Positions 1 through 50,209 of a stretch of DNA of 50,209 nt are shown here, piece by piece. The DNA lies in assembly GCA_027366155.1 (NCBI GenBank), contig DAHXKV010000055.1:1-50209 (forward strand). The letters run 5' to 3'. Under the pieces are notes generated by a model. The model ran no database searches, was not told the origin of the DNA, and saw only the letters and a list, made by a program, of their open reading frames with translations. The stretch comes from Candidatus Micrarchaeota archaeon. GTDB lineage: Archaea; Micrarchaeota; Micrarchaeia; Micrarchaeales; CABMGC01. The translations under genes and the position numbers were made by a program. The first letter of the stretch is position 1; every line of letters starts with the position of its first letter.

Positions 1-1128
1 GAGCAGATAAGCGAAGGCAGGAACCAGTCAAAGCCATGCAGACACAGGTCATCAAGCATAAAGGAAAACCGGGATGCATGGCATTCCATGCTCTCCAAGA
101 GACCCGACAGCGAAGCCGCCAGCGCGATTCTACGCCTGAAAGGCGACATGGAGTCACAGAACACTGCGATGCGCGATCCGACCCTCTTCAGGATAAAGCT
201 GCAGGAGCACTACCGCCAAGGCAGCAAGTACTATGTATGGCCAACATACGACTTCAATACGCCAATAATGGACTCTATAAAGGGAATAACTGACGCAATA
301 AGGAGCAAGGAATACGAGCTCAGGGACGAGGTCTATTATACTGTTCTGGAGAAATTGGGCCTTAGGAAACCAAGGCTGCACAGCGTGGCAAGGCTCGAGA
401 TAGAGAACAATGTTACATCGAAGCGCAAGATAAACGAGCTAATACGGGAAGGGCTAATCCTTGGATACGAAGACCCACGGCTGGTTACAATAGCCGCGCT
501 GCGCCACAGGGGCATATCTCCGCAGGCGATAAAGAGCTTCGTCCTGAGATTCGGGATGAGCAAGACCAACAGCAAGGTTAGCATGGAGATGCTCCTCGCC
601 GAGAACCGCAAACTGGCCGAGCCGAAGGCAGCAAGGCTCTTTTTCGTCGAGAATCCAAAAAAGCTCACTGTAAAAGGGATCCCGGAAACAGAGCAAAAAA
701 TAAAAATCAGGGTCAATCCGAATGAAGAATCCGGATACAGGGAATACAGGCTAAACGACACTTTCTTTATAAATACATACGATGCAATTAAGTTAAAAAC
801 GGGCGACAGGGTAAGACTTAAGGACGCCTTCGAGATAAAGGCCGAAGGCATAACAAAAGACGGAATAACGGGAACATATCAGCAGACAGAGACTAAAGGC
901 GTCCAAAAGCTACAGTGGGTAAACAAGGGTAGTTTCGTGAAAGCGAAAATTTCGATAGTCGGGAACCTCCTCAAAGATGGGGAGTTCAGCAAGGAAAGCC
1001 TCGAGACGAAAGAAGGCTATCTGGAATCCTACGCAAACGCCTTGGAAGAAGGGACTGTAGTGCAGTTCGAAGGAATTGGGTTATTTGTTCTTGCTAAAAA
1101 GGACTGGATGGGATTCATATCTCTTTAA
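1..1128 (+). CDS. gltX: Glutamyl-tRNA synthetase, archaeal/eukaryotic Glx type (5' end cut by the window edge)
   Basis: Frame 1 is open from nt 1. The translation shows class-I GlxRS hallmarks: RDPTLFRI, VWPTYDFNTPIMDS, the KMSKS-equivalent VTSKRKI, and EDPRLVTIAALRHRGISPQAIKSF. A C-terminal anticodon-binding region follows. Confidence 0.85.
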   Translation, partial: EQISEGRNQSKPCRHRSSSIKENRDAWHSMLSKRPDSEAASAILRLKGDMESQNTAMRDPTLFRIKLQEHYRQGSKYYVWPTYDFNTPIMDSIKGITDAIRSKEYELRDEVYYTVLEKLGLRKPRLHSVARLEIENNVTSKRKINELIREGLILGYEDPRLVTIAALRHRGISPQAIKSFVLRFGMSKTNSKVSMEMLLAENRKLAEPKAARLFFVENPKKLTVKGIPETEQKIKIRVNPNEESGYREYRLNDTFFINTYDAIKLKTGDRVRLKDAFEIKAEGITKDGITGTYQQTETKGVQKLQWVNKGSFVKAKISIVGNLLKDGEFSKESLETKEGYLESYANALEEGTVVQFEGIGLFVLAKKDWMGFISL

Positions 1129-1141
1129 ATGGGTTGGGTGG

Positions 1142-1780
1142 ATGAGTGGCATATTGTTGAAAAATGAGGAGAGTGGGGAGGCGAGGGCACATGAGACCTT
1201 CGAAAAAGGTATACTGCGGAAGATAATACGGCAGAATTGGGAAAATGCATCTGCAGATCCAAGAGTATCCCAGGCGCTGGAGGAGCACGCTTCCCGCATG
1301 GAAAGCATTATGGGCACACTCGATTACGGCGCAATATGTATGCCAAATGTCATTTCAAACTCGAAGCGCATGTCATTCAAGGAGCTCACAGCATACCTGA
1401 CCCTTATAGAATCCTTGGGCATAGGCTACAAAAGCTGGTTCAACAGCGAATTTGCAAATATCTTTGTTGCAGGGCTTACGCTAAAAGCAAGGGACACACA
1501 CTCCGCGCTGCGGTATCTGGAAGGATTCGTCTCCGGGATGGAAAAGCGCATATCATACTACCAAAAACTCTCTGAAAAGGAGAACAAGACGCTGGACCAG
1601 CTGATTGCGGAATACGAGGGCAAGAACTCCGGCATGTTCCGGTTCTTCAAGAAAGGAGAGCTGAATGCATTGCTGCGGATGATAAACATCCGGAAAAGGA
1701 AAGCCCACAGGTTTTCAAGGAAGGCAACAAAATACAATGAGATAGTAATAAAGACAAGAAAAGGAGCAACAAAGGCCTAG
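1142..1780 (+). CDS. Hypothetical helical protein with a strongly basic C-terminal tail
   Basis: The in-frame ATG at 1142 lies 13 nt after the gltX stop. I recognised no family motif. The tail reads KRKAHRFSRKATKYNEIVIKTRKGATKA. The stop overlaps the rpiB stop (CTAG). Confidence 0.45.
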   Translation: MSGILLKNEESGEARAHETFEKGILRKIIRQNWENASADPRVSQALEEHASRMESIMGTLDYGAICMPNVISNSKRMSFKELTAYLTLIESLGIGYKSWFNSEFANIFVAGLTLKARDTHSALRYLEGFVSGMEKRISYYQKLSEKENKTLDQLIAEYEGKNSGMFRFFKKGELNALLRMINIRKRKAHRFSRKATKYNEIVIKTRKGATKA

Positions 1781-2226
1781 TGTCTTCCTTCCAGCTTGCG
1801 TATCTTGGCAATCCTTCTGATATGCCTATCTTCCATCGAAAAAGGCACTCTGATCCAGATGCCCACTATTTTCTTGGCAAGGGATGGCTTTACAAACCTT
1901 TCCCCGAGGCAGAGTACATTCACATCTCCGTGGGTTTTCGCTATGAATGCAGATTCCTCATCCCAGCAAACCGAGGCATGTACTCCCATTATCTTGTTTG
2001 CTGCCCTATCCATTCCCTGCCCCGAGCCGCAGATCAGGATGCCCTTCGCCTTGTTCTTGACCACAGCCCTGGATACAATCTCTGCATATTCTGGATAGTC
2101 ATCATCCTTGTCATAGGAAAAAGGTCCCACGTCTACGACATTGAATCCGGATTTCCTCAGCCATTCGACCAGCTTGGTTTTGAGTCTTAGCCCGGCATGG
2201 TCACTCCCTAAATATATCGTATCCAT
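1777..2226 (-). CDS. rpiB: Ribose-5-phosphate isomerase B (RpiB/LacAB family)
   Basis: The protein begins MDTIYLGSDHAGLRLK and contains ILICGSGQGM and HGDVNVLCLGERF, at about 149 aa. I placed the start at the second Met (2226), which matches the family N-terminus. Confidence 0.85.
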   Translation of the reverse strand: MDTIYLGSDHAGLRLKTKLVEWLRKSGFNVVDVGPFSYDKDDDYPEYAEIVSRAVVKNKAKGILICGSGQGMDRAANKIMGVHASVCWDEESAFIAKTHGDVNVLCLGERFVKPSLAKKIVGIWIRVPFSMEDRHIRRIAKIRKLEGRH

Positions 2227-2300
2227 GCGTTTATATTGAAAGAAAACCTTTAACAACATGAGCGAACACCAACCCGGTTCGACAGACTAGCCTGGCTAGC

Positions 2301-2308
2301 TCTATAAA
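2301..2308 (+). promoter_or_regulatory. TATA-like box for the DRG gene (near-leaderless geometry)
   Basis: TCTATAAA is centred about 25 nt upstream of the ATG at 2330. Confidence 0.4.
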
Positions 2309-2329
2309 CTTTCACGCCGATACTATTCC

Positions 2330-3436
2330 ATGTCTGCATTGGAGGAAAAGCTGAAGGAGCTCAGGGACGAATACGCGAAGACAAAGCATAACAAGGCAAC
2401 CAATAAGCACCTGGGCATTCTGCGCAGGAAGATGGCAAATATCCGAAAAGAGATGACAAAGAAATCAGGCGGTCGAGGAGTCGGATTTGCAGTAAAGAAA
2501 ACTGGGGATTCTACCGTAGTGCTTGTCGGATTCCCGAATGCCGGCAAATCCTCTCTCCTCTCTGCAATAACCAATGCAGAATCTGAGATTGCAGCATACG
2601 AATTCACCACACTGGATGTGATACCCGGTACGATAAGCTACGGCGGCGCCCAGATACAGCTGCTTGACGTCCCAGGCCTTATAGAAGGGGCAAGCGAGGG
2701 AAAAGGCGGGGGCGCCAAAGTAGCAAGCGTGATAAGGGTAGCTGACATGCTTCTCATAATGCTTGACGTAAACAAGCCTGAAGGGCTGTTTAGCCTTCTT
2801 GATGAGCTCTACGGCCTGGGAATAAGGGCAAATGTGGACAGGCCCGGAATACGTATCGAAAAGAAAGCAACTGGGGGGGTAGAGATAGACGCAATGGGAC
2901 ACAAGATACCTCCGCGGAAGGAAATACTTGAAGTGCTTGGAGCATCGAGCATCTACAACTGCAGGATAATCTTTCAGAAGGACTCGAGCATTGAAGATAT
3001 CTCCGACTTCCTCGATCCAAGTGTTGTATACCTGAAGGCGCTTATAATTCTAAACAAAATAGACAGTGTGCCCCGCTCCTTCTGGGAAGGAATCAAGAAG
3101 GAAGTCGAGACCTCGACAGGGATAAAGACAATCCCGATAAGCGCATCCAACAAGACAAACACCGAATCGCTAAAGGCCCAGATATTCGGAGAACTGGGCC
3201 TTTTACGGATATACCTTAAGCCAAAAGACGCGGAACCCGACATGGAAAAGCCGATTATCGCAAAGACTGGGGCCACCGTACTTGATGTTGCAAGGGTACT
3301 CCACTCGAAAACAGCCAAGAGCCTAAAATATGCCTATATAAATGGGAAGAGCGCAAAGTTTACCAACCAGCGTTTCGGAAAGGAGCACGTTGTTGAGGAT
3401 GGAGACATAGTCACGCTGGTCTATGATAAGAGTTGA
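2330..3436 (+). CDS. DRG/Obg-family GTP-binding protein with a C-terminal TGS domain
   Basis: It has an N-terminal coiled segment, G1 GFPNAGKSSLL, G3 DVPGLIEGA, NKID, and a C-terminal TGS-like end (HVVEDGDIVTLV). Confidence 0.85.
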   Translation: MSALEEKLKELRDEYAKTKHNKATNKHLGILRRKMANIRKEMTKKSGGRGVGFAVKKTGDSTVVLVGFPNAGKSSLLSAITNAESEIAAYEFTTLDVIPGTISYGGAQIQLLDVPGLIEGASEGKGGGAKVASVIRVADMLLIMLDVNKPEGLFSLLDELYGLGIRANVDRPGIRIEKKATGGVEIDAMGHKIPPRKEILEVLGASSIYNCRIIFQKDSSIEDISDFLDPSVVYLKALIILNKIDSVPRSFWEGIKKEVETSTGIKTIPISASNKTNTESLKAQIFGELGLLRIYLKPKDAEPDMEKPIIAKTGATVLDVARVLHSKTAKSLKYAYINGKSAKFTNQRFGKEHVVEDGDIVTLVYDKS

Positions 3437-3440
3437 GTAT

Positions 3441-3938
3441 ATGCCTTTTGATCTGACATCCACATATAAACCAAGCCCCGAAGAGGCGCTGGAGCTAGGG
3501 TTCGGCAGGATATTCTCCAACGATGAGATAAGAGTAACGCCTGACATATCCGACGTGCCGACTTGTATAGTGGCCAATTCTGATCAGGGCCTCCTTGACA
3601 GGGCCATCAGGCGGCCAAATGTTGCAGGGATAGTAATAAACGACAGCGAACTGCTTCGGATGACCCTTGAAAAGCTTAAGGAAAACGAGAAGGCGCTGGT
3701 TCTTCCGCTACACCAGATAACCTGCGCCGAAACCAGGCAGAGGCTTAGGAACATCTACCGCATGAGAAGCCTACTGGGTTCCGCATTCAGGTATGGGGCA
3801 GATGTTGCCGTGGCAACACTCGCCGAAAACAAAACATGCCTTCTTTCTTCACAACAGATGGTAGAAGTATGCATGTTCCTTGGAGCAAACAGCAAACAGG
3901 CCGACTCGATGGTATCGCGGCTAGGCGAAATGCTATGA
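3441..3938 (+). CDS. rnp3: RNase P protein component 3 (Rpp30-like), unusually short
   Basis: The C-terminal half lines up by eye with archaeal Rpp30: KALVLPLHQI...RLRNIYRMRSLLGSAFRYGADVAVATLAE...QMVEVCMFLG. It sits directly upstream of Pop5, a classic pairing. An alternative ATG lies at 3423. Confidence 0.6.
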   Translation: MPFDLTSTYKPSPEEALELGFGRIFSNDEIRVTPDISDVPTCIVANSDQGLLDRAIRRPNVAGIVINDSELLRMTLEKLKENEKALVLPLHQITCAETRQRLRNIYRMRSLLGSAFRYGADVAVATLAENKTCLLSSQQMVEVCMFLGANSKQADSMVSRLGEML

Positions 3939-4270
3939 TACTAAAAAGAAAATACAGGTATGTGGCAGTCAGGAGCTCCTCGCCTATTGATGCTTCTGCA
4001 CAGGAGAACAGGATTACTGCAGAGATTCTGCGCGTGATTGGCGAGCTTTCATACTCTGAGGCAAACCCCAAGATCGTCTCCCAGACAAGCAAGACATTCT
4101 TCATAATAAGAGTCAATAGGGGTCATGAAAAAAGGCTGGTGCTGGCCCTTGCGTTCATAAAGAGGGTAGGAGAGATGCCAATCGGACTTTTCTCCATAAA
4201 GACCTCGGGAACAATAAGGAGCCTAAAATATCTCCCCGACAATCCTGGTGACCCCGCCCCTAAGGCTTAA
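3935..4270 (+). CDS. rnp2: RNase P protein component 2 (Pop5/Rpp14-like)
   Basis: It shows an ATGA start/stop overlap with Rpp30. The sequence is KRKYRYVAVRSSSP...IIRVNRGHEKRLVLALAFIKRVG...IKTSGTIRSLK, about 111 aa, and is Pop5-like. Confidence 0.65.
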   Translation: MILKRKYRYVAVRSSSPIDASAQENRITAEILRVIGELSYSEANPKIVSQTSKTFFIIRVNRGHEKRLVLALAFIKRVGEMPIGLFSIKTSGTIRSLKYLPDNPGDPAPKA

Positions 4271-4543
4271 GGTCTCCACCATGGCGTTCTCATTTATAGC
4301 TTCAGCCACATACCTTGAGGTATTGCCATGGTAGCAAACGAACACATGATTGCGGAACTTTGCAGCCTCTGCTTTGTCTGCAAAGGCGAGTTCGTTAGGC
4401 TTGGCTGATACCATCTCTTCACTGCCCAAGCCCAGAAGCTCACGTATGTACTCTACAGGCTCCCTCCCGAGCCAGACCATCTTTGTCCTGTGCTTTTTTA
4501 TGAATGACACAGCCTCCTCAAAATCAATCTCCTTGACGCTCAT
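4223..4543 (-). CDS. Single-domain rhodanese-like sulfurtransferase
   Basis: At about 106 aa it carries an active-site loop FVCYHGNTSRYVA and a LRGG motif near the C-terminus. Confidence 0.6.
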   Translation of the reverse strand: MSVKEIDFEEAVSFIKKHRTKMVWLGREPVEYIRELLGLGSEEMVSAKPNELAFADKAEAAKFRNHVFVCYHGNTSRYVAEAINENAMVETLSLRGGVTRIVGEIF

Positions 4544-4691
4544 CCGATCCCTTTAAATAACGCTTACTACCTTCTTCGGGAGTTCATATAACCCTATCCT
4601 AAGCATCCTCCCCCCTGCCGCAGCACAGACAAAGGTTATTATATTTAATCCCGAATAAATTATTTGCTATTTATCAGCACACGGTGAATGA

Positions 4692-5048
4692 ATGAACATA
4701 AGTGATCTAAAAGCAGGAGCGTCAAATGTTGATGTTGAAGCTGTAGTTACTGAAAAGGACGAACCAAGGGAAGTTACTACGAAATACGGGAAGAAGCTAA
4801 ACGTATGCAATGCAATGCTGCAGGATGATACTGGCAGCATCGCAATCTCTCTCTGGGGAGACAACATAGACTTAGTAAGCGTAGGCGACAAGGTAAAGAT
4901 AACAAACGGCTACGTAAGCGAATTCAGGGGAACCCCTCAACTGTCTACCGGAAAGTTCGGCAAGATAGAAGTGCTAAGCAAAGGATCAGGAAGCCCGAGC
5001 GCGTCTTCCGAAAGTGAAGAGGAGTCTGAATCGGAAGAGGAAATGTAA
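4692..5048 (+). CDS. Single OB-fold ssDNA-binding protein (SSB/RPA-like) with an acidic Ser/Glu tail
   Basis: The OB-fold pattern reads VDVEAVVTEKDEPREVTTKYGKKLNVCNAMLQDDTGSIAISLWGD...GDKVKITNGYVSEFRGTPQLS. The tail is SSESEEESESEEEM. GGTGA lies just upstream of the ATG. Confidence 0.7.
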   Translation: MNISDLKAGASNVDVEAVVTEKDEPREVTTKYGKKLNVCNAMLQDDTGSIAISLWGDNIDLVSVGDKVKITNGYVSEFRGTPQLSTGKFGKIEVLSKGSGSPSASSESEEESESEEEM

Positions 5049-5051
5049 TAC

Positions 5052-5744
5052 TTATTTCCTATTCCTATCTGATGATATTAGTCTCTTAATGGCATTGAAC
5101 GCAACTGGCGTCTCCTCCTCCTTTATTATGAAAATCTCTTCGCTGAGGGTGGAGACAACCTCAAATATATTAACGTTCTCCCAGCTAAGCGCCTTAGTGA
5201 ACATGTACAGCAGACCAATCTCCTCGGCAGCCTTCTCAGGCACGCGCACGGTAACCGAGGAGAGGCCTGAGACCACTTTCTTGACCTTTTTCTTATTGAA
5301 CAGGTCCACTATCTCCTCCATGTATCTCTCATTGGAAATTACTGTAATCTCATAAAGGCCCTGCGTGATTGTGAGAAAGTCCCCCTTGCTAAAATCCACA
5401 AGGGCGTAAACCTTAGATGACGAGGCCACAGTCTCAAAGTCCTTTGAAACTGTCAGCTCGAAGATCCCTGAGGCGATGGTAATGTCTGCGCCATCGAGCC
5501 TGATGTTGCCCCCTCTCACGAAACTTTCCTTAAGCGTTTCAGAGAACCGCCTTATTGCCATGACTATGGCGTACCTATTCACCTCCTTCCTCATGGCCTT
5601 CTCGACTTCCGGCTTTATCATGTCTGCAAGATAAGCGTAGTTTATTATGTCATTGACCAGGGCCTCCTCAAGAAACGGCTTCCTGCCTATTATGTCCTCG
5701 ACTATCCGTGATACGGTAACCATAAAACCAACATGCGATAACAT
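5052..5744 (-). CDS. Conserved-looking archaeal protein with a probable C-terminal ACT-like domain
   Basis: This is a 230-aa ORF. The C-terminal segment GLLYMFTKALSWENVNIFEVVSTLSEEIFIIKEEE resembles an ACT ligand-binding fold. The function call is weak. Confidence 0.45.
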   Translation of the reverse strand: MLSHVGFMVTVSRIVEDIIGRKPFLEEALVNDIINYAYLADMIKPEVEKAMRKEVNRYAIVMAIRRFSETLKESFVRGGNIRLDGADITIASGIFELTVSKDFETVASSSKVYALVDFSKGDFLTITQGLYEITVISNERYMEEIVDLFNKKKVKKVVSGLSSVTVRVPEKAAEEIGLLYMFTKALSWENVNIFEVVSTLSEEIFIIKEEETPVAFNAIKRLISSDRNRK

Positions 5745-5888
5745 TTATATATAAAACAATCTAAATAATATTATGTTAGTGCAATAACATTATATATTTA
5801 TACTCCTGCGCTGACATTAATCAGGGAAAAGCGGTAAGAGGGTGGGGAACCTTCCTTTTCCACATACTGCATCTACGCGCACGCCGAT

Positions 5889-7142
5889 TCAGAAGTCTAT
5901 GTTTACAATATCGCCGTTCGCCGGCGCGTAGGCCTCAAAGCCCTCCAGCTCAAGCCATTCCTTGAAGGCTACAGTGCTTTCTTCGTCTCCGTGCACGCAT
6001 ATGACTGTGTGCGGGCTCGCCCTCCTTACGTAATCATACAAGTCATTCTGACCGGCATGTGCCGAGAGGTCATAAAACGCGAATGGGGTCTTTATAAATA
6101 CTTTCTGCCCGTCAATGATCAACGGCTTGTTCTCCAGGAGCCTGCGCCCGTTAGTGTTTTCGGCCTGGAAGCCTGTAAGGAATATCATCGACCTGCTGTT
6201 GAGCTTTGTTATGTAATTAAGCGCAGGCCCGCCGCTGAGCATGCCTGCAGTAGTAACTATTATGCTACCTCCCTCGCTTACTGCCTCCTCCCTCTCGTTC
6301 GACTTTCTCAAGGTCTTTACCCTGGTCATTGCATTCTTTAGGAGGCTCATGTTGTCGACAAATTCGGGAAACTGCATGGTTATTGACGTAGCCTCCCTGG
6401 CCATCCCGTCCAGATAAGTGAAATTGGTCAGCTTGTGCTTTTCAAGGATCGCAAGCACTTCCTGGCTCCGCCCTACTGCAAAAACAGGTATGAGCGCAGT
6501 CCCGTTATTTTCTATGATCTCCTTTATGCTCTCAACAAATAGCTTTATCAGGTTCTCCCTGTCCGGGTGCTCCTTTATCGCATATGTCGACTCTATTACG
6601 AGCGTGTCTCCTTCCACGACGTCTGCCCCGGAATGAAGAGTCTGCGGAGAAAGCTTGAAATCCCCGGTATATACTACCTTTTTCCCATTCCTTCGGTTCT
6701 CTATGCTTGTTATCGAACTGCCGGTTATATGGCCCGCATCATGCAACTTTATCTCATAATCACCAAACTCGATCCCCTCTCCGTACTTGTAAGTTGTAAA
6801 GGAATTCATGTAAGATCTCAATTCGGTTTTCTTGAATTTCGGGTGCAGGTGCTTCTTCTTGTTGAGCTCTATCGAGTCCTCGATCAGTAACTGGGCAAGC
6901 CTCTTCGTCGGCTCCGTGCCGAATGCGGCAGGCATCGCCGAATGGTACAATGAAGGGGAGAAACCGCTATGGTCCAGATGCGCATGGCTAAGGACATAAG
7001 CGTCAACTTTTCCTGCAGGCATCGGATAGCCTACCTTTTCCTCCACTTTTATTCCGTAATCCAAGAGTATGTTTTTGTTTCCCCTGAGCAGGATTCCTGA
7101 CCTTCCCACTTCCCTTCCTGCCCCTAGTATTTGCACGTCCAA
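5889..7142 (-). CDS. Metallo-beta-lactamase / beta-CASP ribonuclease (aCPSF2- or RNase-J-like, no KH domains)
   Basis: The motifs are HAHLDHSG (HxHxDH), DAGHITGS, ESTY, and a C-terminal VHGDEE. Size is about 417 aa. The start is TTG at 7142, or GTG at 7136. Confidence 0.8.
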   Translation of the reverse strand: MDVQILGAGREVGRSGILLRGNKNILLDYGIKVEEKVGYPMPAGKVDAYVLSHAHLDHSGFSPSLYHSAMPAAFGTEPTKRLAQLLIEDSIELNKKKHLHPKFKKTELRSYMNSFTTYKYGEGIEFGDYEIKLHDAGHITGSSITSIENRRNGKKVVYTGDFKLSPQTLHSGADVVEGDTLVIESTYAIKEHPDRENLIKLFVESIKEIIENNGTALIPVFAVGRSQEVLAILEKHKLTNFTYLDGMAREATSITMQFPEFVDNMSLLKNAMTRVKTLRKSNEREEAVSEGGSIIVTTAGMLSGGPALNYITKLNSRSMIFLTGFQAENTNGRRLLENKPLIIDGQKVFIKTPFAFYDLSAHAGQNDLYDYVRRASPHTVICVHGDEESTVAFKEWLELEGFEAYAPANGDIVNIDF

Positions 7143-7307
7143 AAAATCACTTACTTATAATAACAATAAAACTTATTAAATGAATACCAACTGCGTATCC
7201 CAAACCACGAGCCAAATTCATCCTCGCCGGCCAGACAACCGCCCAGCCCACTCCCGAAAACACAATCAACCCTTTTATTTGTTTCCATCAAAGTAAATAG
7301 CGTTTTC

Positions 7308-8102
7308 ATGCCGGATGAGATAACATTCATGGATCTTGCCTCGCTTCTGAGCATAACTCCCAACACGCCACTGGAGAAACTCGGCAGCGCAATAAACGCA
7401 AGCATATTCGACGCGTCTAACATAGCCGGCGGCCTCAAGCAGAAGGGACTCATAGTGTTCAGTGCAAACTACCCAGGCCCGAATGCGATAACCATCACAG
7501 AGGCTGGAAGAGAGCTCATACGAGACGCCGACTCCAGAAGCAGCGCACCTACAGACCCACTCGACGAGTCAATACTCGCGCAGCTTTCAGGCGGCAAGCG
7601 CATACCGATAGAGCTGCAGAACACGCTAAACATACGGCCTAAGGACCTTGCGATGAGGATATACAAGCTCAGCAAACAGGGACTTCTCGTCTACGAGCTC
7701 AAAAACGGAGGTGTCGAGCTGCTGCTTACGGAACAAGGCTTCCTCCGCTCAAAAAGCCTCCCAATGCAAAACCAGCCAGCTCCCGTATCGGCCAATCCTA
7801 ATGCCAATTCTCCAAATGCACCATTACGCACCGTCCAGCCCCAGCCACCTCTTCAGCCACAGACGGACAGCGGCAAAATAGAAGTACATCTGGCCAATCT
7901 GGACCAGGCATCACCTCAACGCCAGGTACCTGCGCAACAGGAAGTCCAGGTGCCTGGACAGGCGCAGAACCAGCCCCAACAGCCTCCTCAAATCCCGAGC
8001 AAAAGCCCAGGAAAAGGCAGAATGCAGGTCACGGTTGCACTTGTGGTTGTAGTGATAATCATTATTGCTTTGGCTCTGGTATACTACCTAAAGTTTAGAT
8101 GA
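7308..8102 (+). CDS. Hypothetical tail-anchored protein: two wHTH-like repeats, a Pro/Gln-rich linker, and a C-terminal TM helix
   Basis: An internal repeat is visible (GGLKQKGLIVF...ITITEAGRELI versus YKLSKQGLLVY...LLLTEQGFL). The P/Q-rich stretch spans aa 150-237. The terminal hydrophobic segment is VTVALVVVVIIIIALALVYYL. Confidence 0.6.
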   Translation: MPDEITFMDLASLLSITPNTPLEKLGSAINASIFDASNIAGGLKQKGLIVFSANYPGPNAITITEAGRELIRDADSRSSAPTDPLDESILAQLSGGKRIPIELQNTLNIRPKDLAMRIYKLSKQGLLVYELKNGGVELLLTEQGFLRSKSLPMQNQPAPVSANPNANSPNAPLRTVQPQPPLQPQTDSGKIEVHLANLDQASPQRQVPAQQEVQVPGQAQNQPQQPPQIPSKSPGKGRMQVTVALVVVVIIIIALALVYYLKFR

Positions 8103-8108
8103 TTGGAC

Positions 8109-8723
8109 ATGCTTCTCGAATACTTCAAGGCAAAGAAATTGCTTGAAGCACACGGAATAAAGAGCATAGAAAGCGCATATGTCTTCAGCGCCGCCGAAGC
8201 CCTTTCTTTCTCTAAAGGCAGGCCGATTGTAATGAAGGTAATATCCGACAAGGCACTCCACAAGTCCAAGGCCGGACTTGTAATGCTCAATCTATCCGGC
8301 AAAGACCAGATAGAAGAAGCATTCAAGACACTAAGCAGGAAAGGCAAAAGCCTGGGAAGCTACCGCATAATAGCCCAGCTCATGTCTCCCGGGGGGATAG
8401 AAATGATAATAGGTGGCAACGAAGACCCGCAGTTCGGAAAAATGGTTCTCATAGGATTAGGTGGCATATACGTAGAGATATTCCGGGATTTTTCCATGAT
8501 GTCATGCCCAATAGCGAAAAAGGATGCCTCGGTCATGGTATCCTCGCTCAAGTCCTCAAAGATTGTCGCAGGCAGCGGGCAAGCCGAGGAACTGCTTGAA
8601 GATCTGCTCATGCGTATATCACGCCTGCTGCTCGCAAATCCGGAAATAAAGGAATTGGATCTAAATCCCGTAATAATACACAAGGACAGTTATGACGTAG
8701 TAGACATAAGGATGATCACATGA
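8109..8723 (+). CDS. acdB: Acetyl-CoA synthetase (ADP-forming), beta subunit (ATP-grasp)
   Basis: The sequence runs LLEYFKAKKLLEAHGI...VMKVISDKALHKSKAGLV...IEMIIGG..DPQFG...ELDLNPV. An ATGA overlap joins it to the alpha subunit gene. Confidence 0.75.
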   Translation: MLLEYFKAKKLLEAHGIKSIESAYVFSAAEALSFSKGRPIVMKVISDKALHKSKAGLVMLNLSGKDQIEEAFKTLSRKGKSLGSYRIIAQLMSPGGIEMIIGGNEDPQFGKMVLIGLGGIYVEIFRDFSMMSCPIAKKDASVMVSSLKSSKIVAGSGQAEELLEDLLMRISRLLLANPEIKELDLNPVIIHKDSYDVVDIRMIT

Positions 8724-10096
8724 ACCAGATAAATTATCTTTTCAAACCAAAGAGTGTAGCAATAATTGGGGCATCAAGAATTCCTGGGAAGGTAGGCAAC
8801 ATAATACTGATGAACTACCTCAACGAGGGCTATCCTGGAAAGATATTCCTGGTAAACAAGAACGCGGATAGCATAATGGGCATGAGGTCCTACCGCCGCG
8901 TAACTGAGATAAAAGAGAGAATTGACTCTGCAGTAATAGCAGTGCCCGCAGAAGTCGTACCTGCGGTAATGGAAGACTGCGGAAAGGCAGGCGTAAGAAG
9001 CGTAGTCGTCGTAAGTGGCGGGTTTTCTGAAATAGGAAAAACCGACCTCCAGGACCAGATTGCAGGAATAGCAAAAAAATACGGCATGGCACTCATAGGA
9101 CCAAACTGCCTGGGCATAATGGACTCAAGGTCAAGGATAAACACCCTCTTCCTACCATCATACAAGCTTGCCAAGCCGCGCGTTGGAGGGGTAAGCTTTA
9201 TCGCGCAGAGCGGTGCAGTAGGGAGCGTGATACTTGACATGATAGCAGGAGAGGGCTTTGGCCTTTCCAAATTCGTATCATATGGAAATGCCGCGGGCTT
9301 GGACGAGACCGACCTGATAGATTACCTCATGGAAGACGAGGAGACGAAAGTTATTGTTATTTATGTAGAGGGAATAAAAAACGGGAGAAAATTCATCTCG
9401 ATGGCTAACAAGTTCAAGGGCAAAAAGCCGGTCGTAATCCTTAAGGCAGGCAGGACTGAGGCAGGCTCGAAAGCCGCCCACTCCCATACTGCCTCGCTCG
9501 CCGGAAACTACCAGACAAACGAGGCGGTCTTCAGGCAGTTCGGATTTACGATAGCTAACGATCTTTCCGACCTACTGTATTTTGCAAAAATCTTCGAATC
9601 GGAGGGCGAGCCAAAAGGAAACAGGATAGGCATAATAACCAATGGCGGCGGCGTCGGAGTGCTCACTACGGACGCCATCTCCTCCTCCAAAGGCATAACG
9701 CTCGGAGAGCTCTCCAAAAAGACAGCCGAAGATCTGCGCAAGGTGATGCCTGTCCTTGTAAACATAAGAAACCCGCTTGATCTGGCTGGCGACGCTGACG
9801 ATAAGAGGTACCATGACGCAATCTCGATGATGATGGAAGATCCTCAAATAGACATGTTGGTCGTAATAATACTGTTCCAGACTCCCGGCGGAGATTCAAG
9901 GCTTGCAAGTGAGCTTGTAAACATGAAAATCTCATCAGACAAACCTATGGTCGCCCTAAGCATAGGCTCTGCATACACCGAAATGCACAAGATGATGATG
10001 GAGGAATCAGGCCTGCCTGTCTACGATTCCCCAAGGTCGGTTGCACTCTCCCTTGAAGCCTTGCTTTCCTTCTACCAGTTCCGTAAGGGATGTTAA
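8720..10096 (+). CDS. acdA: Acetyl-CoA synthetase (ADP-forming), alpha subunit (CoA-binding plus CoA-ligase domains)
   Basis: The motifs are FKPKSVAIIGASR, GPNCLGIM, FIAQSGA, and the phospho-His loop AAHSHTASLAG. Confidence 0.8.
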   Translation: MNQINYLFKPKSVAIIGASRIPGKVGNIILMNYLNEGYPGKIFLVNKNADSIMGMRSYRRVTEIKERIDSAVIAVPAEVVPAVMEDCGKAGVRSVVVVSGGFSEIGKTDLQDQIAGIAKKYGMALIGPNCLGIMDSRSRINTLFLPSYKLAKPRVGGVSFIAQSGAVGSVILDMIAGEGFGLSKFVSYGNAAGLDETDLIDYLMEDEETKVIVIYVEGIKNGRKFISMANKFKGKKPVVILKAGRTEAGSKAAHSHTASLAGNYQTNEAVFRQFGFTIANDLSDLLYFAKIFESEGEPKGNRIGIITNGGGVGVLTTDAISSSKGITLGELSKKTAEDLRKVMPVLVNIRNPLDLAGDADDKRYHDAISMMMEDPQIDMLVVIILFQTPGGDSRLASELVNMKISSDKPMVALSIGSAYTEMHKMMMEESGLPVYDSPRSVALSLEALLSFYQFRKGC

Positions 10097-10105
10097 TCAA
10101 CATCC
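10088..10105. terminator. Hairpin spanning the overlapping stop codons of acdA and the Nudix gene
   Basis: GGATGTT-aatc-AACATCC. Both convergent stop codons lie in TTAA (10093-10096). Confidence 0.3.
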
Positions 10106-10563
10106 TCAACTGCTTCAAATGCGTCGAATGCAGCTGCCTTCACGTTATCGAATGTGTTCAGTTTCTGGATCTCCCCCTTTCCAATCCACCTGAATTTCTT
10201 TGTTTCGCCACTTCCGATCCCTGAAATATCTCCCTTGGAGGGAAAGGCGATATAAACCATGTCAAAATGCTCATGGTCCTCTGTGGGGTAATGCACGTTT
10301 TCGTATATTATCTTGAAAGGCCTCTGCAGCTCCACGGCTTCCTTTCCTCTTATTGTCTTCCGTGACCCAAACCCTGGTTCGTATAGCTCAACCTCTATGC
10401 CGGTCTCCTCCAGCGTCTCCCTTCTGGCAGCCACATCCGGAGACTCATTCTGCTCTACATGCCCTCCTGGATACATCCATACCTTCAATTTCTCGTGCCA
10501 GATGAAGAGCAATTCATGCCTGTGGAATACCAGCGTTGATGCGCATATGCATATCTTCTTCAT
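10093..10563 (-). CDS. NUDIX hydrolase
   Basis: The Nudix box is GGHVEQNESPDVAARRETLEETGIEV. The ATG at 10563 is preceded by GGAGGGAG, and an alternative ATG lies at 10578. It probably forms an operon with trpS. Confidence 0.8.
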   Translation of the reverse strand: MKKICICASTLVFHRHELLFIWHEKLKVWMYPGGHVEQNESPDVAARRETLEETGIEVELYEPGFGSRKTIRGKEAVELQRPFKIIYENVHYPTEDHEHFDMVYIAFPSKGDISGIGSGETKKFRWIGKGEIQKLNTFDNVKAAAFDAFEAVEDVD

Positions 10564-10605
10564 CTGAACTCCCTCCATAGTCTATCAGGCGCCTTTCCTT
10601 TAAGT

Positions 10606-11727
10606 TCACGCCTTCATCATGAAGTCATCAATATGTCCTTCTACCCTTTCCCTCTCTGCCCTGTGCTTCTCCAGAAACTTGTTTATCCTCGCAGAGAGCG
10701 CCTTCTTATGCTCTCCGGCAAGCATGCTGCCTCCCCTCTCCGCCGCAAATATCTTTTCCAATGCGGCATCATCTGGTTCAAACAGATACTTGTAATACTG
10801 GCATACTGAGCATTTGTCAGGGTCACCTCCGTACTTTCTCTGCAGTTCTGCTGTGGACTGTTGGCCTGTCAGGGCCCTGTTTACCTTACGCTCCACCTCT
10901 TCTTTCCTGTCGCTCAGGTATATTGCGCCATTCTCATCGCTTGAAGACATTTTAGGCTCGCCACGTAAGCCTGGGAGAAACCTGCTGTGCATTATTGCAG
11001 GCTTATAATAGCCAAGCTTCTCCACGACATCCCTTGCAACCCTAAAATGCACGTCCTGGTCGACTCCCAGAGGAATGAGGCATGGTATATTCCTGCCCTC
11101 CTCCACAGACTTAATGAATGTTCCGACGGCCTGGGTGCTCGTATAAAACAGGGCACCTATGTTGGTTTCATTAGTAAAGCCAAAGGCATCCTTTATTGTC
11201 GAGAATGTGATTCTCTTCGCCACCCTCACCGCCTGCTTGTATATCGTGCCCGCATTCTCAGTATTGAGGTATATCTTTGTTTTCTTGGGGTTGAATCCAA
11301 GCGCAGCTATGTCTAGCGCGTCCTCATGCGCAAGCTTGTTTATGCCTTCGAGGGTGATCTTCGGGTCATTCTTTATAAGGAATTTCTCCTCGTCAGGTAT
11401 CTGTATGTAGACATCCGCATCAAACTTCTCCTGAAGCCACTGCGCCATCATGAACGGGAGCAGGTGCGCAACGGTCATTCTGCCAGAGGGCGCAATCCCC
11501 GTATAAACATAAAAGCCGTTGCCCTTCTCATACTGATCCAAAAGCCATCCCAGTTCACGCTGCGCGAAATATATCCCTCTGCGTATCATGAAGTGGTTCT
11601 CTCCAGCGATAGCTTCCATCCTTTCCTGAAGCCGCCTGTCAAGAGGCATTATTCCGAATTTGCCTTCAAGCTTCTCGTAGTCCACAGTTCCTTTAACTTC
11701 GTAGGCAGTTACATTGAAATTTTCCAT
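10606..11727 (-). CDS. trpS: Tryptophanyl-tRNA synthetase (archaeal/eukaryotic type)
   Basis: The motifs are YTGIAPSG...AHLLPFMMAQWLQEKF, IQIPDEEKFL, and the KMSKS-equivalent PKMSSS. Size is about 373 aa. Confidence 0.85.
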   Translation of the reverse strand: MENFNVTAYEVKGTVDYEKLEGKFGIMPLDRRLQERMEAIAGENHFMIRRGIYFAQRELGWLLDQYEKGNGFYVYTGIAPSGRMTVAHLLPFMMAQWLQEKFDADVYIQIPDEEKFLIKNDPKITLEGINKLAHEDALDIAALGFNPKKTKIYLNTENAGTIYKQAVRVAKRITFSTIKDAFGFTNETNIGALFYTSTQAVGTFIKSVEEGRNIPCLIPLGVDQDVHFRVARDVVEKLGYYKPAIMHSRFLPGLRGEPKMSSSDENGAIYLSDRKEEVERKVNRALTGQQSTAELQRKYGGDPDKCSVCQYYKYLFEPDDAALEKIFAAERGGSMLAGEHKKALSARINKFLEKHRAERERVEGHIDDFMMKA

Positions 11728-11890
11728 AGAACCTTATTGAATTAGTAAGCCTAATCTATAAAGTCCATCTCTACCAATTCCAGTAACAATCCACAAGCAA
11801 GAACCCACAAGCAATCGGAGCAAACCAATCAAACCAAAAAACAGCTCTCCTCGCAGGTGTTACGTCTGGTGCTGTTTTTATTTCTAAATC

Positions 11891-11900
11891 TATTTAAACC
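11891..11900 (+). promoter_or_regulatory. TATA box / promoter of the rpoH-rpoB-rpoA operon
   Basis: TATTTAAACC lies about 30 nt upstream of the ATG at 11925. The same 14-mer, CTATTTAAACCTTT, recurs at 39678-39691. Confidence 0.45.
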
Positions 11901-11924
11901 TTTGCAATCTAATATACCTACGCA

Positions 11925-12197
11925 ATGCCTGCTCGGTTAGCGCTAATTTTTTCCTATGGTGTATTTTTGGCAGAAAAAAGGGAAAATGATTTTGTACCTG
12001 TGCACATTCTCCTAAATGAAAAAGAAACCGAAGACGTTTTATCAAAGATGAACCTTAGGCGGGACAACCTCCCAAAGCTTCTCTCCGAGGATCCCCAAGT
12101 GAAGAAAATCGGGGCGAAGGCTGGACAGGTCCTGAAGATATACAGAAAAGACGGAGAGCATGAGTACGAATACTATCGTACGGTAGTAGACGCTTAG
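11925..12197 (+). CDS. rpoH: DNA-directed RNA polymerase subunit H (Rpo5)
   Basis: The sequence FVPVHILLNEKETEDVLSKMNLRRDNLPKLLSEDPQVKKIGAKAGQVLKIYRK...YRTVV is Rpo5-like. It is the first gene of the rpo operon, and a TATA box lies about 30 nt upstream. Confidence 0.8.
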   Translation: MPARLALIFSYGVFLAEKRENDFVPVHILLNEKETEDVLSKMNLRRDNLPKLLSEDPQVKKIGAKAGQVLKIYRKDGEHEYEYYRTVVDA

Positions 12198-12205
12198 GTG
12201 CACCG

Positions 12206-13696
12206 ATGGCTTCGAATAGAAATGTATTGCTTGAATCATACCTGAGCGCAGCAGCCCTGGTACAGCACCAGATAGAAAGCTACAACAGGTTCCTCGAAAC
12301 CGGAATCCCCAAGGCGATGGGAGGTCAGACGATAATAGAGCCAAGCGTGGAAGGCTTTGCGCTGAAACTGGGCTCTGTAAGGATAGGCAGCCCTTCAGTC
12401 ATAGAGGCAGACAGCTCCAGGCGCAACATACTTCCAAATGAGGCAAGGCTGAGGAATCTCACCTATTCCGCCCCAATATTCATGGAAGTGGTTCCGGTAA
12501 TAAGGGGCATAGAAAAAACGGCATCGTACGGTGAGGTATATGTAGGAGACCTGCCAATAATGGTAAAAAGCAATTTCTGTGCAACGAAAACAATGACGCG
12601 TACCCAACTTATAGAAAACGGGGAAGATCCGGACGACCCTGGTGGCTATTTCGTAATAAAAGGCATCGAGCGCGTGCTCATCGGCCTCGAGGATGTCGCT
12701 TCGAACAGGATAATAACTACAAAGGAGAAGAAAGGCACCGAGGTAAAAGCCAGGGTCTTTTCATCCACTCCTGGATTCAGGGCACGCTGCGTAGTCACGC
12801 GCACCCAAGGTGGAATGTTCTCCGTAGATTTTCCTACTGTAAGCAAGAGCCTTGAGCTTGTACTGCTCCTGAAGTCCCTCGGCATGGAAGAAGAGGACAT
12901 AAAGAAGTACGCAAACGAGGTTCTTTCATTCAAAAACGACATGCTCCTAAACATAGAGCTGAGCCAGACCACTAAGGATGGCGGCATGGGTCCCGCAGAC
13001 GCACTCCTGGAAGTAGGAAGGCTTGCTGCGCCTGGACAAGCGAAGGAATACCAGATCAGGCGCGCAGAGATGCAGCTGGACAATTATCTCCTTCCCCATG
13101 TCGGCACAGATCCCAAGTCCAGGACAGAAAAAGGCAATTATTTGCTGGAGATGGCACGCAAATCCACCATGGTGGCAAACAGGCTTGTAAAGCAAGACGA
13201 TAAGGACAATTACGCAAACAAGAGGGTAAGGTTTTCAGGGGAGCTCATGGAGGAGCTATTCGCATACGCGTTCCGTTTCTTCCTCAAGGAAATAAAATAC
13301 CAAATAGAGCGGATGAGCGCAAGGGGCAGAAGGCTTTCAATCCAATCAATAATAAGCCCTGACACACTCACCGAAAAGATATCATATGCTATGGGTACTG
13401 GGACATGGGTAGCTGGTCAGACCGGTGTATCGCAGGTACTCGACAGGACAAACCTTATAAGCACATATGCACACCTGCGCAGAATAAAGTCTCCGCTTGC
13501 AAAGAAGCACCCACATTTCAAGGCAAGGGACGTGCATGGAACACAGTGGGGCAAGGTCTGCCCATCAGAAAGCCCGGAAGGCCAAGAAGTAGGACTTACC
13601 AAATACATGGCGCTCATGTCTAAGGTAACTGTTGGCGCAGACGAAGCGCTCACCGAGAAGGAGCTAAGGGAGATAGGAAAAATAGAATCACTATAG
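12206..13696 (+). CDS. rpoB2: DNA-directed RNA polymerase subunit B'' (N-terminal part of the split Rpo2)
   Basis: The sequence LVQHQIESYNRF...GYFVIKGIERVLI...RIKSPLAKKHPHFKARDVHGTQWGKVCPSESPEGQEVGL is Rpo2-like. AGGTG lies 6 nt upstream of the ATG. Confidence 0.95.
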   Translation: MASNRNVLLESYLSAAALVQHQIESYNRFLETGIPKAMGGQTIIEPSVEGFALKLGSVRIGSPSVIEADSSRRNILPNEARLRNLTYSAPIFMEVVPVIRGIEKTASYGEVYVGDLPIMVKSNFCATKTMTRTQLIENGEDPDDPGGYFVIKGIERVLIGLEDVASNRIITTKEKKGTEVKARVFSSTPGFRARCVVTRTQGGMFSVDFPTVSKSLELVLLLKSLGMEEEDIKKYANEVLSFKNDMLLNIELSQTTKDGGMGPADALLEVGRLAAPGQAKEYQIRRAEMQLDNYLLPHVGTDPKSRTEKGNYLLEMARKSTMVANRLVKQDDKDNYANKRVRFSGELMEELFAYAFRFFLKEIKYQIERMSARGRRLSIQSIISPDTLTEKISYAMGTGTWVAGQTGVSQVLDRTNLISTYAHLRRIKSPLAKKHPHFKARDVHGTQWGKVCPSESPEGQEVGLTKYMALMSKVTVGADEALTEKELREIGKIESL

Positions 13697-13706
13697 TGGT
13701 TGTTCG

Positions 13707-15527
13707 ATGGCAGAAAAGAAGACATATTTGCATCTTAACGGAAAAGCGATAGGCTTTGTTGAAAATCCTGAAAAGTTTATCGCTGAGGTCAGGCAAGCAA
13801 GGCGACGTGGCCAAATCTCAGGAGAGATAAATGTCGCATATTTTCCAAAGAACGACGAAATACACATAAATACGGACCGCGGACGCCTCAGAAAGCCGTA
13901 CATAATCGTGGAGAATGGCAAGTCAAAGATGACCCCCGAGCTGATGGATAAGATACAGAAGAAGGAAATAAACTACTCATATCTGCAGCGCAGCGGAATA
14001 ATAGAATACCTGGATGCGGAGGAGGAGGAAAACGCACTTGTCGCACTCAGTGAAAAGGAGATAACGCAGGAAACAACACACATAGAGGCAAACTACACCT
14101 CCATCTTCGGGTTTACCATAAACACCTCACCGTTCCCTGAGCACAACGCACTTGCAAGGCACGCGATGAGCGCTAACTTCATAAAGCAGGCAGAAGGACT
14201 CTACTCAACGAACTTCAATCAGCGGTTCGATTCAAGAGGCTACCTGCTTTACTATCCTCAGGTTCCTGTCGTCTCAACTGCTGCCTACTCGTCCACAGGA
14301 TTGGAAACCCACCCAAGCGGCCAGAATTTTGTGGTAGCCATATCTACCTACTACGGCTACAACATGGCAGACGCGATAGTGATCAACAAAGCTGCAGTGG
14401 ACAGAGGCCTAGGAAGAAGCTCATTCTACAAGTCATACAGCGACGAGGAAAGAAGATATCCGGGAGGTCAGCGAGACAGGTTCAAGATACCCTCCCCAAC
14501 CGCTGACGGATACATGGGCGAGCATGCATACTCAAAACTGAGCGATGACGGCATCATAGAGCCGGAAGTCGACGTCAGGGAAGGCGACGTGCTCATTGGC
14601 AAGGTGGCGCCTCCAAGGTTCCTTGAGGAAAACATAGGGGCAAGCGGCCTAGAGGAAAAAATGAGAGACGACTCCACTGTAATAAAGACCGGGGAGTTCG
14701 GAAAAGTCGACAGCGTGATACTCACCGAGACCTCCGGGGCCACAAAGATAGTAAAAGTTAGGATAAGGAGCGAGAGGGTTCCTGAAAAAGGAGACAAGTT
14801 CGCCAGCAGGCACGGGCAGAAAGGAGTGCTCGCATTGATAGTTAACCAGGAAGACATGCCTTTCTCGGAAACTGGAATAATACCAGACCTGCTCCTGAAC
14901 CCACACTCCATACCTACAAGGCTTACCTTCGGTCACCTGATGGAAATGCTTGCCGGAAAGGCAGGCGCCTTAGACGGCATACATACTGACGGGACCGCCT
15001 TTGCCGACGATGGTAAATCGCGTCTAAGCCTGTACAGCGAGATGCTTAAGCAGAACGGCTACGACGAACACGGAGACGAGACGCTTTACGACGGGATAAC
15101 CGGCACCCCGTTCAAGGCAAAGGTCTTCACCGGCGTAGTTTACTACAACAGGCTATACCACATGGTCAGCAATAAGATACAGGTAAGGAGCAGAGGCAAA
15201 GTGCAGATACTCACGCACCAGCCTACTGAGGGAAAGGCAAGACAGGGAGCCCTTAGGTTCGGGGAGATGGAACGCGACGCACTGATAGGCCATGGCGCAA
15301 GCCTCCTCCTAAAGGAAAGGATGCTGGACCAATCTGACAAAACCACTGTGCTCATATGCAAGGCATGCGGCGAAATAGGCTATTACGATCATGTGAAGCG
15401 CGCAAACGTCTGCCCTCTTGACGGGAACAGCCAGCTGGTACCTGTAGACATAAGCTACGCGTTCAAGGTGCTTCTTGACGAGATAAAGTCGATGCACATA
15501 ATGCCGAGGATAAGGATGAAGGAGTGA
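13707..15527 (+). CDS. rpoB1: DNA-directed RNA polymerase subunit B' (C-terminal part of the split Rpo2)
   Basis: The motifs are HNALARHAMSANF, GQNFVVAI, GDKFASRHGQKGV, RFGEMERDALIGHGAS, and a terminal zinc-ribbon region. Confidence 0.95.
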   Translation: MAEKKTYLHLNGKAIGFVENPEKFIAEVRQARRRGQISGEINVAYFPKNDEIHINTDRGRLRKPYIIVENGKSKMTPELMDKIQKKEINYSYLQRSGIIEYLDAEEEENALVALSEKEITQETTHIEANYTSIFGFTINTSPFPEHNALARHAMSANFIKQAEGLYSTNFNQRFDSRGYLLYYPQVPVVSTAAYSSTGLETHPSGQNFVVAISTYYGYNMADAIVINKAAVDRGLGRSSFYKSYSDEERRYPGGQRDRFKIPSPTADGYMGEHAYSKLSDDGIIEPEVDVREGDVLIGKVAPPRFLEENIGASGLEEKMRDDSTVIKTGEFGKVDSVILTETSGATKIVKVRIRSERVPEKGDKFASRHGQKGVLALIVNQEDMPFSETGIIPDLLLNPHSIPTRLTFGHLMEMLAGKAGALDGIHTDGTAFADDGKSRLSLYSEMLKQNGYDEHGDETLYDGITGTPFKAKVFTGVVYYNRLYHMVSNKIQVRSRGKVQILTHQPTEGKARQGALRFGEMERDALIGHGASLLLKERMLDQSDKTTVLICKACGEIGYYDHVKRANVCPLDGNSQLVPVDISYAFKVLLDEIKSMHIMPRIRMKE

Positions 15528-15531
15528 TAAT

Positions 15532-18111
15532 ATGCAGGCTGAAGCAATAGACCATATAAAATTCGGGATAGTCTCTCCTGACGAAACAAAGAAGATAAGC
15601 GTAGTCAAGCTTACCATACCTGACACATACAACGAAGATGGCTATCCTATCGATGGAGGCCTCCTCGACCAGAGGCTGGGTGTCATAGACCCTGGGCTCA
15701 TATGCAAGACCTGCGGCTCACGTGCAAAGACCTGCCCTGGCCATTTCGGCCACATAGAACTAGTAAAGCCCGTAATCCACTCTGAATTTTCAAAGATAAT
15801 CTACATGGTCCTTCAGGCAACATGCATGAGCTGCCACAGAATCCTCCTCAACGAAGAACAGATAGCAGAGCTGAAGAAGAAAGAGCTAGAGTCTGCGGAT
15901 GCACAGGCTTCCGACGCTCTTCAGATCCAGCAAACGGAGCAGGAGAAACAGGACGGTGAGCAGGCCTCTCAGCAGAACAAGAAGGCAAACAAGATAAAAC
16001 GGACAAAGAGATGCCCATACTGCAATGAGGAGCAGCCAAAGCTCAAGTTCTCCCAGCCCACATACTTCAATGTTGGGGACAACCGGCTCAAGCCAGACGA
16101 AATAAAAGACATGCTTGGAAAGGTGAGCGACGAAGACCTGCGGCTCCTAAACATGGATCCTAAGAACAGCAGGCCCGAATGGCTCATACTAACCTCGCTC
16201 CTCGTTCCTCCTGTGAACGTAAGGCCCAGCATAACACTCGAGTCCGGAGAAAGGAGTGAGGACGACCTCACGCACAAGCTCGTAGACATAATGCGCATTA
16301 ATCAGAGGCTGGAGCAGAACATAAACGCCGGCGCGCCGCAGATCATAATAGACGACCTCTGGGAACTGCTCCAGTACCACGTCACTGCATATTTCAACAA
16401 TGAAACCTCAGGAATACCACCTGCAAGGCATCGGAGCGGCAGGGCGCTCAAGACCCTCGCACAGAGGCTTAAGGGCAAGGAAGGCAGGTTCAGATACAAC
16501 CTAAGCGGCAAACGCGTAAACTACTCCGCAAGAACGGTCATAAGCGTAGATCCCTATCTTGACATAAACGAGGTCGGAGTGCCGCAGGAGATAGCAGAGA
16601 AGCTCACAGTACCTTTCTACGTAACTGCATGGAACCTTGAGCACGCGAAAGAGCTCATACAGAGGACCTCCTATCCCATAATACTGAACGTGATAATGAC
16701 AGACGGCAAGAGGATAAGGCTAATTGACGCGAACAGGGAAGAGGTCATAAAGAGCATCGTGCCGGGCATTATAATGGAAAGGCAGATAATTAACGGCGAC
16801 ATGGCCCTGTTCAACAGGCAGCCTTCCCTGCACAGAATCTCGATTATGGCACACAGGGTGCGTGTCCTTCCGGGCAAGACTTTCAGGATAAACTACTGCA
16901 CAACCGCTCCATACAACGCCGACTTCGACGGAGACGAGATGAACTTGCACATGCCGCAGACGCTCGAGGCACAGGCCGAGGCGAGGCACCTGATGGAAGT
17001 GCAGTACCAGATATTCTCCCCACGCGACGGCTCAGCTATAATAACAAACAGCGAAGACGGGATAAGCGGCATGTTCGCGCTTACCTCTGAGAACAACAGG
17101 CTGTCAAAAGACCAGGCCTGCTACTTGATGGGCATATGTGGCATATACGAGCTCCCCAAGGCGGAGCGCGACGGCACATACGACGGAAAGGCAATATTCT
17201 CGATGATACTGCCCAAGGGCCTTGAATACGGACAAGAAACCGCCAACGGGCAATTTGTTATAAAGAACGGCAAGCTAATCCAGGGCGTAGTAACAAAGGA
17301 GACTTATGGAAGGGACAACGGCCTATTCATAAGGATTGCAATGGACTACGGATATGACGAGCTCAGGAAGTTCATATATATATCTTCAAAGCTATCTGAC
17401 GCTTACGTAACACTCGCCGGAGTGACTGTAGGCGTAAAGGAATACGCAATAGACAGCAGAACGGAGGAGGAGAAGGAACGCATCCTAAAGGAAACCTTTG
17501 CAAAGGTCGAAAGCCTGATAAGCGACTACAAAACCCGAAAGCTCGAGCCACTCATTGGATATACGCTGAAGGAATCCCTCGAAAGGATGATAATAGCGGA
17601 ACTCAACCTTGCAAGAAGCAAAGCTGGCGAGTACCTTGCCAAGCATTCAGATGCGTCAAACAGCGCAGTCCAAATGGCCCGCTCAGGATCAAGGGGAAGC
17701 ATACTTAACCTAGAACAAATGTCGATGTTCCTTGGCCAGCAGGCCACACTCTCCGGAGGCAGGATAAAGCGCGGCTATTACACCAACAGGCTGCTGCCGC
17801 ACATCAGGCCAGGAGACGTAGGTCCTTCAGCACGCGGTTTCATAATAACGAATTACTATGGGGGACTATCTCCGGTAGACCTGTTCAGCCACGCGGTAGG
17901 GTCTAGAGGTTCAGAGGTATACAAGGCCTTGCTAACGGGAAGGTCCGGATACCTATACAGGAGGCTCTCAAACGCCCTTCAGGACTACTACGTAAACAAA
18001 GACATGAGCGTTAGGGACATAAACAACAACATAATCCAGACAATATATGGTGGAGATGCGATCGACCCGGTAAAGACGCAGTTCGCACGCATGGCTGAAG
18101 AGGAGGAATGA
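15532..18111 (+). CDS. rpoA1: DNA-directed RNA polymerase subunit A' (Rpo1N)
   Basis: It has a zinc site [20 protein letters not shown], the catalytic [12 protein letters not shown], and [15 protein letters not shown]. Confidence 0.95.
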
Positions 18112-18115
18112 TAAT

Positions 18116-19168
18116 ATGGCATCCAGCGAAAAAAAAGATAAAAACTCAAGATTTGCGGTAAACTATGGCGAACCCGTAGGCATGATTGCGGCACAGTCCA
18201 TAGGAGAGCCAGGCACGCAGATGATTCTCAGGACATTCCACTATGCAGGCATAGAGGCTACCATTGCAACCTCTGGCCTTCCGCGGATAGTAGAGCTTGT
18301 TGACGCACGCAAGAAGCCCGCAACCCCTATAACGCACATCTACCTTAATGCAGAAGCACGCAAGAACTTCGAGAAGGCCGAGCAGGTAGCAAAAAAAATA
18401 AACGAGGTAAACATGGGCACAATAACGAGAAGGGCAATAGAGAGCTTCTCCAAGGGTGCAATAAAATTAATCCTGGACGAACAATCCCTCTCTGCAAACG
18501 ACCTCACACCGGCTCAGGTAGTCCAAAGGCTGATAAAGACCATGGCGCTTGATGCGCATGCAGATGAGGATGGAAACATCATAGTAAAGCTGAAGACTAC
18601 TAACCTTGCCGAGATAAGGCAGACAAGCGTCAAGATAATGAAGAAGACCATCCAGGGAGTCGAGGGCGCCGGCAAGGCAGTGCTCCAGCGGAGTAAAGAC
18701 GGCGAATTCTACGTAGTTGCCGCCGGAAGCAACATAGAATCGATAATAGATGTGGAGGGAATAGACAAGTCAAGGCTTTACACTAACGATGTTTTCGCAA
18801 TGTACCGGCTCTTCGGGATAGAGGCTGCAAGGAACACGATAGTGAACGAGCTCAAGGCAACCCTCGACGAGCAGAAAATAGACGTCGACCCAAGGCACAT
18901 AATGCTTGTTGCCGACGCGATGACTTATTCGGGCTTTGTAAAAGGCGTCGGAAGGCATGGTCTCTCTGGCCAAAAGAACTCGGTCTTCGCCAAGGCGGCC
19001 TACGAGGAGACTATAAAGCACCTTGTAAACGCAGCCGCATTCGGAGATGTTGACCCGATGCGTGGCGTGACTGAAAACATCCTTGTGGGAAAGCAGATAC
19101 CGATAGGTACAGGCTCTGTAAGGCTTGCGATCAAGAAGGAAGACATGAAAAAGACAAAGCCTTCGTGA
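18116..19168 (+). CDS. rpoA2: DNA-directed RNA polymerase subunit A'' (Rpo1C)
   Basis: The motifs are [48 protein letters not shown] and [10 protein letters not shown]. Confidence 0.95.
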
Positions 19169-19179
19169 TTACACTAATC

Positions 19180-19187
19180 TTTATATT
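19180..19187 (+). promoter_or_regulatory. TATA box for the NPP-like gene
   Basis: TTTATATT ends 24 nt upstream of the ATG at 19211, inside the 42-nt spacer after rpoA''. Confidence 0.45.
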
Positions 19188-19210
19188 CCTTCAAATCACA
19201 TCTGCCTGTT

Positions 19211-20485
19211 ATGATACTTAGGGACGTGGAGAGGGAAGTCATCAAGGCAGATGCGAACGGATTTGTCCTGCCCCGTTACGATGGATTCTCCCTATACAAC
19301 GTGCCGCACACCGCAACCAACATACTGGGAGGCAAACCCGCAGGCAGGATTCTTGACGCCTCGATAGGAAACAGGCTAGACACGCATGGCATAAAGAAGG
19401 TGGCCATCCTTCTCGTGGACGGCTTTGGCTATGACATGTTCGTAAAGTCAATGGGTTACGCGTCATTCTTCAGGAAGATATCGGAAAAGGGCATAATTGC
19501 CCCTATAACGAGCGGCTTTCCCTCAACCACTGCTGCCTCGATTACAACGATGAACACAGGCCTGACGCCGCCGGAGCACGGTCTGCTGGAATGGGTATTG
19601 TACTTCAAGGAGATAGGAAAGACTATAAACACGCTGCCTTTCACCTCTATGGACAATGTGCCGCTCAGGGGCAAGCACAGCCCGGAAATACTTTACTCAG
19701 GAAAGACCCTATACGAGCATCTGAACAAGGAAGGAATAAACGCTTACTCAATAATAGACAGGCAGCTTGACAAATCGGAGTACAACAACCTATTCAGCAA
19801 AGCAAAGAAGGGCATAACCCATGTTAAGAATTCAGACCTTGCAATAAGGCTCCGCGACGCACTTGAAGGCGAAAAAGGAAAGGGATACTTCTACGCATAT
19901 ATCTCAAGCGTTGACACCAGCACCCATGCACACGGCCCCCATACTGAAGAGTCGGAAGCAGAGATACTCTCTGTTTCGCATTCGATTGAAGACGGCCTTC
20001 TGGCAAAGCTTAAGCAGGAGACAGCGGAAGAGACACTACTCATGATAACCGCAGACCATGGTCACACCTTGCTGGATCCGAAGAAGACGATATACCTGAA
20101 CCGCTACAGAAGTCTTGATGCCCTCTACGCCAGAGACAGTAACGGTACAGCCATACCTCCTGTTGGAAGCCCCAGGGACGTCTTTCTACACATAAGGGCG
20201 GGCAAGCTCCAGGAAGCTGCAGATTTCCTATCAAAAAAGCTCGAGGACACGGCCGAAGTTCTAAAAATTGACGAAGCTATAGAGAAGGGCATATTCGGAG
20301 ACCAGACAAGCAAGGCATTCTCCGAGCGCGCGGGCAACCTGATAATCCTTCCTTTCGGTGGAAAGTCGGTATGGTACGAACACGTGCATGGAAAGAAACA
20401 CGAGATGATAGGGATGCACGGAGGGCTTAGCAAAGAGGAAATGCTTATCCCATTAGCAGCAGTAAGGCTCTCAGAACTGATATGA
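19211..20485 (+). CDS. Alkaline-phosphatase superfamily enzyme, type-I phosphodiesterase / nucleotide pyrophosphatase (NPP)-like
   Basis: The metal and nucleophile motifs are LLVDGFGYDMF, GFPSTTAASITTMNTGLTPPEHGL, SSVDTSTHAHG, ITADHGH and GMHGG. I see no signal peptide. Confidence 0.75.
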   Translation: MILRDVEREVIKADANGFVLPRYDGFSLYNVPHTATNILGGKPAGRILDASIGNRLDTHGIKKVAILLVDGFGYDMFVKSMGYASFFRKISEKGIIAPITSGFPSTTAASITTMNTGLTPPEHGLLEWVLYFKEIGKTINTLPFTSMDNVPLRGKHSPEILYSGKTLYEHLNKEGINAYSIIDRQLDKSEYNNLFSKAKKGITHVKNSDLAIRLRDALEGEKGKGYFYAYISSVDTSTHAHGPHTEESEAEILSVSHSIEDGLLAKLKQETAEETLLMITADHGHTLLDPKKTIYLNRYRSLDALYARDSNGTAIPPVGSPRDVFLHIRAGKLQEAADFLSKKLEDTAEVLKIDEAIEKGIFGDQTSKAFSERAGNLIILPFGGKSVWYEHVHGKKHEMIGMHGGLSKEEMLIPLAAVRLSELI

Positions 20486-20731
20486 ACTGACTATATGCCT
20501 CTGGGCAAAGCCCACCCATGGCCTAAAGAACCACTGCCCCTGCTTTCCCATGGTCTCTCATATAAATATGCTCCTCAAGCCAGGCAATTAATGGCCGCGT
20601 CCCACGCACAAGGCTTATAAATCTGAGACGCATTAAATTATCCTAATTGTAGATGCGGGCTCTGCATGGTTTTGAGAAGCACTAGCTAGCCTACCATTCG
20701 CGCTACAATCGCTAGAGGAAAAGGCTTTAGT

Positions 20732-22831
20732 ATGCGCAAGAACCAAAATGATCTTACGGACAAGGAGGTGCTTTTGGGTTACAAGAAGGCGCTTTCCTCT
20801 ATGGGGATAAGTGAGCTCATAAGACTCTTGCCTGAAGACAGCCCAGCAAATTACCAGTCCATAATAGCCGATTATGTAGTAAAGGCCATATGGTACTCAA
20901 GACAAGGCACAGATGCGCACAGGCAAAGTGCAGCAAGCCTTCTCTATGGGAAAAATTTTATAAAAAAGGAAGGCACACTGGGAGACATGATTCTTCTAAT
21001 GCAGCTTATTGAAGTTGTAGACCAGCTTGAAAAATTCGAAAAGTATCCAGTAACGGTAAATTCGCTCAAGACTCTACGCGGCACGCTGATAAAAAACCTA
21101 TTTGGAAATAGCAAATATGGCCCTGGACTGAGGAGATACAGGAACAGCACAGGTCCGTACATAACCGAACCGATGGAAAGCATGTCCAACCAACTTAAAA
21201 AAACAATTAGTTTGCTAAACACCAAGCACGAGGATCCAACTGAAGCCTTCATGAATGGTATCCAGTTCTATGCAGAATTCATAAAAATACACCCATTTGA
21301 GGATACTGACGGAAGGACTGCAAGACTGCTATACAACTGGTATGCTATAAAAAACAGGATAAGGGCCATTCATATAAGCGAAGAGTTTAAGGATATGTAC
21401 ACCGAAGTCCTTCACCCTTACTATCTTTCAGGATATATCGGCTCAGCTGTTACCTCGATGCTGCTACTTACGTTAACTCCTAGGCGGATAGACCGGCTTA
21501 AGAAACTTATGAAAAGGGAGGAAACGGATTCATTGACGATAGTGGAGTTGAAAGCACTGCTTAAAGCAAGCCTTAACATGGCAGACCCGGAAGAACTGGG
21601 AAGGGATGTGTCAAGGCTTTTTGAGGCCCGGTCAGAAAAAAAGAACTATTCATATGCAGCTCTATGGCTTTGCAACTTAACTAATCTGGATCACGAAGTT
21701 ATAAGGCGAGCCTACGAAGAAACAGAAGATCCAAAGCTAAGGGTACTTGCAGTTAACGTAATGAGCAAAATAAATTATCAAAAATATAAAGACCTAATAA
21801 TGGGATCACTACTTAAAGACCCTGACGAAAATGTGAGGGCGCAGGCTGTCATGCAGATAGGCCTGAAAGGCGATATTAATAAGATACATCCAAAAATAAT
21901 CGAATCGGAAAAAAGCGCACTTGTACTAATGACTCTTGGCAAAGCCTTGACTTTTGTTGATGGTCATGGGGAAACAGAACCAAACATGCTCCAAAAAACA
22001 ATAAAACGCCTCATGGCAGACGAAGAACCCAATGTGAGACTGAGGGGATACCAGGCATTTGCTGCAAGATCCGGGGTGGAAGAAATAACCGGTATGCTGG
22101 CTGGCGACTTCCTAAAAATTGATTCTATGCTCCAAAAAGAAGTAATTGTAGAACTGAACAGGACTAACAGATTAAACACACCACAAATATCGCGTAGGCT
22201 TTCAGAACTTGCAAAAGACGATATAACAATAAAACAACACCTGCTCGGCGAACTTGGTATTAAAGGCGTTTCAGGGAATGGATACGAGAGTTTATTCAGG
22301 CACATACTCTCAACAAACGGCCACACCGACGGCGAAAGAGCCCATGCGATATATTTGCTAGGGAAGCAAAAGGGCTATGACTACCTATGCGAGCTAAAAG
22401 AACTCCTGGGCCCTGTATACTCGAAACTCGAAAAACTGGCCGTAGCCCTTGTATATCTTGATTCATTAGAAAGCACAAATGGTATTTCCCCACCCAAACA
22501 CACGCTGAACGACATACTTCCTTCAGGATCAAGCCTAGAAATCATGGCAAAGGTGGCTCTGGCAATAGAGGTAAGCAAATCAGGGCACGACATCGATAAC
22601 AGAGTACTCAGTGTGCTCACCGAAGGCAATACAGGTTCCAATCCATTCGGCATGGTCCTTAGGGGGAGAGCCAACGGAGAAACCAACGCAAGAGCAAATG
22701 GAGGGGCAATGGAAACTATCTTTAACGAGATAGTAAGGCTATGTACTAAACACCCAGAACCATCCACTCCAACAACCACTCTACGAGCAGAAGCTCCACG
22801 TAGTCCACGTCCGAGGATGCGCCTGAATTAA
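20732..22831 (+). CDS. Fic (Fido) domain protein with a non-canonical motif, fused to C-terminal HEAT-like repeats
   Basis: The Fic core is FYAEFIKIHPFEDTDGRTARLLYNWY, with the motif at nt 21290-21325. The HEAT / PBS-lyase-like repeats are EDPKLRVLAVNVMSKI, DPDENVRAQAVMQIGLKG and DEEPNVRLRGYQAFAARSG. The tail is Pro/Arg-rich. Confidence 0.75.
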   Translation: MRKNQNDLTDKEVLLGYKKALSSMGISELIRLLPEDSPANYQSIIADYVVKAIWYSRQGTDAHRQSAASLLYGKNFIKKEGTLGDMILLMQLIEVVDQLEKFEKYPVTVNSLKTLRGTLIKNLFGNSKYGPGLRRYRNSTGPYITEPMESMSNQLKKTISLLNTKHEDPTEAFMNGIQFYAEFIKIHPFEDTDGRTARLLYNWYAIKNRIRAIHISEEFKDMYTEVLHPYYLSGYIGSAVTSMLLLTLTPRRIDRLKKLMKREETDSLTIVELKALLKASLNMADPEELGRDVSRLFEARSEKKNYSYAALWLCNLTNLDHEVIRRAYEETEDPKLRVLAVNVMSKINYQKYKDLIMGSLLKDPDENVRAQAVMQIGLKGDINKIHPKIIESEKSALVLMTLGKALTFVDGHGETEPNMLQKTIKRLMADEEPNVRLRGYQAFAARSGVEEITGMLAGDFLKIDSMLQKEVIVELNRTNRLNTPQISRRLSELAKDDITIKQHLLGELGIKGVSGNGYESLFRHILSTNGHTDGERAHAIYLLGKQKGYDYLCELKELLGPVYSKLEKLAVALVYLDSLESTNGISPPKHTLNDILPSGSSLEIMAKVALAIEVSKSGHDIDNRVLSVLTEGNTGSNPFGMVLRGRANGETNARANGGAMETIFNEIVRLCTKHPEPSTPTTTLRAEAPRSPRPRMRLN

Positions 22832-22843
22832 CAATAGCCCCTT

Positions 22844-23716
22844 ATGGTATTGAGAATGAAAATTAATGCCACTGCAAAACGCGCTTCTCGGCTGCACGAG
22901 ATGCTTAGGTCAAAGGAAGGCGTAGTCCTAGACAAGGACGGTGTCTTAATAGACAACTCCGGGCTAGTATTTGCCAATCTTCAACTTGGATTTCATCGAG
23001 CTGGCGAGCCTTTCAATTTTGAGAAGCGTTTGGTCTGGAGCCTTAACGGCATCGACAGGAGCTTTATGGGGACAAAACCGGTAATGGCATTGCTCTGCAT
23101 GAATAAACTGGCCAATATCTGCGGAGAGAAAGATCCAAACTCGCTGCTTAGAGAGATACTTTCTAAAGCTGATGCACCTCACATCCTTACCAAAATCATA
23201 AATTCGCACACTACAGAAGACGACCACTCAAAAGCAGAGGAAATATACTGGCACGACGGCGGCTCCTTCTTCAATTCGGAGGAAGGCACCAGGCACTTAA
23301 GACAGTCTTTCAGGGCAAGAGAAGCGCTGGAACGCTTGCTAGGCCTGTATTCTGGAAAAGTTGCTATACTCACAAACGCGCCGAAAAGATCCAGTGTAGA
23401 AAGAAATCTTAAAAAGACTGGCTTTGGCGAACTCACGGACCACCTTTTAATACTTACTGGAGAAGATGTAGTAAATTCAAAGCCTAATCCTGAAGGCCTA
23501 TATACAATATCGCGCAAACTCGGAATTAAGATCCCTTCCTTGTTCTTTGTTGGGGATTCGGTTACTGACATAGACACTGCAAAAGGGTGTGGAATGGATT
23601 CTGTAGCACTCTATGGCGGCGCCGGATTTCCAATACACCTGAAGAATGCACGCCCCACGGCAACGGCACTCAACGTAATGTCTGTTGCAGAGGCATCGCA
23701 AGTCAAAAGGGGATGA
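22844..23716 (+). CDS. HAD-superfamily phosphatase with a large cap insert
   Basis: HAD motif I is VVLDKDGVLID, motif II is AILTNA, motif III is SKPNPEG and motif IV is FVGDSVTDIDTA. It starts 12 nt after the Fic gene stop. Confidence 0.75.
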   Translation: MVLRMKINATAKRASRLHEMLRSKEGVVLDKDGVLIDNSGLVFANLQLGFHRAGEPFNFEKRLVWSLNGIDRSFMGTKPVMALLCMNKLANICGEKDPNSLLREILSKADAPHILTKIINSHTTEDDHSKAEEIYWHDGGSFFNSEEGTRHLRQSFRAREALERLLGLYSGKVAILTNAPKRSSVERNLKKTGFGELTDHLLILTGEDVVNSKPNPEGLYTISRKLGIKIPSLFFVGDSVTDIDTAKGCGMDSVALYGGAGFPIHLKNARPTATALNVMSVAEASQVKRG

Positions 23717-23954
23717 AGCCTACCTAAACAAACTTCTAATCCTCTCAAAGCATACAAAAAAGGACAAATCACTTTAGACAGCAACAAATGCGCGAGTTAA
23801 CAACGGAGTTTAAAAGAAACGATAACCGCGAGACCCCTAAGGCAGAATGCTGGATAGCGATGGGGAAGAAAATACAGTATCCTACTTTGTAGGCGTATGC
23901 AAGGCTCGACGGGTCTTTTTGCCTGCTAATACTGCTACCGAAACAAAGGGCTAA

Positions 23955-23962
23955 GTTTAAAT
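23955..23962 (+). promoter_or_regulatory. TATA-like box for the orphan small-ORF unit
   Basis: GTTTAAAT is centred about 26 nt upstream of the GTG at 23984. Confidence 0.35.
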
Positions 23963-24031
23963 CTTTTCAAGTCATAATAATAAGTGGAGCCAGATGACCA
24001 ACTGTCTCCAAATATACGACCAGGTGAAAGA

Positions 24032-24238
24032 ATGGAAAGACAAAAACCAGTAGCGAGCGGCGCATCAACGACAAGACAGGCAGGGCCTGCAGATCAGGCA
24101 GGTATACAGGCAAAGCCCACGTCCATCTCCCAGGCGGAGATGTGGCGCATACAGGCGGCCATAATAGGAGAAAGAAGGCCCCGTACAGTCACAGCGGCTC
24201 CCGGGTTTCTTAAGGATGGCCATCTGCTAAGGGCATAA
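24032..24238 (+). CDS. Small hypothetical protein (68 aa; 84 aa if the GTG at 23984 is used)
   Basis: GGTGA (24023-24027) lies upstream of the ATG at 24032, with a TATA-like box at 23955-23962. A perfect 9-bp hairpin follows 16 nt after the stop. The Gln-Ala dipeptide recurs five times, as CAGGC at in-frame spacings. Confidence 0.3.
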   Translation: MERQKPVASGASTTRQAGPADQAGIQAKPTSISQAEMWRIQAAIIGERRPRTVTAAPGFLKDGHLLRA

Positions 24239-24254
24239 GCAAGACAGAAAATGT

Positions 24255-24278
24255 CCGGTAGCTTTCACAAGCTACCGG
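24255..24278 (+). terminator. Perfect 9-bp hairpin followed by a T-rich stretch
   Basis: CCGGTAGCT-ttcaca-AGCTACCGG is followed by CTTTTCC about 12 nt downstream. Confidence 0.4.
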
Positions 24279-24319
24279 GGCGGGAACTAACTTTTCCTAA
24301 TGCATAAAGCGTAAATACG

Positions 24320-24327
24320 TTATACTT
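24320..24327 (+). promoter_or_regulatory. TATA-like box for the RHH-nucleotidyltransferase gene
   Basis: TTATACTT is centred about 26 nt upstream of the ATG at 24349. Confidence 0.35.
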
Positions 24328-24348
24328 GTATAGTTATCCGGTCTGGAA

Positions 24349-25203
24349 ATGAAGGAAAGACTTACTATAACGCTTGACAGCAAGCTACTAGAAAGTCTCG
24401 ATGCAACGATAGATGGAGTAAATGTGAGGAACAGGTCGCATGCCATAGAGCGCCTCCTCGACATGGTCCTTACGCAGTCTATGACAAAAAAGGCAATCGT
24501 GCTAGCCGGAGGGAACACACTGAGCTTCAAAGGTCAGCACGATGTACCTAAACCAATGCTAATGGTCAAAGGCAGGCCAATCCTTGAGTACGTGATAAGG
24601 GAGCTCAAAAGAAACGAAATAACTGAGGTGCTCATGGCAATAGGCCACGGCGGAGAAAAGATAGTATCATACTTCGGAGACGGCTCAATGTTCGGCGTCA
24701 GTATAAACTACATAAAAGAAGACACACCAAAAGGAACCGCGAATGCACTCTCCCTTGCAAGGGGCCTTGTCGGATCAGCCCCATTTTTTGTAATAAATGG
24801 GGACAACATCTTCAAGATAAACCTTAAGGAAATGTACAAACAGCATGTGTCAACTAAGGCCCTTGCTACCATATCATTAGCAACAGCTGACGTGACCTTA
24901 GGTTTCGGCGTCACACGGCTTGACGGCTTCAAAGTAACCCGCTTTCTGGAGAAGCCAGCCAATGAAAAAGGAAAGCTGGTAAGCGCCGGCATATACTTAT
25001 TCAACCCAGCCATCTTTGACATAATAGAAAAAGAAGGTGCCGCGCGCTCCATGCTTGAACGCAACGTCTTCCCGAAGCTGTCCAGCTCCGGAAACCTGTA
25101 TGGATACGCATTCTCTACGCCATGGTATCCCCTAGATTCCAAGAACATTGGAGAGAGCCTCGCCAAATTGGAAAAGATCGCCGCTACCTTTGAAAGAGAA
25201 TAA
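24349..25203 (+). CDS. Ribbon-helix-helix (CopG/NikR-like) domain fused to a sugar-phosphate nucleotidyltransferase-fold domain
   Basis: The N-terminus MKERLTITLDSKLLESLDATIDGVNVRNRSHAIERLL is RHH-like. The rest is NTP_transferase-like: VLAGG...VPKPML, VINGDNIF, FLEKP and SAGIYLF. Confidence 0.75.
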   Translation: MKERLTITLDSKLLESLDATIDGVNVRNRSHAIERLLDMVLTQSMTKKAIVLAGGNTLSFKGQHDVPKPMLMVKGRPILEYVIRELKRNEITEVLMAIGHGGEKIVSYFGDGSMFGVSINYIKEDTPKGTANALSLARGLVGSAPFFVINGDNIFKINLKEMYKQHVSTKALATISLATADVTLGFGVTRLDGFKVTRFLEKPANEKGKLVSAGIYLFNPAIFDIIEKEGAARSMLERNVFPKLSSSGNLYGYAFSTPWYPLDSKNIGESLAKLEKIAATFERE

Positions 25204-25303
25204 CCGTAATCCACCAGCAACCTGCTCCTAACGCCAGGCTTAAATATCTTAACTTATAATGTATTATCTAGTATTACTTTATCATATAAAGTATGATAAT
25301 TAG

Positions 25304-26215
25304 GTGCAACAATTGGACTTTAGAGCTACAGGTGCAAGGGAAAGGAACCATCTACGAGATAGCTGTGCAGTTCTTTCTTCGTTGCTTGAAGACGTGTACA
25401 GGGCCAAAACACACGAAACCAGGGATATTTCAAGGCCTGAAATAGTAAAACCAGAACCTGGAAAAACAGTTACCTTTTCACACTCCGGAACAGAGCTTTC
25501 TATAATCTGGAATTCTGAAAGAAAATTCAAAGATGCACCTGAAGGGTACACAATGGTTCTGTCAGAAAGCAAGTTCGCAGCTGAATGGAGGCTCGCTTCA
25601 AAGGAAGGGAGGTTCGACGATGTAAATGGGATAATCTCACCTCCGGGGACAAGATATACGGTAGACAAAAAAACCAACAGCCCCATTTACCGTGCATCAA
25701 TGAAGCCTAATGGCGCAGAAGGCAGAGCATTATGTTTCGATTCCCCTGTTGGTTTTTCTAACGGGGACGTGAAAAGGCATCTTTTTGGAGAAGAACCTGT
25801 AAAACTAATGGTGCCCTTAAACCTGTACAATCACAAGCTTGCCGAAGGGGGAACTAAAATACTGTCAAACGCAAAAAAGGATATTGTTATTGGTCCTTCA
25901 AACCAAGAGTTTTCTGCAGGAGGCCCTTTATCAAGGCAAGATTTTCACCTGCATGAGCGCATATGCGAAATTTACATCGCTTTTGGCAGCGTGAAGGTAT
26001 TTTATATATCAAAAGAAGGCCGGATAGAGTATATTGAGGAATCCGACGGAAATGCAATAGTGGTAAAACCCGGAACGCCCCACTACACCATACTTGCCGG
26101 AGAAACTCCTTCATTTGTTATGATGGGAAGTCCTCTACCTCTTTTTGGAGACAAGCATGTGGTCCTTCCGCACGGCGAGATAACCGCGCTTGCAAACGCC
26201 TTTCGTGCAAACTGA
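25304..26215 (+). CDS. Hypothetical protein with a C-terminal cupin domain
   Basis: The cupin motifs are FHLHERICEIYIAFGS and VVKPGTPHYT. The N-terminal ~200 aa are unassigned. The start is uncertain: GTG at 25304, or TTG at 25313 behind AGGTG. Confidence 0.5.
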   Translation: MQQLDFRATGARERNHLRDSCAVLSSLLEDVYRAKTHETRDISRPEIVKPEPGKTVTFSHSGTELSIIWNSERKFKDAPEGYTMVLSESKFAAEWRLASKEGRFDDVNGIISPPGTRYTVDKKTNSPIYRASMKPNGAEGRALCFDSPVGFSNGDVKRHLFGEEPVKLMVPLNLYNHKLAEGGTKILSNAKKDIVIGPSNQEFSAGGPLSRQDFHLHERICEIYIAFGSVKVFYISKEGRIEYIEESDGNAIVVKPGTPHYTILAGETPSFVMMGSPLPLFGDKHVVLPHGEITALANAFRAN

Positions 26216-26224
26216 GTGGTAACA

Positions 26225-26758
26225 ATGGCTAGTGGCAATGCTGGAAAAGGCTATTCTCTCTGGTTGATTCCTGCCAAACCTTTGTACTCAACACTAAAGG
26301 AAAAGATACTCGAACTGGGTTCCAATTACAACGCACCGGAATTTGAACCACACATGACACTTGTGGGAAATATCCGGATGGGCGTGGAAACTGCGATTGC
26401 CAATACCAAAGCACTGGCAGCCGGAATGGCCCGCGTTCCGGGAAGTTTTTCGGGACTCGGAAATTCGGAAGACTACTTCAAATGCGTATACATAGAAATA
26501 AAGAAAACAGACTATCTAATGCGCTACAATCGCGAAGCTAGAAAAGTATTCGGAACTGTGCGGCAAGGGACCTATGAACCACACATAAGCCTTATTTATG
26601 GCTGGATCCCCGCCACTAAGAGGAAGGAGATATCCGAAGGCTTACATATTGATGCAGCGCTCAAATTCCCGTTTGATGCATTGTCTCTGTATTCGACAGA
26701 GGGGCAAGTCGGCGAATGGTCTGAGGCCGCAAGATTCGTCCTCAAGCCTTCAACGTGA
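26225..26758 (+). CDS. 2H phosphoesterase, cyclic phosphodiesterase (CPDase)-like
   Basis: Two HxT/S motifs are present (EPHMTLVG and EPHISLIYG) along with an N-terminal YSLWLIP, which is the CPDase-type layout. An alternative GTG lies at 26216. Confidence 0.65.
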   Translation: MASGNAGKGYSLWLIPAKPLYSTLKEKILELGSNYNAPEFEPHMTLVGNIRMGVETAIANTKALAAGMARVPGSFSGLGNSEDYFKCVYIEIKKTDYLMRYNREARKVFGTVRQGTYEPHISLIYGWIPATKRKEISEGLHIDAALKFPFDALSLYSTEGQVGEWSEAARFVLKPST

Positions 26759-26924
26759 TGGGAAAAGACCTCCAAAATGCAAACTCCGAGCCAAAATCAC
26801 GTAAACAATGTCCTCCAGAACCCCTGCCATGCCCGGGATTATGCAGGAAAAATTACTAATGGTAATTTTAAATGCCATATGATTTATAGCCATCCAATGT
26901 GCACTACAATGCAAGTCGAATGCT

Positions 26925-27449
26925 ATGTCCTCCGTATTGTCTAGACCCCAAGCTACGTCGTTGCGAAAATTTTCCGAAACTGACCTAAAGGGAGTGATAA
27001 ATCTCTACAGGCAGGGCTTTGGAGGGCCCCCATGGAACCTGGAATTCACAGCCCAATGGGTTGAAGATGAGATAAGAAAGATAAGGAAAGCACCTGAAAG
27101 TCACATGATAGTGGCAGTTTCAGGACCTAAAGTGATAGCGATAAGCGCCGCCCACGTTCTCGACCAGAATGAATTTCCGTTTTTAAGTTCTGTCCTGCGC
27201 GGAAGTAAAACTGCATATGGTGCCGCATTGGTTGTAGACGAAGAACACAGAAGAACCGGCATAGCAAGCAAGCTTGTTGGAGAACGCGTGCCTTTTTTCG
27301 CTAAACGCGGATGTGATCTCATGGTGGGAAGAACAAAAAACCCAAGAATGGAAAACCTATACCACGAACTGGGGTACACCAATACTGGGATAAGAGACCC
27401 AAAATATCCTGACAGCTCGTACTTCCTCCTGGAAATCAAAAGGAGTTAG
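26925..27449 (+). CDS. GNAT-family N-acetyltransferase
   Basis: The acetyl-CoA loop reads LVVDEEHRRTGIASKLV. Size is about 174 aa. Confidence 0.7.
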   Translation: MSSVLSRPQATSLRKFSETDLKGVINLYRQGFGGPPWNLEFTAQWVEDEIRKIRKAPESHMIVAVSGPKVIAISAAHVLDQNEFPFLSSVLRGSKTAYGAALVVDEEHRRTGIASKLVGERVPFFAKRGCDLMVGRTKNPRMENLYHELGYTNTGIRDPKYPDSSYFLLEIKRS

Positions 27450-27450
27450 C

Positions 27451-28545
27451 ATGGACGCTATTGAACTAACCAAAGAGCTCATAATTGAAAACTCGGAAAA
27501 TAACAAAGCAGGAGAGCTTGGTATTGCAAAGCTAATAAGCGAAAAGCTGGATAACTTGTCTATAAAATATGCTCTTCTCCCATTCGGCGGCCAAAGAGCA
27601 AACCTCATCGCAGAGATAGGTACGGGGAAAGACGGGTTGATGCTCAACGGCCATCTCGACACGGTACCGATAGGTGACGAAACTAAATGGCACCATAGCC
27701 AGGGGGAAGAAACACGCGGGAGGATATATGGCCGCGGAGCGTCCGACATGAAAGGCGGAATCGCCTCCATGCTGTCTGCTTTAGAAAAGGCAAACACGCT
27801 GCGCCTAAACAAGAGAATACTCCTTGTCTTGGTTTCCGATGAAGAGTCATTTTCCTCAGGGTCACTCAAACTGCTAAAAAAACACCACAATCTCTTAAAG
27901 GGAGTCAGATACGGGATAATCTCAGAACCTACTGGCCTGGGAGTACAGATAGCACAGAAGGGTGCAGTCGGCATAAAAATCGAAGTGAGCGGCAAGCCGG
28001 CGCATGGATCAACTCCGTGGAAAGGAAGAAACGCGATAGTAGATGCGTCAAAACTTATAACCCAACTCCAAAAAGACTCAGGTTCACTTAAAAAACACAA
28101 ACTATTCGGCAGAAGCAGCCAAAACATAGGCACGATTACCGGAGGAACCATGGGCAATGTTGTCCCAGAAGCCTGCACCATTGAGATAGACAGAAGGATA
28201 ATCCCCGGCGAAACAGGAAAAGCCGCACTTTCCAAGATACGTGACACGATATCAAAACAGCGAATAAAAGCGAAAGCGTCGATAACTTTTGATGCGCCTC
28301 CATTTAACCTCGATTCAAGCTCTCGGATTGCATCTCTTGTAAAAACCCACTCCAAGACGCAATTCCTCTACTCCAACGGATATACTGAAGCAGAGCTTTA
28401 CAAGAGGCTTGCCGGAATAGACTCTGTTGTTTTTGGCCCGGGTGAAAAAAGAATGGCGCATACATACGACGAAAGCATAAGCATAAAAAAACTAAGGGCG
28501 CATTCGGAATGCCTTGTCTCAATAATAAGGGACTATGCAACATAA
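27451..28545 (+). CDS. M20-family metallopeptidase / deacylase (ArgE/DapE-like)
   Basis: The motifs are GHLDTVP, GRGASDMKGG, SDEE and GKPAHGSTP. It starts 1 nt after the GNAT stop, behind AGGAG. Confidence 0.8.
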   Translation: MDAIELTKELIIENSENNKAGELGIAKLISEKLDNLSIKYALLPFGGQRANLIAEIGTGKDGLMLNGHLDTVPIGDETKWHHSQGEETRGRIYGRGASDMKGGIASMLSALEKANTLRLNKRILLVLVSDEESFSSGSLKLLKKHHNLLKGVRYGIISEPTGLGVQIAQKGAVGIKIEVSGKPAHGSTPWKGRNAIVDASKLITQLQKDSGSLKKHKLFGRSSQNIGTITGGTMGNVVPEACTIEIDRRIIPGETGKAALSKIRDTISKQRIKAKASITFDAPPFNLDSSSRIASLVKTHSKTQFLYSNGYTEAELYKRLAGIDSVVFGPGEKRMAHTYDESISIKKLRAHSECLVSIIRDYAT

Positions 28546-28569
28546 TGCCCAAAGAGGCGTGCTTACCGC

Positions 28570-29475
28570 ATGGGAAACATAATAGCAATAGATGCAGGCG
28601 CCACTAACCTGAGGATAGCGCTTATCGACGGAAAGGGAAAGATCCTATCCCGTTTGTCATCAGTTACTGATGGGCCAAACCTCCTAAGACAACTATACGA
28701 AGGGATAGATGCCCATGACGCGTTTGAAGGCATTGCTGTGGCATTTGCAGGCCCGATAAGCAGGAAGACTGGTGCCATACTCAAATCACCAAATCTGGGC
28801 ATACAGGGGCTGAATCTTGTGGGTCTGCTTGAAAAGAAATATGGCAAAAAAGCAATCCTGATGAACGACTGCGTAGCTGCTGTGCTCGCTGAAAAGTACT
28901 ACGGAGCCGGTAAAGATTGCGACAACCTTGCTTATGTAACCATTAGCACGGGTATAGGGTGCGGCGTTATTATTGACGGGAAAGTCCTCCTCGGAAAAGA
29001 TGGAAATGCGCATGAAGTGGGCCATATGGTCATTGATCAGGACTCTCTACTCAGGTGTGGCTGCGGCAGCTATGGGCACTGGGAAGCATATTGCTCAGGA
29101 AAAAACATGCCCCGGTATGTGGGGCACCTGATCAAGACTGAGTATGCAGGAGAGCCAAGCGCGTTGTCTATCGGGAGAAAAAAAGCCCCTGCCGAACACC
29201 TGTTTGCAGTAAAAGGGGACAGGGTTGCATCGGAAATAATCGGAAAAATAGGCATGATAAACGCCACTGGCTTTGCAAACATAATAAATGTATACGACCC
29301 GGAACTAATAACTGTGGGCGGCTCTGTAGCTCTAAAAAACAAGCGCATACTTGAAGACATCAAGCGCAACGTTCACAAATACGCCATAAACCGCATGCCT
29401 GAAATACGACTTACCTCTTTGGGGGATGACATCTGCCTTTACGGGGCAGCTGCTGGCTTCAGGTACTTTGGATAA
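28570..29475 (+). CDS. ROK-family sugar kinase (glucokinase-like)
   Basis: The motifs are IIAIDAGATNLRIA, GIGCGVIIDGK, the zinc motif GHMVID...CGCGSYGHWEAYCSG, and ITVGGSV. Confidence 0.85.
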   Translation: MGNIIAIDAGATNLRIALIDGKGKILSRLSSVTDGPNLLRQLYEGIDAHDAFEGIAVAFAGPISRKTGAILKSPNLGIQGLNLVGLLEKKYGKKAILMNDCVAAVLAEKYYGAGKDCDNLAYVTISTGIGCGVIIDGKVLLGKDGNAHEVGHMVIDQDSLLRCGCGSYGHWEAYCSGKNMPRYVGHLIKTEYAGEPSALSIGRKKAPAEHLFAVKGDRVASEIIGKIGMINATGFANIINVYDPELITVGGSVALKNKRILEDIKRNVHKYAINRMPEIRLTSLGDDICLYGAAAGFRYFG

Positions 29476-29495
29476 TGCCGGCCTGCCTGTGACTC

Positions 29496-30995
29496 TCAGC
29501 CTATCTTCTCAAAGAGATGCGGTCCTTTGGTTATCCGTCCGGAAAAGCTGCCCCTGAATTTGCAGTCTTCAATGCTCTTTATCTCGCTCCCTAGCATCCC
29601 GGCTATCTTCTCCGCACTCTGCGGCACAAAGGGATAAACAATTATCGAGATGACTCTCAGTGATTCGAGGAGATTGTATAATACGCTGTCAAGCTCCGGT
29701 CCCTTCAGCTTCCACGGCTCCTTGCTATTCACATAGGCATTGCACTCCCTGACAAACGCCATTGCCAGCTCAAGCGCTTCGTGGAGGTGCCCATTATCGA
29801 GCCTAAAGCGGAATTCAGCCATATCCAATTTCTTGCTCATCTCGGCATTCCCTGAAAATTCGCTTTTCCCATCTTTTTCTGCTATTGTAAGCACCCTGTT
29901 GACTAGGTTGCCCAGATCTCCAAGAAGCTCCTTGTTATGCCTATTTACAAGTGCGCCTTCGCTGAAGTTGCTATCCTCAAAATTTGGCGAGTCCCTTATG
30001 AAATAGTACCTAAGGCTATCCGAACCATACTTATTCATCATGTTTAACGGGCTTACAACGTTTCCTATGGACTTGCTCATCTTCTCCCCGTTTACGGTGA
30101 AGTAGCCATGGACGAACAGTGCTTTTGGAATACCAATCCCTGCGGAAAGAAGCATGGCAGGCCAATAAACCGAGTGGAACCTTATTATCCCCTTTCCAAC
30201 CACGTGGACATCAGCCGGCCAGGTTTTCATGAAGTGTTCTTCATCGCCCACAAATCCGACTCCTGTTATGTATACGGCAAGCGCATCGAACCACACATAT
30301 ATGGTCTGGGAAGGGTCTCCGGGCACGGGTATTCCCCAGCCGTGTGCCCTTCCTGCAGAACGAGACACGCTGAAGTCCTCCAGCCCGGCCCTTATGAAGC
30401 TGAGTATCTCATTCTTCCTGCTTTCAGGCATTATCCTGAACTGGTCTTTGGAAATCATTCTCTCTAAGGATTCTTGGTATTTGGAAAGCCGGAAGAAATA
30501 ATTATCCTCCTCAACCACATCCGGCTTTGTTTTGTGTTCAGGGCATTTGCCCTCTACGAGCTCGCCCTCAGTGTAGAACGCCTCACATCCGACACAGTAC
30601 AGGCCCTTATACCTCTTTTTGTATATATCACCATTTTCTGCACACCTCCTCCATAGCTCCCCGACGCCTTTCCGGTGCGCCTCGCTCACAGAAGACCGTA
30701 CGAAGGCAGTGTAAGAGAGCCCTATCCTGTCAGCGAGCTCCCTGAATAACAGCGCATTTCTACTGCATAATTCCTCAACCGAGATTCCAGCAGCCTCAGC
30801 GGCCTTGACGTTCTTAAGGCTGTTCTCATCTGCTCCGGTAACCAGGTTGACCTCATATCCCACCAGCTTCCTGTATCTGGCGATGACGTCCGCCTGCGCA
30901 AACTCAAGCGCATGGCCTATGTGCGGCGCAGCGTTGACGTAGGGTATTGACGTAGTTATGTAAAATCCAGCCAAAAAATTACCTGAAACTGCCAA
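29496..30995 (-). CDS. metG: Methionyl-tRNA synthetase (short form, no C-terminal dimerisation/tRNA-binding appendix)
   Basis: The motifs are PHIGHA (HIGH), the zinc knuckle CVGCEAFYTEGELVEGKCPEH, and KMSKS. The start is non-ATG (TTG). Confidence 0.9.
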   Translation of the reverse strand: MAVSGNFLAGFYITTSIPYVNAAPHIGHALEFAQADVIARYRKLVGYEVNLVTGADENSLKNVKAAEAAGISVEELCSRNALLFRELADRIGLSYTAFVRSSVSEAHRKGVGELWRRCAENGDIYKKRYKGLYCVGCEAFYTEGELVEGKCPEHKTKPDVVEEDNYFFRLSKYQESLERMISKDQFRIMPESRKNEILSFIRAGLEDFSVSRSAGRAHGWGIPVPGDPSQTIYVWFDALAVYITGVGFVGDEEHFMKTWPADVHVVGKGIIRFHSVYWPAMLLSAGIGIPKALFVHGYFTVNGEKMSKSIGNVVSPLNMMNKYGSDSLRYYFIRDSPNFEDSNFSEGALVNRHNKELLGDLGNLVNRVLTIAEKDGKSEFSGNAEMSKKLDMAEFRFRLDNGHLHEALELAMAFVRECNAYVNSKEPWKLKGPELDSVLYNLLESLRVISIIVYPFVPQSAEKIAGMLGSEIKSIEDCKFRGSFSGRITKGPHLFEKIG

Positions 30996-31057
30996 TAAAT
31001 TATTTCGTACTTAGTTATTTTATGCCTTTAGAACAAACATCATACGGAGGTTAGTCA

Positions 31058-33115
31058 ATGGACGAGGCGGCAAAAGCCGAATTAGGAGACAAGTTCATTG
31101 AGTTCTTCAATGCCTACTACACTGACAAGGTCTCCGGAATGTACCTTTCCTACCCGAAGATCAGGAGCCTCCAGGCAGACATAAAGGATATGGAAAAATT
31201 CGACCATGAGCTGGCCCTTGAGTTGATAAACAACCCTGACGAGGTCCTTCCCGCGGCCAATGCCGCTCTCTCAAAACTCAATCCCAACCCAAACGCGGAA
31301 GAGCCTGTACATGCAAGGTTCTATGGTCTAGACGGGGCACCGCTCATACAGGAAGTAGGCTCGGAATATATTGGCAAGATACTCTCGCTAGATTCGCTCA
31401 CGGTGAAGCGCTCTGAGATAATCCCAAAGGTCAGCATAGGTGTCTTCAGGTGCACCTTCTGCGGAACCGTCCTCAAGCTCAAGATAGAGCGGGACATGAG
31501 TGTGGATTTCTGCCCCCAGTGCAAAAGACGGTCGCTGAAGCAGGAGAATGCCGAGTCTCACTTCACGAACCTGCAGAAGATAGCCGTCCAGGATCCACTG
31601 GAAAAGCTGAAGGGAAGCACGCCAACCTGGCAGCTGGAGGTCTGGCTTGAAGACGATCTAGTAAATACCGTAATACCTGGAGACAGGGTGGAGATAACAG
31701 GGATATTGCGCATAAGGCCGCGCCGGAATCAGCGCGGAAAAGAGGACAAGATGCTCTACACCATGTTCTTCGATGCAGTCTCGGTTCAGCACAAACAGAA
31801 GGAATTCGCCGAGCTGGAAATCTCACAGGAGGACGAGGAGAGGATAAAGGAACTGGGTTCAGACCCTCACATATTCGAGAACATATCAAAATCAATAGCG
31901 CCATCAATATTCGGATACGAGGAGATAAAGAAGGCACTCACCCTGGCGTTGTTTGGAGGCACACCAGACAAGAAACTCATAGACGGAGCGCCTATACGTA
32001 GCGACATACACATGCTGCTTATAGGGGATCCAGGAAGCGCAAAGACCCGTCTCCTGCAATCGGTGACCTCGCTTGTACCGAAAGGAATATATGTAAGCGG
32101 AAAATCCACCACCTCGGCAGGGCTCACTGCCTCAGCCGAGAAGGATGAATTCTCGGAAGGCGGCTGGACGCTGAAGGCCGGCGCGCTCGTGCTGGGCAGC
32201 GGCGGCGAGGTTTCGATAGACGAGTTTGACAAGGTAAGCGACGATGACAAATCAGCGCTCCTTGAAGCCATGGAATCCCAAACAATAAGCGTTGCCAAGG
32301 CGGGCATAGTCGCAAGGTTTAACACAAAAACCTCGATACTAGCCGCGGCAAACCCCAAATACGGACGGTTTGACCAGAATGCCTATCCTGCCGACCAGTT
32401 TGATATACCGCCCACGCTGCTCTCCAGATTCGACCTAATCTTCCCGATAAAGGACATTCTGGACGAAGAGAAGGACAGGCAGATAGCCCACCATATTCTC
32501 CTTCAGCACAGTGCCGCCGGAGCGCAGCTTGCAGACATATCGGGGCACGAACAGGTAGAAAAGCCGCCACTGGACCAGGAACTGCTGCGCAAATACGTGG
32601 CCTATGCAAAAAGGCACGTGAGGCCCAGGCTTTCCGACGAGGCATCAAAAAGAATCTCCGATTACTACGTCGAACTTAGGAAAATAGGGATGAAGCAGGG
32701 AGCAACGCCAATCACTCCCAGGCAGATAGAGGGTCTTGTCAGGCTTGCAGAGGCCAGTGCGAAGAGCAAACTATCTGGAATAATAGAGCTCAAAGACGCC
32801 GACCTTGCAATCTCCCTATTCGAATACATGCTCAACACGCTAGCTGTGGACAGGGGCGGAAGAAAGGACATAGATGCCCTGCTTACTGGAATGCCACGGG
32901 AGAAAGTCAACAGGATAAATACAATAATAGCAATAATAAAGGGCCTTGAGGAGAAGGAGGGCAGCGCCAAGATAGTAAGCATACTCGAAGAAGCTGAAAA
33001 GCAGGGAATGGACCGCGGAACAACGACTCGATACATAAGCGAGCTTGAGCGCAGCGGAGACGTATTCTCTCCCAAAGCAGGAGTGATAAAGATAGTCAAA
33101 AGGGACGAGGAGTAG
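31058..33115 (+). CDS. mcm: MCM replicative helicase
   Basis: It has a zinc finger CTFCGT...CPQCKRR, Walker A GDPGSAKT, Walker B IDEFDK, the arginine finger SRFDLIF, and a C-terminal wHTH. GGAGG (31046-31050) lies upstream of the ATG. Confidence 0.95.
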   Translation: MDEAAKAELGDKFIEFFNAYYTDKVSGMYLSYPKIRSLQADIKDMEKFDHELALELINNPDEVLPAANAALSKLNPNPNAEEPVHARFYGLDGAPLIQEVGSEYIGKILSLDSLTVKRSEIIPKVSIGVFRCTFCGTVLKLKIERDMSVDFCPQCKRRSLKQENAESHFTNLQKIAVQDPLEKLKGSTPTWQLEVWLEDDLVNTVIPGDRVEITGILRIRPRRNQRGKEDKMLYTMFFDAVSVQHKQKEFAELEISQEDEERIKELGSDPHIFENISKSIAPSIFGYEEIKKALTLALFGGTPDKKLIDGAPIRSDIHMLLIGDPGSAKTRLLQSVTSLVPKGIYVSGKSTTSAGLTASAEKDEFSEGGWTLKAGALVLGSGGEVSIDEFDKVSDDDKSALLEAMESQTISVAKAGIVARFNTKTSILAAANPKYGRFDQNAYPADQFDIPPTLLSRFDLIFPIKDILDEEKDRQIAHHILLQHSAAGAQLADISGHEQVEKPPLDQELLRKYVAYAKRHVRPRLSDEASKRISDYYVELRKIGMKQGATPITPRQIEGLVRLAEASAKSKLSGIIELKDADLAISLFEYMLNTLAVDRGGRKDIDALLTGMPREKVNRINTIIAIIKGLEEKEGSAKIVSILEEAEKQGMDRGTTTRYISELERSGDVFSPKAGVIKIVKRDEE

Positions 33116-33154
33116 CCAATTGCCGTTAATGCAATACTTTATTCAAGTATCTTT

Positions 33155-33179
33155 GCAGGATTGCTCAGCAGCATCCTGC
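33155..33179. terminator. Hairpin between the convergent mcm and geranylgeranyl reductase genes
   Basis: GCAGGAT-(11 nt)-ATCCTGC, flanked by T-rich sequence. Confidence 0.3.
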
Positions 33180-33224
33180 TATGCACATCCACAGCTGGAA
33201 AATCCACAGCTCCTCTCCCTCCAT

Positions 33225-34352
33225 TTATAATGCATTATAGACTGCGTCAGCCAGGCCGCGGATTGAATTACCTATGATCCTGCTTGGCATATCCATCTCC
33301 CCATATCTTCCCAGCAGGCTTCCTACGCCAACATATTCCATAAGCCCAAGCATCGACTCAAGGCCACCCGGGCCCATGTTTGAATAGGCCCATCTTATTA
33401 ATACATGCAGCCATGTGTCCAAAAAATATCTTCTCCTATATTCCTTTTCATACCAACCTATCCCGTCTTTTCCATCTATCTCCTTCCTTATTCCTTCCGC
33501 CGCAAGCAGAGCTGCATTACCTCCAAATACTATGCCTCCGCCTGTAGAGGGCTTTACCTGCCCAGCAGCATCCCCGACAAGCAAGATCCCGTGTGCCCTA
33601 TCTGCTATCTTCCCTCTAAGTCCCATGGGAATGATGCTTGCCCCTTCAGAGACAGGCCTCTTTCCAGAGACAATATTGGCTATGCTGGGCAATGAAATGA
33701 GCCTATCGAACGCCTTCTTCGCATTCCCATGGTTGTGGCTTAGTCCGACGCCGACTTCAATAACATCCTTGGAATTGGGGCAAACCCATCCGAACAGCCC
33801 CTTCGAAATGCCATTGTTGAGAAATATGTCCACTACATCCGCGTTTTCAGCAGACATCTCGTAATCTGCCTTGTATGTTACGCAATAATCAGGTATGCTG
33901 CCCATGGAGAAATGCCTTGCAACCGAAGAAACCGCGCCGTCAGCGCCGACTATCATGCTAGATTCGGAAAGGGATGCGAGGCCGCTGCCGGCAATCCTCC
34001 TTTCCAGTATGACTTCTGCGCCTGCCGAAACCGCCTCATCATGGCAGACATCATTCAGTCTTTCCCTGTCAACCACATGCGCCATTGCCTCCTTGGAATA
34101 CGCAGAAAGGGAATTCTTTCCCGCATGTATCCTTGCGCCATGAAGGGTGTTTGTTACTGCTCCGGAATAATCCACGCCAAGGCTCTGCAGTCCGGTCCGC
34201 GAGACTATGCCCGAAGCATGGACGGGCCTTCCAGGGAGCCTCTTTTGCTCATATACCGAAACTCCTACTCCAAGCTCTGCAAGCCTCCTTGCAGCAATAA
34301 GCCCTGCAGTGCCTGCGCCTATTACTGAAGCGTGATCTCTCTTATCTGGCAT
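33225..34352 (-). CDS. Geranylgeranyl reductase family flavoprotein (archaeal lipid saturation)
   Basis: The FAD motifs are VIGAGTAGLIAARRLAELG and LLVGDAAGQVKPSTGGGI. Confidence 0.8.
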   Translation of the reverse strand: MPDKRDHASVIGAGTAGLIAARRLAELGVGVSVYEQKRLPGRPVHASGIVSRTGLQSLGVDYSGAVTNTLHGARIHAGKNSLSAYSKEAMAHVVDRERLNDVCHDEAVSAGAEVILERRIAGSGLASLSESSMIVGADGAVSSVARHFSMGSIPDYCVTYKADYEMSAENADVVDIFLNNGISKGLFGWVCPNSKDVIEVGVGLSHNHGNAKKAFDRLISLPSIANIVSGKRPVSEGASIIPMGLRGKIADRAHGILLVGDAAGQVKPSTGGGIVFGGNAALLAAEGIRKEIDGKDGIGWYEKEYRRRYFLDTWLHVLIRWAYSNMGPGGLESMLGLMEYVGVGSLLGRYGEMDMPSRIIGNSIRGLADAVYNAL

Positions 34353-34518
34353 AAGAAACCAACATAAATCTTCTCATTTAAAGTTAATAAGCTCTTCGCG
34401 AAATGACATGCCCCTGCAGGAAGCCAAACCTAAAACGAACGGCATCTTTATAAATATGAATTGAGATTTAAAAGAACCCGCATGAGCATTTGCATCCATT
34501 CACTCACAACGTGCTAAT

Positions 34519-37500
34519 ATGTCATTGTACGCAGTTTTTATAGGCTTTATCTCAATAATTGTCCCAGGGTTCTTTCTCTCACTGGCCCTGCTCAAGAAAA
34601 CTAAGCTTAACATAATCGAAATAGCCATAATAGGGTTCATCTTTGGCATGATCTTCCCTCCAGGGATGACATGGATTGAAGGGTATTTCATAAACAGCAT
34701 ACACTTCCTGGCCTTTTCCGCAAATCTATATCAAATAAATGTAGTGATCCTGACAATAGTAGGAATAATCCTATCTGCATGGCAGGGTGCATTCGGCACT
34801 GATTTCCTTGCCAAGTTAAACTTTTCAGGAACCAACGGCTCCAGAAAGCACGTCACTGCCGCAGCGGAGAAACACTACGAATTAGATTCTAAGATAACCT
34901 CCTTAAAGATCGACGAGCAGCTAATGCTCCGGCACAAGGCTGAAGAAGATGAGATGCAAAAGCGCCACTCTGGAGAACTCGCCATGCTCAAGCAGAAAGG
35001 CGCAGGAAGCGAAGAGCTTGAAAAGGTCAGGGAATCACACGCGGAACAGGAGCGCAACCTCCACCGTGAGCACGAAAGGGAGGAAAGCAGAGTTCTTGCA
35101 GAAAAGCCAAAACCGCAAAGCACCCAGATAATGCACTATCTTGCATGGGGGCTCTTGCTGGTACTGATGCTCGTTGCATTTTCCTCTAGAGTATCAAATA
35201 TCTCCACAGCACCACGCTATTTCGAATTTGACCCATACTTTGACATGATGAGCACCGCGCAAATACTTACTTACGGGTACCAGCTCAAGCTTGACCATTC
35301 TGCATGGCCCGTATATCTCAACGGTTCGCTCATACAGCAGGGAAGCAACGCGGCAAACGGCACAATCCACAGGATACAGCCTCTCATGCCCTACCTTGAG
35401 GCTTACTGGTATGAGATAGCCAACTCACCTCCGCCTCCAGGGATAAGCCAAGCCTCAACCTCCGGTGCGGTAAACACCAACCTACTTTCAACCGTTAGTT
35501 CAGTCTACCCCCCCATAACCGCAGCACTGCTTGTTTTTGTTGTATTCATGTTCCTATACCATGAGTACGGCGACTTCCCTGCAATAATAGGCGCGGCATT
35601 TGCCACAATCATGCCCACATTGATAACCACTTTTATAGCCGGAGAGCAGCTTGTCGAGCCGTGGGGCATCTTCGCCCTGTTCTTCATGGTAGCTTCATAC
35701 GCGCTAGCGGCACAGAATCCTAAGGAGAAACGATACGCGATACTTGCCGGAATAGCATTCGCATCAAACTTCCTCGGCGCGCACTACTACAACGTAACTG
35801 CCGCAGTGCTTGCATTCTACATACTCGTGCAATCGATAATAGACGCAGCAACTGACAGAAACAGTATGGACTTCTATAAGATGAATGCCCTGATGCTCTT
35901 TGTAATAATACTATTCTATGCAGTATATGCGCCTTACAATGCAACCCTTACTAATAGGATCCCGACAATACTCGGCATTCCGACAATAGTATCATTTCCA
36001 CTGCTCGCCCTGATTGTGGGCGTACTCGCTGGAATACTTACCGACACCCTCTCATTTTCCTCTATACCTAAGAATGCCAAAGAGATCCTCCACAAGCCGC
36101 TTAACCTGTTCGGGAAGAATAACCGTACCGTTGGGAGGGTATTTGTCATAATAGCCCTCATAATAATTGCAATAGTGGCGATACTTGTCACCCCAATAGG
36201 CAAGCCTATACACGACTACATCTCCCTGGCAGAGCATTTCACAACCCCATCAACTCCGCTCTTCATGACAGTGCAGGAGTACCTTGTCACTGGCCCTGCA
36301 TTCAATTTCGGCTCGGCAGGATTCGGGATCATAGGTGCGAGCATAGGCGGATTCCCGCTCATAATCTGGATAATGTTGATACTTTTCATGATTATGACAG
36401 CATACGAGATCTTCCTAAAAGGCTCCAGGTCTGCCATATTCACCTTAGTAATGGTCCTCGTGCTATCTGCGGCAGGAATGAGCGAGGTCAAGTACCTCCC
36501 GCACTTCGGCGTTGCATACATAATAGCAATCGGCGTTGTAATAGGCGAGCTATACATGATAGTAAAATCACTATCACGCGACACCGTGAAAAACTCCACA
36601 ACCCTTTACACAATAGGCGCTGGCGCTATAATCATAGAATCAACCCTTCTGATCCTAAGCTCGGGCATGCTGATAGGGCTTGCAATAATTGCAGTAGGCA
36701 TAATCATATCAGTAATATACTCGTACCTCGCCACCAACTCCTCCCCAACCGAGGCAAATCTTTCTATGTATTCGACGGGCATGTCCGCATTAATCCTTGG
36801 AATTCTGGTAATAATCTCCGGTGCCTCGCCTCTTATCACTACGTTTACTGCACATAACATGAGCTGTTCAAACATCTCAAAGGACAACATGGTGGTTGCC
36901 GATACGATGTATTGCAATCAGCTGACGTCCCAATGGCTTACTGCCACTGAATGGATGAGGGCAAACATAGGGCCTTTCGCCCCAAGGATACTTTCATGGT
37001 GGGACTATGGGGACTGGATAAACTGGTTCGGGAACAGCAACGCCGTTATACGCGGTGACAACGCAGTTGCCACGCTAGACTATGCAGTCGCTGCACACTA
37101 TGTCCTGGGAAGCAGCGACGGATACAACTCTACCGCGCTCGGGAAGTTTATGGACTCAACTCAGGCAAAATATGTCCTTTTTGACGATCAGCTTGTGCCA
37201 AAGTGGTCTGCTCTAGACTTCCTGGCCTGCGTATACGCGAATCAGACGAGCAAGGCATATGCAATATCGCAAGGCAAGCCTTATGGGCAGTCTTTCCTTC
37301 TTGGCACCTCTCCATGCGAGCTCTCACACGACCCGGCGGTAATCGCTATACCTGCACAGCCAAGCATAAACGAATACTGCCAGCTTCCAAACAAGGTGAC
37401 TGCAATAAGTGCGATCTCGCTTGTGGGGATGACTGTGCCTTCTCAGCTAAACCAGTCATTCTGCGTTTCTCCAACCCAGAACGCAAACGGCGTCCTAAAC

Positions 37501-37863
37501 GTCTATTATGCAAACGGTACCAAAGCAAATGTAGTAATATCTTCCTACTATTATCTGGGAACGATAGCCGGTCCAAGCAGCCAGACATATCTGGAGTTCC
37601 TAGAGATATACCTGCCGAACGGGCCTAACGACACAATAACCAATGCACCTACTGCGTTCTACAACTCCACTTACTACAAGGGCTTCTTCCTCGGCAGGCT
37701 AAACGGCTTCACGCTGGTATACCCTAAAAACTTCACCGGCATAAACATGGTGAACTCCACAAACACTGTAATGATACTTGAGGAAAACAACTACACCGGC
37801 GGAATGCCTTATGTAACACCGAAGCCTTCATGGATAAAAAACAATTATACCATACCTGGATGA
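34519..37863 (+). CDS. aglB: Oligosaccharyltransferase AglB (STT3 family) with a 204-aa N-terminal extension
   Basis: WWDYG lies at nt 36997-37011 and an EL1-type FEFDPYFDM motif follows the TM helix starting at aa 205. The protein is polytopic, and its C-terminal globular domain is rich in N-x-S/T. Confidence 0.85.
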   Translation: MSLYAVFIGFISIIVPGFFLSLALLKKTKLNIIEIAIIGFIFGMIFPPGMTWIEGYFINSIHFLAFSANLYQINVVILTIVGIILSAWQGAFGTDFLAKLNFSGTNGSRKHVTAAAEKHYELDSKITSLKIDEQLMLRHKAEEDEMQKRHSGELAMLKQKGAGSEELEKVRESHAEQERNLHREHEREESRVLAEKPKPQSTQIMHYLAWGLLLVLMLVAFSSRVSNISTAPRYFEFDPYFDMMSTAQILTYGYQLKLDHSAWPVYLNGSLIQQGSNAANGTIHRIQPLMPYLEAYWYEIANSPPPPGISQASTSGAVNTNLLSTVSSVYPPITAALLVFVVFMFLYHEYGDFPAIIGAAFATIMPTLITTFIAGEQLVEPWGIFALFFMVASYALAAQNPKEKRYAILAGIAFASNFLGAHYYNVTAAVLAFYILVQSIIDAATDRNSMDFYKMNALMLFVIILFYAVYAPYNATLTNRIPTILGIPTIVSFPLLALIVGVLAGILTDTLSFSSIPKNAKEILHKPLNLFGKNNRTVGRVFVIIALIIIAIVAILVTPIGKPIHDYISLAEHFTTPSTPLFMTVQEYLVTGPAFNFGSAGFGIIGASIGGFPLIIWIMLILFMIMTAYEIFLKGSRSAIFTLVMVLVLSAAGMSEVKYLPHFGVAYIIAIGVVIGELYMIVKSLSRDTVKNSTTLYTIGAGAIIIESTLLILSSGMLIGLAIIAVGIIISVIYSYLATNSSPTEANLSMYSTGMSALILGILVIISGASPLITTFTAHNMSCSNISKDNMVVADTMYCNQLTSQWLTATEWMRANIGPFAPRILSWWDYGDWINWFGNSNAVIRGDNAVATLDYAVAAHYVLGSSDGYNSTALGKFMDSTQAKYVLFDDQLVPKWSALDFLACVYANQTSKAYAISQGKPYGQSFLLGTSPCELSHDPAVIAIPAQPSINEYCQLPNKVTAISAISLVGMTVPSQLNQSFCVSPTQNANGVLNVYYANGTKANVVISSYYYLGTIAGPSSQTYLEFLEIYLPNGPNDTITNAPTAFYNSTYYKGFFLGRLNGFTLVYPKNFTGINMVNSTNTVMILEENNYTGGMPYVTPKPSWIKNNYTIPG

Positions 37864-37867
37864 AGCC

Positions 37868-39016
37868 ATGAAGCTCATTCTGATACAGCCTTACGTCTCC
37901 CTGAGAGGGGGATTCGAGAGGGTCATGCTCAAGATAGCCCAACATTACGGAGCCCCAATATACACGCTGGAATACAAGCCAAACTCAACCTTCCCGGAGT
38001 TTGGAGAAACTGAGGTCAAGGTAATAGGCAAGGACCTCCCCCTCGCAGACGCTCTGCCATACCGCGCGGCGCAGGGCCTGAAATACGGCTATAACTTCTA
38101 CAACCTCAAGATAAAGGAAGACTACGACGTGCTCAACCCCCACATCTCGCCTAGCGAATGGATCCGCCACAAGAATCCGGGTGTACTGTGGTACTGCCAC
38201 ACCCCTCCGAGGGAAGTCTATGACTTATACGAGGCAAGGATGAAGTACCGCTCATACAAGGAAAAGTTCCTCTACTCTGCAATGACAAAGACGTACAAAC
38301 TAATCTCCGGCAGGGTAATAAAAAGGATAGAGGGCATAGCCACAAACAGCACAAACACAAAAAACCGCATAAAAAAATATTTCGGCGCAGGCTCGACAGT
38401 CATAAATCCCGGAATCGAATACGGGAACTTCTCGAACAAAGGCGACGGCAAATATTTCCTCTATCCTTCTAGGATAACAAACACAAAGCGCCAGGACTAC
38501 GTGATAAACGCATTCAAAAAGTTTGAAAAGGGAGAGAAAAAGCACAAGCTGATAATAGCCGGCACGCTCTCCCCGGATCCGGAGCATCAGGCCTATTACG
38601 AAAAACTGGTCAAGATGGCCTCAGGCAGCAATATAGAGATAATAAAAAACATAAATGATAAGAAACTGTCTTCACTCTATGCAAACTCGACTGCCGTTCT
38701 GTTTGCCGCAATAAACGAAGACTACGGCTTCGTGCCGCTTGAGGCTATGGCGAGCTCAAAGCCCGTAATCTCGGTCAATGAAGGAGGGCCTACAGAGACC
38801 ATACTGGAAGGCAAGACCGGCTTCCTTGTAAATTCACCGGAGGAAATGGCTGAAAGGATGGCTTACCTTGCAGAGCATCCTTCAGACGCGGAGGCCATAG
38901 GCAAGAAAGGGCGCAGAAGGGTCGAGGAGAACTACTCCTGGAAAAGCTTCTTCAAGAAATTTGACAAGGCACTGGAGAGCACAATAAAGAAGAAAGACGA
39001 GCAAACCACGGAATAA
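37868..39016 (+). CDS. GT4-family (GT-B) glycosyltransferase
   Basis: It has the E-x7-E motif EDYGFVPLEAMASSKPVIS and GGPTETI. It starts 4 nt after the aglB stop. Confidence 0.8.
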   Translation: MKLILIQPYVSLRGGFERVMLKIAQHYGAPIYTLEYKPNSTFPEFGETEVKVIGKDLPLADALPYRAAQGLKYGYNFYNLKIKEDYDVLNPHISPSEWIRHKNPGVLWYCHTPPREVYDLYEARMKYRSYKEKFLYSAMTKTYKLISGRVIKRIEGIATNSTNTKNRIKKYFGAGSTVINPGIEYGNFSNKGDGKYFLYPSRITNTKRQDYVINAFKKFEKGEKKHKLIIAGTLSPDPEHQAYYEKLVKMASGSNIEIIKNINDKKLSSLYANSTAVLFAAINEDYGFVPLEAMASSKPVISVNEGGPTETILEGKTGFLVNSPEEMAERMAYLAEHPSDAEAIGKKGRRRVEENYSWKSFFKKFDKALESTIKKKDEQTTE

Positions 39017-39052
39017 GGAAACATAAACGCCAAAGAAGCTTCTGCCGTAACC

Positions 39053-39059
39053 TTTTTTT
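39053..39059 (+). terminator. T7 tract, a candidate archaeal terminator after the aglB-GT4 pair
   Basis: TTTTTTT lies 37 nt after the GT4 stop codon. Confidence 0.4.
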
Positions 39060-39135
39060 CAAAGCGCTGGGGCCTTAACTGCAAGGGCCGGCAAACCATT
39101 CAGACAGGCGCTGCTTTCAGCAACGCATTATATGT

Positions 39136-39516
39136 CTAATAAAAAGGCCTCTGCCCTCCTGCAGCAGCCCCTCTGTCGGTACTGTAGCTACGGCTGCGTG
39201 CAAGCTCGATAAACGCCCTTCTTGCTGTTTCAGTGCCCTCCTTTGTAAGTGAGAGAGGCTTCCCTGCCTCTCCCCTGCCCCGTTCTGCAAAGTCCAGTAT
39301 GCCTTTCCCCTTAAGCTTCTTGAGCGTGTACCATATCCCGCTCTGGGAGATTCCATGCCTCTCGCTTATGTACTCGACAAAACTCGTCGCCGTGGGCACG
39401 TCCTCCAGCCCTATCTCTGATATTATCATCAGTTCCTTAGTGCTTATCTCTACCCCCGGCTTCCTAACCGGGAGTCCTCTAACTATTGTTCTTGCCGCTT
39501 GCACATGCATCACCAA
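39136..39516 (-). CDS. Winged helix-turn-helix transcriptional regulator (MarR/ArsR-like)
   Basis: The sequence FVEYISERHGISQSGIWYTLKKLKGKGILDFAERGRGEAGKPLSLTKEG has the HTH-plus-wing pattern. Confidence 0.55.
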   Translation of the reverse strand: MVMHVQAARTIVRGLPVRKPGVEISTKELMIISEIGLEDVPTATSFVEYISERHGISQSGIWYTLKKLKGKGILDFAERGRGEAGKPLSLTKEGTETARRAFIELARSRSYSTDRGAAAGGQRPFY

Positions 39517-39678
39517 AAAAGAGATTTATGCAGCGCAAGCAGCTGGAGGATAAATACCGGAGACATTCTTCAATATCGCTATCGCTGCCATGGCTGTATT
39601 AAAATTAAGCCTATGCCAGACAGCTTCCAAGCGCATTTTTCCACTCATCCTGCTACATATTGAAAGTGCAGCAATTAC

Positions 39679-39688
39679 TATTTAAACC
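39679..39688 (+). promoter_or_regulatory. TATA box for the prepilin peptidase gene
   Basis: TATTTAAACC lies about 30 nt upstream of the ATG at 39715. Confidence 0.45.
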
Positions 39689-39714
39689 TTTTCTTCAAAG
39701 TCTAAAAAGATTAG

Positions 39715-40584
39715 ATGCTTCCCTTCCTGCTTTACGCAAGGCTCTCCGTACTCATGGTAATAGCAATCGCCTATGCAGCCTTCGACGTCTTCAATAAGAG
39801 AAATGTGCCTGACATATTTGCCTACGCTGCACTGGCAGTGGCCTTCCTCCTTACATTTACATATGGCACAAGGACAATGGAAATAAGCCTGCTGATTGCC
39901 GCAATAATAATAGCTTTGGGATATGTAGTATACAAAAGGGGAGTAATGGGGGCCGGCGACTTCCTGGAATTTGCCACTATAAGCCTTATCCTCCCGATAC
40001 AACCCGCTGCAATGCTCAGCGCCGTCCCGCAGATGGGCTTTCCATTCATCTTTTCGGTGCTAATATCCACGGGCTACACGGCAGTAATATCAATGATGGC
40101 CTACTATCTTGCAAAAGCCTCAATCAAGGGTAAGATACACTTATCAAGGATCAGGAAAGGAAGCCTGCGTGCCGGCGCGCTCTTGCTACTTGCCTATCTC
40201 GCCATGCTTGTAGTGATCTCATATTTCGCCGGATTCAGGCTAATACCATCATTCCTCATCCTTTCCATAGGCATCGCCTCATCGATCACTGTAGTATTCG
40301 AGAAGGAGCTCAACGCGCAGATGATATCATACGCATATCCAAGCGAGCTACACCCAGAAGACATGATAGCTACAAACCTAATGAGCCCTGCTGAAAAGGC
40401 CTACTTCATGAAGAAATCAAAGCACTTCGGCAGGCTCGTCACAAAGCCCCTCCTTAAGGACATACGCGATGCAAGGAGAAAGGTGCCCCTCTATACTAGC
40501 GGAGTACCGCTTGCGCTCTTCGCGCTCCTGGGAATTATAATCTCCCTCGCGTTCGGCAACATACTTCTTTACATACTCCTCTAA
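39715..40584 (+). CDS. A24-family prepilin/preflagellin signal peptidase
   Basis: It is polytopic, with the two catalytic Asp contexts AAFDVFNKRNVPD and GVMGAGDFLEF (GxGD). Confidence 0.7.
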   Translation: MLPFLLYARLSVLMVIAIAYAAFDVFNKRNVPDIFAYAALAVAFLLTFTYGTRTMEISLLIAAIIIALGYVVYKRGVMGAGDFLEFATISLILPIQPAAMLSAVPQMGFPFIFSVLISTGYTAVISMMAYYLAKASIKGKIHLSRIRKGSLRAGALLLLAYLAMLVVISYFAGFRLIPSFLILSIGIASSITVVFEKELNAQMISYAYPSELHPEDMIATNLMSPAEKAYFMKKSKHFGRLVTKPLLKDIRDARRKVPLYTSGVPLALFALLGIIISLAFGNILLYILL

Positions 40585-40602
40585 ACTGCCTAACGGCACC
40601 AA

Positions 40603-40610
40603 TTTATAAT
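40603..40610 (+). promoter_or_regulatory. TATA box for the Mre11-like gene
   Basis: TTTATAAT lies about 30 nt upstream of the ATG at 40639. Confidence 0.4.
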
Positions 40611-40638
40611 GCTGAGTTGCGGAATACTCCTGGATAAT

Positions 40639-41847
40639 ATGAAAATCGCGATCTTATCCGACCTCCATCTGGGCTACGAGCGCTTCCGCGAAGACGCACT
40701 CTCGCAGGCGAGCGAGGCGCTCTACGCAGCCGCAGAATCCGCAGACGCAATCCTGATCGCCGGCGACATATTTGACTACAGGCATCCGAAGCCTGAGATC
40801 ATGGCCGAAGCAATCTCTCTTTTCCGCCCTCTCCTCGCCAAAACGTTCAGTGCACGGGTTTCCGAATTTTCCGGAAGGGGAAAGGCATACACCGAGATCC
40901 CCATCATTGCAATCCCCGGAACCCATGAAAGAAGGACTGACGGGGAGATAGACCCAATAGACGTGCTGAACCTCGCCGGCGTGCTTGTGAATGCAAACCA
41001 GGCGTCAGTGACTATAGAAAAAGGGGAAGAAAAAATCTTGGTATATGGGATAGGCGGAACAGCGGAGGAGCGCTTCAGGGAAACGCTGTCACGGCTTACT
41101 CCAAGGCCACGCACCGGGGTATTCAGCATCTTTCTCTTCCACCAGTCCGTATTCGAGTTTCTTCCGTTCAGCAAGGATTTCATAAAGCTCGAGGAGCTTC
41201 CCGAAAACTTCGACCTTTACGTAGATGGCCACATACATTCCAGGATCGAGGCAAAATGCCACGGACGGGATTTCCTGATACCTGGCAGCACTGTCCTGAC
41301 CCAGCTCAAGGAAGGCGAGCAGGAACCAAAAGGCTTTTTCATTTATGATACACTGGGGAGAAACTATGAGTTCAGGAGAATAAACTCCAGAAAGTTCTCG
41401 ATGGTGCGCATAGATGTAAGTGGCATGACCTCTTCGGAGGCATCTGCGACCATACGCAGGGAGATAACAAAAACAGCCCCAAGAGAAAAGGGAGAAAAGC
41501 CGGTAATACGCGTGGTGCTGGAGGGAAGGCTGAAGGAAGGCTCAAAAAGCATAGACCTCGGGATCAGTGAGCTTGTAGAAGAGAACTCCTCCTCCGCAAT
41601 AATCGAGGTAAGCAAGGCGAGCATGGATTCTCCGGTCTCCAAAAATGCTGAAGACCTACGGAAAGGCACGCTTGAGAACCTCTCAATCGGCGACTACGGG
41701 CTCTCAATATTCCTAGAAAAACTCTCGAAGAGCGGATATAACCTCGACATCAACCCATCGGAGCTTTTCATGATCCTCAGCGCCGAAGGGCCTAAAGACG
41801 CGATAGTAAAATCAGTTACCGAAAGAATACTCTCAAAAGGACTCTGA
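40639..41847 (+). CDS. Mre11/SbcD-like metallophosphoesterase nuclease
   Basis: The phosphoesterase motifs are ILSDLHLG, IAGDIFD, PGTHER (in place of GNHD/E), FLFHQ and VDGHIHS. A TATA box at 40603-40610 favours the ATG at 40639 over 40609. Confidence 0.65.
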   Translation: MKIAILSDLHLGYERFREDALSQASEALYAAAESADAILIAGDIFDYRHPKPEIMAEAISLFRPLLAKTFSARVSEFSGRGKAYTEIPIIAIPGTHERRTDGEIDPIDVLNLAGVLVNANQASVTIEKGEEKILVYGIGGTAEERFRETLSRLTPRPRTGVFSIFLFHQSVFEFLPFSKDFIKLEELPENFDLYVDGHIHSRIEAKCHGRDFLIPGSTVLTQLKEGEQEPKGFFIYDTLGRNYEFRRINSRKFSMVRIDVSGMTSSEASATIRREITKTAPREKGEKPVIRVVLEGRLKEGSKSIDLGISELVEENSSSAIIEVSKASMDSPVSKNAEDLRKGTLENLSIGDYGLSIFLEKLSKSGYNLDINPSELFMILSAEGPKDAIVKSVTERILSKGL

Positions 41848-41888
41848 GGATGCGCTCATGCATCCAACAGACAGCGCAGATCGAGAAT

Positions 41889-41961
41889 TAGCCCCAACCG
41901 GATTCGAACCGGTGTTTGCGGGTCCAAAGCCCGCCGTCCTTGGCCGCTGGACGATGGGGCT
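41889..41961 (-). tRNA. tRNA-Gln (anticodon UUG)
   Basis: I folded the cloverleaf by hand on the minus strand. The acceptor stem is AGCCCCA/TGGGGCT, the D stem GTCC/GGAC, the anticodon stem GCGGG/CCCGC with loop CTTTGGA, and the T arm ACCGG-TTCGAAT-CCGGT. The discriminator is A, and there is no encoded CCA and no intron. Confidence 0.9.
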
Positions 41962-41971
41962 CCGAGCATTA

Positions 41972-43393
41972 TCAATAGGATCTTGCAAAATTGGCCATCT
42001 TAACTGCCTTTTTGCCGCAGAGAATGCACACACCCCCAAGCCTGCTCTGGTCGAACGGAATATTGGTTATCTTCGCGCCTGTTTCTTCCTTTATCCTGTC
42101 TTCGCATTCCGTGCTGCCACACCATGGCGCATGAAGCATGCCCTTCTTCTCTGAGAGTACGCCCTTGAACTGCTCGTAGCCATGCACCTCATGTATGCTC
42201 TCCTTCAGGTGCTTTTCGGCTTTTTCATAAAGCCTCTTCTGAATCAGGCTCAACGCATCGGCGCATCCTCTCTCAAGTTCCTCGAATTGCAGTGCCTCCC
42301 TCTTGCCGGTGTCCCTGCATGCAATTGTGACACTCTCGGAGGAAGATTCCCGCTCCCCTATCTCTATCCTTAGCGGAACGCCACGGAGCTCCCATTCGCT
42401 GAACTTACTGCCTGGCGAGTATCCTTCCCTGTCATCTATCTTTGCCCTAAAGCTCTCCTTGAGCTTTGAGAGCACGCGCCCGGCGTAGCCGACCACCTGC
42501 TCCCTGTTCTCTTTTTTGTATATAGGTATTACTATTATCTGCACGTATGCGACCTTTGGCGGCAATATAAGCCCCTTGTCATCTCCATGCGTTGCAACCA
42601 TCACTCCGAGCTCTCTTGTTGAGACTGCATAGGTATTCTGCCATGCATACTCCTTGCTGCCTTCCTTGGAAAGAAACTGTATCTCAAAGGCCCGGGCGAA
42701 GTTCTGTCCATCCAGATGGAAATCAGGCCCCTGTATGGCCCATCCGTCAGGCATTACATGCTCCACGCTGAAGCTTGCCACTGCCCCTGCAAACTTCTCC
42801 TTCTCACTCTTTCTGCCCGGTATTCCAGGCAGTGCAAGGTACTCTGCAAGCATTCTCGTGTATATGCCAAGCACTGCGTCGCGCTCCCTGTATGCTTCTT
42901 CCTCGCTTGCGAATACCGTATGCCCCTCATTCCAAAGGAACTCTCTTGACCTTATAAATGGCGTCGGATGCTTGAATTCCCACCTCACCACACTGTTCCA
43001 CTGGTTGTATCTCATCGGGAGGTCTCTCCATGACCTAATCCACTTCGAGTAGCTTGGGTACATTATTGTTTCGGATGTGGGGCGTACCGCAAGCCTCTCC
43101 GAGAATTCGGTGTCTCCCGCTCCTGTAACCCATGCAACTTCTGGAGCAAAGCCCTCTACGTGTTCTTTTTCCTTGGAAAGAAACTTCTCAGGTATCAGCA
43201 TGGGAAAATAGACGTTCTCGATTCCATCTTTCTTGAATTCGGAGTCAACCGCCCTGCTGAAGATCTCCCATGCTCCGTATGCGGCGGGCCTGAAGGCAAG
43301 GCATCCTGAAACCTCTGTGTAATCGACAAAACCTGACTTAATCAACACTTCCTGGTACCATTCCGAAAAATCAGCGGCCTTAGATGCCGTCAT
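41972..43393 (-). CDS. proS: Prolyl-tRNA synthetase (archaeal/eukaryotic type with a C-terminal zinc domain)
   Basis: It has a class-II core (FAPEVAWVT, RPTSET, RWEFKHPTPFIRSREFLWNEGHT). The C-terminal HAPWCGSTECEDRIKEETGAKI...CILCGKKA ends in the conserved Tyr. The start is taken at the ATG at 43393. Confidence 0.9.
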   Translation of the reverse strand: MTASKAADFSEWYQEVLIKSGFVDYTEVSGCLAFRPAAYGAWEIFSRAVDSEFKKDGIENVYFPMLIPEKFLSKEKEHVEGFAPEVAWVTGAGDTEFSERLAVRPTSETIMYPSYSKWIRSWRDLPMRYNQWNSVVRWEFKHPTPFIRSREFLWNEGHTVFASEEEAYRERDAVLGIYTRMLAEYLALPGIPGRKSEKEKFAGAVASFSVEHVMPDGWAIQGPDFHLDGQNFARAFEIQFLSKEGSKEYAWQNTYAVSTRELGVMVATHGDDKGLILPPKVAYVQIIVIPIYKKENREQVVGYAGRVLSKLKESFRAKIDDREGYSPGSKFSEWELRGVPLRIEIGERESSSESVTIACRDTGKREALQFEELERGCADALSLIQKRLYEKAEKHLKESIHEVHGYEQFKGVLSEKKGMLHAPWCGSTECEDRIKEETGAKITNIPFDQSRLGGVCILCGKKAVKMANFARSY

Positions 43394-43536
43394 TCCCGAT
43401 CCATTCTCCTCAGCCAAAAAACAACCCCGCAACAACCTAAATTAATCTCGTTAAAGGTATTTATACACTTTCCTGGGCTGGAAAACCAAGACCGCGCAAA
43501 TGGATAAAGACAGGTTTTATAAATTAGATTAGACAT

Positions 43537-44118
43537 ATGGAATACATGGAGGCAATAGTTTTGTCTGGGATGCCAGCCGCCGGCAAGACTACTGTAGCGG
43601 AAATAATAAGCAAGAGGAAGAACTTCAAGGTACTGGGCGGTGGAGACATACTCAAGGAGATGGCCGAGTCCAGGGGCTATAAGGTAACCGGCAAGGACTG
43701 GTGGGACACAGAGGAAGGTGCGAAATTCCTCAAGGAGCGCGAAACAAACCCGAATTTTGACAAGGAAGTCGACAAGCGCATGCGGGAGAAGATACTTTCG
43801 GGCAACATAGTTGTCACGAGCTACACCGCACCGTGGATAACTGATGCGGGTTTCAAGGTATGGCTGGAAGGAAGCGAAAAAAGGAGGACGGAGCGGATGG
43901 CCAAGCGGGACGGCACCGCAGTATCGGAGATGCGCGAGGTTATAAAATTCAGGGACATGGAAAACAAGAAGCTATATAAAGTTCTTTACAATATAGACTA
44001 CGGAGAAGACAAGAAGCCGTTCGATCTTATAGTAAATACGAACGAAATCCTTCCGGAAGCGGTTGCTGATATAATACTTAAAAAATACGAAGAGCACACC
44101 AAAACAAAAGGCGAATAA
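43537..44118 (+). CDS. cmk: Cytidylate kinase, archaeal type
   Basis: It has the P-loop SGMPAAGKTTVAE and FDLIVNT. Its position immediately upstream of rpl14e is typical for archaeal cmk. Confidence 0.75.
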   Translation: MEYMEAIVLSGMPAAGKTTVAEIISKRKNFKVLGGGDILKEMAESRGYKVTGKDWWDTEEGAKFLKERETNPNFDKEVDKRMREKILSGNIVVTSYTAPWITDAGFKVWLEGSEKRRTERMAKRDGTAVSEMREVIKFRDMENKKLYKVLYNIDYGEDKKPFDLIVNTNEILPEAVADIILKKYEEHTKTKGE

Positions 44119-44379
44119 ATGGCATTGATAGAACAGGGACGGATTTGCATAAAGAAATTTGGAAGAGACGCGGGCGACAAGGCAGTCATAACCAAGGTCC
44201 TCGAAGGCAATTTTGTAGAAGTAATGACGCATACACGGCCAAAGCCAAGGAAGGCAAACATACGCCATCTCGAGTTCCTCCCTGAAAAGATAGACCCTAG
44301 CGACACCGCAGCAATAAACGCGGCTCTTGAAATAAAGGCCGAGAAGCCAGCCCCAAAACACACGGCTGCCAAGAGATAA
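44119..44379 (+). CDS. rpl14e: Ribosomal protein L14e (KOW)
   Basis: The sequence is GRICIKKFGRDAGDKAVITKVLEGNFVEV...RKANIRHLEFL. It starts on the nucleotide after the cmk stop. Confidence 0.8.
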   Translation: MALIEQGRICIKKFGRDAGDKAVITKVLEGNFVEVMTHTRPKPRKANIRHLEFLPEKIDPSDTAAINAALEIKAEKPAPKHTAAKR

Positions 44380-44438
44380 ATACGGAACTGCACGGACCGC
44401 TAAGGCAAGATTAATAATATAGCGGTCTTCATCTAATC

Positions 44439-45779
44439 ATGGCAAACATTCCAGGGAAAAATGCCATTGAGATAATACGGCGTGACAAGCGCGTAATGCT
44501 CACCACCTCGAGAGATGACATACCTTTTGTGGCCGACCATGGCTCAGGGGACTACGCATACGACGTAGATGGAAATCGATTCATAGACTTCTCGAGCTTC
44601 ATATCTGTATACAATATGGGCGTAAACGCCAACAAGGAAATAAGGGAAGCTGCAAAGAAGCAGATAGACCGGCTCATCCACCCAGCATTCACTGATTATT
44701 ATTCCGAACTTCCAGTTGCCTTCGCCGAGAGGCTGCTCGATCAGATGCCAAGCGGATTTGGCCGCGTCTTCTACTCAAACTCGGGCACAGAGGCAAATGA
44801 GGCCGCTCTAAAGTTCGCCAGGCTCTTCACAAAAAGACAGTATGCTCTCTCATTTTACGGCGCCTTCCATGGGAGGACAATGGGCTCGCTCTCGCTCACC
44901 GCATCTAAATCTGTGCAGAGGGAGCATTTCGGCCCATTCCCAAACGTCATCCACGCGCCTTATGCCTACTGCTACCGCTGCCCCTTTGGAAAAGAGTATC
45001 CCGGATGCGGAATGGAGTGTGTTGAATACATAAAGAAGACGGTGCTGGCAAAAGAAGCCTCGCCGAAGGAATTTTCATCAATATTCATCGAGCCTGTCCA
45101 GGGCGAAGGGGGATACATAGTACCGCCGAAGGAGTTTGTCCGTGGCATAAGGGAAATATCAGAAGACAATGGGATACTGCTTGTCTCGGATGAGGTCCAG
45201 TCTGGCTACATGCGCACCGGCAAATTCCTGGCCACTGACAATTTTGGAGTAAAATCCGATATCTACACAATGGCAAAGTCCATTGCAGGCGGGCTTCCGA
45301 TGGGCGTTACGTTGACAAGGAGCTCACTCGGTGACATACCTCCTGGTTCGCATGCCAACACCTTTGGCGGAAATCTTGTGGCGATAGCAGCTGCAAATGC
45401 CTCCCTTGCGTATCTTTCAAGGAACATGAGATCCCTTACCAAAGGAACTATGGATAAGGGCAAACGTATGAAGAAGGAACTGGATGCGCTATACGAACGC
45501 AATGAGATAATTGGCGATGTACGCGGAATAGGCATGATGGTGGGCGTGGAGTTTGTCCGCGACAGGAAGACAAAAGAGCCAGCCAGAAAGGAGAGGGACT
45601 GGATAATAGCCGAGTCTTTCAGGAAAGGCCTGCTTCTGCTTCCTGCAGGCGAATCCACAATAAGGCTCATACCCCCGCTTACCATATCTACAAAGTCCCT
45701 TGACGCGGGGCTTGAGATTTTCGGAAATGTGGTAAAGGAGGCAAACGCATCGCTAAAGAGCGGTAGGAAATCAGGCTGA
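44439..45779 (+). CDS. Class-III PLP-dependent aminotransferase (acetylornithine/4-aminobutyrate type)
   Basis: The motifs are SNSGTEANEAALKFAR, LLVSDEVQSGYMRTGK, and the PLP-Lys context TMAKSIAGG. Confidence 0.85.
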   Translation: MANIPGKNAIEIIRRDKRVMLTTSRDDIPFVADHGSGDYAYDVDGNRFIDFSSFISVYNMGVNANKEIREAAKKQIDRLIHPAFTDYYSELPVAFAERLLDQMPSGFGRVFYSNSGTEANEAALKFARLFTKRQYALSFYGAFHGRTMGSLSLTASKSVQREHFGPFPNVIHAPYAYCYRCPFGKEYPGCGMECVEYIKKTVLAKEASPKEFSSIFIEPVQGEGGYIVPPKEFVRGIREISEDNGILLVSDEVQSGYMRTGKFLATDNFGVKSDIYTMAKSIAGGLPMGVTLTRSSLGDIPPGSHANTFGGNLVAIAAANASLAYLSRNMRSLTKGTMDKGKRMKKELDALYERNEIIGDVRGIGMMVGVEFVRDRKTKEPARKERDWIIAESFRKGLLLLPAGESTIRLIPPLTISTKSLDAGLEIFGNVVKEANASLKSGRKSG

Positions 45780-46961
45780 AACTTTTATGCGCCTTCCATA
45801 TTCCTTCAAAACAGACTGCTCTATTGAAGCCGAAAGCAAATCTATCTTGCCGTTTATCTCCTTCAGTGTTTTTAGTGCCCTCTCCCTCCTTGCGGTCTCA
45901 TTCGCTGCATGAGCCATCAACGAGACTGCCATTTCATAGTCACGCCTCAGGCTCCTTATTCTCTCCTCTATCCTTTCCAACTCGCGTTCCATTTCAACGA
46001 GGCCCTTCTTCTCACTCCACAAATCTGATGAGATAAGTGAGTCCAATGCGCGAGAAACAGCATCACTGCCCCTAGCCTTGCCCTTCTGGGAGCCAATCGA
46101 ACTTCTGATATCCCCGAATTTACCCTTCACGTACTTCCAGTCATCTTCTGTATTAAGATATGAAAACGGGCTGGCCACAAACGGCTCAATCCTGCGCTTC
46201 TCAAGCGATACATGGTCAAACATCCTCGCCGTCCTCTCCAGGGGCTTTGTAAACGACTCGGTTTTCCTGATTATCGCGGCGCGGGCCTTTTCTACCTCTT
46301 CTTTCTCTTTTTGCATCTTCTCTATCTCCTTCTTAATGTCTGTTTCATGAAAATCTGTTTCCTTGGGACCTGCCGAAGGGTTTTCTATCTCCAGCTCTGC
46401 CTCCCCCTTCTCCTTTAGCAGGAGGCTTAACTCCTCCGCTTTCCCACGCACCTCCCTATATCTTCCGTAGTCCGGCTCCCTTCTAGAAAGCTCGTTTTCA
46501 AGGGCGCGCAGCGCAGACTCCAACTCAGAAAAACCCTTCTTGACTTTCTGTAAACTGTTGGAATACGCATATACTACCGTTCTGAACTCTGCATTCAGCT
46601 TCAATACGGTGTTTATCGCACTTCTGCCTTCCAGCGCCTCTGCATTAAGCCTCTCATATGTATTCGCTCCATGTTCCTGCCATTCGGCACCAATTGCCTT
46701 CTCAATGCTTCTAGCGTATGCTGTCTTCCTGCTTTTCACGCTCTCCGGGCTTGTGTTGTATAGGTCTTCCAGATACAGCTCAGCCTCAGACTTCTCGAAT
46801 TCCGTGCAGGCTGCCAGAAGCGAAGCTTTTGCTGCCAAGAGCCTGCCGCGCCTGGCCTCTCCAACCTTGAGCAAATTCCCAAGGCTTTTCTCGAAAAGAA
46901 CACCCACAAAGGAGACGAGATCAGCGGCCATTACTTCTTCAGTCCCTTCCCTGCCAAACAA
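45771..46961 (-). CDS. Hypothetical coiled-coil protein
   Basis: The protein is 396 aa (TTG at 46961; first ATG at 46931). It has long E/K/R/L heptad-like stretches: ELESALRALENELSRRE, KKEIEKMQKEKEEVEKARAAIIRK and EMERELERIEERIRSLRRDYE. There is no P-loop. Confidence 0.55.
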   Translation of the reverse strand: MFGREGTEEVMAADLVSFVGVLFEKSLGNLLKVGEARRGRLLAAKASLLAACTEFEKSEAELYLEDLYNTSPESVKSRKTAYARSIEKAIGAEWQEHGANTYERLNAEALEGRSAINTVLKLNAEFRTVVYAYSNSLQKVKKGFSELESALRALENELSRREPDYGRYREVRGKAEELSLLLKEKGEAELEIENPSAGPKETDFHETDIKKEIEKMQKEKEEVEKARAAIIRKTESFTKPLERTARMFDHVSLEKRRIEPFVASPFSYLNTEDDWKYVKGKFGDIRSSIGSQKGKARGSDAVSRALDSLISSDLWSEKKGLVEMERELERIEERIRSLRRDYEMAVSLMAHAANETARRERALKTLKEINGKIDLLSASIEQSVLKEYGRRIKVSA

Positions 46962-46993
46962 GCTTGCACCTAGGACAAAAAAACGCTTATAAT

Positions 46994-49900
46994 CTACATA
47001 TACCTTCCTAGGTTGAACTGTCCACTTGTGTTCATACTCATCTGCTCCATCGGATCTGCAAATATGCTCGATATCTCTGTCCTTACCAAGAGGAGCCTCT
47101 GCCTTATATACGCGTCAAGGGAGTACCTCTCCGCAAGCCCAATCGCCATCTCTAGGTATTTCTCTATGCCCGCCTTGGATATGGTGAGGAGAAGCCTACC
47201 TGAGTCCCTGCTGCACTTGCCCGAGAGCGGCACCCTCCTGTACTTTGTATTGCACGAAGAGCACCTGAACGACTGTTTGGAGAAAGAATGGAGATTTCCT
47301 ATCAGGTCAGGGATAAAGTGGCTTACTATAAGCTTGCGCGCAGCGTCAGGCTTGTCTATCGCGCATATCTTGTCCATGAGCTCAAACTCCCCGTCTACCT
47401 TCTCCTGCATAGTCTTGAAGAGTGTATATTGGCTTTTTTTAGGCGAGTTCGCTATTGCCACCGATGAAGACCCGTGCGAAAACAAAAGCCCCTCATAAAC
47501 GCTTTCCTTTCCCAGCCTCCGTTCCACTATCTCCAGGTCTGCCTCGGCAGGGTATGCGTATGCGAATGTCTTCTCGTAGAACTCCAGCCCGTAATCCTCC
47601 AGCACTTCCATCGCATGTGCCTCGTCGTCTATCTCTTCTGGGAGCAGGTTGACTGAGAGCACAAGCGGCGCGTCCATGCTCCCTCCAACACTTGTCGGAA
47701 GGAATTCCCTAGAAAAGTTGACCAGAGCATCGAGGAGCAGCATGGTACTGTCCTCGTCCCCGTCGCAATTTCTGCGCCTTGCGGATATGGTATATGGGTG
47801 CGAGAGCCCCACATTCGCATCAGTGTAGCCTATTATCCTGTTAAGCACACCGCAAGAAGTGTGTGGCGAAAGCGTTATTACAAGATGGCCGATAAGGTCT
47901 CCTGGATCTGTTGCAGAGTAAAACGGCGCGCCTCCATACATGTACTCAAGCATCTGGTCGACAGCCCTGGATACCCTGAGGAGATAAGTCCCTCCTTTCC
48001 TGCTAAGTACGGCATCCTGGTGCTTCATCTCCACGAGCTGACTGCCGCTAGTCAATTCAACCCCTCGGTAATCCTTTGTGTATCCAAGCTCCCGGAGCCT
48101 CTCGATGCTGGTGCCTATCTCCTCCGGATAAAAATGCGTCATCGGAACGTCTGTTGCATCGAACCTCGAGGTGCCGTCCTTGAATATGTACACCCCATTG
48201 TTTGCACGTATTATCCCTTTTTCTATGGGTTCAACAACCCTATCTCTATTCATCATCATCTTGACCCCCTTCATTGTGGGAGGGAGCCTGCTCGTTCCTA
48301 TTCTTTTCATGGCAGACCCGACAAGCCTTACTATATCGATGTTGCGCTCTTCGTAGGCTGTCGTCTTCGCCTTGCATATCCTGCACTCGCCAGACATTGA
48401 CGGCTCTTTGCATACCGAACATTTCCTATAAAGAGCCGCTGCCTTGTCACAGTCATAGCAATAAGCAGAATCTATCGTCCTTTTGCAGGAAGAGCACGTG
48501 TATGATGCAATCTCTACCTTTGCCTCTGACTTGAGTTTCTTGGAATCGTTTGCGAACGCTTTCGACAAATTCCTTTCATTGCCTCCATACGGGCCTATCG
48601 GGAAAAGGACATTGGGCGCAGGCTTCATGAGACGCTCCCGCGCCTTTTCCGGCCTTCCTATCCTGGCGCCTATGAACGTAGACCTCTTCGGTATATTTAT
48701 CGCTGAAACTGAATTGATGAGAACCAGTGGCTCGGCTCCCTGGTAATCCAGATAAGTCTTTATCGTTGAAGCTGTCCCTGCCTTCTCTCCAGACGCTGAG
48801 TAAAATCCAAGCGAAACGGCAAGCGCCCTTGCATAGTCCGCCTCCACGACGATGGACTCGCCTTCCAGATCGTGCGTGACATTGAGCCTTTCAAGCAGTT
48901 CCTTGATGTCTGCAGACATCGGCATGCGCAGCCTTTCTATGGAATCAAGCATCGGATGCCCGTCAAGCAGCGGGCCCACCGTAGAAGCAAGCAAGCAGAG
49001 TTCTTTTGGGCTAGCCGCCTGGAACTCGAACAGGAACTTGGGATGCATTGGGATCTTATATAGTACGGAGAGCCTGAAAGCCTCGTTAAAACTGATATTC
49101 TCCCTGCTTATCTTTTCCTTGCTCGAAGCGAACAGCTGGCCCTCCCAGAGCTCCTCCACGTAGCTTGAAGGCTGCAGCTGCGTGTTTGATTTCTTGAAGT
49201 CTCCGTAAGTTACCAGGATGTCTCCCAGGGAGACTATCTTCGAGACCTCCCCTTTTAATCTCATGGCGCTCTCGGCCTCGCTTATCCTCAGCGCACGCCC
49301 GCTTCGCAGAACCACGAAAGGGCCCTCGATGCTATCCACTGGAACCGCAACGCAGCCCTTGCCTGGGAACTCTATCTTCAGCTGTGTGCCTGTTGCTATA
49401 AAGCCGTCTGCTATTATCATGGTTGCAGGGCTGAATCCTTTAGAAGCTATCCCTGTGAACCTGCTTCTCCCGTAGCGCAGCCTTAAGCCCCCTACCTTTC
49501 CGGGATACGCGAGAATAGGTCTTCCTGCGACCAGCTCCTCAAGGAAAACGGAGGTATCGTCCTTCTTTTCGCTCTCGGATTTCTTTACTGTGGCCTTTAT
49601 CACTTTGGCAAGCCATCCCCAGTCAAGCCCAACTCCTCCTGTCTCCTTGAGCATCTTCTTTGCTTTTTGCGCTATTCCCTCGCATACAACCAGGGATATA
49701 CCTCCCCTGACTCTGTTAGTAACGTTTATCTCCTCCCCATTGGCTCCTATCTTCTTGAGGTTTCCATGTACGCTTACCTCTATTGACTCGGTAGGTACGC
49801 CGTCTATGCATATCGGGCAGTTTTCAACGATGGTCCTTATGTCATCATCAGGCGGCCTGTACTGAAGCCTTGCGGCCCGGGTATGGTAAAGTTCGGCTTC

Positions 49901-50074
49901 TTCCACATATCTCTCTATCTCGTCCTTCGTTGGCTTGTATACATCTATACTGAACAACTTCCTGCAGTAGTCTGCAAGCGCGACAGAGAGCGCGGCGGCA
50001 GTGCCTCCCGCCCCGCGTATGGGCCCAGCGTATGATATCGCCAAGTAAGACGTGCCGTCCTGGTTCTTGTACAT
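46994..50074 (-). CDS. polC: DNA polymerase II (PolD) large subunit DP2, C-terminal about 1026 aa
   Basis: The motifs are YLAISYAGPIRGAGGTAAALSV, LYHTRAARLQY, RGGISLVVCEGIAQKAKK, zinc clusters CSSCKR..CYDC and CSVCKE...CRIC, HPYTISARRRNCDGDED and CSSCNTKYRRVPLSGKC. Confidence 0.9.
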   Translation of the reverse strand: MYKNQDGTSYLAISYAGPIRGAGGTAAALSVALADYCRKLFSIDVYKPTKDEIERYVEEAELYHTRAARLQYRPPDDDIRTIVENCPICIDGVPTESIEVSVHGNLKKIGANGEEINVTNRVRGGISLVVCEGIAQKAKKMLKETGGVGLDWGWLAKVIKATVKKSESEKKDDTSVFLEELVAGRPILAYPGKVGGLRLRYGRSRFTGIASKGFSPATMIIADGFIATGTQLKIEFPGKGCVAVPVDSIEGPFVVLRSGRALRISEAESAMRLKGEVSKIVSLGDILVTYGDFKKSNTQLQPSSYVEELWEGQLFASSKEKISRENISFNEAFRLSVLYKIPMHPKFLFEFQAASPKELCLLASTVGPLLDGHPMLDSIERLRMPMSADIKELLERLNVTHDLEGESIVVEADYARALAVSLGFYSASGEKAGTASTIKTYLDYQGAEPLVLINSVSAINIPKRSTFIGARIGRPEKARERLMKPAPNVLFPIGPYGGNERNLSKAFANDSKKLKSEAKVEIASYTCSSCKRTIDSAYCYDCDKAAALYRKCSVCKEPSMSGECRICKAKTTAYEERNIDIVRLVGSAMKRIGTSRLPPTMKGVKMMMNRDRVVEPIEKGIIRANNGVYIFKDGTSRFDATDVPMTHFYPEEIGTSIERLRELGYTKDYRGVELTSGSQLVEMKHQDAVLSRKGGTYLLRVSRAVDQMLEYMYGGAPFYSATDPGDLIGHLVITLSPHTSCGVLNRIIGYTDANVGLSHPYTISARRRNCDGDEDSTMLLLDALVNFSREFLPTSVGGSMDAPLVLSVNLLPEEIDDEAHAMEVLEDYGLEFYEKTFAYAYPAEADLEIVERRLGKESVYEGLLFSHGSSSVAIANSPKKSQYTLFKTMQEKVDGEFELMDKICAIDKPDAARKLIVSHFIPDLIGNLHSFSKQSFRCSSCNTKYRRVPLSGKCSRDSGRLLLTISKAGIEKYLEMAIGLAERYSLDAYIRQRLLLVRTEISSIFADPMEQMSMNTSGQFNLGRYM

Positions 50075-50076
50075 TT

Positions 50077-50208
50077 CTATCCCGTGTATCCCCCATATAC
50101 GGGGACAACCCCATAATGCCCAGCAGGAAGGACTCGCTTGTGATAGACGAGGTGCCCGACATACTCCACATGGGCCACCTGCACAAGAATGGCTATGCGG
50201 AGTACCAC
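50077..50208 (-). CDS. polC: Probable upstream part of DP2 in a different reading frame, cut by the window edge
   Basis: This minus-strand frame translates to VVLRIAILVQVAHVEYVGHLVYHKRVLPAGHYGVVPVYGGYTG and then TAG (50077-50079), 2 nt before the DP2 ATG. The frame that continues the DP2 ORF upstream is open but Cys/Trp/Pro-rich and looks non-coding. Confidence 0.4.
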   Translation of the reverse strand: MVLRIAILVQVAHVEYVGHLVYHKRVLPAGHYGVVPVYGGYTG

Positions 50209-50209
50209 G

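Follow-up and report, generated by a model that had tools for sequence, protein, structure and literature searches.

A conserved Fic-fold protein with an altered catalytic loop fused to a HEAT solenoid in Micrarchaeota

The locus analysed here raises the question of what a Fic-type protein with a deviant catalytic loop might do in an archaeon of the DPANN lineage Micrarchaeota, the members of which depend on hosts. Among the switches that act by modifying proteins, Fic enzymes form a major class, about which, to our knowledge, next to nothing has been established for archaea. The gene in question sits on the chromosome of a Candidatus Micrarchaeota archaeon (assembly GCA_027366155.1, contig DAHXKV010000055.1), of which a stretch of 50,209 nucleotides, hereafter the window, was analysed. 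It encodes a protein that we denote Fic-HEAT, an identical copy of which occurs on two contigs. The initial annotation, made from the letters of the window, proposed a Fic domain with a deviant motif followed by a long array of HEAT repeats, for which no described equivalent was known. On the last point the literature agrees, since none of the publications searched describes an equivalent protein, and a search of NCBIfam found no specific family for it.

The proposed Fic fold is borne out by profile and structure comparisons. Within the 699-aa protein, the Pfam Fic profile (PF02661) scores 36 bits over aa 107–204, against a cutoff of 24, and the AF2 model (pLDDT 84.5, pTM 0.86) displays the order of elements expected of a Fido domain, namely, helices, flap strands (aa 139–144; the two strands span aa 139–140 and 143–144), the loop (aa 187–192), and the subsequent helix (aa 193–207). 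In Foldseek searches, the Fic part of this model matches CdFic, BT_2513, FICD, and Coxiella Fic2. Of the Fic matches obtained by single sequence and by structure, the best are CdFic of Clostridium difficile (4x2c/4x2d/4x2e) and BT_2513 (3cuc; E = 3e-5 over aa 65–236; Foldseek TMt 0.61 and 0.50), two bacterial class II proteins, but, unlike Fic-HEAT, both are single-domain proteins of ~230–290 aa with a canonical GNG loop and an inhibitory Glu, and without HEAT repeats. The HEAT array fared less evenly. By sequence, only ~3 repeats are recognizable (aa 332, 363, and 430), and yet the HEAT_2 profile (PF13646) reaches 31 bits (cutoff, 27.7) and, in the AF2 model, the helices form an unbroken solenoid that spans aa ~268–581, mostly with pLDDT >90, and that matches PP2A-A, karyopherins, CAND1, SF3B1, and alphaRep. 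With a profile score above threshold and an alpha-solenoid, this region belongs to the HEAT_2/PBS-lyase HEAT-like group. The DPxxxVRxxA signature is shared with alphaRep and other PBS-HEAT-like proteins (E down to 4.5e-8; Foldseek TMt 0.66), but unlike in alphaRep, the solenoid outside these ~3 repeats is family-specific, with blocks such as KKEIVVEL..KLN and ERAYAIYLLG. Fic-HEAT is a genuine Fido fold fused to an alpha-solenoid. A role of the solenoid in nucleic acid binding was considered and rejected, the HEAT domain being slightly acidic on average.

Table 1 Features of the Fic-HEAT locus; positions are those of the window
Feature	Position	Strand	Description and basis
PF01663 (NPP-type) phosphodiesterase/nucleotide pyrophosphatase, cytoplasmic	19211..20485	+	Pfam Phosphodiest, E = 4.8e-33
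BRE/TATA-like putative promoter block AAGGCTTATAAATC	20610..20623	+	~110 nt 5′ of the start codon; upstream alignment
Fic-HEAT protein gene	20732..22831	+	Intact ORF, 699 aa; Pfam Fic and HEAT_2
Degenerate N-terminal inhibitory helix	20852..20920	+	aa 41–63; family alignment, fixed-spacing table, profile, AF2 model
Flap region NSKYGPGLRRYRNSTGPYITE	21107..21169	+	aa 126–146; beta-hairpin, registers target
Fic catalytic loop HPFEDTDGRTAR	21290..21325	+	aa 187–198; sequence and family alignment
HEAT-type alpha-solenoid	21533..22474	+	aa 268–581, ~22 helices; HEAT_2, alphaRep, Foldseek, AF2
Low-confidence C-terminal tail	22475..22828	+	aa 582–699; pLDDT <60; includes SVLTEG
HAD-IA family phosphatase, large cap	22844..23716	+	Pfam HAD_2 and Hydrolase

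An exhaustive search recovered ~45 clusters of homologs, each with a full-length representative, which constitute a previously undescribed family; its remote members were recovered by this search alone. A word-index profile search returned four close homologs along with generic Fic and HEAT proteins and nothing more remote, whereas scanning genome contigs with a four-sequence alignment, the patterns of which were too clade-specific, yielded only generic bacterial Fic cores. A metagenome scan with the alignment of the Glu-less branch (generic pattern HPFED[GTA][DN]G) gave no full-length relatives and was swamped by ordinary Fic genes of gut metagenomes. Among 41 family members, Fic PF02661 is found in all and HEAT_2 in 25. 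The nearest relative of solved structure is FICD/HYPE, the class II AMPylase/deAMPylase of BiP (human; FIC-1 in C. elegans), to which the family profile aligns from the inhibitory helix through the catalytic loop with E = 4.8e-28, whereas the window protein alone matches it weakly (E = 0.06). The two share the Fic core, the flap, an N-terminal inhibitory helix, and a helical-repeat domain. FICD uses its repeat domain to recognize the substrate and requires Glu234 for deAMPylation (PMC8373988). The differences are that the repeats form a C-terminal HEAT solenoid of ~320 aa rather than an N-terminal TPR domain, that the transmembrane anchor of FICD is lacking, that the carrier is an archaeon, and that the clade of the window protein has no gatekeeper Glu and carries TDG in place of GNG.

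The inhibitory helix merits closer attention because the initial annotation missed it, pointing instead to SVLTEG (nt 22610–22627) as the sole match to the inhibitory motif. That match does lie where it was reported, within the low-confidence tail, but a hit of this type is expected 0.8 times by shuffling (P(≥1) = 0.56), and it is conserved only in a relative with 68% identity; a class III-type C-terminal inhibitory helix was therefore rejected. The family profile aligns the segment at aa 41–63 with the TVAIEGN helix of FICD, and the AF2 model places a helix at aa 41–53 followed by a loop at aa 54–63. An N-terminal, intramolecular position is that of the inhibitory helix of class II proteins (FICD/SoFic), and the family is accordingly FICD-like class II. 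In the window protein, however, the inhibitory position (aa 55–61) reads YSRQGTD, that is, S56-R-Q-G-T60-D61 against the canonical (S/T)xxxE(G/N): the Ser is kept, but the gatekeeper Glu is replaced by Thr60 and the G/N by Asp61, and the motif is not matched. Family-wide, the canonical YSSxIEGN is present in 17 of the 41 members and a Glu at the canonical spacing in 21. The Glu is absent throughout the window clade, which has specifically lost it.

The position and the altered residues of the deviant motif HPFEDTDGRTAR were given exactly in the initial annotation. H, P, F, E, D, G2, R1, and R2 are retained, whereas G1 is changed to Thr and Asn to Asp, and the complete AMPylator signature HxFx(D/E)GNGRxxR is absent. 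All four homologs compared (38–68% identity) carry the Asp, within HPFEDTDGR in three and HPFEDSDGR in one. Yet the motif is no isolated oddity but one state in a family in which the G-N positions drift widely: the close relatives P0006 and P0010 have the canonical GNG, four members have ANG, and the distant member P0034 has a Doc-like GNKR loop. On the family tree, Asn was replaced by Asp at least four times independently. The Asp is found in 9 of 20 members without the gatekeeper Glu, compared to 1 of 21 with it (Fisher p = 0.004, with no correction for phylogeny), an association based on about four independent events. About half of the family combines the canonical YSSxIEGN with GNG. The surroundings of the loop are far more constant. 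Within the window clade, 74% of the positions in the flap region (aa 119–149) and 78% in the motif helix (aa 183–205) are invariant, compared to 23% in the entire protein. No other part of the protein is conserved as strongly as these two, and the active site is thus under selection. Across the 41 members, R195 is invariant, each of H187, P188, G194, and R198 is retained by at least 90%, and the flap residues R134 and R135 are near-invariant (R134 kept in at least 90%). In characterized Fic proteins, R1 and R2 bind the beta- and gamma-phosphates and the E/D binds Mg (PMC3667792), and Fic-HEAT retains all of these residues. The motif Asn touches the alpha-phosphate in all competent ATP complexes (PMC3667792). 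An Asp at this position, or the Val of other members, could block canonical AMPylation. We know of no characterized active Fic enzyme that lacks the Asn.

Fic-HEAT occupies a fixed chromosomal position amid housekeeping genes, immediately past the RNA polymerase operon; no mobile elements were found in the neighborhood examined, and the gene is vertically inherited. The AT-richness noted in the initial annotation is real but modest, with 43.7% GC in the gene compared to 48.6% in the window and 50.7% in rpoA′, and foreign origin as its explanation was rejected, the bias being mild and recent transfer being contradicted by synteny. Two hydrolase genes flank the Fic-HEAT gene. The upstream phosphodiesterase, for which no signal peptide was found, contains its catalytic motifs (DGFG70, FPSTT103, TGLTPPEHG116, DHG282, and HGG403), and no relative was found in the PDB at E ≤ 1e-3. 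The downstream HAD gene, which starts 12 nt past the Fic-HEAT stop codon and is probably co-transcribed with it, has intact DxDG, T/S-N, K, and GDxxxD motifs and a large cap, a feature typical of small-molecule rather than protein phosphatases. Matches of its N-terminus to polyubiquitin proved to be an artefact of repeat summing, with no single stretch passing on its own. Orthologs of the phosphodiesterase (41–62% identity) lie near or adjoin Fic-HEAT in loci L001, L002, L022, and L106, and those of the HAD protein (31–48% identity) are directly downstream in L001, L002, L022 (with a 4-nt overlap), and L106; in L018, a single gene intervenes. In 5 of 6 loci of the main clade, the HAD gene is directly 3′ of Fic-HEAT, with overlaps of 4 nt or gaps of 6–12 nt. 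The trio is intact in L106 despite unrelated flanks and permuted in L002 and L107, and in the Glu-less branch Fic-HEAT stays linked to the HAD and PF01663 genes even though the flanks vary. It should be noted that conserved gene order within a single phylum can be explained by shared ancestry as well as by function, and that in the deepest lineage, L107, the adjoining genes are paralogs or distant homologs rather than orthologs, the phosphodiesterase being a distant homolog. In the long gap upstream of Fic-HEAT, AAGGCTTATAAATC is the sole invariant block among six aligned upstream regions and would act as a promoter. A regulatory RNA in this gap was rejected given the lack of an Rfam match, an unremarkable fold stability (z = −0.22), and the promoter-like nature of the conserved block.

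What we infer for the activity, reaction, donor, and target of Fic-HEAT and for the roles of the two hydrolases is, with a probability of about 0.5, that the protein is an active, ungated Fic transferase, the HEAT solenoid of which recruits an intracellular target and which works together with both hydrolases. Fic-HEAT would then belong to the class II transferases of the Fic fold, as a catalytically competent, FICD-like representative from Micrarchaeota, with the solenoid serving as a target-recognition scaffold in a role equivalent to that of the TPR domain of FICD, and its active site would move a phosphate-containing group from a nucleotide donor to a hydroxyl of the intracellular protein held at the flap. 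Having lost the gatekeeper Glu, the enzyme would escape auto-inhibition and would be devoid of the Glu-dependent Fic route of de-modification. However, a conserved acidic residue, D61, directly follows the position of the lost Glu and might still reach the active site, so that “ungated” is a putative description. The Thr-Asp anion nest would present a carboxylate where Asn meets the alpha-phosphate, probably altering the metal or donor geometry. The phosphodiesterase and the HAD phosphatase may belong to one pathway with Fic-HEAT, plausibly as erasers or clean-up enzymes. A bolder version of this scheme, which we regard as unlikely, is that the trio constitutes a self-contained new protein-modification cycle comprising a non-AMP writer, a core cellular target, and the hydrolases as external erasers. 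The writer would use another NDP-X donor or bind the donor in an inverted orientation, as Doc and AnkX do, and the external erasers would stand in for the lost Glu-dependent de-modification.

The strongest competitor of an active transferase, although still improbable, is a pseudoenzyme or nucleotide-sensing scaffold, in which the Fic domain would have ceased to catalyze transfer. It would instead bind a phospho-ligand or nucleotide and act jointly with the HEAT solenoid in regulating or scaffolding partners, possibly the neighboring phosphodiesterase and HAD protein. The state of the anion nest is consistent with this possibility: here Asp, and in 8 other family members Val, stands in place of the Asn that meets the alpha-phosphate, and GNG is retained in only ~17 of the 41 members, as opposed to 61 of 65 generic Fic matches. 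Precedent also exists among Fic proteins that have degenerate motifs and are not known to AMPylate, for example the EcFicT-like proteins, among relatives of which the central Asn was changed to Ser several independent times (PMC5033356). Recurrent substitution of this Asn is common to EcFicT-like toxins and the Fic-HEAT family. Nevertheless, the supposedly inactive EcFicT-like proteins have lost R1 and receive their inhibitory helix from an antitoxin, whereas the Fic-HEAT family keeps R1 (invariant) and R2 and has an intramolecular helix. Moreover, the catalytic His is missing in just 1 of the 41 members, the flap, the sole function of which is to register the side chain of a target, ranks among the best-conserved segments, and mere binding gives no obvious reason to keep both Arg residues along with the His and the acid that binds Mg.

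Unlikely, and decidedly less probable than the transferase outlined above, is a dedicated hydrolase, in which Asp193 would be the putative water-activating or metal-binding substitute for the lost Glu and which would mainly remove a nucleotidyl or phospho-group. The gatekeeper Glu places the hydrolytic water in FICD and EfFic, with the His as general acid (PMC8373988), and all the neighbors considered are hydrolases of phosphoester or nucleotide substrates. The loop Asp, furthermore, is recurrent and, as described above, almost exclusive to members devoid of the Glu. However, half of the Glu-less members keep the Asn, and the family can thus do without the Asp; also, no cognate writer enzyme was found in the window.

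That Fic-HEAT is an effector delivered into the host archaeon, where one of the host's proteins would be bound by the HEAT repeats and modified by the deviant Fic site through unusual chemistry, is very unlikely. Although the host dependence of Micrarchaeota, the combination of a repeat domain with Fic, typical of bacterial effectors, and the fast evolution of the protein (a relative is 38% identical where RpoA′ is 86% identical) could be taken in its favor, the phosphodiesterase and the HAD protein diverge at similar rates (42–45% identity), so that the fast evolution of Fic-HEAT is not special. Neither a signal peptide nor a transmembrane segment was detected in the protein, its gene has a fixed, vertically inherited place among housekeeping genes free of mobile elements, and the close association with two hydrolases of the cytoplasm points to a pathway inside the cell. 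The parallel drawn in the initial annotation with AnkX, a phosphocholine transferase of Legionella, is not supported either. In AnkX and in Doc, the kinase of P1, changes in or around the Fic loop accompany chemistry other than AMPylation, and AnkX, like Fic-HEAT, joins Fic to a repeat domain; G1 is tolerated as Ala in AnkX, Doc, and four Fic-HEAT family members. But AnkX has HxFxDANGRxxV (R2 lost), a CMP-binding insertion, and ankyrin repeats, whereas the window protein has TDG and keeps R2, and searches for ankyrin repeats (Pfam) and for AnkX (PDB sequence, profile, and Foldseek) gave no match to Fic-HEAT. Doc has HxFx(D/N)(A/G)NKR with Lys at G2, where the window protein has G194, GNKR being confined to P0034. 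Both AnkX and Doc possess the motif Asn that the window protein lacks. As for an artefact of sequencing or assembly in a canonical Fic gene, no supporting point was found and the idea is refuted by the homologs, given that TDG or SDG occurs in four independent assemblies from different samples at 38–100% identity.

A toxin–antitoxin or anti-phage module (FicTA, SoFic, PDC-S04) was likewise rejected because of the housekeeping neighbors and the conserved position: no small upstream antitoxin ORF accompanies Fic-HEAT in the window, and the PADLOC matches are confined to the Fic core, which argues against a defense system.

The family as a whole represents a graded series within one architecture, from Glu with GNG to no Glu with TDG, and can be used for testing in what way the gatekeeper and the anion nest co-evolve. 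The link to the phosphodiesterase and the HAD phosphatase suggests that modification might be reversed without the Fic Glu. Given that a very small genome retains a regulatory enzyme of 700 aa beside its RNA polymerase operon, this enzyme is probably important to the organism. Although it overturns nothing known of Fic biology, Fic-HEAT, with an altered active site and two hydrolase neighbors, is a good, if not revolutionary, target for biochemistry. Finally, the Pro/Arg-rich tail noted in the initial annotation is indeed present: the terminus ...PRPRMRLN (nt 22799–22828) is part of a conserved basic motif, [RK]-hydrophobic-[RK]-x(1–2)-COOH, which is shared by ~20 of the 24 sequences in the Glu-less branch.

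Fic-HEAT is a genuine, previously undescribed and lineage-specific form of a known kind of enzyme. Pfam assigns Fic/DOC to aa 107-204 (36 bits, cutoff 24) and HEAT_2 to aa 329-377 (31 bits, cutoff 27.7), and in sequence searches the best solved relatives are Clostridium difficile Fic 4x2e for aa 65-236 (E = 3e-5) and alphaRep HEAT-like proteins for aa 326-446. The AlphaFold2 model, built from 41 family sequences (pTM 0.86, mean pLDDT 84.5), is all-helical except for a short hairpin, the flap (aa 139-144). Helices 169-186 and 193-207 flank the catalytic loop, an unbroken solenoid of ~22 helices spans aa 268-581, and the tail beyond aa ~582 is modelled with low confidence. Foldseek matched this model in the PDB to the Fic structures CdFic (TMt 0.61), BT_2513, FICD, Coxiella Fic2 and M. 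marinum FIC, and to the HEAT solenoids of PP2A-A, karyopherins, CAND1, SF3B1 and alphaRep (TMt 0.66). The initial annotation is thus borne out as to the Fido fold of aa ~150-240, by profile and structure searches alike, and the continuous C-terminal alpha-solenoid; the deviant motif HPFEDTDGRTAR is found where it had been placed.

When 1.84 billion cluster representatives were searched exhaustively with phmmer, ~45 relatives proved to be full-length, with 580-700 aa and an identity of 23-41%; below these, scores fall to generic Fic-only or HEAT-only matches. All 41 aligned members match Pfam Fic and 25 match HEAT_2. The family profile matches human FICD/HYPE (E = 4.8e-28), and because this match extends from the inhibitory helix of FICD (TVAIEGN) to its catalytic loop (HPFIDGNGR), the family is, judging from the profile, class II and FICD-like. 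However, the TPR domain of FICD, which recognizes its substrates (PMC8373988), is N-terminal, whereas the HEAT solenoid is C-terminal. We found no description of the family in the literature on Fic with HEAT, archaea, Micrarchaeota or DPANN, and a TDG group is absent from the survey of Fic motif classes (PMC4454073).

A word-index search recovered only four clusters (100, 68, 38 and 38% identity), each of ~700 aa and identical in architecture to Fic-HEAT; their loops read HPFEDTDGR (three) or HPFEDSDGR (one), so that the closest homologues are not GNG proteins. Within this window clade, the flap segment (aa 119-149) and motif helix (aa 183-205) are 74% and 78% invariant, respectively, compared with 23% over the full length. 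Decay of the site, or an error in sequencing, would give the opposite pattern; on this sequence evidence, the deviant loop is real and under selection.

Across the family, R195 (R1 of the Fic loop HxFx(D/E)GNGRxxR) is invariant and H187, P188, G194, R198 (R2), R134 (flap), N202 and Y204 are at least 90% conserved; the variable loop positions are exactly the two flagged initially. The loop triplet is GNG in ~17 of the 41 members, GVG in six, ANG in four, GDG in four and TDG or SDG in four, with CVG, ENG, ADG, CDG, GNK and GVS as rarer forms, and is GNG in 61 of 65 generic Fic matches outside the family. The canonical class II inhibitory motif, YSSxIEGN, occurs in 17 members, aligned to window aa 55-62. 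Scored at fixed spacing from the conserved Tyr-Ser, the gatekeeper position holds Glu in 21 of 41; P0006 and P0010, close outgroups of the window clade, have this Glu and also keep GNG. In the window clade the position is Thr, Pro or Leu, and the residue after it (D61) is acidic and conserved. SVLTEG, earlier taken as an inhibitory-motif match, is at chance level (0.8 expected) and lies inside the disordered tail. Asp replaces the loop Asn in 9 of 20 Glu-less versus 1 of 21 Glu-bearing members, the anchor of the latter being ambiguous (Fisher p = 0.004, uncorrected for phylogeny), and this change had at least four separate origins on a neighbour-joining tree built without the loop and gatekeeper columns. 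Elsewhere in the family, the loop of P0034 (HPFEDGNKR) is Doc-kinase-like, P0036 (QPMTNANGR) has lost the catalytic His, and P0029 and P0037, which are related, read HPLTN(A/C)DGR..K.

Fic-HEAT lies in a conserved neighbourhood with genes for an NPP-type phosphodiesterase and a HAD-IA phosphatase (HAD). The adjoining HADs are mutual orthologues (31-48% identity), separate from a second HAD paralogue, and the phosphodiesterases share 41-62% identity; in locus L107 both are paralogues or distant homologues. Both enzymes have intact catalytic motifs, and no signal peptide is present in the phosphodiesterase. A polyubiquitin match of HAD aa 24-63 (window 22913-23032; PDB phmmer E ~ 3e-13) was discarded as a repeat-summing artefact, with zero stretches passing individually. 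Neither partner is seen in the Glu-bearing branch. In L024 the downstream gene encodes a Pol-beta-type nucleotidyltransferase, and the genes downstream of two Glu-bearing members (L020 2972-3301, L023 2382-3062) share 36% identity over 84 aa, a likeness that suggests a different conserved partner. For P0029, of the third, HPLTN branch, a downstream NUDIX hydrolase gene (L021 9189-9767) shares 4 nt with the end of Fic-HEAT, stop codon included, putting another nucleotide-diphosphate-X hydrolase in HAD's place.

Features of the window and gene order at loci carrying Fic-HEAT
Feature or locus	Position	Strand	Detail
rpo operon	11925-19168	+	rpoH, rpoB'', rpoB', rpoA', rpoA''
BRE/TATA-like block AAGGCTTATAAATC	20610-20623	+	sole conserved block upstream of Fic-HEAT, six loci
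Fic-HEAT ORF	20732-22831	+	699 aa
Fic catalytic loop HPFEDTDGRTAR	aa 187-198, nt 21290-21325	+	deviant motif
Basic C-terminal motif	aa 690-699, nt 22799-22828	+	ends RMRLN
Sugar-1-phosphate nucleotidyltransferase	24349-25203	+	N-terminal ribbon-helix-helix (CopG/NikR-like) domain
ORF	34519-37863	+	1114 aa
GT4 glycosyltransferase	37868-39016
Prepilin-type peptidase	39715-40584
tRNA	41889-41961	-	single tRNA gene
Window, L001			phosphodiesterase, Fic-HEAT, HAD; 12 nt between the last two
L002			Fic-HEAT, HAD, phosphodiesterase
L018			Fic-HEAT, ROK, HAD
L022			Fic-HEAT, HAD (4-nt overlap); phosphodiesterase 6 kb distant; RNA polymerase link lost
L106			phosphodiesterase, Fic-HEAT, HAD (6-nt gap); unrelated flanks: ThrRS, ERCC4, PhoU, PHO4, S8e
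L107			HAD, Fic-HEAT, then phosphodiesterase on opposite strand

[quoted passage not shown] The gatekeeper Glu of FICD keeps ATP from binding competently, and deAMPylation cannot proceed without it (PMC8373988). By inference, Fic-HEAT keeps all that binding of a nucleotide di- or triphosphate and deprotonation of a target hydroxyl require, no longer has the gate or the reverse reaction that depends on its Glu, and bears a carboxylate in the former place of the Asn. The most economical model, to which we assign a probability of about one half, is that Fic-HEAT would be a transferase that is ungated and whose metal or donor geometry is altered, that its solenoid would recruit an intracellular target protein, and that the linked phosphodiesterase and HAD would reverse or process the modification. 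The evolutionary pattern is clear, and the module hypothesis can be tested. A pseudoenzyme or sensor is unlikely; a dedicated hydrolase using Asp193, the substituted loop residue, is more doubtful still. A host-directed effector is quite improbable, and the AnkX-style framing initially proposed is not supported. That the motif is an artefact can be dismissed on the conservation of the flap and motif helix.

RpoA' of the window shares 65-70% identity with proteins labelled Candidatus Micrarchaeota, Micrarchaeia or Micrarchaeales (NCBI). The window carries housekeeping genes (rpoH-B''-B'-A'-A'', MCM, ProRS, PolD DP2, GluRS, DRG GTPase, beta-CASP nuclease, ADP-forming acyl-CoA synthetase, TrpRS/TyrRS) and no mobile-element genes. 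Fic-HEAT lies just downstream of the RNA polymerase operon in the window, L001, L002 and L018. In the window, where subunit B is split, this operon lacks its usual archaeal continuation, L30e-NusA-S12-S7, and phosphodiesterase, Fic-HEAT and HAD follow instead. Within the gap of 150-320 nt upstream of Fic-HEAT, AAGGCTTATAAATC resembles a BRE/TATA promoter of archaea, which would give a leader of roughly 85-110 nt; this region has no Rfam match and its fold stability is not unusual.

C-termini of the Glu-less branch (P0002-P0037 compared) share a terminal basic motif that is conserved, [RK]-hydrophobic-[RK]-x(1-2)-COOH, preceded by a disordered tail, with RVRLT, TRIKT, ARIRSV and others as variants; it may be a docking motif. 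Those of the Glu-bearing branch differ (FLxLxxxxLxxW). In the window, L001 and L022, one to three genes away from Fic-HEAT, lies the ribbon-helix-helix nucleotidyltransferase, in which a DNA-binding module is joined, unusually, to an enzyme that forms NDP-sugars. Farther along the window, the ORF of 1114 aa, without a Pfam family, is directly followed by the glycosyltransferase gene and, further on, by that of the peptidase; the tRNA is the only Rfam match of the window at the gathering threshold.

Follow-up and report, generated by a model that had tools for sequence, protein, structure and literature searches.

A gene within the 50,209-nt stretch of Candidatus Micrarchaeota DNA analysed here (the window) joins a ribbon-helix-helix (RHH) head of NikR type to a sugar-1-phosphate nucleotidyltransferase (NT) fold that, judged from alignments, fails two defining motifs of such enzymes. 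We consider it moderately likely that its product is a one-component, ligand-sensing repressor in which a pseudoenzyme serves as the sensor, with an adjoining operon (dn1-dn2) and an NT paralog on contig 41 as its targets. The initial annotation had already proposed a one-component RHH regulator whose enzyme-like domain was recruited as a sensor, and this proposal is favoured here by clade-wide motif loss under selection, by an operator of NikR type and by the presence of that operator at the promoters of sugar genes. The features discussed below are collected in Table 1.

Table 1. Features of the fusion gene and its downstream operon (positions in the window)
Feature	Positions	Strand	Basis
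RHH and NT-like fusion gene	24349..25203	+	Translation; Pfam RHH_1 and NTP_transferase; about 80 full-length homologs; at least 558 loci
NikR-type RHH domain, residues 1-43, strand R4/T6/T8	24349..24477	+	Pfam RHH_1; alignment to 1q5v and 2bj1; model helices
Sugar-1-phosphate nucleotidyltransferase-like domain, residues 48-284, proposed sensor/oligomerisation module	24490..25200	+	PF00483; Foldseek; dN/dS
Degenerate signature loop, residues 52-70; GxGTR..RPxT replaced by a variable beta-hairpin, PK-motif K68 kept	24502..24558	+	Alignments; model
W259-Y-P261, metal-binding Asp of W-x-D-x-G replaced by Pro	25123..25131	+	Alignment to VTC1 W217/D219
Weak palindrome TTATAC-2 nt-GTATAG, 16 nt before the fusion ATG; possible low-affinity auto-operator, doubtful	24320..24333	+	Read from sequence
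TATA-like box of the dn1 operon; second candidate at 25253-25260	25240..25247	+	Conserved with the L094 orthologous intergenic region
Predicted operator, four hexamers: GTATTA 25261, GTATTA 25271, inverted TCATAT 25282, GTATGA 25291	25261..25296	+	PWM ranks 2 and 3; conserved core
dn1, bicupin, conserved His/His/Glu/His site	25304..26215	+	Alignment; model pLDDT 85.7
dn2, 2H-type cyclic phosphodiesterase-like	26216..26758	+	PF07823, E 1e-16; two H-x-T/S motifs

A NikR-type RHH head is fused to a nucleotidyltransferase fold

The fusion gene is an open frame on the forward strand (24349-25203) whose start codon is the first ATG to follow a stop and which encodes 284 aa (P0001). A four-residue linker joins the RHH segment (residues 1-43) to the NT fold. 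Pfam placed RHH_1 at residues 4-39 with 20.9 bits, borderline against the cut-off of 20.5, and NTP_transferase (PF00483) at residues 48-255 with an E-value of 3e-33, while NCBIfam returned sub-threshold matches to many sugar-1-phosphate nucleotidyltransferases together with a weak match to NikR. The first 47 residues align to NikR of E. coli (1q5v/2hzv, E 4e-4) and of P. horikoshii (2bj1). An AlphaFold2 model of the fusion protein, built from 72 relatives, reached a pLDDT of 89 and a pTM of 0.81, and its N-terminal segment models as an RHH, with helices at residues 11-20 and 29-43 following an extended N-terminus (pLDDT 82-92). The assignment of the first ~43 residues to the CopG/NikR type in the initial annotation thus agrees with the RHH_1 match, the NikR alignment and the modelled helices, and the fusion of this head to an NT fold was confirmed by Pfam, the NikR alignment and the AlphaFold2 model.

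Foldseek comparison of the model showed an RmlA/MurU/GMPP-like fold (TM 0.65-0.88). Matches of the NT-like domain included RmlA (3hl3, 4ecm), MurU (4y7t) and VTC1 (7x8j), with TM values that reach 0.88 for 4y7t and 0.79 for 3hl3, and GMPPA (7d72) has the same fold as the C-terminal part of the fusion protein. The motifs from which the fold had been recognised are all in place, namely PKPML (67-71), INGDN (149-153), EKP (201-203) and AGIYLF (213-218). Prediction of a homodimer from two copies scored 0.25 against a mark of 0.42, which counts neither way. The gap of 630 nt that precedes the fusion gene, when scanned, contained no Rfam or tRNA match.

The strand residues R4, T6 and T8 align with R3, T5 and T7 of NikR, which we take to contact bases in structure 2hzv, and they are conserved at 93-100% among 143 family members. 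The only other RHH protein of this genome, encoded on contig 57, is of the true NikR type and carries I/S/S in the strand instead of R/T/T. The C-terminal 237 residues of the fusion protein form the NT fold, not an ACT-like tetramerisation domain with a His/Cys nickel site; because the nickel-binding domain is absent, the fusion protein is, by its sequence, not a NikR.

The fusion defines a large family found in DPANN archaea and CPR bacteria

With each species represented by a single genome, a scan detected at least 558 fusion loci, and about 80 full-length relatives of ~280 aa were collected. The archaeal hosts belong to Micrarchaeota, Altiarchaeota, Woesearchaeota, Nanoarchaeia, Iainarchaeota, Aenigmatarchaeota and Parvarchaeota, and the bacterial hosts to many CPR (Patescibacteria) lineages. 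The RHH-NT fusion is therefore not rare but constitutes a large family, most members of which keep the signature. Databases name the members as nucleotidyltransferases only, and the RHH was detected at an E-value of 0.01 or better in 46 of 72. A literature search for the RHH plus nucleotidyltransferase architecture found no description, which does not prove that none exists. Among the known RHH regulators that carry a ligand-binding or enzyme-derived domain, this combination of domains is new.

The genes around the fusion across the family belong to hexose-phosphate and NDP-sugar metabolism. PGM/PMM lies immediately downstream of the fusion in about 25 loci, and other neighbours are GlpX FBPase (divergent), PFK, PGK, ROK and PfkB kinases, PGI/PMI, and epimerase/dehydratases.

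A Micrarchaeota clade has lost two catalytic motifs under purifying selection

In Arabidopsis VTC1, Thr12 and Arg13 lie at the pyrophosphate site and Asp219 is described as "catalytically critical" (PMC9168903). Alignment to VTC1 bore out the earlier observation that the signature at residues 52-70 (nt 24502-24558) has lost GxGTR: Thr12/Arg13 of the pyrophosphate loop correspond to L58/S59, the signature Pro to G62, and, outside the loop, Asp219 to P261. The replaced loop was modelled as a small beta-hairpin with strands at 57-60 and 63-67, and it contains a Lys (K61). Other active-site residues are kept, with K68, D152, E201/K202 and E237 matching Lys23, Asp111, Glu162/Lys163 and Glu195 of VTC1, and the base/sugar contacts at VTC1 position 80, Gly85, Asn109 and Gly146 have counterparts in E124, G129, N150 and G187. 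Given K68, D152, E201, K202, E237 and the new K61, the protein may retain residual or altered catalysis.

These features were then compared across the family. The canonical loop is kept in all archaeal members outside Micrarchaeota, and a variant with Lys or Asn is found in CPR members. Among signature-bearing members the Asp of W-x-D-x-G reaches 85% conservation; the degenerate clade has lost it. Loss of both the loop and the Asp was found only in a Micrarchaeota clade that includes this gene, and some members of the clade have lost the PK and EKP lysines as well. Within the degenerate clade, the equivalents of E124, G129, N150, G187 and E201 still show 76-100% conservation, and K68 is only 66% and K202 89% conserved. 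When 70 degenerate sequences were compared with 73 signature-bearing ones, the rest of the fold was conserved and the loop was variable in the degenerate set, which also has conserved positions of its own.

The degenerate Micrarchaeota clade is monophyletic (22 rows, SH-aLRT 95). The root of the family tree is weakly supported (41), and therefore the description of the loss as derived rests on outgroup parsimony, the unfused outgroups all carrying the signature. The NT-like domain has a dN/dS of 0.06 relative to an 86% identical ortholog (L094), indicative of strong purifying selection. Three more NT genes are present in the 778-kb genome, which is 78% complete, and all three keep the signature. 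The NT-like domain of the fusion is thus in use, but probably not for catalysis.

A NikR-like operator motif accompanies the family

Since the reading strand of the RHH matches that of NikR, NikR-like half-sites were sought upstream of family genes. In E. coli, the NikR operator has the hexamer GTATGA/TCATAC as its half-site (PMC7055735), and TCATAC repeats were common in the regions upstream of family genes. The exact pattern TCATAC-N4-TCATAC preceded 22 of 78 family genes (78-79 examined) compared to 1 of 709 other genes from the same loci (p 9e-23), and that lone exception is a PfkB sugar kinase adjoining a fusion gene. The 10-bp period holds in all 23 instances. Archaeal loci have TCATAC in the coding strand, 40-85 nt upstream of the ATG, and in CPR loci GTATGA lies mostly 13-36 nt before it. 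Over 40 related genomes, the exact tandem pattern gave 9 matches against 9 for the reversed control and thus no genome-wide enrichment, and only three of the matches, those with the consensus spacer, were informative.

The predicted operator lies before the dn1-dn2 operon and an intact paralog

A position weight matrix (PWM) was derived from other genomes only and scanned over all 1.55 million positions of this genome. The top match, on contig 41, scored 22.3, whereas the best matches in 30 simulated genomes had a mean of 16.7 and a maximum of 21.4. It consists of three phased hexamers (670-695) that follow the TATA box (658-665) of an NT paralog with the signature and precede its ATG (701). 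Seven genomes of the genus hold an ortholog of this paralog, and in every one of them GTATGA boxes come after a TATA box and lie no more than 60 nt from the ATG. One genus member has dn1 and the paralog side by side in divergent orientation, sharing a single perfect site, and in two others a perfect site precedes a bifunctional PGI/PMI. In this genome the PWM found no site at PGI/PMI (contig 37) or PGM (contig 22). Because the genome is 78% complete, the regulon is incomplete.

The matches ranked second and third genome-wide are located at 25269-25299, within the 100-nt spacer that directly follows the fusion gene; their scores of 15.0 and 14.2 are at chance level against the 30 simulated genomes (mean best 16.7), so that location and conservation carry all of their weight. 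The two-hexamer pattern occurs once in the window versus 0.01 times expected, the four hexamers hold a 10-bp phase behind the TATA box, and the operator core is conserved before the dn1 ortholog in five loci (L094, L095, L007, L039 and L008). The operator of this subclade has an inverted core with flanking boxes, compared to a clean direct repeat elsewhere.

A cupin gene had been noted after the fusion gene, and the model of dn1 specifies it as a bicupin. Of its two candidate start codons, GTG 25304 and TTG 25313, the latter, preceded by AGGTG (25302-25306), is the more likely. Searches of dn1 against Pfam and NCBIfam returned nothing significant, and its model is closest to the IolB-like structure 2qjv (Z 15.9), followed by KduI (Z 13.6). 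The analogy to ManC drawn earlier is weak, as phosphomannose isomerases reach a Z of only 8-9 compared to 15.9 for the IolB-like protein, and a ManC-like reading of dn1 was set aside on these grounds together with the outcome of the Pfam and NCBIfam searches. A word-based homolog search found only 4 proteins, and relatives of dn1 were therefore drawn from the loci.

The dn2 gene abuts dn1, is probably in the same operon, and follows dn1 in at least 10 related loci. The pair is the conserved Micrarchaeota partner of the fusion, located downstream of it here and in L007, L039 and L094, and divergent from it in L010, L011, L012, L014, L017, L020, L022 and L095; in L095 the operon is completed by a ROK kinase. 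An exact tandem site was found in six of the divergent loci (L010, L011, L012, L014, L017 and L022), where it overlaps the dn1 start or lies no more than 25 nt from it, 57-75 nt from the fusion ATG.

The initial annotation had named the promoter of the fusion gene itself (24280-24348) as the target, which did not hold: the best PWM score in 24151-24349 is -0.7, and the sites are at 25261-25296 and on contig 41. A palindrome at 24320-24333 is not conserved in L094, and autoregulation at this promoter is not supported. The lack of a good site at its own promoter is unusual for an RHH repressor.

Proposed mechanism and alternative explanations

The comparisons above establish how the protein is built, which motifs it has lost, that its NT-like domain is under purifying selection, and where the hexamers occur and with which genes they associate. 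From these data we infer the following scheme, in which DNA binding, the end of catalysis, the ligand and the direction of its effect are predictions. The RHH would pair with that of a second copy to form a two-stranded sheet, from which Arg4, Thr6 and Thr8 would read GTATGA-like hexamers. Arrays of two to four phased hexamers imply that several RHH dimers are held together, most simply via the NT-like domains, which would thus retain the dimers on hexamers spaced 10 bp apart. In this genome such arrays follow the TATA box and precede the start codon both in the dn1-dn2 operon (25261-25296) and in the contig-41 paralog. Archaeal repressors that block polymerase recruitment usually sit in this interval, and the bound protein would likewise block the recruitment of RNA polymerase. 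The NT-like domain would no longer make an NDP-sugar but would bind a nucleotide-sugar or sugar-phosphate. As the triphosphate and metal sites are lost and the base/sugar positions are kept, a sensor of NDP-sugar or sugar-phosphate fits better than a sensor of NTP. The logic that we favour is feedback by the pathway product, like that of GMPPA on GMPPB but exerted at transcription.

The retained residues could also mean that the protein is a bifunctional "trigger enzyme", a nucleotidyltransferase that remains active by way of other phosphate-binding residues and also binds DNA, in the manner of PutA, BirA or NadR, such that substrate occupancy couples catalysis to repression. K68, D152, E201/K202, E237 and W259 are kept, the replaced loop holds a basic residue, PutA demonstrates that an RHH with an active enzyme is viable (PMC5293562), and the full signature is present in most members outside Micrarchaeota, which may well function in this manner. 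For the protein studied here we regard it as unlikely, since neither the pyrophosphate-binding Thr/Arg nor the equivalent of VTC1 D219 is left, the loop varies across the clade, PK and EKP lysines are further lost in clade members, and three intact paralogs cover the enzymatic need. If catalysis has indeed been abandoned, the domain might still be a mere oligomerisation scaffold on the phased sites that senses nothing, and regulation would follow the level of the protein itself. Enzymes with the NT fold are commonly dimers or tetramers, which suits this idea, and phased arrays of 2-4 hexamers require a higher-order assembly; it is nevertheless improbable in our view, because a pure scaffold has no need of the base/sugar-contact positions (E124, G129, N150, G187 and E201), which are 76-100% conserved.

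DNA binding itself could be questioned, given that the RHH score is borderline (20.9 versus 20.5), that only 46 of 72 members reach an E-value of 0.01, and that the hexamers are A+T-rich like archaeal promoters. The RHH-like segment would then not bind DNA, the hexamers would be promoter elements or sites of another factor, and the protein would be a divergent enzyme or subunit. We give this very little credence. In archaea and bacteria alike, the motif tracks the fusion gene and keeps a period of exactly 10 bp, and it is the half-site of an RHH protein with the same strand residues; those residues are nearly invariant, and the genome holds no other RHH with R/T/T.

The ligand-sensing repressor is our preferred reading. 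A broader proposal, which we put forward tentatively, is that RHH-NT proteins are the main regulators of hexose-phosphate and nucleotide-sugar metabolism in DPANN and CPR organisms and have been exchanged between the domains of life, and that the Micrarchaeota form would be a dead copy, a pure product sensor, which represses the live paralog and a salvage operon via NikR-type boxes.

Implications

To our knowledge, DPANN archaea and CPR bacteria, with their tiny genomes and dependence on hosts, have almost no characterised transcription factors. The family described here brings a predicted operator and a predicted regulon that covers sugar activation and the branch points of gluconeogenesis and glycolysis, and with recombinant protein alone one could address how the supply of precursors for cell-surface sugars is adjusted in these organisms. 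Of the database entries labelled "sugar phosphate nucleotidyltransferase", hundreds are probably regulators. Members of the family form a natural series that runs from proteins with the signature, which may be active enzymes, to pseudoenzyme forms, and this clade would be a clean example of an enzyme turned into a sensor while a paralog retains the chemistry. New here are the clade-wide pseudoenzyme state, the fusion's own promoter without an operator, and the two predicted targets, the bicupin operon and the intact paralog.

Comparison with known systems

NikR is the closest sequence relative of the head, with the same Arg/Thr/Thr strand positions and the same half-site GTATGA/TCATAC (PMC7055735), and it likewise combines an RHH with a C-terminal domain for ligand binding and oligomerisation. 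The two differ in the sensor, which is a nucleotidyltransferase fold in the fusion and an ACT-like nickel-binding domain in NikR, and in the sites, which are 10-bp-phased arrays or a tight inverted core in the former and two half-sites 16 bp apart in the latter. The predicted targets of the fusion are sugar-metabolism genes, and those of NikR serve nickel uptake. Cooperative binding of RHH dimers to tandem, helically phased short repeats is known from MetJ, Arc, CopG and omega-type proteins, and MetJ uses a small-molecule co-repressor; these proteins are small and have no separate enzyme-derived sensor, and their repeats differ in length and sequence from those of the fusion.

Among regulators with an enzyme-derived part, NadR and BirA are repressors with an adenylyltransferase or ligase domain whose ligand is the co-repressor. 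Their heads are of the helix-turn-helix type, their enzyme folds are different, their catalysis is active, and they occur in bacteria with ordinary genomes. Trifunctional PutA carries an N-terminal RHH on a proline-catabolic enzyme body that doubles as a transcriptional repressor (PMC5293562), and the family members with the signature have their best precedent in it. PutA remains active and switches by redox-driven membrane binding, whereas the enzyme fold of the fusion is unrelated and its catalytic motifs are lost in this clade.

An analogue of the proposed circuit is GMPPA, a non-catalytic paralogue of GMPPB that binds GDP-mannose, the product, and exerts control over the active paralogue (PMC11228364, PMC9168903). 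There, as proposed here, a dead copy regulates a live copy. GMPPA has no DNA-binding domain and acts allosterically in a protein complex. For the fusion protein, no protein-protein contact with the paralog is proposed; unlike the complex formation of GMPPA, the predicted operator boxes at the intact paralog suggest control at the level of transcription.

Phylogeny of the fusion family

In a tree of 80 proteins that combine the RHH and nucleotidyltransferase-like domains, all members from CPR bacteria fall in a single clade, which is nested among the archaeal members and is sister to Altiarchaeota (SH-aLRT 99). This placement points to movement of the regulator between domains together with its operator. 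Within the CPR clade, a subclade of four loci (L034, L042, L056 and L063) has Asn at the position of the signature Arg, where the other CPR members have Lys, and keeps the RP-x-T and W-x-D-x-G motifs. In this subclade the catalytic loop may have eroded a second time, independently. The record titles of seven family loci (L005, L056, L058, L063, L064, L060 and L082) name Saccharimonadales, Gammaproteobacteria, Aminicenantes or Methanosarcinales, in conflict with the placement of their proteins among Micrarchaeota, CPR and Woesearchaeota; these loci are likely mis-binned contigs.

Genomic surroundings of the fusion gene and its predicted targets

Sugar 1,2-cyclic phosphates are breakdown products of NDP-hexoses, and enzymes of the CPDase family open 1,2-cyclic phosphates. 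For this reason we speculate that the bicupin gene and the abutting phosphodiesterase gene (dn2, 26216-26758), the predicted regulated pair downstream of the fusion gene, could form a salvage path that returns sugar phosphates. At another locus, L095, a ROK gene lies directly 3' of the phosphodiesterase gene, whereas in the window a GNAT acetyltransferase and an M20 peptidase (26925-28545) separate the phosphodiesterase gene from the ROK glucokinase gene.

Upstream of the fusion gene, 630 nt (23717-24348) contain no convincing gene, and Rfam and tRNA scans of this stretch returned zero matches. Further upstream, the product of the Fic/DOC gene carries this domain at residues 107-204 with the HEAT repeats C-terminal to it, a pairing that is unusual for an archaeal genome of 0.8 Mb.

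The signature-bearing nucleotidyltransferase paralog, predicted to be regulated, adjoins an IS-type fragment on contig 41 of the source genome, and in a member of the same genus (G001) the paralog and the bicupin gene are divergent neighbours. Together, these arrangements suggest that the regulon was split in the source genome through an IS-linked rearrangement.

Features in the window and on other contigs of the source genome (G000)
Feature	Location	Strand	Remarks
Fic/DOC and HEAT-repeat protein	window 20732-22831	+	699 aa; domain search
Perfect 10-bp hairpin	window 24255-24264 and 24269-24278		4-nt loop; ~70 nt 5' of fusion gene, inside 23717-24348
ROK glucokinase	window 28570-29475
Integrase-core (IS-type) gene fragment	contig 41:148-564 (L002)	-	directly 5' of paralog
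Genuine NikR-type gene	contig 57:760-1173	-	RHH and His-rich C-terminal domain; ~127 aa from first Met

Relation to NikR

The source genome also encodes a separate NikR-type protein (contig 57), 45 residues of which recur at the end of contig 4 (10115-10846) in an in-frame fusion with an unrelated ORF; the repeat is probably an assembly overlap. By eye, an inverted pair, TCATAT / [G/A]TATGA, 13 nt apart, replaces the direct repeats of the operator hexamer 5' of the fusion gene in three Altiarchaeota loci (L026, L032 and L033), a layout nearer than direct repeats to the palindromic site of NikR.
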